Assembly: GCA_035605035.1 (NCBI GenBank)
Contig: DATNHI010000168.1
Coordinates: forward strand, 1-37,833
Length of the DNA: 37,833 nt
Direction of reading: 5' to 3'
Source: Verrucomicrobiia bacterium
Lineage (GTDB): Bacteria > Verrucomicrobiota > Verrucomicrobiia > Limisphaerales > UBA11358
The stretch's first letter is position 1, and each line of letters starts with the position of its first letter. Below, one piece after another: positions 1-37,833 of this stretch. Under the pieces are notes generated by a model. It was not told where the DNA came from. It saw only the letters and a program-made list of their open reading frames with translations, and did not search any database. Position numbers and translations under genes: made by a program.

Positions 1-459
1 AGCCACGGCGGTAACCTTGCCGAAGAGGTTGGTGGTGACGCGCACCAGACTGACGCTGGCGCCGGTCCACGCGCTCTGCGAGCCACTCGGCGCCTGCCAG
101 AGGCAGGTCAGACCGCAACCTGCGAGACTGGAAACGTAGCCACCGTAGTATGTGCCAGCGGCGATACTCTTCCCGTCCGGCGACCAGGCAAGGGCGGTGG
201 TAGCATAGGGCAGGGTGTTCAGCGTCCTTAGCAGGGTCCCGTTCGTGGACCACAATTTGAGAGTGCCGTCCTCGCTCGAGGACGCAATCATGGTGCCGTC
301 GGGTGAGCAGGCCACGCCGGTAATTCTGGCGGCGTGTCCGCCTTGCATCCACTGCGGTGCCGGGAACGCTTCCACTCTGGCAGGAAAAATGGCCAGCCCC
401 AGGCTGGCGGCAAAGAGGGTCTTTTGCACCCGTTTGGAAAGGAAGAGTTCCAGTTTCAT
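1..459 (-). CDS. secreted WD40-repeat protein, partial (C-terminal part lies left of the window)
   Basis: Absent from the ORF track because it runs off the edge. The minus-strand frame is open from the ATG (complement of 457-459) to nt 1. My translation is MKLELFLSKRVQKTLFAASLGLAIFPARVEAFPAPQWMQGGHAARITGVACSPDGTMIASSSEDGTLKLWSTNGTLLRTLNTLPYATTALAWSPDGKSIAAG... It shows a signal-peptide-like N-terminus followed by canonical WD40 strings (SPDG...D.TLKLW). Confidence 0.6.
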   Translation of the reverse strand, partial: MKLELFLSKRVQKTLFAASLGLAIFPARVEAFPAPQWMQGGHAARITGVACSPDGTMIASSSEDGTLKLWSTNGTLLRTLNTLPYATTALAWSPDGKSIAAGTYYGGYVSSLAGCGLTCLWQAPSGSQSAWTGASVSLVRVTTNLFGKVTAVA

Positions 460-510
460 AATGAGTGGAAATTGAGTTGCGCCGAACGCATCGCGACGCT
501 GGCCGATTGA

Positions 511-1734
511 TCAGGAGTCGATCACGTTGACAATATTACCTTCTCTCGGAGTCGTGCGTATGTTCGCGATTTCATAACCAGCGGTCTGATAAGGATTTGC
601 CGCGTAGGCATAGGAGTTGTGATTCGCAACTTGCTCGCCGATGACTTGAATTTTTCTGTAGTCCCATTCCCCAACGCCCAACTGCCAGAGGTAATTCAAG
701 CAAGCCGGATATGGCATGGAGTAGCCACCAATCGTGTTGAGTTGAACTTTGACATTCGATCCACCCGTCGGTCCCATCAATTCAAGCCCAACGCGGTCCG
801 CCGCCAGAAAATCCTGAGAAGCCACGGCAACTTGCTGGGGTGTGGGGATGGCGGTGCCGCTGACCGGGCCATTTCCCTCCATTCCCTGATAGGCGTCGAT
901 GAGCGCAAAATTCGGGCGGATGCCTAACACGCCCACCAGTCGGCACACGTTGTCGTTCAGCACCTGATAGTCATAAGTTAAGTTTGACCCTGTCCCCGAC
1001 GGAGCCCCGGCGGGGCCGTGCATCGAGGACTTGTCGGCACGGAACCCGGGCTGGGCCCACGTGTCGCCGATGTCAATCACGGGCGCACCCATGCCGATAC
1101 ACTTCGTCGCCATCGTCGCAATGACCGTGTTGTGCGTTTTCAGCGGTGCCGCCGAAATAATGAAATTGTTCGGGTTCAGCAACATTTTGCTGACGCGAAT
1201 GGTTTGCAGTGTGTTCGGCGAGTTTCCACCGCTGTAATTTGAATTGCCATATTTCCAAATCGGGACGCTGGCAAATCCTTCCTGGTTGAGGTCCATCAGC
1301 TTGACGGAATACTTCTTGGGCATATACAAATACCCGATGGCATCATAGCCTTGCATAATGTTGCCTTGGGCGGACGATTCCGCGATGACCACATCGCGCT
1401 TGCCGATGGATTTCAAGAACTCCAGAATGCCATCGGTGAACGCCGGATTGGTGCAAGCCAAGGGAGCTCCATACCACACAAAATTGGGCTTGATGACGAC
1501 GCGCTTGTTCCCGATCGCCGTGGCGATCTGATTCTTGAACAACTGCAACGCCCGGAACGCATTGTCCGCGCGGTCCGGTCCATAGGTCAGGCCGACGGTC
1601 GCCGTGATAGTAGTGCTGTCGTAAGCCTTTGCCACCCCGCCGAAGGTGGCGGCGCGCAAACCCGCGGCTATGCCGATGCCGGTGGCGATGGATTTGCTGA
1701 GGAAATCTCTGCGAGTTGTGCGATGGGAATTCAT
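511..1734 (-). CDS. Tat-signal DUF362-like protein, function unknown
   Basis: ORF track 511..1773; codon 1771-1773 is a TTG. Plausible starts are the ATG at 1768-1770 or, preferred, the ATG at 1732-1734. The preferred start gives MNSHRTTRRDFLSKSIATGIGIAAGLRAATFGGVAKA, a twin-arginine signal. A TATAAT box (complement of 1780-1785) lies upstream. The body (VVIKPNF..., PLKTHN...) recalls DUF362 proteins from memory only. Confidence 0.7.
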   Translation of the reverse strand: MNSHRTTRRDFLSKSIATGIGIAAGLRAATFGGVAKAYDSTTITATVGLTYGPDRADNAFRALQLFKNQIATAIGNKRVVIKPNFVWYGAPLACTNPAFTDGILEFLKSIGKRDVVIAESSAQGNIMQGYDAIGYLYMPKKYSVKLMDLNQEGFASVPIWKYGNSNYSGGNSPNTLQTIRVSKMLLNPNNFIISAAPLKTHNTVIATMATKCIGMGAPVIDIGDTWAQPGFRADKSSMHGPAGAPSGTGSNLTYDYQVLNDNVCRLVGVLGIRPNFALIDAYQGMEGNGPVSGTAIPTPQQVAVASQDFLAADRVGLELMGPTGGSNVKVQLNTIGGYSMPYPACLNYLWQLGVGEWDYRKIQVIGEQVANHNSYAYAANPYQTAGYEIANIRTTPREGNIVNVIDS

Positions 1735-1935
1735 AATACGCAACGGTAATGTGTCGTTTCTAATTCGCATCAAATACTTATTATATCGCGAGTCATATTG
1801 ATAGAAGCATAAACGCGATGAGGAGATTTCGCTTATCCTGTTTTGTCTTATTCAAAGCGTCTTTTGCCATTTCGGACGCAGAACGGATCGGCAAATGACC
1901 CACTGTCCTCGCGACGCCATTCATCGCGTTGAATA

Positions 1936-3156
1936 TCAATTCAAAAGCAGGCGAAAAAATTTTGCGGTATTCGTTGCGGGCAGAACCAGTTGATTCAATC
2001 CGTTTGTGGCTTGTAGTGAGTCGGCAACGTATGTCCAGGCTGCCTGGGCACCCAAGGAATCCGATGCCTGCAACTCGAATCCCGTGGATGGCGCGGGCCA
2101 TGTGAGATAGAAATTGTTTCCAACGGTGCGAGCGGCCAATTTCCGAATCGAGACCGCGCCCGCGACGAGCACCGGAAACGAACACACGTTCGGCTGGCCG
2201 ACCGTGAACAGCGTTTGATATTCCGGACCGCCAAAACAGAGGTTGTTAGGGCGGCTGCCCATCAGAATTTTTCCAATCCGATGTCCGTCCGGTGCAAAAA
2301 TTTCCACGCCGTCTCCGGCGGTGGACCAAATCCGCCCGTCCACGTCACAGCGGAATCCGTCAGCGAAACCGCCGTTGACGGTGCAGAAAATTGCGCCACC
2401 GGTCAGCGTGTTGCTGCTGGTGACGTTATATACCATGATGTTGGTCATGTTCCAATTGATGCCGTCGTCGGCCACATACAATTTGGTTTCATCCGGCGAG
2501 AAGCAGATGCCGTTGGGCCTCTGAAGACCATTTGTAATCACCGGCACCACCGTCGCGCTGCCGTTGATTTGGTAAAAGCGATACACATAGTAGCCGGGTT
2601 GATACCCGGAAGTGCCCAGAGCAATGCCGCTGTCGGATCCCGTGTCGGTGAACCAGATGGAACCGTCTGATTTAATGCAGACATCGTTGGGCGAAATAAA
2701 TTTCAGGCCGTTGCAACTTGTCACCAGCGGAACGATCGTGCCAGTGGATGTCCCCACCACCACGTTGGTGGTCATCACCACCTTGAATCCGCTGCTGCCG
2801 GATTCGCATGAAATCAAACGCTCCTGCCCATCCAGAATGTTGCCGTTGTATTTCGCCCCGGTCGGCTCCAAAAAGTAATCCGAGAGCATATTGTTTGACG
2901 GATCCAGCTCCTTAAGCTTGTTGTTGCCCATGTCGCTGAACACGAGAAATTGGCCGTTGGGAATCCATACCGCCCCTTCAATCTGATAATTATAGATGGC
3001 GTTGGTGGCAAAAACGGCGTTGGTGTTGATTATTTTCTGAAATTCGACCGCATCCGAAATCTGGAACTGGACCGCGCCGGCGATTGGGATGGCAAAAACG
3101 AACAATCCTCCGAGCATCAACCCCTGAAGGCGCATAGAATTTATAATAGCACTCAT
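1936..3156 (-). CDS. secreted SMP-30/gluconolactonase/LRE-family beta-propeller protein with an extra ~70-aa C-terminal module
   Basis: 406-aa ORF with ATG at 3154-3156 and a hydrophobic N-terminus (LMLGGLFVFAIPIAGA). Family-typical strings are present: GAVWIPNGQFLVFSD, DGSIWFTDTG, RPNGICFSPDETKLYVADDG, DGFRCDVDGRIWSTAGDGVEIFAPDG, NLCFGG. The tail after the propeller ends ...TNTAKFFRLLLN. Confidence 0.8.
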   Translation of the reverse strand: MSAIINSMRLQGLMLGGLFVFAIPIAGAVQFQISDAVEFQKIINTNAVFATNAIYNYQIEGAVWIPNGQFLVFSDMGNNKLKELDPSNNMLSDYFLEPTGAKYNGNILDGQERLISCESGSSGFKVVMTTNVVVGTSTGTIVPLVTSCNGLKFISPNDVCIKSDGSIWFTDTGSDSGIALGTSGYQPGYYVYRFYQINGSATVVPVITNGLQRPNGICFSPDETKLYVADDGINWNMTNIMVYNVTSSNTLTGGAIFCTVNGGFADGFRCDVDGRIWSTAGDGVEIFAPDGHRIGKILMGSRPNNLCFGGPEYQTLFTVGQPNVCSFPVLVAGAVSIRKLAARTVGNNFYLTWPAPSTGFELQASDSLGAQAAWTYVADSLQATNGLNQLVLPATNTAKFFRLLLN

Positions 3157-3212
3157 AACTCACATATGAAAGCAACGGCCGGTTTGTTCGCTGAAAAACT
3201 CTTCATCAAAAT

Positions 3213-3923
3213 TTAAGCCGCTTGTGCAACGGTTTTGTTTTTAAGCGTGGCAAAGACGCTCTCAAAAATCCATTTGCCGTCGTCGCTGCCCAGCAGCGGC
3301 TCGCTGGCGCGTTCGGGGTGCGGCATCAGGCCAGCCACGTTGCGGCGTTCGTTGCAGATGCCGGCAATGCTTTGTACTGAACCATTGGGATTGGCTTTGT
3401 CGGTCAGATTTCCGCTCGCATCGCAATAGTGCCACAAGATTTGCCTGCCCAGCTTGAGCCGGGCGAGCGTTTCCTCATCCGCGTAATAGCAGCCTTCGCC
3501 GTGGGCGATGGGAATTTTCAGCCATTTACCCGGCGGAATTTTGTTCGTGAACGGCGAATCGGTCGTCACGGTCTTCAGAAAAATATGCTCGCAATGGAAT
3601 TGCAGGTCGCGGTTGCGGATGAGCGCGCCGGGCAGCAGGCCGGCTTCGGTGAGCACCTGAAAGCCGTTGCAAATGCCGAGCACGAGGCCGCCGCGGTCGG
3701 CGAACTGCTTCACTGCCTGCATCACCGGGCTGAACCGCGCAATCGCGCCGCAACGCAGATAATCGCCGTAACTGAATCCACCGGGCACAATGACCGCGTC
3801 GGCAGCGCCGAGGGAATTTTCCTTGTGCCAGACGTAACGCGCGGAATGGCCGAGCAGGCGGACGGCATGGATGGCGTCCTGGTCGCAGTTCGAAGCGGGA
3901 AACTGTAAAACAGCAAAGTTCAT
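3213..3923 (-). CDS. purQ: phosphoribosylformylglycinamidine synthase, glutaminase subunit PurQ
   Basis: 236 aa. Class-I amidotransferase nucleophile context LGICNGFQ and His/Glu context MPHPER are present. It is colinear with PurQ over its full length and lies immediately downstream of purS on the same strand. Confidence 0.95.
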
Positions 3924-3924
3924 G

Positions 3925-4002
3925 CGATTTACGATTTACGATTTACGATTTACGCGTTGCACCGCCCGGCGGCTCGTCAATCGTAAATCGTATATCGTAA
4001 AT
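3925..4002. repeat. heptamer tandem repeat (CGATTTA x4) plus its inverted copy; a long hairpin in the purS-purQ spacer
   Basis: 3925-3952 is CGATTTA repeated four times exactly. 3982-4002 (CGTAAATCGTATATCGTAAAT) is its reverse complement with 1 mismatch in 21. A 27-nt GC-rich spacer separates them. Confidence 0.85.
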
Positions 4003-4010
4003 TCTTCGGG

Positions 4011-4253
4011 TCATTCAATTTCCAGTTTGTAATCTTCAATGATGGGGTTGCTCAAAAATTTATGCGCCGCGTCGTTCAGCGCCTTCTCAGCGGCGGCCTT
4101 GTCCGCGCCGGGGGCGAGGTCAACCTCGATGTATTTGCCGACATGCACGGCGACGACGCCCCGGTAACCCATTTGTTCGAGGGCGTTCTGGACGGTTTTG
4201 CCCTGCGGATCGAGCACGGCTTTCTTGGGGGTGATGACAATTTTCGCTTTCAT
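4011..4253 (-). CDS. purS: phosphoribosylformylglycinamidine synthase subunit PurS
   Basis: The track ORF 4011..4361 is over-extended. The internal ATG (complement of 4251-4253) gives an 80-aa protein, MKAKIVITPKKAVLDPQGKTVQNALEQMGYRGVVAVHVGKYIEVDL...NPIIEDYKLEIE. This is the typical PurS size and sequence, and it lies adjacent to purQ. Confidence 0.9.
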   Translation of the reverse strand: MKAKIVITPKKAVLDPQGKTVQNALEQMGYRGVVAVHVGKYIEVDLAPGADKAAAEKALNDAAHKFLSNPIIEDYKLEIE

Positions 4254-4359
4254 TCGCGCGCGGGGGAAGGTTGCGAAAAAATCCGCCGCCGGGCGAGCAT
4301 TTTTTGATTTTTGCGCAACAACGTTGAAATTGTGCGCCCGCTGCGCCATTGTTTGGGCC

Positions 4360-5916
4360 ATGGTTGACTCTGAACATCCCGACGTAGCACCGGCTGGCTA
4401 CATCGGCGCGGAACGCAAGGCGCTGGAACCGTGCACCATCGTCATCTTTGGCGCGAGCGGCGATTTGACAGCGCGCAAACTGATTCCGGCGTTTTATCAT
4501 CTTTACAAGGACAAGCTGATGCCGAAGACATTTCGCATTGTCGGCTTCGCGCGGCGCGAAAAAACCGACGACTTGTGGCGGACGGAACTGCGCGCGGCGC
4601 TCGACCAGTTTTCGCGCACCAAACCTGTGGACGACGCCGTCTGGCAGAAATTTGCGGGCAACCTGTCCTATTGCCAGGGCGACGTCACCGACGCGGCCGC
4701 TTACCACAAGCTTGAAGAACTGCTCACCTCGTTTGGCAGCGCACCGTTGCGCGAGAATGTGCTGTTTTACCTGGCCACCCTGCCCAGCCAGTTCGGAACG
4801 GTCATTGAAAACGTGCATCGCGCCGGCCTGCTGCACAAAGAGGGGGCAGGCTGGCAACGCATCGTCGTCGAGAAGCCATTCGGGCACGACCTGGCCTCCG
4901 CGCACGCGTTGAACGCCGAATTGACGCGCTTCGCCCGCGAGCAACAGGTCTGCCGCATTGACCATTACCTCGGCAAGGAAACGGTGGCGAACATCTTGAT
5001 GTTCCGCTTTTCCAATTCGATTTTCGAGCGGTTGTGGAACCGCAACCTGATTGATCACGTGCAAATTACTGTGAGCGAAAAATTCGGCGTCGGCCAGCGC
5101 GGCGGATATTACGAGGAAGCCGGCGCGCTCCGCGACATGGTGCAAAACCACATGCTCCAGGTCCTCGCGCTCATCGCGATGGAACCGCCCGTGTCCCTCG
5201 ACTCCGAATCCATCCGCGATGAAAAGGTGAAGCTGCTCAAATCCATTCGTGCGCTGGGACCCGATGACGTGGCGCGGCAGGTGGTGCGCGGCCAATACTT
5301 CGCCGGCACGGTGGATGGGAAACCGGTGTTGGGCTACCGGCAGGAAGTCAAGGTAAAGCCCGATTCCAACGTTGAAACCTACGTCGCGTTGAAGCTATTC
5401 ATTGACAACTGGCGCTGGTCGGGCGTGCCGTTTTATCTGCGCACGGGCAAATACTTGCCGCAAAGCACGAGCGAAGTGCGGGTCCAATTCCGCCCCACGC
5501 CGCACGTGCTGTTCGCCGCGCAGTTGGGACAGAAACTGGATCCCAATGCCATCGCGTTGCGGCTCCAGCCCAACGAAGGCATTTACCTCCGTTTCAACGG
5601 CAAGGTGCCGGGCATGAGCCTTGGCGTGCGGCCGGTGCGGATGAATTTCAGTTACGACGCCGAGTTCGGCGCTTACACACCCGAAGCCTATGAACGGCTG
5701 CTGCTCGAAGCCATTGCCGGTGACGCCACGTTGTTCATCCGCCGCGACGAAGTGGAAACCGCGTGGCAAATTGTCGATTCCATCCGCGCCGGCTGGAAAG
5801 ACAAGCCGCTGACCAACCGCGAATTTTACGCCGCCGGCACGTGGGGCCCGGTCGCGTCGGACGATTTGCTCGCTCACAGCGGCCACGCCTGGCACGAGCC
5901 TTTGCCGGCGCCATGA
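4360..5916 (+). CDS. zwf: glucose-6-phosphate 1-dehydrogenase
   Basis: ATG at 4360-4362 (MVDSEHP...); the track ORF starts earlier inside purS antisense. Motifs present: IFGASGDLTARKL (NADP site), EKPFG, RIDHYLGKE (active-site signature). The length of ~518 aa is typical. Confidence 0.95.
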   Translation: MVDSEHPDVAPAGYIGAERKALEPCTIVIFGASGDLTARKLIPAFYHLYKDKLMPKTFRIVGFARREKTDDLWRTELRAALDQFSRTKPVDDAVWQKFAGNLSYCQGDVTDAAAYHKLEELLTSFGSAPLRENVLFYLATLPSQFGTVIENVHRAGLLHKEGAGWQRIVVEKPFGHDLASAHALNAELTRFAREQQVCRIDHYLGKETVANILMFRFSNSIFERLWNRNLIDHVQITVSEKFGVGQRGGYYEEAGALRDMVQNHMLQVLALIAMEPPVSLDSESIRDEKVKLLKSIRALGPDDVARQVVRGQYFAGTVDGKPVLGYRQEVKVKPDSNVETYVALKLFIDNWRWSGVPFYLRTGKYLPQSTSEVRVQFRPTPHVLFAAQLGQKLDPNAIALRLQPNEGIYLRFNGKVPGMSLGVRPVRMNFSYDAEFGAYTPEAYERLLLEAIAGDATLFIRRDEVETAWQIVDSIRAGWKDKPLTNREFYAAGTWGPVASDDLLAHSGHAWHEPLPAP

Positions 5917-6761
5917 GAAATTTCGAACTGACTACTTTCGCCACCGCCGAAAACCTGGCCCGCACCGTTGCCGCCAAATGGCTGGACGAAATCGAATCGG
6001 CAAGCCGCGCGGGGAAATGGCATTGCGTCGCGCTGTCTGGCGGGCGCATCACGCAGAAGTTTTTCGCTTCGGTCGTGGAACAGGCAAAAGCCCGAAAAAT
6101 TGGGGACGGCGGCACACCGTCCCTTCCGGGCAATGTGCATTTTTTCTGGGCGGACGAGCGTTGTGTTCCGCCCGAAGACAAGGAGAGTAATTTTCTGCTC
6201 GCGAACGAACTTTTATTTGCGCCGCTGAAAATCTCCGAAAACCAAATCCATCGCATCCGCGGTGAATTGCCGCCGGAGACTGCCGCCGCTCAGGCAGCAG
6301 CGGAAATTCTTCGTATCGTCCCAACTGGCTCTCCCTCTCCTCGACGAGGAGAGGGCCGGGGTGAGGAGGCCGTTTTCACAAATCCAACACCCCTCGCCCC
6401 AACCCTCTCCCCCCTCGGACGGGGCAAGGGAGTTAATTCGCTGCCGGCCCTGGATTTGATTTTTCTCGGCATGGGCGAAGACGGCCATGTGGCGTCTCTG
6501 TTTCCGGGCGAAATGAAAACCGCCGGTTCTGACCAAGCGGTTTATCGCGCTGTAAGAAACTCTCCCAAACCGCCGCCGAATCGCGTTACGCTTGGCTACG
6601 CCGCCATTGCGGCGGCTCGGCAGGTTTGGGTGCTGGTTTCGGGTGCGGGCAAGAAAACGGCGTTGCGCGAATCACTTGATGCCCACGGCGATACGCCCTT
6701 GGCACGAGTGACCAAAATCAGGACACAAACGATAATTTTTAGCGATTTTTTGACAGTTTGA
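5913..6761 (+). CDS. pgl: 6-phosphogluconolactonase, carrying an in-frame repeat-derived insertion
   Basis: ATG at 5913-5915 overlaps the zwf stop (ATGA). Motifs present: ALSGGRI, FFWADERCV, LGMGEDGHVASLFPG, SPKPPPNRVTL. At 282 aa it is longer than I recall for Pgl (~225-250 aa) because of the 6329-6432 insert. Confidence 0.9.
   Translation: MRNFELTTFATAENLARTVAAKWLDEIESASRAGKWHCVALSGGRITQKFFASVVEQAKARKIGDGGTPSLPGNVHFFWADERCVPPEDKESNFLLANELLFAPLKISENQIHRIRGELPPETAAAQAAAEILRIVPTGSPSPRRGEGRGEEAVFTNPTPLAPTLSPLGRGKGVNSLPALDLIFLGMGEDGHVASLFPGEMKTAGSDQAVYRAVRNSPKPPPNRVTLGYAAIAAARQVWVLVSGAGKKTALRESLDAHGDTPLARVTKIRTQTIIFSDFLTV
6329..6432. repeat. ~105-bp palindromic GC-rich element (two inverted half-copies) embedded in frame in pgl
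   Basis: Half 1 has the hairpin CCCTCTCCT-cgacg-AGGAGAGGG (6333-6355) followed by GGCCGGGGTGAGG. Half 2 (about 6389-6432) is a diverged reverse complement (CCTCGCCCCAACCCTCTCC...GGGGCAAGGGAG). It translates as SPSPRRGEGRGEEAVFTNPTPLAPTLSPLGRGKGV. Confidence 0.7.
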
Positions 6762-6965
6762 ACGGTCCAAAAAAAAATAAAAAGTTTTTTGAACAACTTG
6801 CGTTTTCACTCCGTCTATGTCATCGTAGGCATTGAGGATTTCGCTGTTCGTTTAGGGTTGGCATAGAGGTTTTGCTTGTGGCGCGGCTCGAACAGCGACC
6901 CCCAAGTTGGTCGCGCCACCCTTCTGAGCGCCTCGGTGAAGGCGTATAAACCTCGTCACTGCGGG

Positions 6966-6996
6966 GGCCGGACGCAAGTCCGGCCTTTCGCATTTA
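6966..6996 (+). terminator. putative intrinsic terminator / attenuator hairpin between pgl and accA
   Basis: GGCCGGAC-GCAA-GTCCGGCC is an 8-bp GC stem with a GNRA loop (6966-6985), followed by TTTCGCATTTAT. It lies 205 nt after the pgl stop and 60 nt before the accA ATG. The U-tract is interrupted, hence the low confidence. Confidence 0.35.
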
Positions 6997-7045
6997 TACG
7001 ATTCGCATTGAGTAGAAGGAACAAAATGTTTAAGCTTCCCGACGC

Positions 7046-8080
7046 ATGAAACATCAGTTGGATTTCGAAAAGCCGATCATCGAACTGCAAGCCAAGCTGG
7101 ATGAACTCCGCGAACATCCGGAAAAACATTCGCTGGACATCAGCTTTGAAGAGGAAATTCAACTCATCGAAAAGAAGCTGGAGGAAACCCGCCGGCAGAT
7201 TTTTTCCAATCTCACCGCCTGGGAACGGGTGCAACTGGCGCGGCATCCGAAACGTCCCTATGTGTTGGATTATCTGCGGACGGCCTTCGCCGACTTTCAG
7301 GAACTGCACGGCGACCGCCTCTTTGCGGAGGATCACGCGGTGGTCGGCGGTTTCGCCAAGCTCGGTGAATATCGAGTGGTCGTCATCGGCACCCAAAAGG
7401 GCCGTGATACGAAGGAAAACATTTTGCGCAATTTCGGTTGCGCGCAGCCGGAAGGTTACCGCAAGGCGCTCCGGCTGATGCGGCTCGCCAGCAAATTCGG
7501 CCTGCCCATCATCACGCTCATTGACACGGCGGGCGCATTTCCCGGCATCGGCGCGGAGGAACGCCACATCGCCGAGGCCATCGCCGTCAATCTCCGCGAG
7601 ATGACGCTGTTCGAGGTGCCCATCATCGCCACCGTCATCGGCGAAGGCGGCTCGGGCGGCGCGCTGGGCATCGGCGTGGCTGACCGCACCTTGATTCTGG
7701 AGAACGCTTATTATTCGGTCATCAGCCCGGAAGGTTGCGCGGCGATTTTATGGAAGGACCGCGCCAACGCCGCCAAGGCCGCCGAAGCGTTGCGCATTAC
7801 GGCGAAGGATTTGCTCGAACTCAAATTGGTGGACGAAATCGTGCCCGAGCCGCTCGGCGGCGCGCATAACGACCCGGCCGCGACGGGCGAAAGTTTGAAA
7901 ACGCATTTACTCAAGCATCTCAATGAACTCCTGGCTCTGCCGGCCGCCGAGCGGTTGAAAAAGCGTTACGAAAAATACCGGGCGCACGGGCATTTCCTCG
8001 AAAAGGCCCCCACTCCGGCGGAAAAGGTCGAACCGGCCGTGAATGGCGCCGCCACCGCCACCGTTTCGCCAGCCGCGTAA
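7046..8080 (+). CDS. accA: acetyl-CoA carboxylase carboxyltransferase alpha subunit
   Basis: 344 aa. LDFEKPIIELQAKLDEL, ARHPKRPY, RNFGCAQPEGYRKALRLMRLASKFGLPIITLIDTAGAFPGIGAEERH and VIGEGGSGGAL are near-textbook AccA sequences. An in-frame TAA at 7031-7033 leaves ATG 7046 as the only ATG/GTG/TTG start in the remaining upstream frame. Confidence 0.95.
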   Translation: MKHQLDFEKPIIELQAKLDELREHPEKHSLDISFEEEIQLIEKKLEETRRQIFSNLTAWERVQLARHPKRPYVLDYLRTAFADFQELHGDRLFAEDHAVVGGFAKLGEYRVVVIGTQKGRDTKENILRNFGCAQPEGYRKALRLMRLASKFGLPIITLIDTAGAFPGIGAEERHIAEAIAVNLREMTLFEVPIIATVIGEGGSGGALGIGVADRTLILENAYYSVISPEGCAAILWKDRANAAKAAEALRITAKDLLELKLVDEIVPEPLGGAHNDPAATGESLKTHLLKHLNELLALPAAERLKKRYEKYRAHGHFLEKAPTPAEKVEPAVNGAATATVSPAA

Positions 8081-8086
8081 AACCCA

Positions 8087-9058
8087 GTGCTCTATCCGCT
8101 CACCTTCCATCCGATTTTCAAGGAGCGCGTTTGGGGCGGGCGCAAGCTCGAACTGCTTTACAAAAAAAATTTGCCGCCGGGCGCGCCCATCGGCGAATCC
8201 TGGGAAATCAGCGACCGGCCGGGTGATGTGAGCGTGGTCGCCAACGGTCCGCTCGCGGGAAAAAATCTGCATTGGCTGATGGAAAACCACGCAGGTGAAT
8301 TGCTTGGCGACGCGAAACCGGCAGCGGGAAACCGTTTTCCCTTGCTCTGCAAAATACTTGATGCGCGGGAAAAGCTGTCGTTGCAAGTCCATCCGCCGGC
8401 CAACCAGGCCGCTGAACTCGGCGGCGAACCGAAGACCGAGATGTGGTACATCACCGATGCCGCGCCGGGCGCGGAACTGTTCGTCGGACTCAAACGCGGC
8501 GTCACGCGCCCTGAATTTGAAAAGAAAATCCAGACCGGTAGCGTGGCTGATTGTTTCCACCGGATTTCCGTTCGCGCGGGCGACGCCATGTTTCTGCCCA
8601 GCGGCCGGGTTCACGCCATCGGCGCGGGAGTAGTGATTTTTGAAATTCAGCAAAACTCGGACACGACGTACCGCGTTTTCGATTGGAATCGCGTCGGGCT
8701 GGACGGCAAGTCGCGCGAAATGCATATAGCCCAATCGCTGGCGAGCATTGATTTCAACGATTTCGAGCCGGCGCTGGCTCAAGGCAAGTTGGCCGGCCAG
8801 GAAATCAAAACGCGACCGCTTGTGAAGGATCGGTTGTTCAACGTCGAAGCGATGGAGATGAAGAGCGGTGCGAGACTGGATTTGAAACCGCGCAAACTTC
8901 AAATCATCGCCGCTGTGCGGGGCCGGCTTGAAATCCGAAGCAATTTGATTTCAGTGGAACTCTCCGCCGGACAATTTTGTCTGATTCCAGCTTGTCTGGA
9001 GCAGACGGAAATTTCGGCCAAAGCGAAAACGACCCTGCTGCAGGTTGAAGCCAACTAA
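8087..9058 (+). CDS. manA: type I phosphomannose isomerase (mannose-6-phosphate isomerase)
   Basis: 323 aa with a GTG start at 8087. Strings present: KERVWGG, GESWEIS, cupin metal-site strings LSLQVHP and EMWYI, and VHAIGAG. This matches the short bacterial class-I PMI layout. Confidence 0.85.
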   Translation: MLYPLTFHPIFKERVWGGRKLELLYKKNLPPGAPIGESWEISDRPGDVSVVANGPLAGKNLHWLMENHAGELLGDAKPAAGNRFPLLCKILDAREKLSLQVHPPANQAAELGGEPKTEMWYITDAAPGAELFVGLKRGVTRPEFEKKIQTGSVADCFHRISVRAGDAMFLPSGRVHAIGAGVVIFEIQQNSDTTYRVFDWNRVGLDGKSREMHIAQSLASIDFNDFEPALAQGKLAGQEIKTRPLVKDRLFNVEAMEMKSGARLDLKPRKLQIIAAVRGRLEIRSNLISVELSAGQFCLIPACLEQTEISAKAKTTLLQVEAN

Positions 9059-9279
9059 ACTTTCGTCTGCGTTGAATACAAGGCGTAATCAGAAGGCTTG
9101 ATTCGCTTCCATTCGCTTTGAAATTCGCGCCACATTTTGCACCGGATGCGGAATTTCTGAAGCCAGTTGGCGCCGGCAAGTTCGCCGGCATGCCCGGCCT
9201 GGATTGACTTGCGCAAGGCCTGTTTTGTTCCCTGAAGCCTGGCCCTCGAGGCCCCGTCCGCCACGAAGCGGCTTTTCAT
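9055..9279 (-). CDS. hypothetical small protein (74 aa)
   Basis: The ATG (complement of 9277-9279) lies 11 nt downstream of the yqgE stop on the same strand. Codon third positions are GC-rich like the neighbours. No family recognised. It converges on and overlaps the manA stop by 4 nt. Confidence 0.35.
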   Translation of the reverse strand: MKSRFVADGASRARLQGTKQALRKSIQAGHAGELAGANWLQKFRIRCKMWREFQSEWKRIKPSDYALYSTQTKV

Positions 9280-9290
9280 AAATTAATGCT

Positions 9291-9872
9291 TCAATTCCAG
9301 GCCAGGTTTTCCGGCATTTGCGAGAGCAGTTTATTCCGCCAGCCGCCCTTGCGCTTGAGAATTCTCGACCAGAGTTGTTCGGCAGGCGTGTCAAAAACCA
9401 ACTCGAGCGACGCGGGAAATGTCACCCAGGCTTTGCGTTTGATTTCGTCTTCGAGCTGTCCGGCCGACCAGCCGGCGTAACCCGCGAACAGTTTTACCTT
9501 TTTCTGAGTGGAAAATGATTCGCCGACCTCCACCAGATCGTCGAGCGAATGGCCGAGCGCCAGATTCGGCAACACGTCAGCATCAGGAATGAAATTGTCC
9601 GTGTGCAAAAAGCTCAACGCGGTGGGCTGGACCGGTCCGCCGAGATACAGCGGCGATTCCCGGAGCGTGTCAGGCAAATCGGCGACGATCATCTCGCCGA
9701 CCTTTTTGCCGAGCGAGCGGTTGAGGACGAGACCGAACGCGCCCTCGGCGTCATGCTGGCAGATCAGCACGACCGTGCGCTGGAAAAAGGAGCCGCCCAG
9801 TTGTCCGCTGTCCAGCAACAACTGGCCTTTGAGGAATTTTCCCGGCGTGTTCACCAGCTTAATTTGCACCAC
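9291..9872 (-). CDS. yqgE: YqgE/AlgH family protein (UPF0301)
   Basis: 193 aa. Family-typical strings: FQRTVVLICQHDAEGAFGLVLNR, LYLGGPV, FAGYAGWSAGQLEDEI, W. The start is a GTG (complement of 9870-9872), so the exact start is uncertain. Confidence 0.85.
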   Translation of the reverse strand: MVQIKLVNTPGKFLKGQLLLDSGQLGGSFFQRTVVLICQHDAEGAFGLVLNRSLGKKVGEMIVADLPDTLRESPLYLGGPVQPTALSFLHTDNFIPDADVLPNLALGHSLDDLVEVGESFSTQKKVKLFAGYAGWSAGQLEDEIKRKAWVTFPASLELVFDTPAEQLWSRILKRKGGWRNKLLSQMPENLAWN

Positions 9873-10016
9873 CTTTGCCCGGCTGGCAAAAAGAAAACCG
9901 CCCGGGCCGCCGACGCAAAGAAAAACCGGCCTTTTTCTCTATTTTTCCAACACCACCGGGGTGTTCAGCCAAGGCGTCAAGGAAACCACTACCTCGCCGT
10001 TCAGGTGCCGCGAAAT

Positions 10017-11159
10017 TCATTTGGACGGCAACGAAAGTTCCTGTTCCTTGCCGGAGCTCAAATTTTGGATGCGAACCGATTTTTCCCGGATCTCCAGGCA
10101 ACGGATCGTCACGTTTGTATTCCCCAGTTGCACCTGTTCTAAATCGTTGGCCAGGAAGGAATGGCCGTTAATGATGGCCACGGGCCGGTTCCCCCACAAA
10201 ATTCCTTCCAGTTTGATGGTCGTCGGGGCGGGCGCGGGTTTGGAGGCGGCCTTGTTCGTGCCAGGGAAAGCCACCCGGCTGCTGGCAACCGTTTTTGCCG
10301 ATGGTATCTGGACGTCCCGGATTTCGTCCACGTGCCCTGCTTCCAATTGCGATGCCACACCGTATTTCATCCAATCCAGAACTTCATCGAATCCAAAACG
10401 CTGCTCGGCTTCGATGAACAAATCAATCTGGCCCCGGGTGTAATGATTTTGCAGCACCCGTTTTTTTTCCACCTCTTCGTGTTGTGAATCCATCAACAGA
10501 TAACCGACCAGTTCGCAAAAACCCTCCTCGGCGTCCCGACCCAATCTCGCTCTTCGTTCCTTTGGCACATTTTCGCCCACCCAGGCATGGGAATATTCGT
10601 GGGCACAGGTTTCTTTCAATTGGGCCAGCGGCATCCCGATCAGGAGCCCGATTTTGTATCGGGTCCGGCCGTTGACCGTTTCGGGGCGCGTACAACCCAG
10701 CAGGTCGGGACTTTCAAACGCGTTGCCTTCGGTATTAAACATGGAAGCCACATCTACCCGGTCAAGGACCGTGACATCCACATCCGTCGGGAACGACAGG
10801 AACCGGGAAAACAGCCGGTCGAGGTCATCCTTCACCCGGGCACAGTCCTGTTTGATGTCATCCGCATCCAAAACCACCGTTTTGGCATCCCGGGCGCAAA
10901 GCCAGCGGCCGTCCGGCAATTGAATACCGCCGTCCTTGACCGGCATTCCGCAGATGGAACACGTGGGCAACTTGAGGCAGTCGGAACAAACCTCTTTTTT
11001 TTCACCGGTGACCTTGTCGGTCATGACAGCGATCGTCCCGCCGTATATGGGCTTGCCACAAATGGCGCAGACATTGTCCGCCCGCGCGCCAAGGAACGCG
11101 CCGAAGCAAAAACACGCCATCCAAAAGATTATCCAAAGATATCTCGCGCGGTGTTGCAT
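10017..11159 (-). CDS. secreted/membrane-anchored DA1-like zinc metallopeptidase with LIM-like Cys clusters
   Basis: 380 aa with a hydrophobic N-terminus (YLWIIFWMACFCFGAFLGA). Paired CxxC motifs are present (CAICGKP...CSDCLKLPTCSICGMP...LCARD), followed by the HExxH motif in CAHEYSHAWVGE and EEGFCELVGY. The C-terminal ~70 aa (LEGILWGNRPVAIINGHSF...) is a small beta domain. Confidence 0.65.
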   Translation of the reverse strand: MQHRARYLWIIFWMACFCFGAFLGARADNVCAICGKPIYGGTIAVMTDKVTGEKKEVCSDCLKLPTCSICGMPVKDGGIQLPDGRWLCARDAKTVVLDADDIKQDCARVKDDLDRLFSRFLSFPTDVDVTVLDRVDVASMFNTEGNAFESPDLLGCTRPETVNGRTRYKIGLLIGMPLAQLKETCAHEYSHAWVGENVPKERRARLGRDAEEGFCELVGYLLMDSQHEEVEKKRVLQNHYTRGQIDLFIEAEQRFGFDEVLDWMKYGVASQLEAGHVDEIRDVQIPSAKTVASSRVAFPGTNKAASKPAPAPTTIKLEGILWGNRPVAIINGHSFLANDLEQVQLGNTNVTIRCLEIREKSVRIQNLSSGKEQELSLPSK

Positions 11160-11252
11160 GGTTTACTCCGTTTTCCAAAAAGGCCTGGACGGCGACGAAC
11201 CGGCATTGGTCCGTCACCGAATGTAACCAGAAAGCACCTCCCGCGCCAAAAA

Positions 11253-13091
11253 TCAGCCCAAGGATTTGACTTTTTTGACTATGGCCGCGGCGTCAATGCC
11301 GAAGTGTGCGAGCAACTCCTCAGCCTTGCCGGAACGCGGCAACGCGGTGACCGCAAGTTTGTGGACTTTGATGCCGGCGGGGCTGAGTTCGCCCGCCACC
11401 GCGTCACCCAGACCGCCTTCGGCGTAATGGTCTTCGACGGTAATCACAGTATTATTTGACTTCTGCGCCGCGACGCGAATCACGTCCCTGGCCAGCGGTT
11501 TGATGCTGTAGGCGTCAATCACCGTGATCCCGATGCCTTCGTTCTTGAGCGCATCGGCGGCCTTGAGGGCTTCAAACAGGGTGACACCGGCGGCCACGAC
11601 GGTAGCTTTATCGCCGGCGTTCTGGCGCAATATCTTGGCGCCGCCAATCGGAAAGGCTTCTTCGTTTTTGTAAATCACCGGCGTTTTGGGCCGCGACGTG
11701 CGCAAATAACAAATGCCTTTGGCGAGGGCCATCTGTTCGACGAGTTTTTCCGCACTGACCGCGTCGCATGGATACAACACCGTGCTGCCCGCAATCGCGC
11801 GCATCATCGCCATGTCCTCCAGACCCATCTGCGAAGGGCCGTCCTCGCCGATACTCACGCCGACGTGCGAGCCGGCTAGTTTCAGGTTGGCCTGCGAAAT
11901 GCCCGCAACGCGGATTTGATCGTAAGCGCGCGTGAAGAAACAGGCGAACGTGGAGGCAAAGGGCACCTTGCCACGCGCGCCGCAACCGACGGCAACGCCG
12001 ACCATGTTTTGCTCGGCAATGAAACACTCGGTGAACCGCGCGGGGAATTTCTTCATGAATTTTTCCGAGTAAGTGGAATTCTTCGTGTCGCCGTCCATCG
12101 CGACAATGCGTTGGTCCACCTCGCCGATGCGGGCGAGCGCATTGCCGTAAGCCTCGCGCGTGGCCACCGCCTCGCCGGGTTTGTAGGTGACCGGCGGGTA
12201 GCCGGCGGGCGCGGCATTGTTCGGGGCCGGCAACTGATTTGGCGCCGGAATGGCCACCCCGGCGGCGGACTTGGCAACCGGCTGCAGTTCGGCGATGGCC
12301 TTGACGGCTTCCTCCTTGTTCAGCGGTTTGCCATGCCAGCCGTCCCGGTCCTGTAAAAATGAAACGCCGGCGCCCTTGTAAGTTTTGGCGATGATGGCCA
12401 GCGGTTGGTCGTTGAGGCCGACACCGCTGAGCACTTCCAGAATTTCCTCAATGTCGTGCCCGTCAATGTCCTCGACGCGCCAGCCGAACGCTTCAAAGCG
12501 TTTGCGGTAAACCCCGATGTCATGGCCGAACGCGGTGGCCTGGCTCTGGCCGAGGCGGTTGGCGTCCACAACGGCGATCAAATTATTGAGTTTGTAAACG
12601 CCGGCGAGCGACGCGGCTTCCCACACGCCGCCCTCGGCGATTTCGCCGTCACCGAGCAGGACGTAGGTGTTGTAATCCAGCTTGTCGAAACGCGCGGCCA
12701 GCGCCATGCCGACCCCGACGCTCAAGCCCTGGCCAAGCGAACCGGTGGCCACGTCCACGAACGGCAGGCGCGGCGTCGGATGGCCTTCGAGGTCGGAGCC
12801 GTACTTGCGGAGCGTCAATAAATCGGCGGCGGGAAACAAACCGGTTTCCGCCCACGCGGCGTAAAGAATCGGCGCGGCGTGCCCCTTGGAAAGAATGAAC
12901 CGGTCGTTGTTGTAATAGTGCGGATTTTTCGCGTCGTAACGCATGTGCCCGAAAAACAGCGCCGCCATCACGTCCGCGGCGGACAGGCACGAAGTCGGAT
13001 GGCCGCTGCCGGCGGCGGTGGTGGCGTTAATCGAATGAATGCGCAACTGGTTCGCAATGCCCTTCAACAATTCAATGTCAGTATCAATCAT
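11253..13091 (-). CDS. tkt: transketolase
   Basis: 612 aa. Motifs present: AGSGHPTS, SKGHAAP, LGQGLSVGVGMA, GDGEIAEGGVWEA (TPP motif), GEDGPSQMGLEDMAMMR. Confidence 0.95.
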   Translation of the reverse strand: MIDTDIELLKGIANQLRIHSINATTAAGSGHPTSCLSAADVMAALFFGHMRYDAKNPHYYNNDRFILSKGHAAPILYAAWAETGLFPAADLLTLRKYGSDLEGHPTPRLPFVDVATGSLGQGLSVGVGMALAARFDKLDYNTYVLLGDGEIAEGGVWEAASLAGVYKLNNLIAVVDANRLGQSQATAFGHDIGVYRKRFEAFGWRVEDIDGHDIEEILEVLSGVGLNDQPLAIIAKTYKGAGVSFLQDRDGWHGKPLNKEEAVKAIAELQPVAKSAAGVAIPAPNQLPAPNNAAPAGYPPVTYKPGEAVATREAYGNALARIGEVDQRIVAMDGDTKNSTYSEKFMKKFPARFTECFIAEQNMVGVAVGCGARGKVPFASTFACFFTRAYDQIRVAGISQANLKLAGSHVGVSIGEDGPSQMGLEDMAMMRAIAGSTVLYPCDAVSAEKLVEQMALAKGICYLRTSRPKTPVIYKNEEAFPIGGAKILRQNAGDKATVVAAGVTLFEALKAADALKNEGIGITVIDAYSIKPLARDVIRVAAQKSNNTVITVEDHYAEGGLGDAVAGELSPAGIKVHKLAVTALPRSGKAEELLAHFGIDAAAIVKKVKSLG

Positions 13092-13160
13092 GGAGCGCGA
13101 AAATTACGTGAGAACCCGGCCAAAGCCAAGAATGAAAATTGCCCCGCGAACGCCGACATA

Positions 13161-13185
13161 GGGGTCAGTCCCGGCTATTGTAGAA
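13161..13185 (+). repeat. REP-like 25-mer, copy 1
   Basis: GGGGTCAGTCCCGGCTATTGTAGAA, read directly from the sequence. Confidence 0.9.
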
Positions 13186-13187
13186 CA

Positions 13188-14108
13188 TTATCCTCGTTTC
13201 AAGCAATTGGCCACCGTATGCCGGCACCCCATCTGCAAACGCTGCGCCACCCAATCCAACGTCATCACCGTCTCCGCCCGCAAACGCGCCGCGAGTTTTA
13301 CCTTGTTCGCGTCGGTTTTGCGACGCTGCTTCAAATCCTGCTCCGTCCACCGTCGTTTCCGCAATTCCTCCAGCACCAGGCGTTGTGCCTTCTGCTCATC
13401 GGTCTCCCGCTTTTCCTCTCCGCCATGATTTTTACTCATTCCGGTGCTCATCATTTCCAATAGCTGTTCCCTCATTTGGGCGCTACCCAAAAACCACCCG
13501 CGCCGCACCTGTTTCCACTCTCCCGGCTGGTCTTTCCCACGCCGTTCTGCCATCACCTGCGCCAATTGACGCCGCCCCGCCCTATCATCCCGCCGGATCC
13601 CAAGTTCACCCAGCAGCCGGTCCACCCGCAACCAGACTGGCCGCCGTCCAGTCCGTTTCAAATACTCCGGATAACTGCTCCAGCGATATTCCTCAAGCGG
13701 CTGCTCCAGCCCCAGCAATTTGGCGCGCACTGGATTCAGATGAACGTAATCGCAAACTGTTCGCAGATAACCGTCGCCGCTGCCATCCACAATCAATGAT
13801 TTGTAGCGGCCGCTGAACAAATGGCCAAAGAGCTTGTGCCGCCGGTTGAAGCGCGACGTATAGGTGCCCAGAAACCATTTCATGCCGGCGACCAGGTTGG
13901 CGTTGGGAGTTTCCACGACCAGATGAAAATGGTTCAGCATTAAACAATAGGCATGCACCTGCCAACCCGTTTTGGCGCACGCCTGCCCGAGGGTTTCCAG
14001 AAAGCGCCGGCGATCCTGATCGTCTTTGAAAATGGGTTCCCGCCGATCTCCGCGATTCATGACGTGATAGATGGCACCGGGATATTGAACTCGCAATTTG
14101 CGCGCCAT
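13188..14108 (-). CDS. REP-associated tyrosine transposase (RAYT, IS200/Y1_Tnp-like) with C-terminal HTH
   Basis: The preferred ATG (complement of 14106-14108) gives MARKLRVQYPGAIYHVMNRG. The HUH motif is in CLMLNHFHLVVE and the catalytic Tyr context is CDYVHLNPVRA. The C-terminal segment KVKLAARLRAETVMTLDWVAQRLQMGCRHTVANCL resembles a DnaA domain-IV-type HTH (from memory). Confidence 0.85.
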   Translation of the reverse strand: MARKLRVQYPGAIYHVMNRGDRREPIFKDDQDRRRFLETLGQACAKTGWQVHAYCLMLNHFHLVVETPNANLVAGMKWFLGTYTSRFNRRHKLFGHLFSGRYKSLIVDGSGDGYLRTVCDYVHLNPVRAKLLGLEQPLEEYRWSSYPEYLKRTGRRPVWLRVDRLLGELGIRRDDRAGRRQLAQVMAERRGKDQPGEWKQVRRGWFLGSAQMREQLLEMMSTGMSKNHGGEEKRETDEQKAQRLVLEELRKRRWTEQDLKQRRKTDANKVKLAARLRAETVMTLDWVAQRLQMGCRHTVANCLKRG

Positions 14109-14113
14109 GCCGC

Positions 14114-14467
14114 CTATACTCTCGACACAAGCAGGGGAGTCAAGCAAATTCTACAATAGCCGGGACTGACACCTTCCTGATACTCCTTAGTGAAATCTAC
14201 TTCGACTGGGGCATAAAAAGTCTCTCCATCTAAAGCCGTGAAAGATTTAGAATTCTCAGGCGGATTGCCCCCCATCTGGTGAATCGCCTTAGTCGCCTCA
14301 TAATAGTCGCCCGCCTCCGAATCCCAAGTGTTCAAATGAGTGTCCCAGTATATCTTCCATGAAACACCGTACTGGATGCCCCTGGCAAATTCCGCAGTTT
14401 GCTGGTCTTGGCTCCATGCAGCAGGCAAAGAGCAAAGCAGCAAGATAAATGTAAATCGCATTTTCAT
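14114..14467 (-). CDS. small secreted hypothetical protein; its 3' end reads through REP copy 2
   Basis: 117 aa with ATG at 14465-14467 and a signal peptide MKMRFTFILLLCSLPAAWS/QD. Codon usage is visibly AT-richer than the neighbours. Codons for ...GVSPGYCRI... are the REP 25-mer itself, so the original C-terminus is unclear. Confidence 0.45.
   Translation of the reverse strand: MKMRFTFILLLCSLPAAWSQDQQTAEFARGIQYGVSWKIYWDTHLNTWDSEAGDYYEATKAIHQMGGNPPENSKSFTALDGETFYAPVEVDFTKEYQEGVSPGYCRICLTPLLVSRV
14149..14173 (-). repeat. REP-like 25-mer, copy 2 (inverted)
   Basis: The plus-strand sequence TTCTACAATAGCCGGGACTGACACC is the reverse complement of GGTGTCAGTCCCGGCTATTGTAGAA. Confidence 0.9.
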
Positions 14468-14514
14468 GGCGACTTGAGCGAGTAGAAATCGTTACCAGCA
14501 ATATTCCCCAAAAA

Positions 14515-14539
14515 GGTGTCAGTCCCGGCTATTGGAATA
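14515..14539 (+). repeat. REP-like 25-mer, copy 3
   Basis: GGTGTCAGTCCCGGCTATTGGAATA. The first 20 nt are identical to the reverse complement of copy 2. Confidence 0.9.
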
Positions 14540-14777
14540 TTCGGTTGCACTTGGTTATGTTGAACCAACGGTGGTTATCTAACCTCTAACACGGATAGTG
14601 TCAACACCACTTATTCACAAGCGGGTTACAATTATAAAACAGAGACTTTTCTTCGGATTGGGTGCGTCGCGGGGAATTACCCGGCTGATATCGGAAGCGT
14701 TACGAAACGAACCGGAACGCCGGTCGCCTCATCCCTGAAGAAAGTGGTTACGGGTGCGGGCACACATCAATGATGTG

Positions 14778-15212
14778 CTATATTCGATGTTCAGCGGATG
14801 CCGCATGGCGCGTGCCCGGAGCATCGCCACACAGCCGGCTCAAGCGGGTTTCCACTGATTCATGCACCAACTCCTGTATGGCGTTCAACAGTTCAGTCAC
14901 GTCGAGGGGTTTTTCCATCAGCGCGCCGACACCGGCCGCCACGGCCATGTCGTGTTGATTGGCCGGTCCGGTGATAACTATGATCGGGAGCATGGGAGCC
15001 TGGTTGGTAATGCACTCGAAGGTGTCCCATCCGTTCCTGACCGGCAGTCCAATGTCCAGCAGCACCAAATCAACGCGTTCGCCTTCGAATTGCTCCACCG
15101 CTTCCCGACCATCTGCCGCCAAAGCGACTTCGTAACCCGCGTCCACCAGGACCTTGCGTAAAGATTTACGCACACTGGCGTCGTCATCCACGACCAGAAT
15201 TTTTTCTTTCAT
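14778..15212 (-). CDS. single-domain response regulator (CheY-like receiver)
   Basis: 144 aa. KILVVDDD, DLVLLDIGLPVRNG (phospho-Asp context), PIIVITG and MEKPL together make a complete REC signature. No output domain is present. Confidence 0.9.
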   Translation of the reverse strand: MKEKILVVDDDASVRKSLRKVLVDAGYEVALAADGREAVEQFEGERVDLVLLDIGLPVRNGWDTFECITNQAPMLPIIVITGPANQHDMAVAAGVGALMEKPLDVTELLNAIQELVHESVETRLSRLCGDAPGTRHAASAEHRI

Positions 15213-15543
15213 CGGCTGCGGGTTGGTTCAACCTCAACCCGCGAGTCGCCGGTTTGGCCGTCAGAACCCAAGTGTCATTTCCGTCTTCCGTCTGATTACG
15301 GCCTCTCCGGCGAATTTCCAGGGCTTCTTTGCAGACCAGCCAATCCCGCAAGGAACCCGGGAGACGGGCATGGTCGTGGTGCGCGGGCGTGTTGGCAGAA
15401 ATGGACGCGGTCGCGATCGGGTCCGAGGCGACACGTGGGAAAAAGGGGCTGACGTCCTGAGCGCTGTCGGCGACACCCGATTTGGCCGGCGGCGCGGGAA
15501 AGAACACGGAGTCGTAAGCACCAGGAACAATTTGCGTTTTCAT
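15184..15543 (-). CDS. hypothetical protein (119 aa), upstream of and overlapping the receiver gene
   Basis: ATG at 15541-15543. The first ~75 codons have strongly GC-rich third positions like real genes here. No family recognised. It overlaps the regulator start by 29 nt, so the true 3' end is uncertain. Confidence 0.4.
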   Translation of the reverse strand: MKTQIVPGAYDSVFFPAPPAKSGVADSAQDVSPFFPRVASDPIATASISANTPAHHDHARLPGSLRDWLVCKEALEIRRRGRNQTEDGNDTWVLTAKPATRGLRLNQPAADERKNSGRG

Positions 15544-15583
15544 GGGACTGAAATTTGTAGTTGTTATCGGTTTGGACTATACT

Positions 15584-15599
15584 TGGCCCCGCTCTTGCA
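15584..15599 (+). promoter_or_regulatory. sigma54-type promoter candidate for the kinase/activator operon
   Basis: TGGCCC-cgctc-TTGCA, with GG at 15585-86 and GC at 15597-98 (exact GG-N10-GC spacing). It lies ~90 nt upstream of the kinase ATG. Confidence 0.5.
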
Positions 15600-15608
15600 A
15601 AACGGGAT

Positions 15609-15626
15609 GAGCGGTTGTTGTGCCAG
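15609..15626 (-). promoter_or_regulatory. sigma54-type promoter candidate for the hypothetical + receiver operon
   Basis: The minus strand reads CTGGCAC-aacaa-CCGCT. The -24 box is perfect (complement of 15620-15625) and GC is at the correct -12 position (complement of 15611-12). It lies ~65 nt upstream of ATG 15543. Confidence 0.45.
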
Positions 15627-15687
15627 CAGGGGCGTGAGGCGGTTTTCCTGCATAAACCGATGTTTTTAAGCAGGCGGCCGCACGCGA

Positions 15688-17103
15688 ATGAAACAGATGG
15701 TTGGTCCATTTCAAGCCACAGGTGCTCCGCCAGGAGCCAACTCGGCCCGCCCGGCGGTGACGCTGCGCCTCGCCGGATTGGTGCTAATCGTATTGCTTGG
15801 CTCGATCCTGGTGGTCTGGGTCAGCCGCACAACCTGGGCCCGGATGGAACGTCTGCAGCTTGAGTTTGCCGGGTTGAATCCGGACAGCTTTTATCTGGGC
15901 GTTCGCATGAAAGGCGACATCCAGCGATTGAATAATCTCCTCCTCCGCTACCGTCTGCATGGCGAACCCGCCGCCTATGAGCTGTTCCTCGGCAATGTGC
16001 AGGAACTGACACAATGGTTCGAGGCAAATCGGACCAACGCCGTCACGCCTATGGAACATCAGTTTTTTGAGCAGATTGGAGGTGCTTACTACGATTACCT
16101 GAACGTGAGCACGAACCTGCTGGTGGCCGGCAACGGAATGCTCCAAACCAAGGTGGGGGCGTTTCCGACCAGCTACGAAAAAGTGCAACAACAGTCTGAG
16201 CATTTGCTGGACCTGTGTGATGCCTTCATCTACGGCCAGAAGCTGGCATTCAATGATTTTCTTCGGGAGTCGAACAACACGCTGACCACCTTCCAGCTAC
16301 TGGTCAAACTCTCCGTGGCGCTGCTGCTGGCACTCATCGCCGCTCTGGCCGTATTGGTTTATCGCGGCATGATTGCGCCGCTGCGCTTTAAATTGACCGA
16401 AAGCCAGGCCATCATCGCCCGGCAGGAAAAGCTCGCCTCTCTGGGCGTGCTGGCGGCGGGCGTTGCCCATGAAATTCGCAATCCGCTCACGGCCATCAAA
16501 TTCCGCCTCTACAGCCTGAGAAAGTCGTTGCCCGGCGCGGACAATGAAGATGCCCTGGTCATTGACAACGAAATCAGCCGCCTGGAACGCATCGTCAAGG
16601 ATTTCCTCCAGTTTGCCCGCCCTTCCGAGCCGGAACTGGTTGCCGTCCCGCCGCAACGCATCTTGCAGGAAGTCCACGACCTGCTGAAGCCGCAATTGGA
16701 AAAGTCGGCGATTGATTTGCAGTTGGAGCCGTCCGAAGCTGCCTGGGTGCAGGCGGATACCCAACAAATCAAGGAGGTTCTGATCAACCTGATTCAGAAC
16801 GCGGCAGACAGCATCGGGCGCAAAGGCGTCATCACGTTGCGTGCACACGACGAAAACGGCTCCACGATTCTGGAAGTTGCCGACACCGGAAAAGGGATTC
16901 CGGCCGAAGTGCAAAACCGTCTGTTCGACCCCTTTTTCACCACCAAGGAAGGAGGCACGGGACTGGGCCTTCCCATCGCGGCGCGAATCGTCGAGAAGCA
17001 CGGCGGCGACCTTCGTTACCAAACTCAACTCAATCGCGGCACCACCTTTGCCGTTGTCCTGCCGCACGCTCACGAACATGAATCCAAAAATTCTGCTGAT
17101 TGA
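15688..17103 (+). CDS. membrane sensor histidine kinase (NtrB/AtoS-like)
   Basis: 471 aa. Two TM segments bracket a ~170-aa periplasmic helical domain. The H-box is GVAHEIRNPLTAI, the N-box is LINLIQNAADS, and the G-boxes are DTGKGIP and GGTGLGL. Confidence 0.9.
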   Translation: MKQMVGPFQATGAPPGANSARPAVTLRLAGLVLIVLLGSILVVWVSRTTWARMERLQLEFAGLNPDSFYLGVRMKGDIQRLNNLLLRYRLHGEPAAYELFLGNVQELTQWFEANRTNAVTPMEHQFFEQIGGAYYDYLNVSTNLLVAGNGMLQTKVGAFPTSYEKVQQQSEHLLDLCDAFIYGQKLAFNDFLRESNNTLTTFQLLVKLSVALLLALIAALAVLVYRGMIAPLRFKLTESQAIIARQEKLASLGVLAAGVAHEIRNPLTAIKFRLYSLRKSLPGADNEDALVIDNEISRLERIVKDFLQFARPSEPELVAVPPQRILQEVHDLLKPQLEKSAIDLQLEPSEAAWVQADTQQIKEVLINLIQNAADSIGRKGVITLRAHDENGSTILEVADTGKGIPAEVQNRLFDPFFTTKEGGTGLGLPIAARIVEKHGGDLRYQTQLNRGTTFAVVLPHAHEHESKNSAD

Positions 17104-18502
17104 AGATGATGCCAGCACGGCTTCCTCCTTGAAAAAGGTCTTGTGCGCCGAGGGTTATCAAGTGGAAACCGCCGGCCGCGGTGACGCCGGTTTGGAACTG
17201 GCCCGTCAAAACGAGTACAGTGTCGTCATCTCGGACCTGCGGCTGCCCGGTTTGGGCGGGCTGGAGCTGGTGGCCCAACTCCATACCGCCAAGCCGAAGC
17301 AGCCGATCATCCTGATCACGGCGCATGGCACGACCGAGACGGCCATCGAAGCCACCAAGCTGGGGGCCTGCGATTATCTGCTCAAACCGTTTGAAGCGGA
17401 TGAACTGCTTGATTTGGTCGCATCGGCGGTCGCCAGCAGCCGGCTCATGTCCGAACCGGTGGAAATGGGCGAGGCCCGCATGGACCAATCGGCCATCATC
17501 GGCAAAAGCCGGGCGATGCAGGCAATCTACAAGGAAATCGGACGGGTCGCCGCCACGCCCGCCACGGTCCTGATTCGCGGCGCGACCGGGACCGGCAAGG
17601 AACTGATTGCGCGCGCGATTTACCAGCACAGCCTGCGCGCGGACAAACCGTTCATCGCCGTCAATTGCGCCGCCATCCCGGATGCGTTGCTGGAAAGCGA
17701 ATTATTCGGCCACGAACGCGGCGCGTTCACCGGCGCGCAGGCGCGGCGCGTTGGCCGTTTCGAGCAGGCACACGGCGGAACCATTTTTCTGGATGAGATT
17801 GGTGATTTAAACGCGAACACCCAGGGCAAACTGTTGCGTGTGCTTCAGGAACGCTGCATCCAGCGGCTCGGCAGCGAGGTCAACGTCCCCGTGGATGTCA
17901 GGGTGCTGGCCGCCACCCATCGCGAACTGGAAACTGCCATCAAAGAAAAGGAATTTCGTGAGGACCTGTTCTATCGCCTGAGTGTCGTCACCATCGCGCT
18001 GCCGCCGTTGAGCGAGCGTACGGAAGACATTCCGGAACTGGCGAAATACTTTATCCATCGTTATGGAAAGGAGCTTGGCCTCGAGTCTCCCTCCGTGCAA
18101 CCCGAAGCCATTTCGTTGCTGCAAAACCAGCCGTGGCCGGGCAATGTGCGCGAACTGGAAAACGTCATCCGCCAGACGTTGTTGGCGGCGCGGCCATTTG
18201 GCATCAGCCTGGAACACGTGCAGCAGGTGCTGGCCAAAATCCGGAAACCTGTGGCCGCCTCCCAACAGACCCACGCCGCCTACATCACCGAACTGCTCAG
18301 CCGCGCGCAAAGCGGCGACACCCACGATGCTTACTCGCGCATGATCGCGGATCTCGAACCGGAATTATTCAAGCAGGCCATTCAGTTGGCGCAAGGCAAT
18401 CAATCCAAGGCGGCCCGCTGGCTGGGCATCGGCCGGATGCGGTTGCGGGAAAAGTTGGTCCAGTTCGGTTTGGCCGTCGGCCGGGAAGAACAAAACAAAT
18501 AG
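17078..18502 (+). CDS. sigma54-dependent response regulator (NtrC-family bacterial enhancer-binding protein)
   Basis: ATG at 17078-17080 (MNPKILLIEDD) overlaps the kinase 3' end by 26 nt. It has a REC domain (VISDLRLPGLGG). The AAA+ domain has Walker A GATGTGKE, the GAFTGA loop (ERGAFTGA) and Walker B IFLDEIGD. The C-terminal HTH is NQSKAARWLGIGRMRL. Confidence 0.95.
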   Translation: MNPKILLIEDDASTASSLKKVLCAEGYQVETAGRGDAGLELARQNEYSVVISDLRLPGLGGLELVAQLHTAKPKQPIILITAHGTTETAIEATKLGACDYLLKPFEADELLDLVASAVASSRLMSEPVEMGEARMDQSAIIGKSRAMQAIYKEIGRVAATPATVLIRGATGTGKELIARAIYQHSLRADKPFIAVNCAAIPDALLESELFGHERGAFTGAQARRVGRFEQAHGGTIFLDEIGDLNANTQGKLLRVLQERCIQRLGSEVNVPVDVRVLAATHRELETAIKEKEFREDLFYRLSVVTIALPPLSERTEDIPELAKYFIHRYGKELGLESPSVQPEAISLLQNQPWPGNVRELENVIRQTLLAARPFGISLEHVQQVLAKIRKPVAASQQTHAAYITELLSRAQSGDTHDAYSRMIADLEPELFKQAIQLAQGNQSKAARWLGIGRMRLREKLVQFGLAVGREEQNK

Positions 18503-18552
18503 TTTCACCTCGAGTCATTGTGGCCCGGTCGAATCCACCTCTGCTGCCAAAT

Positions 18553-18569
18553 GTGCCAGCCGCCGGCAC
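18553..18569. promoter_or_regulatory. candidate enhancer (UAS) palindrome
   Basis: GTGCC-N7-GGCAC is a perfect inverted repeat centred ~62 nt upstream of the GG of the 18622 promoter box. Confidence 0.3.
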
Positions 18570-18621
18570 GCCGAAGTTCAAATTCCGTAGATAATTCGTG
18601 GTTTTGTCCGGTTTTCGCAGG

Positions 18622-18637
18622 GGGCATGGAATCTGCA
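18622..18637 (+). promoter_or_regulatory. sigma54-type promoter candidate for the triple-repeat secreted protein
   Basis: GGGCAT-ggaat-CTGCA, with GG at 18623-24 and GC at 18635-36 (GG-N10-GC). It lies ~140 nt upstream of ATG 18775 and directly downstream of the activator gene. Confidence 0.5.
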
Positions 18638-18774
18638 AATTATGCACACAGCCAGTCGAGTAGCTGGCCTGCGCAATCAAGCGCCTGTTGGAATTTAACC
18701 CCGTTCAGGCGCGGCGCTGGCACCGTACAAGACTGATCCGGCAAGTAAAACGCTTGCTGAACGAAAGGAATCAA

Positions 18775-19593
18775 ATGAAAACGTCAGTCATGCGGATGGC
18801 AGTAGTGGCGGGCATGGCGTTCAACCTGATTTGCGCCAGTCCCACCAAGGGCGATGAATCGGCACCGGTTCAAAAAGACAAGATTTTCAAGGGCACTGTG
18901 ACTGCGGTTGACCAGAAGGAAAAGACGGTCTCGGCCAGGGACTTCTGGGGCACCAAAACCTTCAATGTCGCCGATAATTGCAAAGTGTCACTGGAAGACC
19001 AGCCGGCAGCCTCACTGGGGGAATTGCGTCCTGGCCAAAAGGTGGAGGTCGGCTATGAAAACGCACATGGTGTGCTGGTGGCAAACCGGGTCGCCCAGCA
19101 CAACCTGGTTTTTACCGGCTACATCAGCGCGATTAACCCCGCCAAACGAACGCTGACCATCAAGCATGGCTCGTTCAGCCGCGACTTCGCCGTCCCCGAA
19201 AACTGCGTGGTGGTCATCAGGGACAACAACACAAAAACCCTGGATGACCTGAAGGTCGGGCACACGGTCAATGTGGTTTATGAATCGGCGAATGGTTCCC
19301 CGCTGGCGCGGAGCATCGAGCAGAAAAGCCCCACGTTCGTGGGAACCATCCAGGCCATTGATGCCGAAACGCGAACGGTGAAGGCCAAGGACTTGCTTGC
19401 GGAGAAAACGTTCCACCTCGCTGACGGATGCCAGATTGTTGTTGGCGGCAAACCGGGCGGGAGCCTGAGTGATCTGCGCATTGGCGCCCGCTTTGCCTTC
19501 ACTTACGAAGACACGGATGGCGTGCTGGTGGTCAATCGGATTGGCTATGATGCGGCCTCCGCCAGCATGGAGAGCGCGCAGGCCGTGAAATGA
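18775..19593 (+). CDS. secreted protein made of three ~75-aa tandem repeats (DUF5666-like by eye)
   Basis: ATG at 18775 is preceded by AAAGGAA. The signal peptide is MKTSVMRMAVVAGMAFNLICA. The three repeats share F.G.i.a.d...rT...k......F.v...C.v........l.dL..G..v...YE...G........ Confidence 0.75.
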   Translation: MKTSVMRMAVVAGMAFNLICASPTKGDESAPVQKDKIFKGTVTAVDQKEKTVSARDFWGTKTFNVADNCKVSLEDQPAASLGELRPGQKVEVGYENAHGVLVANRVAQHNLVFTGYISAINPAKRTLTIKHGSFSRDFAVPENCVVVIRDNNTKTLDDLKVGHTVNVVYESANGSPLARSIEQKSPTFVGTIQAIDAETRTVKAKDLLAEKTFHLADGCQIVVGGKPGGSLSDLRIGARFAFTYEDTDGVLVVNRIGYDAASASMESAQAVK

Positions 19594-19667
19594 AAGCCAA
19601 TGACGCGTCTGGTTAACGCATATTTTCCGCATTGGTCCGTTTGACGCCGCTCAAATGCCACAGCGGG

Positions 19668-20336
19668 CTATGGCGGCGGCAGCACGTGGCCGGGAATCGA
19701 GCAGGTTGGCGGCAAGCCCACGGCATTAATCGTGTAAGTGCCGCCACCAGGACACACCGGGAAAGTCCCGCCTTTTAAATACGGCAGCAAATCCAGCGTG
19801 GTTGGAACGGATACATCGGTTTTGTTGTTCTCCAGCGCCCACTGCTGCTTGGCCGCGTCAATCTGGCGGAGGTTGTTGATACAGGTGTTGCGTTGAGCGG
19901 CTTCGGTTTGGGCCTGTTGTTGCGCTGCCGCCGCGGCGGCCCGTTGGGCTTGTTGGGCCGCGACTGCGTCCGCCTGCCAGGCCTGCAATGCATCCTGCTG
20001 CTCTTGCGTGACGAGATGTGCGGCCTTCAATTGCTGGGCCAACTGTTGGTTCGTTTGGGTCAACTGCTGACACGCTTCGGTCAACTCGCGGACCTGATTG
20101 CGCAGGCGAAGCAGGTCCTGATGTTCGCTGCGGAGGCGGGCGATTTCCACGGTTTGCCCCTCGACGTTGGAGGTTTTGCTCTGCTCCAATTCAGCGCGCA
20201 ATTGCTCAACCTGTTGTTTGGCGTCACGCGCGTCGGCCTGGGCCGCGCTTTTCTGCTGGTTGGCCGAAAAGAGGAGGAGTTCGCTGACTACCAGCGCGAC
20301 GATGCACAACCAGAGAACCCAGCGTTTCAGTGTCAT
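19668..20336 (-). CDS. TM-anchored coiled-coil protein with Cys-containing pilin-head-like C-terminal domain
   Basis: The track ORF starts at a TTG (20375). The ATG at 20334-20336 gives MTLKRWVLWLCIVALVVSELLLF (TM segment). About 130 aa of Q/A/E-rich coiled coil follow, then CINNLRQIDAAKQQWALENNK...LPYLKGGTFPVCPGGGTYTINAVGLPPTCSIPGH. Confidence 0.7.
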   Translation of the reverse strand: MTLKRWVLWLCIVALVVSELLLFSANQQKSAAQADARDAKQQVEQLRAELEQSKTSNVEGQTVEIARLRSEHQDLLRLRNQVRELTEACQQLTQTNQQLAQQLKAAHLVTQEQQDALQAWQADAVAAQQAQRAAAAAAQQQAQTEAAQRNTCINNLRQIDAAKQQWALENNKTDVSVPTTLDLLPYLKGGTFPVCPGGGTYTINAVGLPPTCSIPGHVLPPP

Positions 20337-20434
20337 GGTCAGGCTTCTTTTCGCCCTTTCGGCGGTCTCCGTCAAACAAGAAATTGCGCAAAGATCCGGA
20401 TGGGCGTTTCCCTGCGCTGTCAGCTCCCCGACTT

Positions 20435-22738
20435 TTAACCCGCGACGGTCAGCTCACGATGCGACTGCGTCTTCAACTGTTGGAGACGACCCCGCAGCGC
20501 GAACGTAAGCGCTTTGACTGTGATCTCCGGAGTGAGGAACGGTTTGCCAATCAGATCGTCGCCGCCGTTGCGGTTCATGCGGGCGCGCGCATCGAAATCG
20601 CTCCGGCCGGTCACAAACACCACGGGCGTGGCGCGGTTGAGAGCGGTATTGCGAATCCTCGAGCAGACCTCGAATCCGTCCATGCCGGGCATTACCACGT
20701 CCAGAAATATCACGTCGAACGGTTTTTCGGTCACCAGCGCCACCGCCGCTTCCCCGTTCTCCGCGCTCTCCGGCTTTTTAAAAGCCGTCTGCAGAGCGCC
20801 GACGAGCGCCCGGCGCGCCACGAGATCATCGTCCACCACCAACAGGTGAATCGGCGGATTGACGGCCAGGTCCGCTTTCAGTCCCGGCACACACAAGTCG
20901 TTGAGCAAATCCACCGCAGAGGCGAGAGTGGCCAGCACGGACGGCGTGGCATGTTCGGAATGCTGCAGCATTTTTCTGAGCAGTCCTTCCAGCGCGGCGC
21001 TCAGGTGATAAGCCGGATGCGCCACTGCGGGGCCGGACCTGGGAACCAATGAATTAATGCGAAGGAAACCATCCACCAGCAGGGTCTGCCGCGTCTCCTT
21101 GTTCGAGACTTGAAGAACCGTCTGGCAGAGTTCCCACAACGGTTCCAGGTGTCTGGACGCGCGAATCAAGAAGGCACTGATAATCTCGTCGGTCTCCGCC
21201 GGCAGCGCCGCCGGCGGCAGCCGCCGGGCGATGGTGGAATCCGGGACGGGACATGGACCATCCGTGACCGCCACGAGGGAATCCGCCGTTTCCGGGTCCG
21301 TGCCAGGTTCCGGGAGAGGTTTCTGAGCGTGTCCCCGGAGACGGCGGTGCAACGCGAGGGTGAGCGCCTTGACTGTCACTTCAAAAGCAAGAAACGGTTT
21401 TCCCATCAGATCGTTGCCGCCGCTGAGAGTTGACTTGCAGCGCGCTTCAAAGTCGCTCTGGACCGTGACAAAGACAACCGGAGTGGTGCGATTGAGAACG
21501 GTGTCACGTATTTTGGTGCAAAGTTCAAAGCCATCCATGCCCGGCATTTGCACGTCGAGGAAAATGACGTCGTAAGCCTGCCTGGAGGCCTGGGCCAAAG
21601 CCGTTTCGCTATCCTCTGCCAGGTCCGGCTGGCTGAACGCCTTTCGGAGCGAGTGTGACAGGGCCTGGCGGCTTATCATGTCGTCATCAACGACGAGAAG
21701 CTTGAAGGGGTGATCCGACAGCAGCGCCGGCTGCAATCCCGGCATACATAAGTCATTGAGCAAATCCAAGCCGCCGGCAACGGTTCGCAGCGTGGAAGGC
21801 GTAATACTTTTCGGCGTGCCGGCGAGTTGTTTCAGAAGTCCTTCCAGTGCTGATGCCACCTGCCATACGGGAAGCGCCTCCGGAAAACCGGCTTCGCCTT
21901 TCAGCACGCCCATCTCAAAATATAAATACGTCAGCATTCGTCGCCGGGCCATATCACTCGACTCCCGGCTGATGTCCTGCAACAGCTTCCGCTGCGCGCC
22001 GAGGCGCTTTTGCATTTCCGCGTAAAATTCACTGACCGGATCGGTCTGTCTGGACAGATCGGTAACCGCCGAGCGTGACGGACCGACCCGGAACGTTTCA
22101 ACAAACTTGCCAAAGGCTTCTTCCTCCGCGCGAATTTTTGCCAAAAGTTCCGTTTTGGCGGCCGGGGCAAGCCCCCACGAATTGAACCGCTGATCCACGT
22201 CGCCGGGCCGCTGCGGGCCAAACCTTCGGATAACCAGAAATCCGGTTAAAACGACAGCGGCACCAAACAAAAGGACCTCTAAGACGATTCCGGATGAGGC
22301 GCGTGGAGGCGGTGGCGGTGGCGCTTCCTTTTTCGGACCATTGATCAAAATTGCGGAGGTGGACCGCGGAATATTTCTGCCAACCGCGCCAGGGATGGGC
22401 ACACGATTCCGGTAGTGCTCCTGGCGTTCTTTGGCAATGCTATGGTCCATCTCCCATCGAATGGACCCCGGTTCCGGTGGCGGCGTCTCGAATTCGCTGG
22501 TATTCGTATCCGCGGTTCCGGGCAATGGCAGGCACCAAAGTCCCGCCGTGAAGAGAATCAGAGACGCATTAATCCACGCAGCCCGGGCCACACCGGGAAC
22601 CGATCGCCGGGCAAATTCCCTCGCCGCCATTCTGAACTGGTTTAGCAGCCCAAATGGAATCATCCGGACAGCCGCTTGCGCGCGCAAGCCGGCCGCCAAT
22701 CTGTCGAATGCCGATTTCGGTCCCATTTTCCCGATCAT
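20435..22738 (-). CDS. membrane protein with two tandem (Hpt-like + receiver) modules
   Basis: 767 aa with two hydrophobic segments in the first 170 aa. There are two REC domains (LLVVDDDMISRQAL...VIFLDVQMPGMDGFE...GKPF and LLVVDDDLVARRAL...VIFLDVVMPGMDGFE...GKPF). Each is preceded by a four-helix Hpt-like segment (...ALEGLLKQL...LDLLNDLCMPG and ...ALEGLLRKML...VDLLNDLCVPG). Confidence 0.85.
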   Translation of the reverse strand: MIGKMGPKSAFDRLAAGLRAQAAVRMIPFGLLNQFRMAAREFARRSVPGVARAAWINASLILFTAGLWCLPLPGTADTNTSEFETPPPEPGSIRWEMDHSIAKERQEHYRNRVPIPGAVGRNIPRSTSAILINGPKKEAPPPPPPRASSGIVLEVLLFGAAVVLTGFLVIRRFGPQRPGDVDQRFNSWGLAPAAKTELLAKIRAEEEAFGKFVETFRVGPSRSAVTDLSRQTDPVSEFYAEMQKRLGAQRKLLQDISRESSDMARRRMLTYLYFEMGVLKGEAGFPEALPVWQVASALEGLLKQLAGTPKSITPSTLRTVAGGLDLLNDLCMPGLQPALLSDHPFKLLVVDDDMISRQALSHSLRKAFSQPDLAEDSETALAQASRQAYDVIFLDVQMPGMDGFELCTKIRDTVLNRTTPVVFVTVQSDFEARCKSTLSGGNDLMGKPFLAFEVTVKALTLALHRRLRGHAQKPLPEPGTDPETADSLVAVTDGPCPVPDSTIARRLPPAALPAETDEIISAFLIRASRHLEPLWELCQTVLQVSNKETRQTLLVDGFLRINSLVPRSGPAVAHPAYHLSAALEGLLRKMLQHSEHATPSVLATLASAVDLLNDLCVPGLKADLAVNPPIHLLVVDDDLVARRALVGALQTAFKKPESAENGEAAVALVTEKPFDVIFLDVVMPGMDGFEVCSRIRNTALNRATPVVFVTGRSDFDARARMNRNGGDDLIGKPFLTPEITVKALTFALRGRLQQLKTQSHRELTVAG

Positions 22739-22785
22739 GCATGAAACTCAAGCGGACCGGCGGACATTTCCGCCGGCCATGGAAA

Positions 22786-24531
22786 TTATGGCGCCGTATT
22801 TTGGCCCGGAGGCACGGCGGCCCACTCGCCCCGAATCACCTGCAGCAAACTCGGTGTTTTCGGCGGAAGTTTGAGCGGGTTGTCAAAATTGGCGTCGTAA
22901 GCCCAGTTGCGGACCGGCGGGTTATAAACGTTGGCCATTCCCCAAACATTGGTGGCATAGAGGCTGGGGAACATCTTGATCATCGAACCATTATAGGTGA
23001 ATGGCACCGCTGTCCAGGTTTCCAGAAAACGCGGGAAATTTTCCATGCCGCCGCTGTAATGTCCCAACGTGGTATCAACCGCGCCGGTCAGAATGGCGGC
23101 GTTGACGGTGGTGGCTGACGCTTTTCGCGAGGTCAGCGCGCTGGTGCTGTTCGCGTCCGTCCAACTATCCGAGAGAACTGTGATGGCGTCGGCCACCAGC
23201 GAAGCCGGCCGGGTGGTGGAGGTGTTGGTCGTACCCAGATTCGCGGAGTTGAATTGGTTATAGTCTTTCCAAACGTAGAGCGGACGCCCGGTCGCTACCG
23301 TCAGCCCGTTCGGCGGCAGATTGGTTCCGTTGTACACCCGAACCGCTCTCAAACTGGTGGCCGGCAACGTGCGGCTATCCAGTACATAGACAGAACTAAG
23401 AATCAGATTCGACCCGATGGCAGAGTAACGCAGACTGGAATTGGTCTGGCTCCAGGCCGCGAGATTCCCGATGTTGATGTCAATGGGCATGACGGTTTTC
23501 CCCTCACGCGCATCCGAAAAGCTGTTTGCGGTTGAGACAAACGTCGCCAGCTCATTGGTCGGGATGGGGGTCGCAAAGTTATTAAAATGCCCGCTGGTGG
23601 CGCTGATTCCGGCAGCCGAAGCCACCACAACCATGTCGCATTGATTGTAATACCGCAGCCGGCCGATGGGTGAGTTGGGGTCTTCCCCGAAGGGTGGCGG
23701 CTCGATGATTTCCCGGACCGCTTGCGGCGTGTTGGTGCTTCCGATGGGCAGGGTCAAGGACGAAACGGGAAAAACCGGTTGATTGGTTTGCGCATAGACC
23801 ACGCTGCCGACCGGCGCGCCGCGGGTATCGAGCGGGTCGCGTTGAAACAGGACGCTGATAACCGCAGTGACACTGGATCCAAAAGTCAGGGAGCTGTCCG
23901 GTTCGACGTAGAGTTCCCCGTTGGAATGCACACGTCCGGTAACGGTGAAAGGCTGACCGCAACTGATTTCCAGTTCACCCGAGGAATACATGGCAAACTG
24001 GAAGATGGGGATGCTGGCCAACTGCAATTGCTGCAGGACCCCCCCGCTGACGCTCTGCGGGCTGGCCGTATCCTGCGCGTGTGAAGCGATCGCGTAGATC
24101 GAAGCATATCCTTTCAAGCCGGCGTAAGTCGAGTCCGCCACAATGTAGCTGGTTCCAGGCGAGCGCTGCACATAAGTTTGGCCACTATTCCCGTTACCGT
24201 CATCAAATTCCCAAGTGCTCCAGTATGAGGAGTCCGACGATGTGGGCACTGTGTTCTGGCGATAAGAGCTCAGGTTGTTGCTGACCAGGCTTTCGCCACC
24301 GTACAGGTAATCACTGTTCATTCGACTCACCACTTTTTCCGTGGCTGCCTCCGCGGCCGCGACCGAACGGTTATATTGGATGGAACGGTACGTCAATTGG
24401 GTGTTGCTGGCCGACCATGACATCGCCGCCGCCAGCAAGGCCAGGGCAATCGCGCTCAGGATCAGGGTCAGCATCAGGGCGCTTCCATTCTGATCCCGTT
24501 TGCGAGTGTGAAAGGTGGTTTTCATGTTCAT
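22786..24531 (-). CDS. large PilX/GspK-like minor pseudopilin (no Glu+5)
   Basis: 581 aa. The N-terminus QNGSALMLTLILSAIALALLAAAMSWSASN is PilX_N/GspK-like. The start overlaps the stop of the upstream pseudopilin gene (ATGA at 24528-24531). Confidence 0.7.
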   Translation of the reverse strand: MNMKTTFHTRKRDQNGSALMLTLILSAIALALLAAAMSWSASNTQLTYRSIQYNRSVAAAEAATEKVVSRMNSDYLYGGESLVSNNLSSYRQNTVPTSSDSSYWSTWEFDDGNGNSGQTYVQRSPGTSYIVADSTYAGLKGYASIYAIASHAQDTASPQSVSGGVLQQLQLASIPIFQFAMYSSGELEISCGQPFTVTGRVHSNGELYVEPDSSLTFGSSVTAVISVLFQRDPLDTRGAPVGSVVYAQTNQPVFPVSSLTLPIGSTNTPQAVREIIEPPPFGEDPNSPIGRLRYYNQCDMVVVASAAGISATSGHFNNFATPIPTNELATFVSTANSFSDAREGKTVMPIDINIGNLAAWSQTNSSLRYSAIGSNLILSSVYVLDSRTLPATSLRAVRVYNGTNLPPNGLTVATGRPLYVWKDYNQFNSANLGTTNTSTTRPASLVADAITVLSDSWTDANSTSALTSRKASATTVNAAILTGAVDTTLGHYSGGMENFPRFLETWTAVPFTYNGSMIKMFPSLYATNVWGMANVYNPPVRNWAYDANFDNPLKLPPKTPSLLQVIRGEWAAVPPGQNTAP

Positions 24532-25136
24532 TCCAGTGCGCGCCGGGTCATGGAGGTTTCCAGCTTGTAATAATCCGCGCCTTGCATGAAACGCGCCGGT
24601 TGATAGAATTCAAGGGTGAGGTGGATCACCCGATTGTTTTGGTTGTTGGTCAACACATTCCCCGAAAAGTCCTGCGCGGTGAACGCGATCGTGTTGGTGA
24701 CCGAATCGGCCAGGATTTCAGCGGAGCCCGGCTGGTCGGTGGTTCGCCGGAAGCTCTGGTCCGATAAATTGACAAAATAGATGATGTAGCTGGCAGTATT
24801 GGTCGTAGGATAAACGAGCAGAGCGGTGCCCTGCTGCGTCTCCCCATTCAGCAGCCCGTCAAAAACACCATTCGTAATATTGCCAACCGACACGCTGTTA
24901 CAGGAGTGGATTTCAGTTGTCATTTTTTCGACCGTTTGGCGGGACCACGTGGTGATGTTGAGCTTGGTTGTATTGACTTGAAACATTCTCAAGCCAAACA
25001 GATTCGCGGCAATGATGCCGGCGAGCATCAGCAGAAACACCGCCATCGCAATGAGGATTTCCGGCAGGGTGAAACCTTTGTCCAGCACCGGCCTCCGGCC
25101 GCGATCTGAATTTGAAAATGGAACGTGAAGCTTCAT
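24528..25136 (-). CDS. prepilin-type N-terminal cleavage/methylation protein, GspJ/PilW-like minor pseudopilin
   Basis: 202 aa. DKG/FTLPEILIAMAVFLLMLAGII is a class-III signal with Glu at +5. It has ATGA overlaps with both neighbours. Confidence 0.8.
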   Translation of the reverse strand: MKLHVPFSNSDRGRRPVLDKGFTLPEILIAMAVFLLMLAGIIAANLFGLRMFQVNTTKLNITTWSRQTVEKMTTEIHSCNSVSVGNITNGVFDGLLNGETQQGTALLVYPTTNTASYIIYFVNLSDQSFRRTTDQPGSAEILADSVTNTIAFTAQDFSGNVLTNNQNNRVIHLTLEFYQPARFMQGADYYKLETSMTRRALE

Positions 25137-25600
25137 TGGTCGGGGGCGCGAATGGTTTCAATCGTGTTGGTGATCAATTGGGTCCCCATGAAATTCCAGA
25201 TGCAATCCACCCGAATTCTGCGGATCGGCGGGGCGAGTGAAATCTGGGAAATGGTCGTCTGAATCGTGGCCGACGTGCCTCCGGAACCGGATCCGGGCAT
25301 ATCCAGGGAAACGATCTTGTTCGGAAAATTCGTGGCCACCAACTGGTCCACAACCGGCCAGACGGAGGTATCCCATCGGGCGCTGTGCACCTCCTCGATG
25401 CGTTCCATCGCCCGGGCGCTCGCCGCCTGAACCAGTCCGCCCTTTACCGCAGCCGTCGTGCAGTAGATATATCCCTCAACGACTCCCCCCACGGTCAGCC
25501 CGGTGATGGCCAAGGCGACAACCACTTCCACCAGCGTCATTCCCGCCCGCCCGCGCGGTGCGAATCGAACGACCTTTTGATTTGAACACATGGTTTTCAT
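25133..25600 (-). CDS. prepilin-type N-terminal cleavage/methylation protein, GspI/PilV-like minor pseudopilin
   Basis: 155 aa. GRAG/MTLVEVVVALAITGLTVGGVV is a class-III signal with Glu at +5. Confidence 0.8.
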   Translation of the reverse strand: MKTMCSNQKVVRFAPRGRAGMTLVEVVVALAITGLTVGGVVEGYIYCTTAAVKGGLVQAASARAMERIEEVHSARWDTSVWPVVDQLVATNFPNKIVSLDMPGSGSGGTSATIQTTISQISLAPPIRRIRVDCIWNFMGTQLITNTIETIRAPDQ

Positions 25601-25625
25601 CGAATTCCGGCCTGCCTGCCAATTG

Positions 25626-25641
25626 TGGCATTGGCTTTGCT
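25626..25641 (+). promoter_or_regulatory. orphan sigma54-type promoter-like box
   Basis: TGGCAT-tggct-TTGCT, with GG at 25627-28 and GC at 25639-40. This is the best match to TGGCAC-N5-TTGCW in the window, yet no plus-strand CDS follows it. Confidence 0.35.
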
Positions 25642-25817
25642 TTGCAAAGAATTCCCTATAAATTCCTGCTTTTCAGGGCAAATTCAGCATGTTTCGGTCC
25701 AATTAAAGGGGTAAAAACCGTGGTTGAATTGCACTGGCAACCCTATGGCAACGCCCACAAACGGGAAGGTTAAAGCAGTACCATTGACAGCCGGGAAGCG
25801 CTGGCCTGCCAGCCGTA

Positions 25818-25906
25818 GCTCGGAGCGCCAGTTGTTCGGACGCTTGCGCCCGCCTTCGCGCTTTGCGCTACGGCGCGCAGCCTTCACTCTCCGCGTTGCT
25901 CCGAGC
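25818..25906. repeat. GC-rich inverted-repeat element abutting the tRNA 3' end
   Basis: GCTCGGAGC (25818-25826) pairs with GCTCCGAGC (25898-25906) around 71 nt that contain mini-hairpins (GCGC-ttt-GCGC, GCGC-tacg-GCGC). The element ends 6 nt from the tRNA 3' end. Confidence 0.6.
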
Positions 25907-25912
25907 GAAGGC

Positions 25913-25989
25913 TGGTACGCGAGGAGAGGGTCGAACTCTCAACCTTCGGCTCCGGAGGCCGACGCTCTATCCAATTGAGCTACTCGCGC
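25913..25989 (-). tRNA. tRNA-Arg (anticodon CCG), CCA encoded
   Basis: Manual cloverleaf: GCGCGAG-TA-GCTC-AATTGGATA-GAGC-G-TCGGC-CTCCGGA-GCCGA-AGGTT-GAGAG-TTCGACC-CTCTC-CTCGCGT-A-CCA. All four stems pair (G1-U72 is a wobble). T33 and purine 37 flank the CCG anticodon, and the T-loop is TTCGA. Confidence 0.9.
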
Positions 25990-26200
25990 AGATCAAAGGT
26001 CAGCATACGCACATGCCCGATTTTGCTCAAATGGAATCTGCGAGCGGCAGAAATCCATCAAGGCCGGACCGGATTCCCGACGTGTCAGATCACAAACACA
26101 TCGGCCTCGTAGGGCGCAAGCGTTTTGTCCGACGTCGAATTTCGCAAACCCCGAAACCGTCAAATCCGGGCTTGTGACCTCGGCGGCCGAGTGACGACAT

Positions 26201-27784
26201 CTAATCCGTTCTCAACTCAAACACCTGCTGCTGGAATTTGGAGATGTCCACGGTAACCTGTGAATTGAGCGCAACGAGCAGGCGGAAAATGTCGCGGTTC
26301 CAGCTCACATTGGGATCCAGTGCGTCGGCGACCGGGTCGGTGATCTCGTAATTCCTGTCGGCGTAACGAATGGTCCGCAGGGGCGGCTGAAGTGGTTCTT
26401 TTACATGGCTCCATTCAATGCGAATGACCGGATGTTGTTCCGAGTTTGGAACGACCGAGCGGAATTGGTGATTAGTCAGCACGAGCGTGTCAAAGGCCGG
26501 TTGTTCGCTCGCGACGGCTTCCATCGCCCGGCCAAAACTGCGGAGCACCAGCCGCGTTCGCGCCTGCGCCTCGCCACTGACCTTGGTCTGCACGGAGATG
26601 CCTTCGTTGAGCAGTCCGATGACGGTCAGGACGGCCATCGTGTCGTCCGCAATGACTTCCTGGCTCTTGGAATTGGTGGCGTTAAAATTCGCATTCGTCA
26701 GCGATTGAACAATCGCCGGAACCAAAGCCAGTTGAGCGGGCGCCAGGCTGAAATTGACCCCCGACTGAACAAGCCTGCGGTTGCCCTCCGACACAATTTG
26801 ATTCCCAGCGGGGTTTGAGACGGCCGGTGATTGGACAACCGCAACCACATCGGTGTTAAGGACGAAAATCGGCATTTCGCGGCGAAGGCCGAGCTGCCAC
26901 GTGCCGTTCGTTTGGGTCAGCGTCCAGCCCTTGTCTTGAGCGTCCGCGTAATCTTTGAGCGACGGACTGCCTTTTTCACCCGGCGCACTGTTTCCACCCG
27001 ATCCTTGCTCCGGATTTTCGGGTTGTGAAGCATTCCGGCCACCCGCTCCCGGCTGGCCGCCGGCTTTTGCGCCCGAGCCTGCGTTGAAAGAGACCGGTCC
27101 CATATTTTCAGGCGGCTGGGTGACGGCCCGGAGCGAGAGATAGCCGCGCTGCTGCAATTCGCGAAGGATGGCACATGCGCGCAAATATTTTCCGTAAGAT
27201 TCCGGCGTGCCCCGCGTCGGGGAATTGACCAGCACCAATTCCTGGTTGTTCGGCAGCGTCGTTTCCACGCGCTCAATCAGCACCCGCATCAACTGGTCAA
27301 TCGGGTAGCCCTGCTGGTAGAGCGTGAAAAAAACGTCGGTGGAAATCGGCTGCAAGACCTGTTTGGCCACAGCTTCGTTGTTCAGCGGAATAAATTGAAA
27401 TTCCGGATTGATTGTGCGTGTGATCGTTCCGCTGGCGTTGTAACCAAACACCGATTGAAATACCCGCGTGATGGCACCACCGGTGGGAGCGGTTTTGGAG
27501 TCGGTGAACGTGCCGGTGTTGCCGACACCGGCTGAACCGCTGACCGAAAGCCGATCATCAATTGCGCCGATGGCGAGGTAATAGGCTGGATGGCCGTTTT
27601 CCAGTCGCGCGAGATTGAGCAACATCTGTTCGTTGAGCGCATCGGCGTAGGCGGTGTTGTAGTCGCGAAAATGTGCGTGCATGGCCGAGGTCGCGCAGGA
27701 AGTCAGCAGTGGCAGCGCGCACAGACACAGGCATAAGCAAATGTGGATTAGTAAGTTAGACTGGATTAATGGATTTGCTTTCAT
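26201..27784 (-). CDS. lipoprotein, unknown family
   Basis: The track ORF starts at a TTG (27826). The ATG at 27782-27784 gives MKANPLIQSNLLIHICLCLCLCALPLLTS/C, with an LTSC lipobox. An internal Gly/Pro/Ser-rich low-complexity linker (GSGAKAGGQPGAGGRNASQPENPEQGSGGNSAPGEKGS) is present. No domain recognised. Confidence 0.75.
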   Translation of the reverse strand: MKANPLIQSNLLIHICLCLCLCALPLLTSCATSAMHAHFRDYNTAYADALNEQMLLNLARLENGHPAYYLAIGAIDDRLSVSGSAGVGNTGTFTDSKTAPTGGAITRVFQSVFGYNASGTITRTINPEFQFIPLNNEAVAKQVLQPISTDVFFTLYQQGYPIDQLMRVLIERVETTLPNNQELVLVNSPTRGTPESYGKYLRACAILRELQQRGYLSLRAVTQPPENMGPVSFNAGSGAKAGGQPGAGGRNASQPENPEQGSGGNSAPGEKGSPSLKDYADAQDKGWTLTQTNGTWQLGLRREMPIFVLNTDVVAVVQSPAVSNPAGNQIVSEGNRRLVQSGVNFSLAPAQLALVPAIVQSLTNANFNATNSKSQEVIADDTMAVLTVIGLLNEGISVQTKVSGEAQARTRLVLRSFGRAMEAVASEQPAFDTLVLTNHQFRSVVPNSEQHPVIRIEWSHVKEPLQPPLRTIRYADRNYEITDPVADALDPNVSWNRDIFRLLVALNSQVTVDISKFQQQVFELRTD

Positions 27785-27952
27785 ATGATTGAGAATGCCA
27801 ATGTCAGTTTTCGGAATGGAACGCAAGCATTATTTTTCTTGACGGTTGAGCGCGACTGCAACAGGGGTTCTTTATGACACCGCGCCCGACCATCTTCATT
27901 TCGGCGGCAAGCAGAGAGCTGAAAAGCGCGCGGCAACGGGTCTCCAACACCG

Positions 27953-27968
27953 GGCAACTCCGCGGCCA
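27953..27968 (-). promoter_or_regulatory. sigma54-type promoter candidate for the lipoprotein gene
   Basis: The minus strand reads TGGCCG-cggag-TTGCC. GG is the complement of 27966-67 and GC the complement of 27954-55 (GG-N10-GC). It lies ~125-170 nt upstream of the two candidate starts. Confidence 0.4.
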
Positions 27969-28083
27969 GGAATCGGTGCGACACGACACTTTGGTCCCGA
28001 GCAGTGAGATTTGCGCGCCATAATCTCTGCAAGGCCCACACCGGGCTGATTCGTACCGATTTTGTCCGAGGAAGAAGGTTTGG

Positions 28084-31000
28084 CTACTGTCCCAACCAAA
28101 CGGCCCGGTAAAAGAAAGTATTCCCATTGGTGGCGGGTTGCGGCAGGAGGAGGTTAAAGCCATTGGTCAGGATGGTGTTGGTGCTTACGGGCAACCATGA
28201 CCCGCTGTTCAGCGAAGTCCGGCGCTCCAGTCGATAAACCGTGCCGGTCGTGCCGGTGATGCCCAGCCCAACACTATAGCCCGCCACCAGCATCGGATTG
28301 GTCACCGTATAAAACCCTGCATAGACCGTAATTTGGCCAGGCTGCACTGTCACCGTCTGATTGGTCGGCAGATTCCAACCGTTTATCGGCTTGAACTGGA
28401 TCACCACCGCGTTGGTCGAAAACACCGCCCGCACGTAGTTGGTCGCGCTCGAATAGGTGGCATCCCCCTGCAACCGCCAGCCCGCACCGGCCTGCACCGC
28501 CGCCGCTGGCCCCAACTGCCACTGGACATATCCCGGATTGCTGGCGCTGATGGCTTGATTGGGGATAATGGTGATCACCCCGCCACCCGTGTTGTTCGTG
28601 CCGGTGTCACCCAACGTCGCCGCATTCGTGATCAGGTTCACTACCTCGCTGTCGATCGCCCGCACGGCTGACGCATACGGCACAGCGCCATTGAACAACG
28701 TCCCCAAATACACCCCTGCTGGATAGTAATAGCCGTTGAACTGTACATACAGCGGCCCGCCGCTGTTGCCCGGATAACTGAGAAGCCACGCCGCTATGTA
28801 AACTTGCTGATTGTTCACCGGGTCCGCAGCCTGACTCAAAGGATACGGCTGCGGCCCGGTCTGATACATCACGCCCGGCACGATGCTGGCGTCGCCAAAC
28901 AACGAGCCATCCACCGGGTAGCCCACCAGCATCTTCAGGCTCGTGCTCGTCAGCCAGGAGTTGGGCGACGCATCCGAGGGCAAGTAGCCGCCATAGCCAC
29001 CTCCCGCCACCGGCGACAGGAAATACAGCGCCGCCACGTCCAGGTTCCGTGACTGGGGACTGGACTGGTCCGGACTCAGGCCACTCAACAAGTCATTGGT
29101 CCGCTGGGCGGCATAGCCGCTCAACACATACCAGCCCCGCGCTGGCAACGGCTCCGGGGCAAACACACCTTCCTCCTCCTGAAAATACCAATAGACCTGG
29201 CTCACGTAGGACAACGTCTCGTCGTTGAAGACCAGATGCGCCGCCGTCAACACCACGTTGGTCTGCACGGCCACCCCGCTGCCGTAGCCCACATCCGATT
29301 GCAACTGGCCGTTGAACCCGAAGGGATAATCGGTCAGGTCACTAAGGTAATTGGCAGGTACCGGCACAGGCAGCAGAACCCCGCCCGGTGGCGAGGCGGC
29401 AAGCAGGTAACTGGCCGAAATCACTCGGGCCAAACCGGCATACACCTGCACCGCCTGGCTGGCAGGCTTCGAGTAGTTGGCCACCGGCTCGAACTCGATG
29501 AAATAGATGTCCGGCAGCAAGTTGGTCGCCGTGGAGCCTGGCGCCCGCCAGGTCGTCTCTCCCAGGAACCGCCAGCCGGCACCAGCGGGCGAGTTGGGCT
29601 GAATGTTGACCGTCAGCGTACCGTCGTTCGTGTCCCCGGCAACGAGCGTAGGGTAATATTGGTTGGTTACGAACGTGGTAACACCGCCCGCGACTGCTGC
29701 CATAAAGTTGGTCGAGATGGTCAGGTAACCGGGCAAATTGCGAAACTCGACGGGGTAATTGCCGGCGACCAGATTGCTCGCCAAGTCTCCGCTGTTGCGC
29801 CAGGCGATTTCCCAGGGAAAGCGCCATTGCCCGTCGGCCTCAGGCGGCAGCAAGGTCACGACAAGCTGCCCATTCATGGGCGGCTGGGTGTAAGGCACCG
29901 GATCGGTTGGCGTGTATGCCGTGAACACCCCTTTGCGAATCGTGTTGTTGTAAGTATCCGCCACGTAGAGAACGCCTGCGTCGTCCACCGCTAAACCGTA
30001 GGGCAAGTCAAACAACGCGGCGCTGCCCGCCCCGTCGGCGCTGCCATAGGTCCCGGCCACGCCACCAATCGTGCTGACGACCCAGTTGGTGCCGACGGGA
30101 GTTATCTTCCGAATCGTGTTGTTGTACGTATCCGCCACATAGAGATTGCCCGCGCTGTCCACCGCGATACCAAAAGGTTTGTCAAACTGAGCGTTCGTTC
30201 CCGTGCCGTCGGCGCTGCCTTGGACCATGGCCTGCCCGGCAATAGTGCTCACTACCCAGTTGGTTCCAGCGGGCGTTATCTTCCGGATCGTGTCGTTGGT
30301 AAAATCGGCCACGTAGAGATTGGTCGCGCTGTCCACCACGATCCCACCCGGCTTGTTAAAGTGCGCATTGGTTCCCGTGCCGTCAGTGAAGCCATCAGTC
30401 CCAGCCAGCCCGGCAATGGTGCGCACCACCCAGTTGGTGCCCACCAATGTCATCTTCCGAATCGTGTCGTTGTAGGTATCCGCCACGTAGAGATTGGTTG
30501 CGCTGTCCACGGCGATGCCGCCTGGATAATTAAACCGCGCCACGCTGTTGGTTCCGTCCGCGCTGCCATTGATTCCGGCCCTACCGGCGATGGTACTCAC
30601 TATCCCCGCCGGCGTGATCTGCCGAATGGTGTGGTTGTATGTGTCCGCCACATAAACATTGCCGGCGCTGTCAACCGCCACGCCGCCTGGCCCGTTAAAC
30701 AACGCGTAACTGCCCGGCCCATCATTGGTGCCCGAAACCTCGGCCAACCCGGCCATCGTGCTCACCAAACCTGCCGAGGTGATCTGCCGAATGGTGCAAT
30801 TCAGTTCATCCGCCACGTAGAGATTGCCGTCGCCATCCACCGCGATACCTTCAGGACTCCAAAATCGTGCGGCGCCGCCTGTGCCATCAGCGCTGCCGAC
30901 ACTTCCGCCGCCAGCCAGGGTGCTCACCACCCCGGCTGAGGTGATCTTCCGAATTGCATCGTTGAACGTATCCGCCACATAGATATGGCCTTCCGGGCCT

Positions 31001-32097
31001 GCCGCGACACCCTCGGGCGTACCAAAGTACGCGTTGGTGCCAGTCCCGTCCACAAAGGCGGGCGTCAAGACCACTCCAGCCAAAGTGGTCACGATCCAGT
31101 TGGTTCCAGCCGGCCGGATCTTCCGAATGGTGTCGTTGGAAGAATCCGCCACGTAGAGATTGGTGGCGCTGTCCACCGCGATCCCGCCAGGTTCGTAAAA
31201 GCGCGCGACACCGTTCGTGCCATCCTTGCTGCCGATGTTGCCAGCGGAGCCGGCGATGGTGCGCACCACCCAGTTGGTACCTGCCAGCGTGAGCTTGCGA
31301 ATTGTGTCGTTGTAGGTATCCGCCACATAAACATTGCCGGCGCTATCAACCGTGACGCCAGCGGGCCCGTCAAACCGCGCAGTGCCGTTGGTTCCGTCCA
31401 TGCTGCCGATGCTGCCGGCGGAGCCGGCGATGGTGCTGACCACCCAGTTGGTGCCCGCTGGTGTTATCTTCCGAATCGTGTTGTTCTTGAAATCGGCCAC
31501 ATAGACATTGGTCGCGCTGTCCACTGCAACCGCCGCAGGACCGTGAAACTGCGCGGCACTGCCCAGACCGTCGGCGCTACCGGCGTTGGTGGCCAGACCG
31601 GCGATGGTGGAAACCACCCAGTTGGTCCCTACCGGAGTCACTTTCCGAATGGTCTGATTACGGTAATCCGCCACATAAACATTGCCTCCATTATCAATTG
31701 TGACGCCTTCGGGGATATTAAACCGTGCGGCGCTGTTTGTGCCATCGGCGCTGCCGGAAGCCCCGGCAAAGCCAGCGATGGTGCTCACCACTCCCGACGG
31801 TGTGATCTTCCGAATGGTGTTATTCAAAGTATCCGCCACATAGACATTGCCGTTCGTGTCTGCCCCCACTCCGTAAGGGACGGCGAATTGCGCCACGCTG
31901 CCCACGCCATCAGCGCTGCCGGAGCCAGAGGAGCCAGCGAAGGTGCTGAAAGTGTAGGCAGCGGCATAACTGGACTGCGCCGCCGCTGGCAGGGTGAAAA
32001 GACTGGTAAACGACATCGCCAACAAGGCGAGCCATGTTCCCAAACATCCCCGTTCAGATTTGGCAGCCGGTCGCTTGGCTGGATTGATTTCGTTCAT
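28084..32097 (-). CDS. giant secreted NHL-repeat (12 blades) / trypsin-like serine protease fusion protein, paralog A
   Basis: 1337 aa with signal-like N-terminus LALLAMSFTSLFTLPAAAQ. It has 12 repeats of ...GsaDGt..aArF..P.GvavDsaGNlYVADt.NdTIRKI... (about nt 29930-31960). Two beta-sandwich domains carry G.WRF motifs. The S1 protease triad contexts are LTAAHLV (His codon 29236-38), NLDVAAL (Asp 29038-40) and GNSGGPL (Ser 28762-64). A third sandwich follows, and the C-terminal tail is ...FFYRAVWLGQ. Confidence 0.9.
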   Translation of the reverse strand: MNEINPAKRPAAKSERGCLGTWLALLAMSFTSLFTLPAAAQSSYAAAYTFSTFAGSSGSGSADGVGSVAQFAVPYGVGADTNGNVYVADTLNNTIRKITPSGVVSTIAGFAGASGSADGTNSAARFNIPEGVTIDNGGNVYVADYRNQTIRKVTPVGTNWVVSTIAGLATNAGSADGLGSAAQFHGPAAVAVDSATNVYVADFKNNTIRKITPAGTNWVVSTIAGSAGSIGSMDGTNGTARFDGPAGVTVDSAGNVYVADTYNDTIRKLTLAGTNWVVRTIAGSAGNIGSKDGTNGVARFYEPGGIAVDSATNLYVADSSNDTIRKIRPAGTNWIVTTLAGVVLTPAFVDGTGTNAYFGTPEGVAAGPEGHIYVADTFNDAIRKITSAGVVSTLAGGGSVGSADGTGGAARFWSPEGIAVDGDGNLYVADELNCTIRQITSAGLVSTMAGLAEVSGTNDGPGSYALFNGPGGVAVDSAGNVYVADTYNHTIRQITPAGIVSTIAGRAGINGSADGTNSVARFNYPGGIAVDSATNLYVADTYNDTIRKMTLVGTNWVVRTIAGLAGTDGFTDGTGTNAHFNKPGGIVVDSATNLYVADFTNDTIRKITPAGTNWVVSTIAGQAMVQGSADGTGTNAQFDKPFGIAVDSAGNLYVADTYNNTIRKITPVGTNWVVSTIGGVAGTYGSADGAGSAALFDLPYGLAVDDAGVLYVADTYNNTIRKGVFTAYTPTDPVPYTQPPMNGQLVVTLLPPEADGQWRFPWEIAWRNSGDLASNLVAGNYPVEFRNLPGYLTISTNFMAAVAGGVTTFVTNQYYPTLVAGDTNDGTLTVNIQPNSPAGAGWRFLGETTWRAPGSTATNLLPDIYFIEFEPVANYSKPASQAVQVYAGLARVISASYLLAASPPGGVLLPVPVPANYLSDLTDYPFGFNGQLQSDVGYGSGVAVQTNVVLTAAHLVFNDETLSYVSQVYWYFQEEEGVFAPEPLPARGWYVLSGYAAQRTNDLLSGLSPDQSSPQSRNLDVAALYFLSPVAGGGYGGYLPSDASPNSWLTSTSLKMLVGYPVDGSLFGDASIVPGVMYQTGPQPYPLSQAADPVNNQQVYIAAWLLSYPGNSGGPLYVQFNGYYYPAGVYLGTLFNGAVPYASAVRAIDSEVVNLITNAATLGDTGTNNTGGGVITIIPNQAISASNPGYVQWQLGPAAAVQAGAGWRLQGDATYSSATNYVRAVFSTNAVVIQFKPINGWNLPTNQTVTVQPGQITVYAGFYTVTNPMLVAGYSVGLGITGTTGTVYRLERRTSLNSGSWLPVSTNTILTNGFNLLLPQPATNGNTFFYRAVWLGQ

Positions 32098-32112
32098 GGG
32101 AAAAAGGTTGAA

Positions 32113-35100
32113 CTAGTATCCCAACCAAACGGCCCGGTAAAAGAACGCATTTCCATTGGTGGCGGGTTGCGGCAGGAGGAGGTTAAAACCGGTCGTCAGG
32201 ATGGTATTGGTGCTGACGGGCAACCATGACCCGCTGCTCAGCGAAGTCCGGCGTTGGAGCTGATAAACCGTGCCGGTCGTGCCGGTGATGCCCAGCCCAA
32301 CGCTTTTGCCCGCCACCAATACCGGATTGGTCACCGTGTAAAACGCGGTATAGGCCGTAATTTGTCCAGGCTGCACTGTCACCGTCTGGTCGGTCGGCAG
32401 GTTCCAGCCCGCTACCGGTTTGAATTGCACCCCAAACGCGTTGGTGGACCGCACCGGCCATGTAAAGTTAGTAGCCGACCCGTAATCATTATCATTCGTG
32501 TCTCCTTGCAAGCGCCAGGCTGCCCCAGCCGCAACCGCCGCCGGCGGAGCCAACCAGAATTGCAGACAACCAGGACTATTGGAGTTAACGGCCTGACTCG
32601 GGATGAAGGTGATGACGCCGCCACCTGCGTAGTTCCCGCCCGTGTATCCCGATGCCGCCGCATTAGTGATCAGGTTCACTACGTCGCTGTCAATCGCGCG
32701 CACTGCCGACGCATAGGGCGTGGTGCCGTTATACAACGACCCCAGATACACGCCTGCCGGATAATAATAACCGTTGTACTGCACATACAGCGGCCCGCCA
32801 CTGTTGCCCGGATAACTCAAGAACCACGTTGCGGTATAAACCTGCTGGTCGGCCACCGGATCGGTGGCCAGCGTGAGTGGATACGGTTGCGGATCGGTCT
32901 GATACATCTCGCCCGGCACGATCGTTGTTTTCTCAAACTGCGACCCGTCCACCGGATAACCCACCAGCATCTTCAGACTCGTCCCCGTCAGCCACGGATT
33001 GGGCGTCGCGTCTGAAGGCAGATAACCCCCGTAACCACCGCCAGGCCCAGCCACCGGCAACAGAAAATACAATGCCGCCACATCGAGGTTGCGGGATTGT
33101 GGTGTGGAGGTGTCCGGCGCGTAAACTTTCAGATCGTTGGTCCGTTGCGCGGCGTAGCCGCTCAACACATAGCAGCCGCGCGCCTGCAACGGGTCCGGCT
33201 CAAACACATTCGCCTCCTCTTGAAAATACCAGTAGGCCTGGCTGGCATAAGACAAGGTCTGGTCGTTGAACACCAGATGCCCCGCCGTCAGCACCACATA
33301 GGCTTGCACCGCCACCCCGCTGCCGTAACCCACATCCGTCTCCAACTGCCCGTTGAACCCGAAGGGATAATCCGTCAGATCACTGATATTGGCCGGCGGC
33401 ACCGGCGTGGGCAACAGCGCCCCAGCGGGGGCCGGTTGCGCTAAAAGATAGTTTTCAGATACATAGGTCGTCAAACCGGCCTGAACCTGCACGGACAAGT
33501 TGGGTGGGGTGACCCGGTTACTGACCGTGGCAAACCCAATCAAGTAGGTGCCGGCCGCCAGATTGGTGCTGTAATCGGAAGGATACCAGGGCGGGCTGCT
33601 GCCAAGGAACCCCCAGTAGGAGCCACTGGGCGGGTTTGGGCCAAGATCCACCTTCAGCGTGCCGCCGTTGTTCGTATCCACGGTGCCGATGGTCGGGTAA
33701 TACTGATTGGTGATGGATGCCGATTGGTTGTTGTCCAACTCTACTGGCTTAGTCAGAGGAATTACGATCCAGCCTGGAATGGCGCGAAATTCGATGGGGT
33801 ATCCGCCCGCCACCAAATTGCTCGCCGTCTGACCATTGGTACGCCACGCGACCTCCCACGGGAACCGCCATTGTCCGTTGGCCTCTGGTGGCAACAAGGT
33901 CACGGTCAGCGAAGAGCTCATCGCGGGCTGGCTATATGATACTGCATTCGCCGCCAGGTAGGCCGTGAACACTCCCTTGCGAATCGTGTTGTTTCCTGTA
34001 TCCGCCACATAGACAATGCCAGCACTGTCCACCGTGATGCCTTCAGGGCGGTTAAATCGCGCGGCATTGCCTGCTCCGTCCGCGCTGCCAAAGACACCGG
34101 GCAATCCGCCTATCGTGTTCACCACCCAGTTCGTACCGACAGGAGTTATCTTCCGAATCGTGCCGTTCGTGGCGGCGTCCGTAACGTAAAGATTGCCCGA
34201 GCCATCCACGGCTATGCTGGTAGGAGACGCAAACAACGCATTCGTTCCCGTGCCGTCCGTGCTGCCTTGAATCCCAACCAAGCCGGCGATTGTGCTTACC
34301 AGCCAGCCGGAGCCTTCCGGTGTATTTACCAGTGTAATCTTTCGAATCGTGCTGTCGCCATAATCCGCCACATAAAGATTAGTGGAGCTGTCCACCGCCA
34401 GACCATGCGCCTTGTAACCCGACGCGATGGTGGTGACCTCCCAGCCGGCGGGGCCTTCCGGTGTAATCTTTCGAATCTTGAGGTTGTAGGTGTCCGCCAC
34501 ATAGAGATTGCCCACACCATCGACGGCGACGCCGGAAGGCCCGCTAAACCGCGCATTGTTCCCGTAGCCGTCATTGGCCCCAGAACTTCCAGCCAAGCCC
34601 GCCAAGGTGTTCACCACCCCGGCAGAAGTGATTTGTCGAATTGTGTTATTGACCGTGTCCGCCACATAGAGATTGCCCGCGCCATCCACGGCGACGCCGG
34701 AAGGCCCGTTAAACCGCGCATCGCTCCCGGCACCGTCATTGGTCCCGGAACTTCCGGCCAAGCCCGCCAGGGTGTTCACCACCCCGGCAGAGGTAATTTG
34801 TCGAATTGTGTTATTGGCCGTGTCCGCCACATAGAGATTGCCCGCGCTGTCTGCTGCAACACCGCCAGGTAAGGAAAACCGCGCGGCGCTGCCCGTGCCG
34901 TCCGCACTCCCACTTACCGAACCGGCGATGGTCCTGACGACTGCCGCCGAGGTAATTTTGCGGATCGTGTAGTTGCCTGAGTCCGCCACATAGAGATTGC
35001 CCGCGCCGTCCGCCGCGACGCCACCAGGATAGGAAAATCGTGCCGTGTGGCCGGTGCCGTCCGTGCTGCCTTGAATCCCAGCCAAACCGGCGATAGTGCT

Positions 35101-36261
35101 AACCACCCAGTTAGTGCCCACTGGCGTGATTTTCCGAATGGTGGAATTGCCGGAATCAGCCACGTACAGGTTGCCCCCGCTGTCCACGGCAATACCACTT
35201 GGTGCATAAAACCGCGCGGCGCCATTCGTGCCGTCGGCACTCCCGTGATTCCGCGCCGACCCGGCGACCGTGCTTACCACCCAGTTGGTGCCCACCGGCG
35301 TGATTTTTCGAATGGTTTGGTTGTACGTATCGGTGACATACACATTGCCCGCGTTGTCCACCGCAATACCACTTGGTGTATTAAACCGCGCGGTGCCGTT
35401 CGTGCCGTCGGCGCTGCCGGATGCACCGGGAAATCCCGCTATGGTAATTACCACTCCTGCCGGTGTAATTTTTCGGATCGTGGAGTCGCCGACGTCCGTC
35501 ACATAGACATTGCCATTGCTGTCCAAAGCGACGTTCGCAGGACTCACAAACTGTGCGACACTGCCCACACCGTCGGCGCTGCCGGAGGAAGGGTAGCCCG
35601 CGAAGGTGGTCCAAGTATAAGCAGCGGCATACGTCTGTGGTGGCAGGGTGGTTAAAGTAATATTGTCGATCGTCAGGGTGTCGGTGTTGCCGGCGCCGCC
35701 CCACTGCCAGGAATTGAGTTGAAAGTTGAACTGCCAGGTCACGCCGGTTGGGCTGTTCGTCGTGATGCTGCCCAGGTTTACGCTGAAATGCTGCCAGGTA
35801 TTGGCTGCGGTCAACTGCTCGTTGGTTGCCGCGTTTATGACTGGCCCTGTGCCGCCAAAATAATTGGACGGCCAGGTTTGTATCATAAACTGGATGTTGG
35901 CCGCCTGACTGCCTTTGGCATCAAACGACAATACGTAGTCCGCCGGGTTCGTGTCCGTGTTCCCGGAAACCGTCAGCAACTGCACCTGCCCGCCGTAATA
36001 GTCACTCCCGGTTGTTGGCGTCATTGTCTCCTGCCAGCAGCCGTTCGGGTTTCCGCCGCTCGCCAGCACAAAGTTGGTGCAACCGGTCGGGCTGCCTCCC
36101 GAATACGAGCCGGTGCTGAACGCGCCGGTATAACCGCCGTCGAAGTCCTCGTCGAATATTGTCGTCTGGGCAGCGGCGGTGAAACCACCGAGCACGACTG
36201 CCAGCCACGCCCCTGAACAGATTTTGCCGGTGGCCATGATACAGAAGAGAGTTTTTTTCAT
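32113..36261 (-). CDS. giant secreted CBM-like / NHL-repeat (10 blades) / trypsin-like serine protease fusion protein, paralog B
   Basis: 1382 aa with a signal-like N-terminus. It has a ~190-aa N-terminal jelly-roll-like domain (about nt 35640-36180) and 10 NHL blades (about nt 33975-35630). The C-terminal half is colinear with paralog A. Triad contexts are LTAGHLV (His 33277-79), NLDVAAL (Asp 33082-84) and GNSGGPL (Ser 32800-02). It ends ...FFYRAVWLGY, and its stop is 15 nt from the ATG of paralog A. Confidence 0.9.
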   Translation of the reverse strand: MKKTLFCIMATGKICSGAWLAVVLGGFTAAAQTTIFDEDFDGGYTGAFSTGSYSGGSPTGCTNFVLASGGNPNGCWQETMTPTTGSDYYGGQVQLLTVSGNTDTNPADYVLSFDAKGSQAANIQFMIQTWPSNYFGGTGPVINAATNEQLTAANTWQHFSVNLGSITTNSPTGVTWQFNFQLNSWQWGGAGNTDTLTIDNITLTTLPPQTYAAAYTWTTFAGYPSSGSADGVGSVAQFVSPANVALDSNGNVYVTDVGDSTIRKITPAGVVITIAGFPGASGSADGTNGTARFNTPSGIAVDNAGNVYVTDTYNQTIRKITPVGTNWVVSTVAGSARNHGSADGTNGAARFYAPSGIAVDSGGNLYVADSGNSTIRKITPVGTNWVVSTIAGLAGIQGSTDGTGHTARFSYPGGVAADGAGNLYVADSGNYTIRKITSAAVVRTIAGSVSGSADGTGSAARFSLPGGVAADSAGNLYVADTANNTIRQITSAGVVNTLAGLAGSSGTNDGAGSDARFNGPSGVAVDGAGNLYVADTVNNTIRQITSAGVVNTLAGLAGSSGANDGYGNNARFSGPSGVAVDGVGNLYVADTYNLKIRKITPEGPAGWEVTTIASGYKAHGLAVDSSTNLYVADYGDSTIRKITLVNTPEGSGWLVSTIAGLVGIQGSTDGTGTNALFASPTSIAVDGSGNLYVTDAATNGTIRKITPVGTNWVVNTIGGLPGVFGSADGAGNAARFNRPEGITVDSAGIVYVADTGNNTIRKGVFTAYLAANAVSYSQPAMSSSLTVTLLPPEANGQWRFPWEVAWRTNGQTASNLVAGGYPIEFRAIPGWIVIPLTKPVELDNNQSASITNQYYPTIGTVDTNNGGTLKVDLGPNPPSGSYWGFLGSSPPWYPSDYSTNLAAGTYLIGFATVSNRVTPPNLSVQVQAGLTTYVSENYLLAQPAPAGALLPTPVPPANISDLTDYPFGFNGQLETDVGYGSGVAVQAYVVLTAGHLVFNDQTLSYASQAYWYFQEEANVFEPDPLQARGCYVLSGYAAQRTNDLKVYAPDTSTPQSRNLDVAALYFLLPVAGPGGGYGGYLPSDATPNPWLTGTSLKMLVGYPVDGSQFEKTTIVPGEMYQTDPQPYPLTLATDPVADQQVYTATWFLSYPGNSGGPLYVQYNGYYYPAGVYLGSLYNGTTPYASAVRAIDSDVVNLITNAAASGYTGGNYAGGGVITFIPSQAVNSNSPGCLQFWLAPPAAVAAGAAWRLQGDTNDNDYGSATNFTWPVRSTNAFGVQFKPVAGWNLPTDQTVTVQPGQITAYTAFYTVTNPVLVAGKSVGLGITGTTGTVYQLQRRTSLSSGSWLPVSTNTILTTGFNLLLPQPATNGNAFFYRAVWLGY

Positions 36262-36357
36262 AGGGAAGAGGCGGAGGTAAAAGTCATCCCTCTCGCGCCA
36301 TTGGGCAAAAAACAGGCGTTGAAATGGTTGGCCATTCCGTCAGCCACAGCACGGGCA

Positions 36358-36431
36358 TTTTTAATCTTTCCAGCACATCAAGTCAATTAGAATCGCGTAA
36401 TTATTGTAATCGCTCCAGCACATTAAGTTAA
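36358..36431 (-). promoter_or_regulatory. tandem sigma70-like promoter candidates for the NHL-protease operon
   Basis: The minus strand reads TTGACT-N17-TAAAAA (complement of 36381-86 and 36358-63) and TTAACT-N17-TACAAT (complement of 36426-31 and 36403-08). Each -35 box and spacer lies inside one of the 33-bp repeats. Confidence 0.4.
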
Positions 36432-36446
36432 TTTGAATTGCATAAT
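36369..36446. repeat. two 33-bp direct repeats, 45 bp apart, in the divergent control region
   Basis: TCCAGCACATCAAGTCAATTAGAATCGCGTAAT (36369-36401) and TCCAGCACATTAAGTTAATTTGAATTGCATAAT (36414-36446) are 28/33 identical. Confidence 0.85.
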
Positions 36447-36485
36447 CCCGTCGTCTGATGCAGAATCGTCCGTCGAAACATAACC

Positions 36486-37637
36486 ATGTCCCCGGCACCC
36501 AATAACCCCGCCCGATTTTTTTGGATTTGTTTGAGTTTGTCCGTCCTGTTGGCATTGGCGGCGTGGTGGTGGCTTCGGCCCTCGGCCGTCCCCGTCGCGC
36601 GCACAGCGCCGATGACGAATGCGGCTCCGGCCATTTCCCAGGCGACGACCAATCCATCGCGGGTGGCTGCCAATCCTTTGCCAGTCGCCAGCAAAACTTT
36701 GTTGATAACCAAAGACGCCGCCGCGTCACGGCAACGGTTGGCCGAGTTGAGCCAACGGCTCGCAACGCTGCCGCCGAAAGAGGCAGCGGCGGCGATTCGT
36801 CAGTTTCTCGATTCCAAAGCGGATGCCCCGACCGGCCAGGGTTTTAAAATCGGCGCGAACGGGGCTTTGAGCAGTGCGCCGACGTTCCGGGTTTTTCTGC
36901 TGGATCAACTGGGGCGTCTTGATCCGGCAGCGGCGGCTGATTATTCCAAAGTGATTCTAAGCAGCATGGATTCACCTGATGAATGGGCCGTAGCTTTGCG
37001 TAACCTCGCTTGGGGCGACACGAGTGACGAAGGGCGCGCTTTGCTGGAACAGAAAACAAGCGAAATGCTGCAATACGAACCGTGGCAGCAAAACCCCTCG
37101 GCCGGATTTCTGGAAGCGTTCGACGTGGCAGTTTATCTGGGCGGCACCAGCCTGATACCCACGTTGACGGATTTTGTCCAGCAACAGGACAATCCCGCCG
37201 TGGCGCACGCGTCCTACCTGGCATTGGACCGGCTGGTCATCAATAATCCGACAGCGGCGCTGGCCGCGCTTTTGGCCGATACCGGTTTGATGCAAGGCCG
37301 TGAGGCGACGCGGGCGAATTATTTTGCGCGGGCCGATGTGGGTAATCCGCAGCAACGGCAGATTCTGGAAAATTACCTGCTCAATCCTCAAATCAGTCCG
37401 GCGGAAATTAATACGTTTGCCGGCCTTTTCCCAAACGCCAATTACATGATTTCGCCCAATCTGCTCACGCAAACGCAAACCCCCAACCACGACGCGTTGG
37501 TGAGCCGCGATGCAGCCTCGTTGAACGTCGTACAGCAGTGGCTTGCCGATCCGCGCTTTGCCCAATTGCGCCCGAGCCTTGAAAAGACTGAAGCGCGCCT
37601 GGCGGGTTACGTGCAGCAGGAAAATCAGGGCCAGTGA
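36486..37637 (+). CDS. membrane-anchored hypothetical protein (helical, Ala/Leu-rich)
   Basis: 383 aa with ATG at 36486 and an N-terminal anchor FFWICLSLSVLLALAAWWWL. No family recognised. It is transcribed divergently from paralog B. Confidence 0.65.
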   Translation: MSPAPNNPARFFWICLSLSVLLALAAWWWLRPSAVPVARTAPMTNAAPAISQATTNPSRVAANPLPVASKTLLITKDAAASRQRLAELSQRLATLPPKEAAAAIRQFLDSKADAPTGQGFKIGANGALSSAPTFRVFLLDQLGRLDPAAAADYSKVILSSMDSPDEWAVALRNLAWGDTSDEGRALLEQKTSEMLQYEPWQQNPSAGFLEAFDVAVYLGGTSLIPTLTDFVQQQDNPAVAHASYLALDRLVINNPTAALAALLADTGLMQGREATRANYFARADVGNPQQRQILENYLLNPQISPAEINTFAGLFPNANYMISPNLLTQTQTPNHDALVSRDAASLNVVQQWLADPRFAQLRPSLEKTEARLAGYVQQENQGQ

Positions 37638-37663
37638 CGTCAGAACAGGAAGTTCAATCTTGC

Positions 37664-37833
37664 TTCAACCACCCGGCAGCGGGGCAGTTCCTGATAAGGC
37701 GTGAGCGGGTTCAATTTATAGTTCTCGCCCGTCAGATTGAGGAGGCCCAGCAGCAATTCCGCGCGGCGGTGCATGAAATAGTAACCGGCGAACAGATTGG
37801 GTTGGAAGAAATGATCGCCCGGTTCGGCGGGAG
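37664..37833 (-). CDS. partial CDS (C-terminal 55 aa of a protein whose start lies right of the window)
   Basis: Not in the track (edge-truncated). The minus-strand frame is open from the window end to a TGA (complement of 37664-37666). Translation: PAEPGDHFFQPNLFAGYYFMHRRAELLLGLLNLTGENYKLNPLTPYQELPPLPGG*. The LLNLTGENY string is reminiscent of outer-membrane barrel proteins, but that link is weak. Confidence 0.35.

What the first reader, a model, noticed from the sequence alone, without database searches (positions are those of the whole stretch)
19668..25600. Stand-alone minor-pseudopilin trio operonically linked to a dual Hpt-like/receiver membrane protein and a coiled-coil pilin-head protein
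Five minus-strand genes lie with 4-nt overlaps or short gaps. They are a GspI/PilV-like protein (155 aa, Glu+5), a GspJ/PilW-like protein (202 aa, Glu+5), a GspK/PilX-like protein (581 aa, no Glu+5), a 767-aa membrane protein with two (Hpt-like + REC) modules, and a TM/coiled-coil protein. The I-J-K order and the missing Glu+5 in the largest member match the tip complex of type II secretion pseudopili. However, the window contains no major pseudopilin, secretin, ATPase, platform protein or prepilin peptidase. Instead the trio is followed by phosphorelay-type domains. The small-small-large prepilin arrangement is reminiscent of the TIGRFAMs 'Verru_Chthon cassette' families as I remember them (not verified). 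A pseudopilus tip set wired to a receiver protein would be a surface-sensing or regulated-secretion module that I have not seen described.
Basis: partly seen in the sequence, partly recalled or inferred. Interest (0 to 1): 0.65.

Follow-up and report, generated by a model that had tools for sequence, protein, structure and literature searches.

The report
Pilus-tip genes plus phosphorelay protein
A four-gene operon conserved in peat and soil Verrucomicrobia joins three type IV pilus tip ("minor pilin") genes to a membrane-anchored signalling protein with two receiver domains. This points to an undescribed way of controlling or sensing through pili; the fifth gene in the finding is only a neighbour.

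Summary
All five minus-strand ORFs are present as described. Only four of them form a conserved unit: p1 (155 aa, G|MTLVE), p2 (202 aa, G|FTLPE), p3 (581 aa, no Glu+5) and p4 (767 aa).

- **Conservation:** The four genes are colinear in about 60 species-level Limisphaerales/Verrucomicrobiia MAGs. Their flanks are unrelated from genome to genome.
- **Promoter:** A conserved sigma-54-type promoter lies about 100 nt upstream of p1.
- **Fifth gene:** The coiled-coil gene belongs to the neighbouring syntenic block. In a close relative its ortholog lies about 50-60 kb from the cassette.
- **Type IV pilus, not type II secretion:** Distant p3 relatives sit in FimU-PilV-PilW-PilX order next to pilMNOPQ. 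The p3 model matches only ComZ, the Thermus beta-solenoid tip pilin.
- **p4 architecture:** p4 has two TM helices followed by two (Hpt-derived four-helix bundle + intact REC) modules. The Hpt histidine is replaced by Gly277 and Asn562, although some relatives keep it.
- **Rejected:** No Verru_Chthon cassette model matches.

Best reading: this is a sigma-54-driven pilus priming/tip set co-transcribed with a kinase-less, membrane-bound phosphorelay protein that gates or reports on that tip complex. The role of p4 is inferred, not shown. The cassette is a new variant of a known kind and is of moderate interest.

The parts
25686..25702 (-). sigma-54-type -24/-12 promoter element TTGGACCGAAACATGCT (GG-N10-GC spacing), 102 nt upstream of the p1 ATG
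   Evidence: Sequence read. The same element lies at -98 to -103 in 21 close loci. GG-N9-TGC occurs between -135 and -60 in 54 of 68 loci, against 5 of 68 equal-sized coding control windows. Several distant loci carry near-consensus TGGCAC-N5-xTGCT.
25133..25600 (-). p1: small prepilin-type minor pilin (155 aa; leader ...RGRAG|MTLVE, Glu+5). PilV/GspI-like by size and position only.
   Evidence: Pfam N_methyl 26.2 bits and TIGR02532. The motif is conserved in 48 of 53 family members. The family profile matches only the N-terminal helix of type IV pilins in the PDB.
24528..25136 (-). p2: medium prepilin-type minor pilin (202 aa; ...LDKG|FTLPE, Glu+5). PilW/GspJ-like by size and position only.
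   Evidence: Pfam N_methyl and TIGR02532 26.9 bits. The motif is present in 56 of 64 family members. hhalign against the Gemmatimonadota PilW-like protein aligns only the N-terminal 68 residues.
22786..24531 (-). p3: large PilX/ComZ-class tip pilin (581 aa; QNG|SALML, no Glu+5). Long alpha-1 helix, pilin beta-sheet and a beta-solenoid-like insertion.
   Evidence: AF2 model with pLDDT 78.5 and pTM 0.77. The only significant PDB fold match is ComZ 6qvi, E 3e-6. Sub-threshold match to the HpsA C-terminal region, 50.4 bits. Homologs at 31-38% identity are the PilX_N proteins in T4aP clusters.
20435..22738 (-). p4: inner-membrane protein (767 aa): cytoplasmic N-terminus, TM1 (~54-72), conserved ~75-aa periplasmic loop, TM2 (~150-173), then two (degenerate Hpt + REC) modules.
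   Evidence: Pfam Response_reg 150 bits with 2 stretches. AF2 secondary structure. Hydropathy. The N-terminus is conserved in homologs. It directly follows p3 in 58 loci and in 24 of 26 loci found from the p4 side.
21725..22057 (-). p4 module 1 four-helix bundle (aa 228-338), Hpt-derived, with Gly277 at the phospho-His position
   Evidence: Aligns without gaps to module 2. The best PDB hits of the profile are CheA P1 (Hpt) 1tqg/2ld6, E 0.03-0.04, over nearly the full length. Weak Pfam Hpt hits. Residue position.
21359..21703 (-). p4 REC1 (aa 346-460): D351/D352, D395, T425 and K447, all invariant in 40 homologs
20867..21217 (-). p4 module 2 four-helix bundle (aa 508-624), Hpt-derived, with Asn562 at the phospho-His position. 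His574 is invariant but lies off the canonical position.
   Evidence: Module 2 retains His at this position in 50 of 210 family members examined.
20519..20845 (-). p4 REC2 (aa 632-740): D636/D637, D680, T710 and K732, all invariant
25913..25989 (-). tRNA-Arg(CCG): upstream boundary of the cassette in this genome (not conserved in relatives)
   Evidence: ARAGORN, Rfam. Relatives have other upstream neighbours.
19668..20375 (-). p5: neighbouring gene, NOT part of the conserved cassette. TM helix + Gln-rich coiled coil + ~70-aa C-terminal domain with invariant Cys165, Cys208, Cys225 and His230. Probable start at Met14 (20336).
   Evidence: No p5 homolog was adjacent to the cassette in any of the 82 loci tested. 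Orthologs at 80-82% identity lie beside DUF5666-NtrC-HK-transketolase, the same block as window 7046-19593. Family alignment.

Best explanation
Window 20435-25702 (minus strand) is a four-gene, sigma-54-dependent operon typical of Limisphaerales/Verrucomicrobiia.

**The three pilins.** Its first three genes encode a type IV pilus (T4aP-type) minor-pilin set. Two are prepilins that carry Glu+5: p1 is PilV-like and p2 is PilW-like. The third, p3, is a large capping pilin of the PilX/ComZ class. It lacks Glu+5 and carries a beta-solenoid-like insertion, so it can only sit at the filament tip. After cleavage by a prepilin peptidase encoded elsewhere, the three would assemble in the inner membrane into the priming complex. 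That complex nucleates a pilus on a machine encoded elsewhere and ends up as the pilus tip, where it could act as an adhesin or receptor.

**The fourth gene.** p4 is an inner-membrane protein with a short conserved periplasmic loop and two cytoplasmic modules. Each module is an Hpt-derived four-helix bundle followed by a catalytically intact receiver domain. There is no kinase domain and no output domain.

**Inferred mechanism.** p4 is the dedicated signalling partner of this tip set. Its TM and periplasmic part contacts the membrane-embedded minor pilins or the assembly platform. The phosphorylation state of its receivers is set by an unlinked histidine kinase or CheA-type kinase. That state either gates use of this priming complex (pilus initiation or motor activity) or reports its occupancy or loss to the cytoplasm.

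**Shown:** gene content, motifs, domain architecture, conservation of the four-gene order, the conserved promoter motif, the T4P context of distant homologs, and transcription of p3 and p4 in peat.

**Inferred:** assembly into a tip complex, sigma-54 dependence, phosphorylation of p4, and any p4-pilin or p4-machine contact.
For: **Conserved unit**
- p1-p2-p3-p4 are colinear in about 60 species-level genomes with unrelated flanks.
- Clustering of all flank ORFs finds only these four families recurrent.
- From the p4 side the trio precedes p4 in 2 of 2 long contigs. In metagenome contigs p3 lies directly upstream of p4 in 24 of 26.
- The 4-nt overlaps are also conserved.

**Pilin class**
- N_methyl and TIGR02532 hits.
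- Glu+5 is kept in p1 and p2 and absent from p3 across the families.

**T4P rather than T2SS**
- L070 (Verrucomicrobia, p3 36% identity) has the trio followed by pilM, three small genes and a secretin.
- L078 and L076 (Gemmatimonadota) have a GspH/FimU-like protein, a PilV-like protein, PilW (PF16074) and PilX_N (PF14341, the p3 homolog) beside pilM-N-O-P-Q with an AMIN-domain secretin.

**Tip pilin**
- AF2 model with pTM 0.77. Its only significant PDB match is ComZ, E 3e-6.
- ComZ is argued to fit only at the pilus tip (PMC6561018).
- Cyanobacterial PilX/HpsA share the beta-solenoid architecture (bioRxiv 10.64898/2026.02.12.705559). p3 and all its relatives match the HpsA C-terminal region below threshold.

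**p4**
- Two intact REC domains.
- The bundles are Hpt-derived: best PDB hits are CheA P1, there are weak Pfam Hpt hits, and His occupies the canonical position in 68 of 474 family domain instances.
- The family comprises 436 clusters at 50% identity, all with 1-3 (bundle + REC) modules and no other domain.

**Promoter:**

**Expression:** exact metatranscriptome contigs lie in p3 and p4.

**Precedents for signalling proteins coupled to minor pilins or T4P**
- FimS-AlgR (PMC5979040).
- The tandem-REC regulator DrdR, which binds PilB and PilT (PMC13507683).
- FimL, which has His-less Hpt-like domains (PMC3019171).
Against: - The globular parts of p1 and p2 match no PilV/PilW or GspI/GspJ model. 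Their assignment rests on size and order.
- No FimU/GspH-type adaptor pilin is present in the cassette.
- No T4P machine gene (pilM/Q homolog or PilB/T-type Walker motif) lies within 10 kb of any REC-linked cassette. I could not check whether these genomes encode a machine at all.
- The Foldseek match to ComZ has a low TM-score (0.27-0.29, rmsd 15 A).
- The window's promoter element differs from the strict TGGCAC-N5-TTGCW consensus at 3 positions, and a generic scan is not enriched.
- An enhancer-binding protein is adjacent in only two genomes: the window and L062.
- No experiment links p4 to pili. Co-transcription is not resolved by the sparse RNA contigs.
- At the divergent fringe of the p4 family (L115, L116) a single-module relative sits next to a non-pilin secreted protein.
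Confidence: 0.55

Rival explanations
1. One reading: the trio is the GspI-GspJ-GspK tip of a type II secretion pseudopilus, and the module regulates secretion.
For: - The I-J-K-like size order, with Glu+5 missing in the largest member.
- Weak N-terminal similarity of p1 and p2 to the GspI model (E 0.02-0.03).
- Weak N-terminal similarity of p3 relatives to GspK (best 25.9 bits, E 6.6e-6).
- T2SS and T4P minor pilins are homologous (established knowledge).
Against: - All Gsp hits cover only the N-terminal helix and fall far below the cut-offs: 14-15 bits against 44 for GspI, and at most 26 against 130 for GspK.
- Distant homologs lie beside pilMNOPQ, not gsp genes.
- p3 is 581 aa with a solenoid insertion and matches ComZ. 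From my own knowledge, GspK is about 300-330 aa with an alpha-helical insertion.
- No GspC/D/E/F/G/L/M lies within 10 kb in any of about 60 loci.
Confidence: 0.1
2. The pilin trio is a T4P priming set, but p4 is merely co-expressed with it. Under this view p4 is a general membrane-bound phosphorelay or phosphate-sink protein acting on another process, such as exopolysaccharide export, cell-envelope function or gene regulation through partners. It would not act on the pilus itself.
For: - p4 has no domain known to bind pilins or T4P motors.
- Divergent single-module relatives occur without pilin genes (L115/L116).
- The HpsA-type PilX subfamily in cyanobacteria is tied to polysaccharide secretion.
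Against: - The p3-p4 adjacency is maintained across about 60 species while every other neighbour changes.
- p3 and p4 are separated by only about 45-60 nt, with no recognisable terminator.
- The TM-loop-TM part of p4 is conserved together with the family, which suggests a membrane or periplasmic partner.
Confidence: 0.2
3. The cassette specifies a competence (DNA-uptake) pilus tip, with p3 acting as a ComZ-like DNA receptor. p4 would switch the shared machine to this filament type.
For: - The only structural match is ComZ, which binds DNA with PilA2 at the tip (PMC6561018).
- Cyanobacteria use separate Com and EPS priming sets on one machine.
Against: - The sequence signal of p3 is to HpsA, the EPS/motility-type PilX, not to a competence family.
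- The ComZ lysines implicated in DNA binding were not examined.
- No com genes lie nearby.
Confidence: 0.12
4. The five genes, including the coiled-coil protein, form one functional module as proposed.
For: - Same strand, a gap of 59-98 nt and no clear terminator between p4 and p5.
- The junction is real in independent assemblies of three runs.
Against: - p5 was not adjacent to the cassette in any of the 82 loci tested.
- Its orthologs (80-82% identity) are syntenic with the DUF5666-NtrC-HK-transketolase block, which is also its other neighbour in the window.
- In the 4.64-Mb contig the cassette locus spans 479-501 kb and the p5 locus 553-574 kb.
- In several relatives a tRNA-Val gene follows p4 directly.
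Confidence: 0.03

Closest known systems
Pseudomonas aeruginosa fimS-algR / fimU-pilVWXY1E (minor-pilin operon controlled by a two-component system; PMC5979040). That it lies next to fimS-algR and apart from the machinery genes is from my own knowledge.
   Same: - A minor-pilin priming set encoded away from the machinery genes.
- That set is genetically coupled to two-component signalling.
- The minor pilins feed back on the signalling system.
   Different: - Here the signalling protein is inside the operon, downstream of the pilins.
- It has no kinase and no DNA-binding output.
- It is membrane-anchored and carries two Hpt-derived bundle + REC modules.
- There is no PilY1 and no FimU or PilE.
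- The promoter is of the sigma-54 type.
ComZ of Thermus thermophilus (PDB 6qvi; PMC6561018), and cyanobacterial PilX/HpsA beta-solenoid tip pilins (bioRxiv 10.64898/2026.02.12.705559)
   Same: - A large pilin with a beta-solenoid inserted in the pilin fold.
- No Glu+5, so a tip position is inferred.
- Encoded after smaller minor pilins.
- ComZ is the only significant fold match, and there is partial HpsA sequence similarity.
   Different: - About 10% sequence identity to ComZ and a low global TM-score (0.27-0.29).
- The HpsA model scores 50 bits against a cut-off of 400.
- A different phylum.
- Neither known system has a linked receiver protein.
DrdR of Xanthomonas campestris (tandem-REC response regulator without output domain that binds PilB/PilT; PMC13507683), and PilG/PilH of the Pil-Chp system
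   Same: Output-less receiver proteins that regulate type IV pili by protein-protein contact. DrdR also has a tandem REC arrangement.
   Different: - DrdR is soluble and orphan, and its first REC is a pseudo-receiver.
- p4 is membrane-anchored and both of its RECs keep all catalytic residues.
- Each p4 REC is preceded by an Hpt-derived bundle.
- The p4 gene is welded to a minor-pilin operon.
- No interaction data exist for p4.
FimL of P. aeruginosa (ChpA-like protein with two Hpt-like domains that have Gln instead of His; PMC3019171)
   Same: Hpt-like four-helix bundles that have lost the phospho-accepting His, used in a T4P-associated signalling context.
   Different: - FimL is soluble and, as described, has no REC modules of this kind.
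- There is no detectable sequence relationship to p4 beyond the Hpt fold class.
T2SS pseudopilus tip GspI-GspJ-GspK
   Same: A homologous small-medium-large architecture with a capping subunit that lacks Glu+5.
   Different: - No Gsp model reaches its cut-off.
- The genomic context of homologs is T4aP.
- p3 is much larger, with a different insertion.

Membership tests
T4aP core minor pilins (PilV/PilW/PilX priming complex) | Class III (prepilin) signal with Gly-1 and Glu+5 in the inner subunits; capping subunit without Glu+5 | tested here: met
   p1 has G|MTLVE, p2 has G|FTLPE and p3 has G|SALML. Pfam and TIGR02532 hits. Family-wide conservation.
T4aP core minor pilins (PilV/PilW/PilX priming complex) | Homologs encoded within or beside T4aP machinery clusters in V-W-X order | tested here: met
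   L070 has the trio followed by pilM...secretin. L078 has a GspH-like protein, a PilV-like protein, PilW and PilX_N beside pilMNOPQ. L075 and L076 are similar. This holds only for distant homologs (31-38% identity). The window's own clade is never within 10 kb of machinery genes.
T4aP core minor pilins (PilV/PilW/PilX priming complex) | Match to curated PilV/PilW/PilX family models (TIGR02523, PF16074, PF14341) | tested here: not met
   No such hit for the window proteins at E<=1. PF16074 and PF14341 hit only the Gemmatimonadota homologs.
T4aP core minor pilins (PilV/PilW/PilX priming complex) | Adaptor pilin (FimU/GspH type) in the set | tested here: not met
   Only p1 and p2 carry a prepilin motif in the whole window. 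There is no fourth pilin in the cassette in relatives.
T4aP core minor pilins (PilV/PilW/PilX priming complex) | Same genome encodes PilB/C/D/M/N/O/P/Q and a major pilin | not testable with these tools
   Only +/-10 kb around each locus could be read.
ComZ / PilX beta-solenoid tip pilins (incl. HpsA-like PilX) | Pilin fold (long alpha-1 helix plus beta-sheet) interrupted by a large beta-solenoid domain | tested here: met
   AF2 gives helix 15-85, a beta-sheet and then runs of short strands. Foldseek against the PDB finds only ComZ 6qvi (E 3e-6, probability 1.0, 567 aligned columns), though with TM 0.27-0.29.
ComZ / PilX beta-solenoid tip pilins (incl. HpsA-like PilX) | Match to the HpsA equivalog model NF038301 above its cut-off | tested here: not met
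   50.4 bits against a cut-off of 400. Only the C-terminal ~65-90 residues of the model align.
T2SS tip complex GspI/GspJ/GspK | Match to the GspI (TIGR01707), GspJ and GspK (NF037980) models above their cut-offs | tested here: not met
   GspI scores 14.6 and 15.2 bits against 44.35, over the N-terminal 21-24 residues only. No GspJ hit. No GspK hit for p3; relatives reach at most 25.9 bits against 130.
T2SS tip complex GspI/GspJ/GspK | Encoded within a gsp operon (GspC-M, secretin GspD, ATPase GspE) | tested here: not met
   No such genes in the window or within 10 kb in the related loci.
TIGRFAMs 'Verru_Chthon cassette' proteins A-D | Match to the cassette family HMMs | tested here: not met
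   No Verru_Chthon model appears among the NCBIfam hits at E<=1 for p1-p5, or at E<=0.1 for ten distant relatives including verrucomicrobial ones. I did not verify independently that these models are in release 20.0.
Hpt (histidine phosphotransfer) domain, PF01627 | Four-helix bundle with Hpt-like sequence profile | tested here: inconclusive
   AF2 predicts four helices per module with pLDDT 80-90. The best PDB hits of the profile are CheA P1 at E 0.03-0.04 over 94 of 111 positions. Pfam Hpt matches 3 of 23 members, best E 0.0027, and P0409 scores 19.8 bits against 24.6. All of these are below the curated threshold.
Hpt (histidine phosphotransfer) domain, PF01627 | Phospho-accepting His in the HxxKG motif on helix B | tested here: not met
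   The window has Gly277 (GVLKG) and Asn562 (NSLVP). His occupies this column in 68 of 474 domain instances of the wider family, so the window copies are degenerate Hpt domains.
Receiver (REC) domain, PF00072 | Pfam match plus the acidic pair, phospho-Asp, Thr/Ser and Lys | tested here: met
   150.3 bits with two stretches. D351/D352, D395, T425, K447 and D636/D637, D680, T710, K732 are invariant in 40 homologs.
Sigma-54 (RpoN) dependent promoter | -24 GG and -12 GC elements with fixed spacing, conserved upstream of the operon | tested here: met
   TTGGACCGAAACATGCT at -102. Conserved in 54 of 68 loci against 5 of 68 controls.
Sigma-54 (RpoN) dependent promoter | Dependence on RpoN and an enhancer-binding protein | not testable with these tools
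   An NtrC-type bEBP is encoded 1.9 kb from the p4 stop codon in the window and next to the cassette in L062, but not in other loci. No experimental data.

The most novel reading that the evidence does not exclude
p4 founds an undescribed class of type IV pilus regulators. It would be a kinase-less, inner-membrane 'Hpt-REC-Hpt-REC' phosphorelay protein. In some relatives module 2 keeps its histidine, which would permit an internal REC1 -> Hpt2 -> REC2 relay. The protein would dock through its TM and periplasmic part onto the minor-pilin priming complex. It would then either license pilus initiation in response to an unlinked kinase, or transmit tip-complex or surface-contact status into the cell. 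That would be a verrucomicrobial counterpart of, but unrelated to, PilY1/FimS-AlgR or Pil-Chp mechanosensing.
Probability: 0.3. Interest if true: 0.7.

Novelty: new variant of a known kind. Interest (0 to 1): 0.5.

Why it matters
Type IV pili of Verrucomicrobiota, which are abundant in peat, soil and gut, are almost unstudied. How pilus tip complexes talk to the cytoplasm is an open question even in model bacteria.

This cassette fuses, at the operon level and across about 60 species, a tip/priming set with a membrane-bound receiver protein of unusual architecture. It therefore offers a compact and genetically tractable candidate for direct coupling between pilus initiation, or tip status, and phosphorelay signalling.

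The work also corrects three likely annotation errors: 'T2SS pseudopilins', 'CheY-like chemotaxis protein', and treating the coiled-coil gene as a cassette member. In addition, it shows that the ComZ/PilX beta-solenoid tip pilin class extends to Verrucomicrobiota, Gemmatimonadota and other phyla.

Tried and rejected
- **PDB sequence and profile searches.** p3 found nothing. For p1 and p2 only the N-terminal pilin helix matched. For p5 only generic coiled coils matched.
- **hhalign of p1 and p2 profiles against the Gemmatimonadota PilV/PilW-like proteins.** Only the N-terminal segments aligned. PilV/PilW identity is therefore positional.
- **Foldseek of the whole p4 model.** The results were swamped by REC hits such as PleD and CheY, so it said nothing about the helical bundles. 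I switched to a sub-domain profile.
- **Consensus sigma-70 promoter and terminator scan.** No promoter was found and the terminator-like hairpins were unconvincing.
- **Generic sigma-54 consensus scan of the window.** Not enriched: 31 hits against 25 expected. The promoter call rests on cross-species conservation instead.
- **Conserved 5' leader RNA structure.** RNAalifold found none (-0.33 kcal/mol, no covariation). Rfam found only the tRNA.
- **Co-transcription from public metatranscriptomes.** Only five short exact or near-exact contigs fall in p3 and p4. This shows expression but not operon structure.
- **Linkage to an enhancer-binding protein.** One lies within 10 kb only in L062.
- **Linkage to tRNA genes as an island marker.** tRNA-Val follows p4 in six relatives and tRNA-Arg precedes p1 here. 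There is no integrase and no compositional shift.
- **First attempt at a diverse p4 profile for the metagenome scan.** A six-sequence alignment worked.
- **Literature search for 'Verru_Chthon cassette'.** It returned nothing.

Full report
**1. What is in the sequence**

| Gene | Coordinates | Length |
|---|---|---|
| p1 | 25133-25600 | 155 aa |
| p2 | 24528-25136 | 202 aa |
| p3 | 22786-24531 | 581 aa |
| p4 | 20435-22738 | 767 aa |
| p5 | 19668-20375 | 235 aa |

- p1/p2 and p2/p3 overlap by 4 nt. p3-p4 are 47 nt apart and p4-p5 are 59 nt apart.
- p1 (...RGRAG|MTLVE) and p2 (...LDKG|FTLPE) match the prepilin N-methylation models (Pfam PF07963, TIGR02532).
- p3 begins with a pilin-like hydrophobic helix after QNG|SALML and has Leu, not Glu, at +5.
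- p4 contains two PF00072 receiver domains (150 bits).
- p5 has no family hit apart from coiled-coil noise.
- A tRNA-Arg(CCG) gene lies 312 nt upstream of p1. A convergent DUF5666 gene lies downstream of p5.
- The rest of the window encodes central-metabolism genes, a histidine kinase with an NtrC-type sigma-54 activator, an IS200-like transposase and two giant NHL-repeat proteins. There is no secretin, traffic ATPase, platform protein or prepilin peptidase.
- No other ORF in the window carries a prepilin motif.
- The source is a peat metagenome. The homologs are labelled Limisphaerales or Verrucomicrobiia.

**2. Which genes belong together**

A scan of one genome per species returned 80 loci that encode a p3 relative.

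- tblastn with the window proteins shows p1-p2-p3-p4 colinear, with the same overlaps, in essentially every locus where p3 is at least 58% identical. That is about 60 species-level MAGs.
- p5 and the window's other flanking genes were not adjacent in any of the 82 loci tested.
- I called ORFs in all 82 loci and clustered them. Only four families recur: p3 (71 loci), p2 (63), p4 (58) and p1 (53). The next most common flanking family is found in 9 loci.
- The gene after p3 is nearly always the p4 ortholog, 0-60 nt downstream.
- The converse also holds. Two p4 homologs on long contigs are preceded by the trio.
- A scan of metagenome contigs seeded with a motif of the p4 helical domain found 30 loci. 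In 24 of the 26 that extend upstream, p3 directly precedes p4.
- The two exceptions are L115 and L116 (36% identity). They are single-module relatives next to a 670-aa secreted protein that is not a pilin.

p5 is different.

- Its orthologs (80-82% identity) lie beside DUF5666, NtrC, HK, REC, transketolase, DA1-like, DUF179, PMI and AccA. This is exactly the block that flanks p5 on its other side in the window (compared).
- In the 4.64-Mb contig that holds both, the cassette locus spans 479-501 kb and the p5 locus 553-574 kb.
- The p4/p5 junction in the window is genuine. Independent Logan contigs from three runs span it without differences. It is nevertheless a lineage-specific rearrangement.
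- In six relatives a tRNA-Val gene follows p4 directly.

The functional unit therefore has four genes, not five.

**3. A conserved promoter**

I aligned the DNA upstream of p1 from loci whose further upstream sequence is unrelated. This exposes a block, TTGGACCGAAAYRTGCT, 98-103 nt before the ATG in 21 loci and in the window (25686-25702, minus strand).

- Its GG and GC dinucleotides have the spacing of sigma-54 -24/-12 promoters (consensus TGGCAC-N5-TTGCW; established knowledge).
- With a relaxed pattern (GG-N9-TGC at -135 to -60), 54 of 68 loci have such an element, against 5 of 68 equal-sized control windows in coding DNA.
- Several distant loci carry near-perfect sites, for example TGGCACGGTAGCTGCT and TGGCACTTAAGATGCT.
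- Sigma-54 dependence is classical for pilin genes (pilA with PilS-PilR; my own knowledge).
- The activator is not generally linked. A bEBP lies within 10 kb only in L062, and by coincidence of the rearrangement in the window (17075-18502).
- The ~85-nt leader is conserved in sequence but shows no supported RNA structure.

**4. What the trio is**

No curated PilV/W/X or GspI/J/K model reaches its cut-off. The Gsp hits are 14-15 bits over the N-terminal 20 residues. The evidence comes from relatives and from structure.

*Relatives.*
- In a verrucomicrobial MAG (L070, p3 36% identical) the p1-p2-p3 homologs are followed by a small secreted protein, PilM, three small genes and a secretin.
- In Gemmatimonadota (L078, L076) the p3 homolog carries Pfam PilX_N. 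It is the last of four prepilins (GspH/FimU-like, PilV-like, PilW, PilX) and is divergent from pilM-N-O-P-Q with an AMIN-domain secretin.
- A deltaproteobacterial locus (L080) has the same series of four prepilins.

*Structure.*
- The AlphaFold model of p3 (53-sequence alignment, pLDDT 78.5, pTM 0.77) has a 70-residue N-terminal helix, a pilin-type sheet and then runs of short strands.
- Against the PDB it matches only ComZ of Thermus thermophilus (6qvi, E 3e-6, probability 1.0, 567 columns, TM 0.27-0.29).
- ComZ is a pilin with an inserted beta-solenoid that is argued to fit only at the pilus tip (PMC6561018).
- A 2026 preprint describes the same architecture in all cyanobacterial PilX proteins. 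It assigns HpsA to an expanded 'PilX-EPS' subfamily and proposes that the solenoid replaces PilY1 as the tip plug.
- p3 and all ten distant relatives tested match the C-terminal ~70 residues of the HpsA model below threshold.

*Conclusion.* I therefore read p3 as a PilX/ComZ-class capping pilin, and p1 and p2 as the PilV- and PilW-position subunits. The first assignment rests on homology and fold, the other two on order, size and Glu+5 only. The recalled Verru_Chthon cassette families do not match.

A minor-pilin operon separated from the machine genes is normal. [quoted passage not shown] That it lies next to fimS-algR is from my own knowledge.

**5. What p4 is**

*Topology.*
- The full 767-aa reading frame is supported by conservation of the N-terminus. 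The database gene call starts later (569 aa).
- Hydropathy and the AlphaFold model give a cytoplasmic N-terminus, TM1 (~54-72), a ~75-residue periplasmic loop, TM2 (~150-173) and a cytoplasmic part.
- The periplasmic loop has a conserved helix with the motif GSIQW...QE.YR.R.

*Domains.*
- The cytoplasmic part is a four-helix bundle (aa 228-338), REC1 (346-460), a ~45-residue low-confidence linker, a second bundle (508-624) and REC2 (632-740).
- The two bundles align to each other without a gap (about 30-37% identity). The two RECs are about 60% identical. The arrangement is therefore an internal duplication.
- Single-module orthologs (430-500 aa) follow p3 in eight loci, and triple-module relatives exist.
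- Both RECs keep the acidic pair, the phospho-Asp (D395, D680), Thr (T425, T710) and Lys (K447, K732). All are invariant in 40 homologs, so both are probably phosphorylatable.

*The bundles derive from Hpt domains.*
- A profile of both bundles finds CheA P1 domains (1tqg, 2ld6) as its best PDB hits, E 0.03-0.04 over 94 of 111 positions. The CheA His aligns to the 'G/N-x-L-K-G' column.
- Pfam Hpt gives weak hits.
- In the wider family the aligned column is His in 68 of 474 domain instances, mostly in module 2 (HSLTP/HALTP). The wider family comprises 436 clusters at 50% identity, found with aa 1-340.
- In the window's clade the residue is Gly277 in module 1 and Asn562 in module 2. Both bundles are therefore degenerate Hpt domains.
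- An invariant His574, twelve residues further on, is unexplained.

*No other domains.* No family member examined has a kinase, DNA-binding or enzymatic domain. Sources annotate these proteins as 'CheY-like chemotaxis protein' or 'PleD family response regulator'.

**6. How it most likely works**

*Shown.* A conserved operon with a sigma-54-type promoter encodes three minor pilins and p4. p3 and p4 are transcribed in peat: exact metatranscriptome contigs lie at 24236-24525, 23234-23425 and 22914-23105, and one contig with a single mismatch lies at 20883-21041.

*Inferred.*
- After processing by a prepilin peptidase, p1-p2-p3 form a priming complex capped by p3. This complex nucleates a pilus on a T4aP machine encoded elsewhere and becomes its tip. 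Its function there (adhesin, EPS- or DNA-binding) is open.
- p4 shares the inner membrane with the unassembled pilins. It contacts them or the platform through its TM and periplasmic part.
- Through the phosphorylation state of its receivers, p4 either licenses use of this tip set or signals its status.

*Precedents.*
- FimS-AlgR responds to the minor pilins and PilY1 (PMC5979040).
- The tandem-REC protein DrdR binds and stimulates PilB and PilT (PMC13507683).
- FimL uses His-less Hpt-like domains in the Chp/cAMP circuit (PMC3019171).

*Confidence.* In relatives that keep His in module 2, a REC1 -> Hpt2 -> REC2 relay within one polypeptide is conceivable. In the window's clade that route is broken. 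I put about 0.8 on the pilin part, 0.7 on sigma-54 dependence and about 0.4 on a direct pilus-related role of p4, which gives 0.55 overall.

**7. Limits**

- I could not establish whether the genomes carrying the cassette encode a T4P machine.
- Co-transcription is unresolved.
- The ComZ match has a low TM-score.
- The window's promoter element deviates from the strict consensus at three positions.

**8. Novelty and verdict**

Minor-pilin operons, ComZ/PilX solenoid tip pilins, sigma-54 pilin promoters and REC proteins that regulate T4P are all known. I found no description of two things:

- the p4 architecture (TM-loop-TM followed by one to three Hpt-derived bundle + REC modules, without kinase or output domain);
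- its obligatory operon fusion to a minor-pilin set across a whole order of Verrucomicrobiota.

I class the cassette as a new variant of a known kind, with interest 0.5. The five-gene, T2SS and Verru_Chthon elements of the original interpretation should be dropped.

Noticed in passing
window 15584-15599 (+), upstream of the HK gene 15688-17103 and the NtrC-type bEBP 17075-18502: A near-consensus sigma-54 element TGGCCCCGCTCTTGCA (1 mismatch) lies about 90 nt upstream of the histidine kinase / sigma-54 activator pair. This suggests autoregulation of the pair. The pair lies next to the cassette only because of a lineage-specific rearrangement (it is syntenic with p5 in L083 and L084).
   Followed up: partly
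window 19850-19889 (within the p5 C-terminal domain, 'CINNLRQIDAAKQQWALE'): About 35 nt of this stretch are matched by many different metatranscriptome contigs at 5-40x word depth, and those contigs then diverge on both sides. The motif is therefore shared by numerous well-expressed paralogs in peat. The p5 family has 2412 database hits and an invariant Cys-Cys-Cys-His pattern (C165, C208, C225, H230), and its function is unknown.
   Followed up: partly
window 13188-14147 (-): An IS200-like Y1 transposase ORF (319 aa, unusually long) sits next to the transketolase gene. The orthologous blocks of L083 and L084 have no such gene between the transketolase and the HK, so it is a probable insertion.
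   Followed up: no
L023 10001-13475 and L055 1224-4724: Two MAGs carry a tandem duplication of the p3 tip pilin (paralogs about 64% identical) between p2 and p4.
   Followed up: partly
L045 and L054 (same MAG, DASRFK01); also L055/L066/L081 and L010/L077: Some genomes hold two or three p3-type loci. In DASRFK01 both copies are followed by single-module p4 variants. In other genomes a REC-linked cassette coexists with a distant (37-40% identity) p3 paralog on short contigs.
   Followed up: partly
p4 residue His574 (window 21015-21017, minus strand): This histidine is invariant (VHPAYQ), lies 12 residues after the degenerate phospho-His position of module 2, and has no counterpart in module 1. 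It could be structural or an alternative acceptor.
   Followed up: no
L003, L012, L014, L016, L065, L088 (100-350 nt after p4); window 25913-25989: tRNA genes border the cassette in several genomes: tRNA-Val(TAC) follows p4 in six relatives, and tRNA-Arg(CCG) precedes p1 in the window. There is no integrase or GC shift, so these may be rearrangement hot spots rather than island integration sites.
   Followed up: partly
L085 10465-12576 and L087 10331-12219: In two distant members of the clade the cassette is followed by a pair of Band_7 (SPFH/HflK-HflC-like) membrane-scaffold genes.
   Followed up: no
L070 11796-12419, L071 11793-12440, L067 4376-5026: In the T4P-linked verrucomicrobial relatives, a ~210-aa signal-peptide protein with no family match overlaps the end of the p3 homolog. 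It occupies the position that p4 has in the Limisphaerales cassette.
   Followed up: partly
window 28084-36261 (-): Two adjacent giant (1337 and 1382 aa) NHL/beta-propeller repeat proteins with signal peptides lie upstream of the cassette region. They were not examined further.
   Followed up: no

Follow-up and report, generated by a model that had tools for sequence, protein, structure and literature searches.

Genes A and B, which lie in tandem in a 37,833-nucleotide stretch of DNA from a Verrucomicrobiia bacterium (hereafter the window), encode large multidomain proteins with an S1-type serine protease domain. The usual neighbours of this gene family encode an NsrA-like outer-membrane receptor, a CHASE2 receptor and a 383-residue membrane protein, g383, which suggests proteolysis-coupled envelope signalling and not a stand-alone degradative enzyme. 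Our best explanation, still tentative at a probability of about 0.45, is that an S1 protease with an exchangeable head is coupled to envelope signalling by the NsrA-like/CHASE2 pair and g383. Linkage of NsrA/CHASE2 to secreted S1 proteases and a helical protein appears to be undescribed, and the statement of the first-pass annotation that no characterised example of the protein architecture was known was upheld.

Both reading frames were found on the minus strand, separated by the 15 nucleotides originally annotated, with the following layout:

28084-32097, minus strand: gene A, 1337 aa, with a signal peptide at aa 1-40
29932-31977: A, NHL region with 12 blades (aa ~41-722)
within 29383-29931: A, two beta-sandwiches before the protease (aa 742-813 and 826-895)
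within 28603-29382: A, S1 protease domain (aa ~922-1162)
29236-29238, 29038-29040 and 28762-28764: A, catalytic codons of H954, D1020 and S1112, respectively
28087-28602: A, C-terminal sandwiches (aa 1174-1262 and 1269-1334), ending in FYRAVWLGQ
32113-36261, minus strand: gene B, 1382 aa, with a signal peptide at aa 1-31
35617-36168: B, N-terminal domain of ~185 aa (aa ~32-215), without an assigned family
33976-35616: B, NHL region with 10 blades (aa ~216-762)
33427-33975: B, two beta-sandwiches before the protease (aa 763-945)
32641-33426: B, S1 protease domain (aa ~946-1207)
33277-33279, 33082-33084 and 32800-32802: B, catalytic codons of H995, D1060 and S1154, respectively
32116-32640: B, two C-terminal sandwiches, ending in FYRAVWLGY

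The overall domain architecture and the tandem paralogy described in the first-pass annotation were borne out by Pfam scans, motif counts and an AlphaFold2 model. The NHL family (PF01436) was matched with E values of 3e-76 in A and 4e-71 in B, and TEN_NHL with 1e-40 and 5e-37, respectively. Counting of the blade motif [LVI][YF]V[ATS][DE], which recurs with a period of 53-62 residues (typically ~55-58), reproduced the annotated counts of 12 blades for A and 10 for B. The ten blades of B are not divisible into two sixes. The HMM searches confirmed the NHL repeats; the protease remained sub-threshold, and neither the sandwiches with their G.WRF motifs nor the N-terminal domain of B matched a Pfam family, which leaves "PEGA-like" and "CBM-like" as tentative labels. 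The AlphaFold2 model, which covers residues 723-1337 of A (mean pLDDT 82), consists of two sandwiches, the protease domain and two C-terminal sandwiches, with uncertain placement of the domains relative to each other (pTM 0.57). What had been annotated as a third sandwich plus a tail is thus two domains, while the presence of a C-terminal sandwich and of the FYRAVWLG end stood.

The protease domains of A and B contain the motifs LTAAH/LTAGH, NLDVAAL and GNSGGPL, with His-Asp-Ser spacings of 66 and 92 residues in A. The three catalytic residues stand in the canonical contexts previously noted and are invariant across an alignment of 60 homologues, and the triad is intact in 119 of the 137 protease domains of the fetched loci. 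In giant proteins with two protease modules the second one is catalytically dead. A Foldseek search with the A model placed the domain in the chymotrypsin fold, as had been proposed: the best match was the glutamyl endopeptidase 1p3c (E 2.8e-9, target TM 0.78), and 832 more PDB chains matched at E<=0.001, the top-ranked ones being S1 proteases. From the intact triad and the modelled fold, A and B are predicted to be catalytically competent. The Pfam scores of the two proteins were below the cut-offs for both Trypsin_2 (PF13365; 20.3 and 24.9 bits, cut-off 27.6) and Trypsin (PF00089; 18.0 and 15.3 bits, cut-off 20.6), and a PDB profile search gave no significant sequence match for the protease, the best (E 0.057) lying around the Ser motif. 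Judged by its sequence, the protease is a very divergent S1 clade. It shares the chymotrypsin double barrel, the His-Asp-Ser order and the GxSGGP oxyanion motif with the S1B glutamyl endopeptidases (Bacillus intermedius 1p3c and V8-like enzymes), but is only ~17% identical and is located mid-protein between Ig-like sandwiches, in proteins of 1300-5000 residues.

A and B are members of a multi-copy family spread across Verrucomicrobiota. The C-terminal module was found in 226 homologues with varied heads, including Calx-beta, BspA-type LRR, Big_7 and InlB-B-repeat domains (NHL, Calx-beta, LRR_5, Big_7 and Flg_new_2 were verified with Pfam). In some homologues the protease is N-terminal or stand-alone, and in some BACON_2, MBG_2 or DUF11 is inserted C-terminal of it. 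The protease domain alone retrieved 686 cluster representatives at 50% identity (397 at E<=1e-30), most of them proteins of 1000-5400 residues; a few database homologues carry the label "V8-like Glu-specific endopeptidase". As unrelated heads carry the same protease module, the NHL propellers are one interchangeable head type and not a structural cap, and the earlier suggestion of substrate capture or gating by propellers is not supported as an organising principle. The head seems to be a binding domain that can be swapped. In prolyl oligopeptidase and DPP-IV (family S9), too, a serine peptidase shares its polypeptide with a beta-propeller; there the catalytic domain is an alpha/beta-hydrolase, and one propeller of 7 or 8 blades sits directly over it as a cap. 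In A and B, in contrast, the catalytic fold is chymotrypsin-like and two sandwich domains lie between it and the 10-12 NHL blades. This fold, together with the replacement of the propeller in homologues, rules out an S9-type propeller-gated peptidase.

Three further features of the window lie upstream of gene B:

36359-36446, no strand: direct repeats of 43 nt, two in tandem, between the divergent genes B and g383
36486-37637, plus strand: g383, 383 aa, in which an N-terminal transmembrane helix (aa 8-29) is followed by a disordered linker (aa 32-60) and then by an all-alpha ARM/HEAT-like solenoid (aa 64-381)
37640-37833, minus strand: last 63 codons and stop of the gene of "c1174", an NsrA-like FecR-TPR-beta-barrel protein (HMM E 2.5e-25)

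When the ORFs of 69 protease-anchored loci were clustered for recurrent neighbours, exactly four families were conserved, namely the protease, g383, the outer-membrane protein and CHASE2; the other clusters recurring in at least 5 of the 69 loci were all shadow ORFs. Among the 24 protease loci with full 10-kb flanks, g383 and the outer-membrane protein were each present in 16 and CHASE2 in 12, and in the reverse scan the protease was found at 19 of the 25 g383 loci with such flanks. All four families occur together in 25 fetched loci, of which, the scans being overlapping, an estimated ~15-18 are distinct. The arrangement is divergent in Limisphaerales-like genomes and co-directional in Verrucomicrobiales (outer-membrane protein, CHASE2, g383, protease), i.e. 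the linkage persists despite changed gene order and orientation. The linkage is also kept in distant lineages (MAGs labelled Myxococcota, Binatia, Opitutales/Opitutaceae and Chthoniobacterales), in which g383 directly adjoins a protease that stands alone or is N-terminal. It counts against our explanation that half of the protease loci are orphan copies with the partners absent within 10 kb, and that about a quarter of the full-flank g383 loci are without a protease.

Across all loci, g383 was present at 34 of the 69 protease loci and the protease at 39 of the 64 g383 loci, which makes the 383-residue membrane protein a conserved partner in both directions and bears out its grouping with the pair in the first-pass annotation. 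It has no Pfam family and is probably anchored in the inner membrane with the solenoid facing the periplasm. At five g383 loci without a protease, other giant secreted proteins adjoin (RCC1/Ig/Calx-beta, LTD-CotH and PKD). The partner of g383 may therefore be large secreted proteins generally and not the protease, which also speaks against our explanation.

The proposed system had originally also included a lipoprotein on the other side of the pair, and this part was not conserved: apart from the window it was seen in the nearest relative, L001, alone, and the pseudopilin genes downstream likewise fail to recur among the protease loci. The 541-residue protein in question has a lipobox (LLTSC), and its suggested sigma-54 link amounts to a GG-N10-GC core with two mismatches. 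Each 43-nt repeat contains a sigma-70-like promoter match directed at B, and both are kept in the two nearest relatives; on this sequence evidence they are a candidate promoter/operator. Two propeller proteins at the left edge of the window had been read as a sign that secreted propeller machinery has expanded in this lineage:

1936-3156: SGL-family propeller protein
running off base 1: partial WD40-like ORF

Both exist; they belong to unrelated families and are unlinked, being 25 kb from A and B with housekeeping genes between, and the idea of a common expansion is not supported.

The gene of "c1174" is convergent with g383 and is truncated at the right-hand end of the window. In the locus of the nearest relative L070 a CHASE2-TIR gene is next, and the window ends short of the corresponding position. 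The first-pass annotation missed both the NsrA-like protein and the CHASE2 receptor just beyond the edge, the latter being seen in relatives. In full-length relatives of "c1174", FecR and TPR domains are joined to a TonB_dep_Rec-like barrel, the barrel match being weak (22-32 bits). Pfam scans of three full-length cluster barrel proteins and of NsrA found no Plug domain; with the weak barrel match, a TonB-dependent transporter was rejected. A full-length relative aligned collinearly with Sinorhizobium meliloti NsrA (BLASTP E 2e-15), and the best plasmid-database matches were Sinorhizobium/Ensifer records, the annotated one (S. meliloti pSymB) being nsrA. The two proteins share FecR, TPR and a C-terminal barrel and are similar in length (1174 and 1200 aa), but their identity is only ~23%, and the window holds just the last 63 codons.

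In S. meliloti, nsrA adjoins cyaK (CHASE2 and cyclase), and NsrA and CyaK perceive a protease-sensitive protein signal, free ribosomal protein uL2 (PMC7529298, PMC13001267). Campylobacterota, too, have clusters in which a FecR outer-membrane protein is encoded together with a CHASE2 cyclase and a TPR protein (PMC9239204). Similarly, the barrel gene in the clusters of the protease family adjoins a CHASE2 receptor, mostly CHASE2 with a cyclase (~685 aa; CyaK has 649 aa). In 35 clusters the output was most commonly a cyclase (21) and was TIR in 5; a Ser/Thr kinase also occurs. Unlike these clusters with their S1 protease, g383 and additional kinase or TIR outputs, the S. meliloti locus contains neither an S1 protease nor g383; proteolysis is thus not required for such signalling, which argues against our explanation.

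We infer the localisation of these proteins (including export beyond the periplasm), their substrates, the direction and nature of the signal, and their function as follows. A and B would be Sec-exported and composed of an exchangeable ligand-binding head, here NHL propellers and in B an extra N-terminal domain, and a constant module of two Ig-like sandwiches, an S1 (glutamyl-endopeptidase-like) protease and two sandwiches with the FYR tail. The heads would bind extracytoplasmic macromolecules, and the protease would turn binding into proteolysis, either by processing a protein ligand or by cleaving a partner, for which g383 and the FecR-TPR region of the outer-membrane protein are candidates. 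The NsrA-like/CHASE2 pair would sense this event and signal to the cytoplasm. The constant module may be recognised by g383 as a tether, chaperone or inhibitor, in which case one g383 could serve several paralogues with different heads.

It could be argued that A and B are degradative endopeptidases for nutrient acquisition, with heads docking on polymers, the barrel importing the products and CHASE2 regulating expression, as a protein-utilisation analogue of the polysaccharide-utilisation loci. The heads are indeed of kinds that typically bind substrates or glycans (NHL, Calx-beta, BACON_2, LRR, to which a CBM-like domain in B may be added), many paralogues occur per genome, also in tandem arrays, and the barrel resembles TonB-dependent receptors in Pfam. 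We nevertheless consider this unlikely, as the barrel protein showed no Plug domain in Pfam and is homologous to a signal-perception protein (PMC7529298), CHASE2-TIR and CHASE2-kinase outputs would be odd for a nutrient regulator, and the dead second protease of the double-module giants points to a regulatory and not a bulk-degradative role. A role of the barrel as an outer-membrane translocator or anchor, with g383 as a periplasmic chaperone for large secreted proteins, the protease acting in self-processing or release from the cell surface and the CHASE2 gene as a regulator, would explain why many cargo-like proteins occur per single g383 and barrel protein, why g383 is also found beside protease-less giants, and why other secreted proteins also end in the constant C-terminal part with the FYR tail. 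The tail is, however, far wider in distribution than the gene cluster, orphan protease genes lie distant from any barrel or g383 gene, no likeness to known secretion-system components was seen, and the characterised barrel homologue is a receptor and not a translocator (PMC7529298), all of which makes export quite improbable.

The heads could also detect foreign cells or lysis products and set off a response through TIR, cyclase or kinase, as a system of defence or kin discrimination would. This would fit the 5 of 35 clusters with CHASE2-TIR, among them the nearest relative of the window, the tandem arrays, the rapid diversification of the heads, and the fact that the NsrA/CyaK signal is a protein found in lysates of many organisms (PMC7529298). 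We find such a conflict role hard to favour, since the commonest output is a cyclase, mobile-element and defence-island features are absent around A and B, and the only significant match to a PADLOC model came from the generic TIR domain in the CHASE2-TIR protein; neither g383 nor the barrel protein had any match, and the protease module had only LmuA (E 0.0098, sub-significant, without an aligned stretch). That there is no system at all, only two expanded secreted proteins whose neighbours are kept by inheritance alone, would agree with the orphan half of the family loci and the non-conserved lipoprotein and pseudopilin genes. It is very improbable given a linkage that is reciprocal, extends over several orders, reaches at least one MAG whose label is outside Verrucomicrobiota, and has survived changes of order and strand.

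Regulated proteolysis in the envelope is part of FecR-type/anti-sigma signalling, and serine-protease cascades act upstream of the TIR receptor Toll in Drosophila. By analogy, the signalling cluster proposed here would likewise combine an extracytoplasmic serine protease, a FecR-domain protein and a transmembrane receptor, in some cases with TIR; only the FecR and TIR domains are homologous, and cleavage here is putative. A complete "recognition-protease-receptor" pathway, in which binding of foreign or released macromolecules by the exchangeable heads gives a proteolytic signal to the NsrA-like receptor and from there to a CHASE2 TIR, cyclase or kinase, is a doubtful extension of this explanation. 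If true, its logic would resemble that of the serine-protease cascade upstream of Toll, and CHASE2 domains would gain a kind of input that has long been missing, namely peptide or protein ligands generated by proteolysis.

A and B are arranged head to tail with a gap of 15 nt between them. These two genes and the other features of the window considered here are as follows.

Features of the window
1 to ~470, minus strand: partial WD40-like ORF running off the left edge, with a signal peptide followed by WD40-like repeats
1936-3156, minus strand: SGL-family propeller with an FYR/FFR-type tail (…TAKFFRLLLN)
24528-25600, minus strand: two adjacent small pseudopilin-like proteins with prepilin-type N-terminal methylation motifs
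26201-27826, minus strand: 541-aa lipoprotein ORF, lipobox LLTSC after an internal Met
28084-32097, minus strand: A, ORF of 1337 aa
32113-36261, minus strand: B, ORF of 1382 aa
36359-36446: two tandem direct repeats of 43 nt each, in the divergent intergenic region between B and g383
36486-37637: g383, ORF of 383 aa
37831-37643, minus strand: last 63 residues of the barrel protein (HMM E 2.5e-25), convergent with g383

Both A and B start with a hydrophobic signal sequence ending AAAQ, a signal peptide of the Sec type. NHL repeats were recognised in the two proteins by Pfam (E 3e-76 for A and 4e-71 for B), and counting of the blade motif gave 12 blades in A and 10 in B, with a period of 53-62 residues. 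The Pfam scan assigned no family to the two G.WRF sandwiches, the C-terminal region or the N-terminal ~185 residues of B, which leaves the earlier labels PEGA-like and CBM-like unconfirmed, and with NCBIfam the full A and B gave sub-threshold NHL-type matches only. The protease motifs LTAAH/LTAGH, NLDVAAL and GNSGGPL are present and place the catalytic triad at H954, D1020 and S1112 of A and at H995, D1060 and S1154 of B. Identity between A and B is highest in the protease (77 %) and the C-terminal sandwiches (74 %), lower in the propellers (64 %) and lowest in sandwiches 1-2 (50 %). At the DNA level, comparison of the constant modules (28087-29931 with 32116-33975) gave 41-55 % identity in the second sandwich and the post-protease linker and 80-90 % in the protease core and the last ~330 nt, the longest identical stretch being 40 nt. 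Behind this patchy identity lies either constraint that differs along the module or a degree of gene conversion at the 3' end.

For the isolated protease region the Trypsin_2 matches were sub-threshold, yet they extended over the profile between the His and the Ser. PDB chains were searched with the protease domain, both as a single sequence and as a profile, and no significant match was obtained. The constant module (A residues 723-1337) was considered at the level of the fold, using an AlphaFold2 model built from an alignment of 60 homologues (mean pLDDT 82), in which two beta-sandwiches are followed by a central domain and two more sandwiches. The best Foldseek match of the central domain was the glutamyl endopeptidase of Bacillus intermedius (E 2.8e-9, target TM 0.78), and many further S1 proteases followed among the 832 chains matched at E<=0.001. 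Of the comparisons with PDB proteins, that of the folds alone was successful. The His, Asp and Ser are invariant across the 60 aligned homologues. The chymotrypsin fold with correctly aligned catalytic residues that the first-pass annotation had proposed is thus borne out, and its description of paired giant genes for NHL-propeller proteases agrees with the ORFs, repeats, motifs and fold found here.

The protease belongs to a large family. The C-terminal module had 226 homologues in a large protein collection, almost all unnamed and the closest 74 % identical, and the protease domain alone gave 686 cluster representatives at 50 % identity (397 at E<=1e-30), most of them 1000-5400 aa long and some with two protease domains. 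These proteases form a discrete, very divergent S1 clade of about 700 clusters at 50 % identity that is missed by current domain models. The heads carried by the constant module vary: NHL repeats are the commonest, and Calx-beta, BspA-type LRR, Big_7 and InlB-B-repeat heads also occur, while some homologues have BACON_2, MBG_2 or DUF11 insertions after the protease. Since the same protease module bears unrelated heads, the propellers are most readily understood as binding domains that can be exchanged. This speaks against the earlier suggestion that the propeller gates or caps the active site, as it does obligatorily in the prolyl oligopeptidases. In the double-module giants of the Verrucomicrobiales (~2700-4800 aa; L057-L061, L064, L068 and L115), His, Asp and Ser are kept in the first protease domain and lost in the second, and these proteins are predicted to combine an active protease and a pseudo-protease in a single chain.

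Scanning of one genome for each species yielded 69 protease loci, nearly all labelled Verrucomicrobiota (Limisphaerales- or Pedosphaera-like, Chthoniobacterales, Opitutales and Verrucomicrobiales); a few metagenome-assembled genomes (MAGs) were labelled Acidoferrum, Bifidobacteriaceae or Enterobacteriaceae. Tandem arrays and several protease copies per genome are common. The closest relative of the window is a soil MAG (L001/L070, 88-90 % identity). In L001 the orthologues of B and A are overlapping ORFs (427-7788 and 7706-11851), and a much longer stretch separates the two protease modules than in the window; the additional length may come from a fusion, from an extra head or from a frameshift in the long-read assembly. 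The cultured Luteolibacter marinus NBU1238 has a protease gene of the family on a contig that ends upstream, before any partner genes, and the full cluster is present in Haloferula-type genomes (MAGs).

The FYR/FFR tail domain of A and B is also the last domain of unrelated secreted proteins, among them many ORFs in L004, L014, L029, L030, L033, L036, L091 and L101, and in the window the SGL-family propeller. It had no match in Pfam or NCBIfam, and it may serve generally for sorting or anchoring in Verrucomicrobia. The second secreted propeller reported at the left edge of the window does exist, as the partial ORF at 1 to ~470, but its repeats are WD40-like and unrelated to NHL.

When all ORFs of the 69 loci were clustered and those in five or more loci were taken as recurrent, exactly four conserved families were obtained: the protease proteins, g383, the ~1174-aa barrel protein and a ~685-aa CHASE2 receptor. 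The remaining recurrent clusters were shadow ORFs of these four. With purpose-built HMMs, applied to protease loci with full 10-kb flanks, g383 and the barrel protein were each found in 16 of 24 loci and CHASE2 in 12. In the reverse direction, with g383 as the anchor, 19 of 25 loci contained the protease, 17 the barrel protein and 11 CHASE2. All four families occur together in 25 fetched loci; as the forward and reverse scans overlap, we estimate about 15-18 distinct places. For each g383, several genomes have about three or four protease genes.

Gene order and strand vary by lineage. Relatives of the window have g383 and the protease genes in divergent orientation, and in Verrucomicrobiales the barrel protein, CHASE2, g383 and a ~2700-3000-aa protein with two protease modules follow each other on one strand. 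Farther afield, in genomes that include MAGs labelled Myxococcota and Binatia, g383 and a protease of this clade, either stand-alone or N-terminal, are ~40-135 nt apart. What looked like a fusion of g383 with the protease in L120 is an artefact: a high-GC frame happens to be free of stops, and the two genes are adjacent and separate. That the linkage outlasts rearrangement argues for function, and mere inherited synteny is very improbable.

A system around the protease had been proposed earlier, and it does exist, with partners other than those suggested; that interpretation is thus supported in part. The 541-aa lipoprotein, one of the proposed members, had a tblastn match in L001 only and was rejected as a member; its ORF matched no family. 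Upstream of its gene no sigma-54 consensus was found at <=1 mismatch; a GG-N10-GC core seen by eye at 27952-27966, TGGCCGCGGAGTTGC, has two mismatches to the consensus. The pseudopilin-like genes, the 581-aa ORF without family that follows them, the response regulator and the sigma-54 activator showed no link to the protease family elsewhere. In the B/g383 intergenic region, the two 43-nt repeats are 81 % identical with 45-nt spacing, both are kept in the two closest relatives, L070 and L071, and each includes a match to a sigma-70-like promoter that is oriented towards B.

The window ends within the barrel gene, and its relatives describe the complete protein: ~1174 aa, in which a FecR domain and TPRs are combined with a TonB-dependent-receptor-like beta-barrel. 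The best matches in the plasmid collection were Sinorhizobium and Ensifer records, and in the annotated one, S. meliloti pSymB, the gene is nsrA. Pairwise alignment with Sinorhizobium meliloti NsrA is collinear (E 2e-15), and by this sequence comparison the barrel protein is homologous to NsrA. Both have ~1200 aa, with FecR and TPRs before the C-terminal region; the C-terminal barrel was detected here in the cluster protein, whereas for NsrA it is a prediction from the literature (PMC7529298). Directly after nsrA in S. meliloti lies cyaK, encoding CHASE2 plus a cyclase. NsrA and CyaK are needed to perceive a protease-sensitive protein signal, which is free ribosomal protein uL2, present in plant, yeast and bacterial lysates (PMC7529298, PMC13001267). 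NsrA/CyaK is the one studied CHASE2 pathway, and the mechanism of its response to the protein is unknown (PMC7529298). No ligand of CHASE2, a sensor domain of wide distribution, has so far been identified (PMC5192318). Related pairings reported elsewhere are the clusters of FecR outer-membrane protein, CHASE2 cyclase and TPR protein in Campylobacterota (PMC9239204) and the LysM-FecR protein paired with a CHASE2 kinase in Burkholderia (PMC5192318). Of the 35 CHASE2 partners in the fetched loci, 21 have a cyclase as output, 10 a Ser/Thr kinase and 5 a TIR domain, and these outputs interchange (L009, L070, L071 and others). In the closest relative of the window a CHASE2-TIR gene comes next after the barrel gene.

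At least 841 clusters of sequences are homologous to g383, and all of them lack both a Pfam domain and an informative name. The model of g383 (pLDDT 87) begins at the N-terminus with a transmembrane helix, which is followed by a disordered linker and then an all-alpha solenoid, and the fold search gave only weak ARM/HEAT-like neighbours (E>0.01, TM ~0.25-0.3), from which a function is not assignable. The charge distribution over 53 homologues favours an N-in orientation, which would make the solenoid periplasmic. Some homologues have no protease nearby (L087, L091, L101, L104, L105, L112 and L116), and at five such loci g383 stands beside other giant secreted proteins, with RCC1/Ig/Calx-beta/Laminin_G, LTD plus CotH kinase, or PKD/RCC1 domains.

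We tentatively propose a joint action of the protease proteins and the NsrA-like/CHASE2 perception pair. The heads would bind macromolecules outside the cytoplasm, the protease would process the ligand or a partner, and the barrel/CHASE2 pair would relay the proteolytic event; g383 may serve as a tether, chaperone or inhibitor by binding to the constant module. For this whole model, including the role of g383, we assume a probability of roughly 0.45. The cluster might instead be a protein-utilisation locus, which we consider unlikely. The giant secreted proteins beside g383 at the five protease-less loci would fit a dedicated export or anchoring route, a reading to which we give a rather small chance. 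A similarly small chance is left for a danger- or conflict-sensing system, to which the TIR variants of the CHASE2 partner point, but apart from the generic TIR domain no PADLOC defence model matched the cluster.

NHL propellers, S1 proteases and the NsrA/CHASE2 pair are known kinds of components. Literature on CHASE2 with FecR, CHAT, trypsin-like or Verrucomicrobia contained the NsrA, Campylobacterota and Burkholderia FecR-CHASE2 pairings and did not describe the present cluster with its protease. The combination thus appears to be undescribed in the searchable literature, as do the g383 family and the divergent protease clade. The phylum-wide linkage of the NsrA-like/CHASE2 pair to head-swapping secreted proteases leads to a concrete, testable hypothesis, namely that CHASE2 signalling is fed by proteolysis of extracellular or periplasmic proteins, and the cluster provides a testable handle on the input to CHASE2 receptors.
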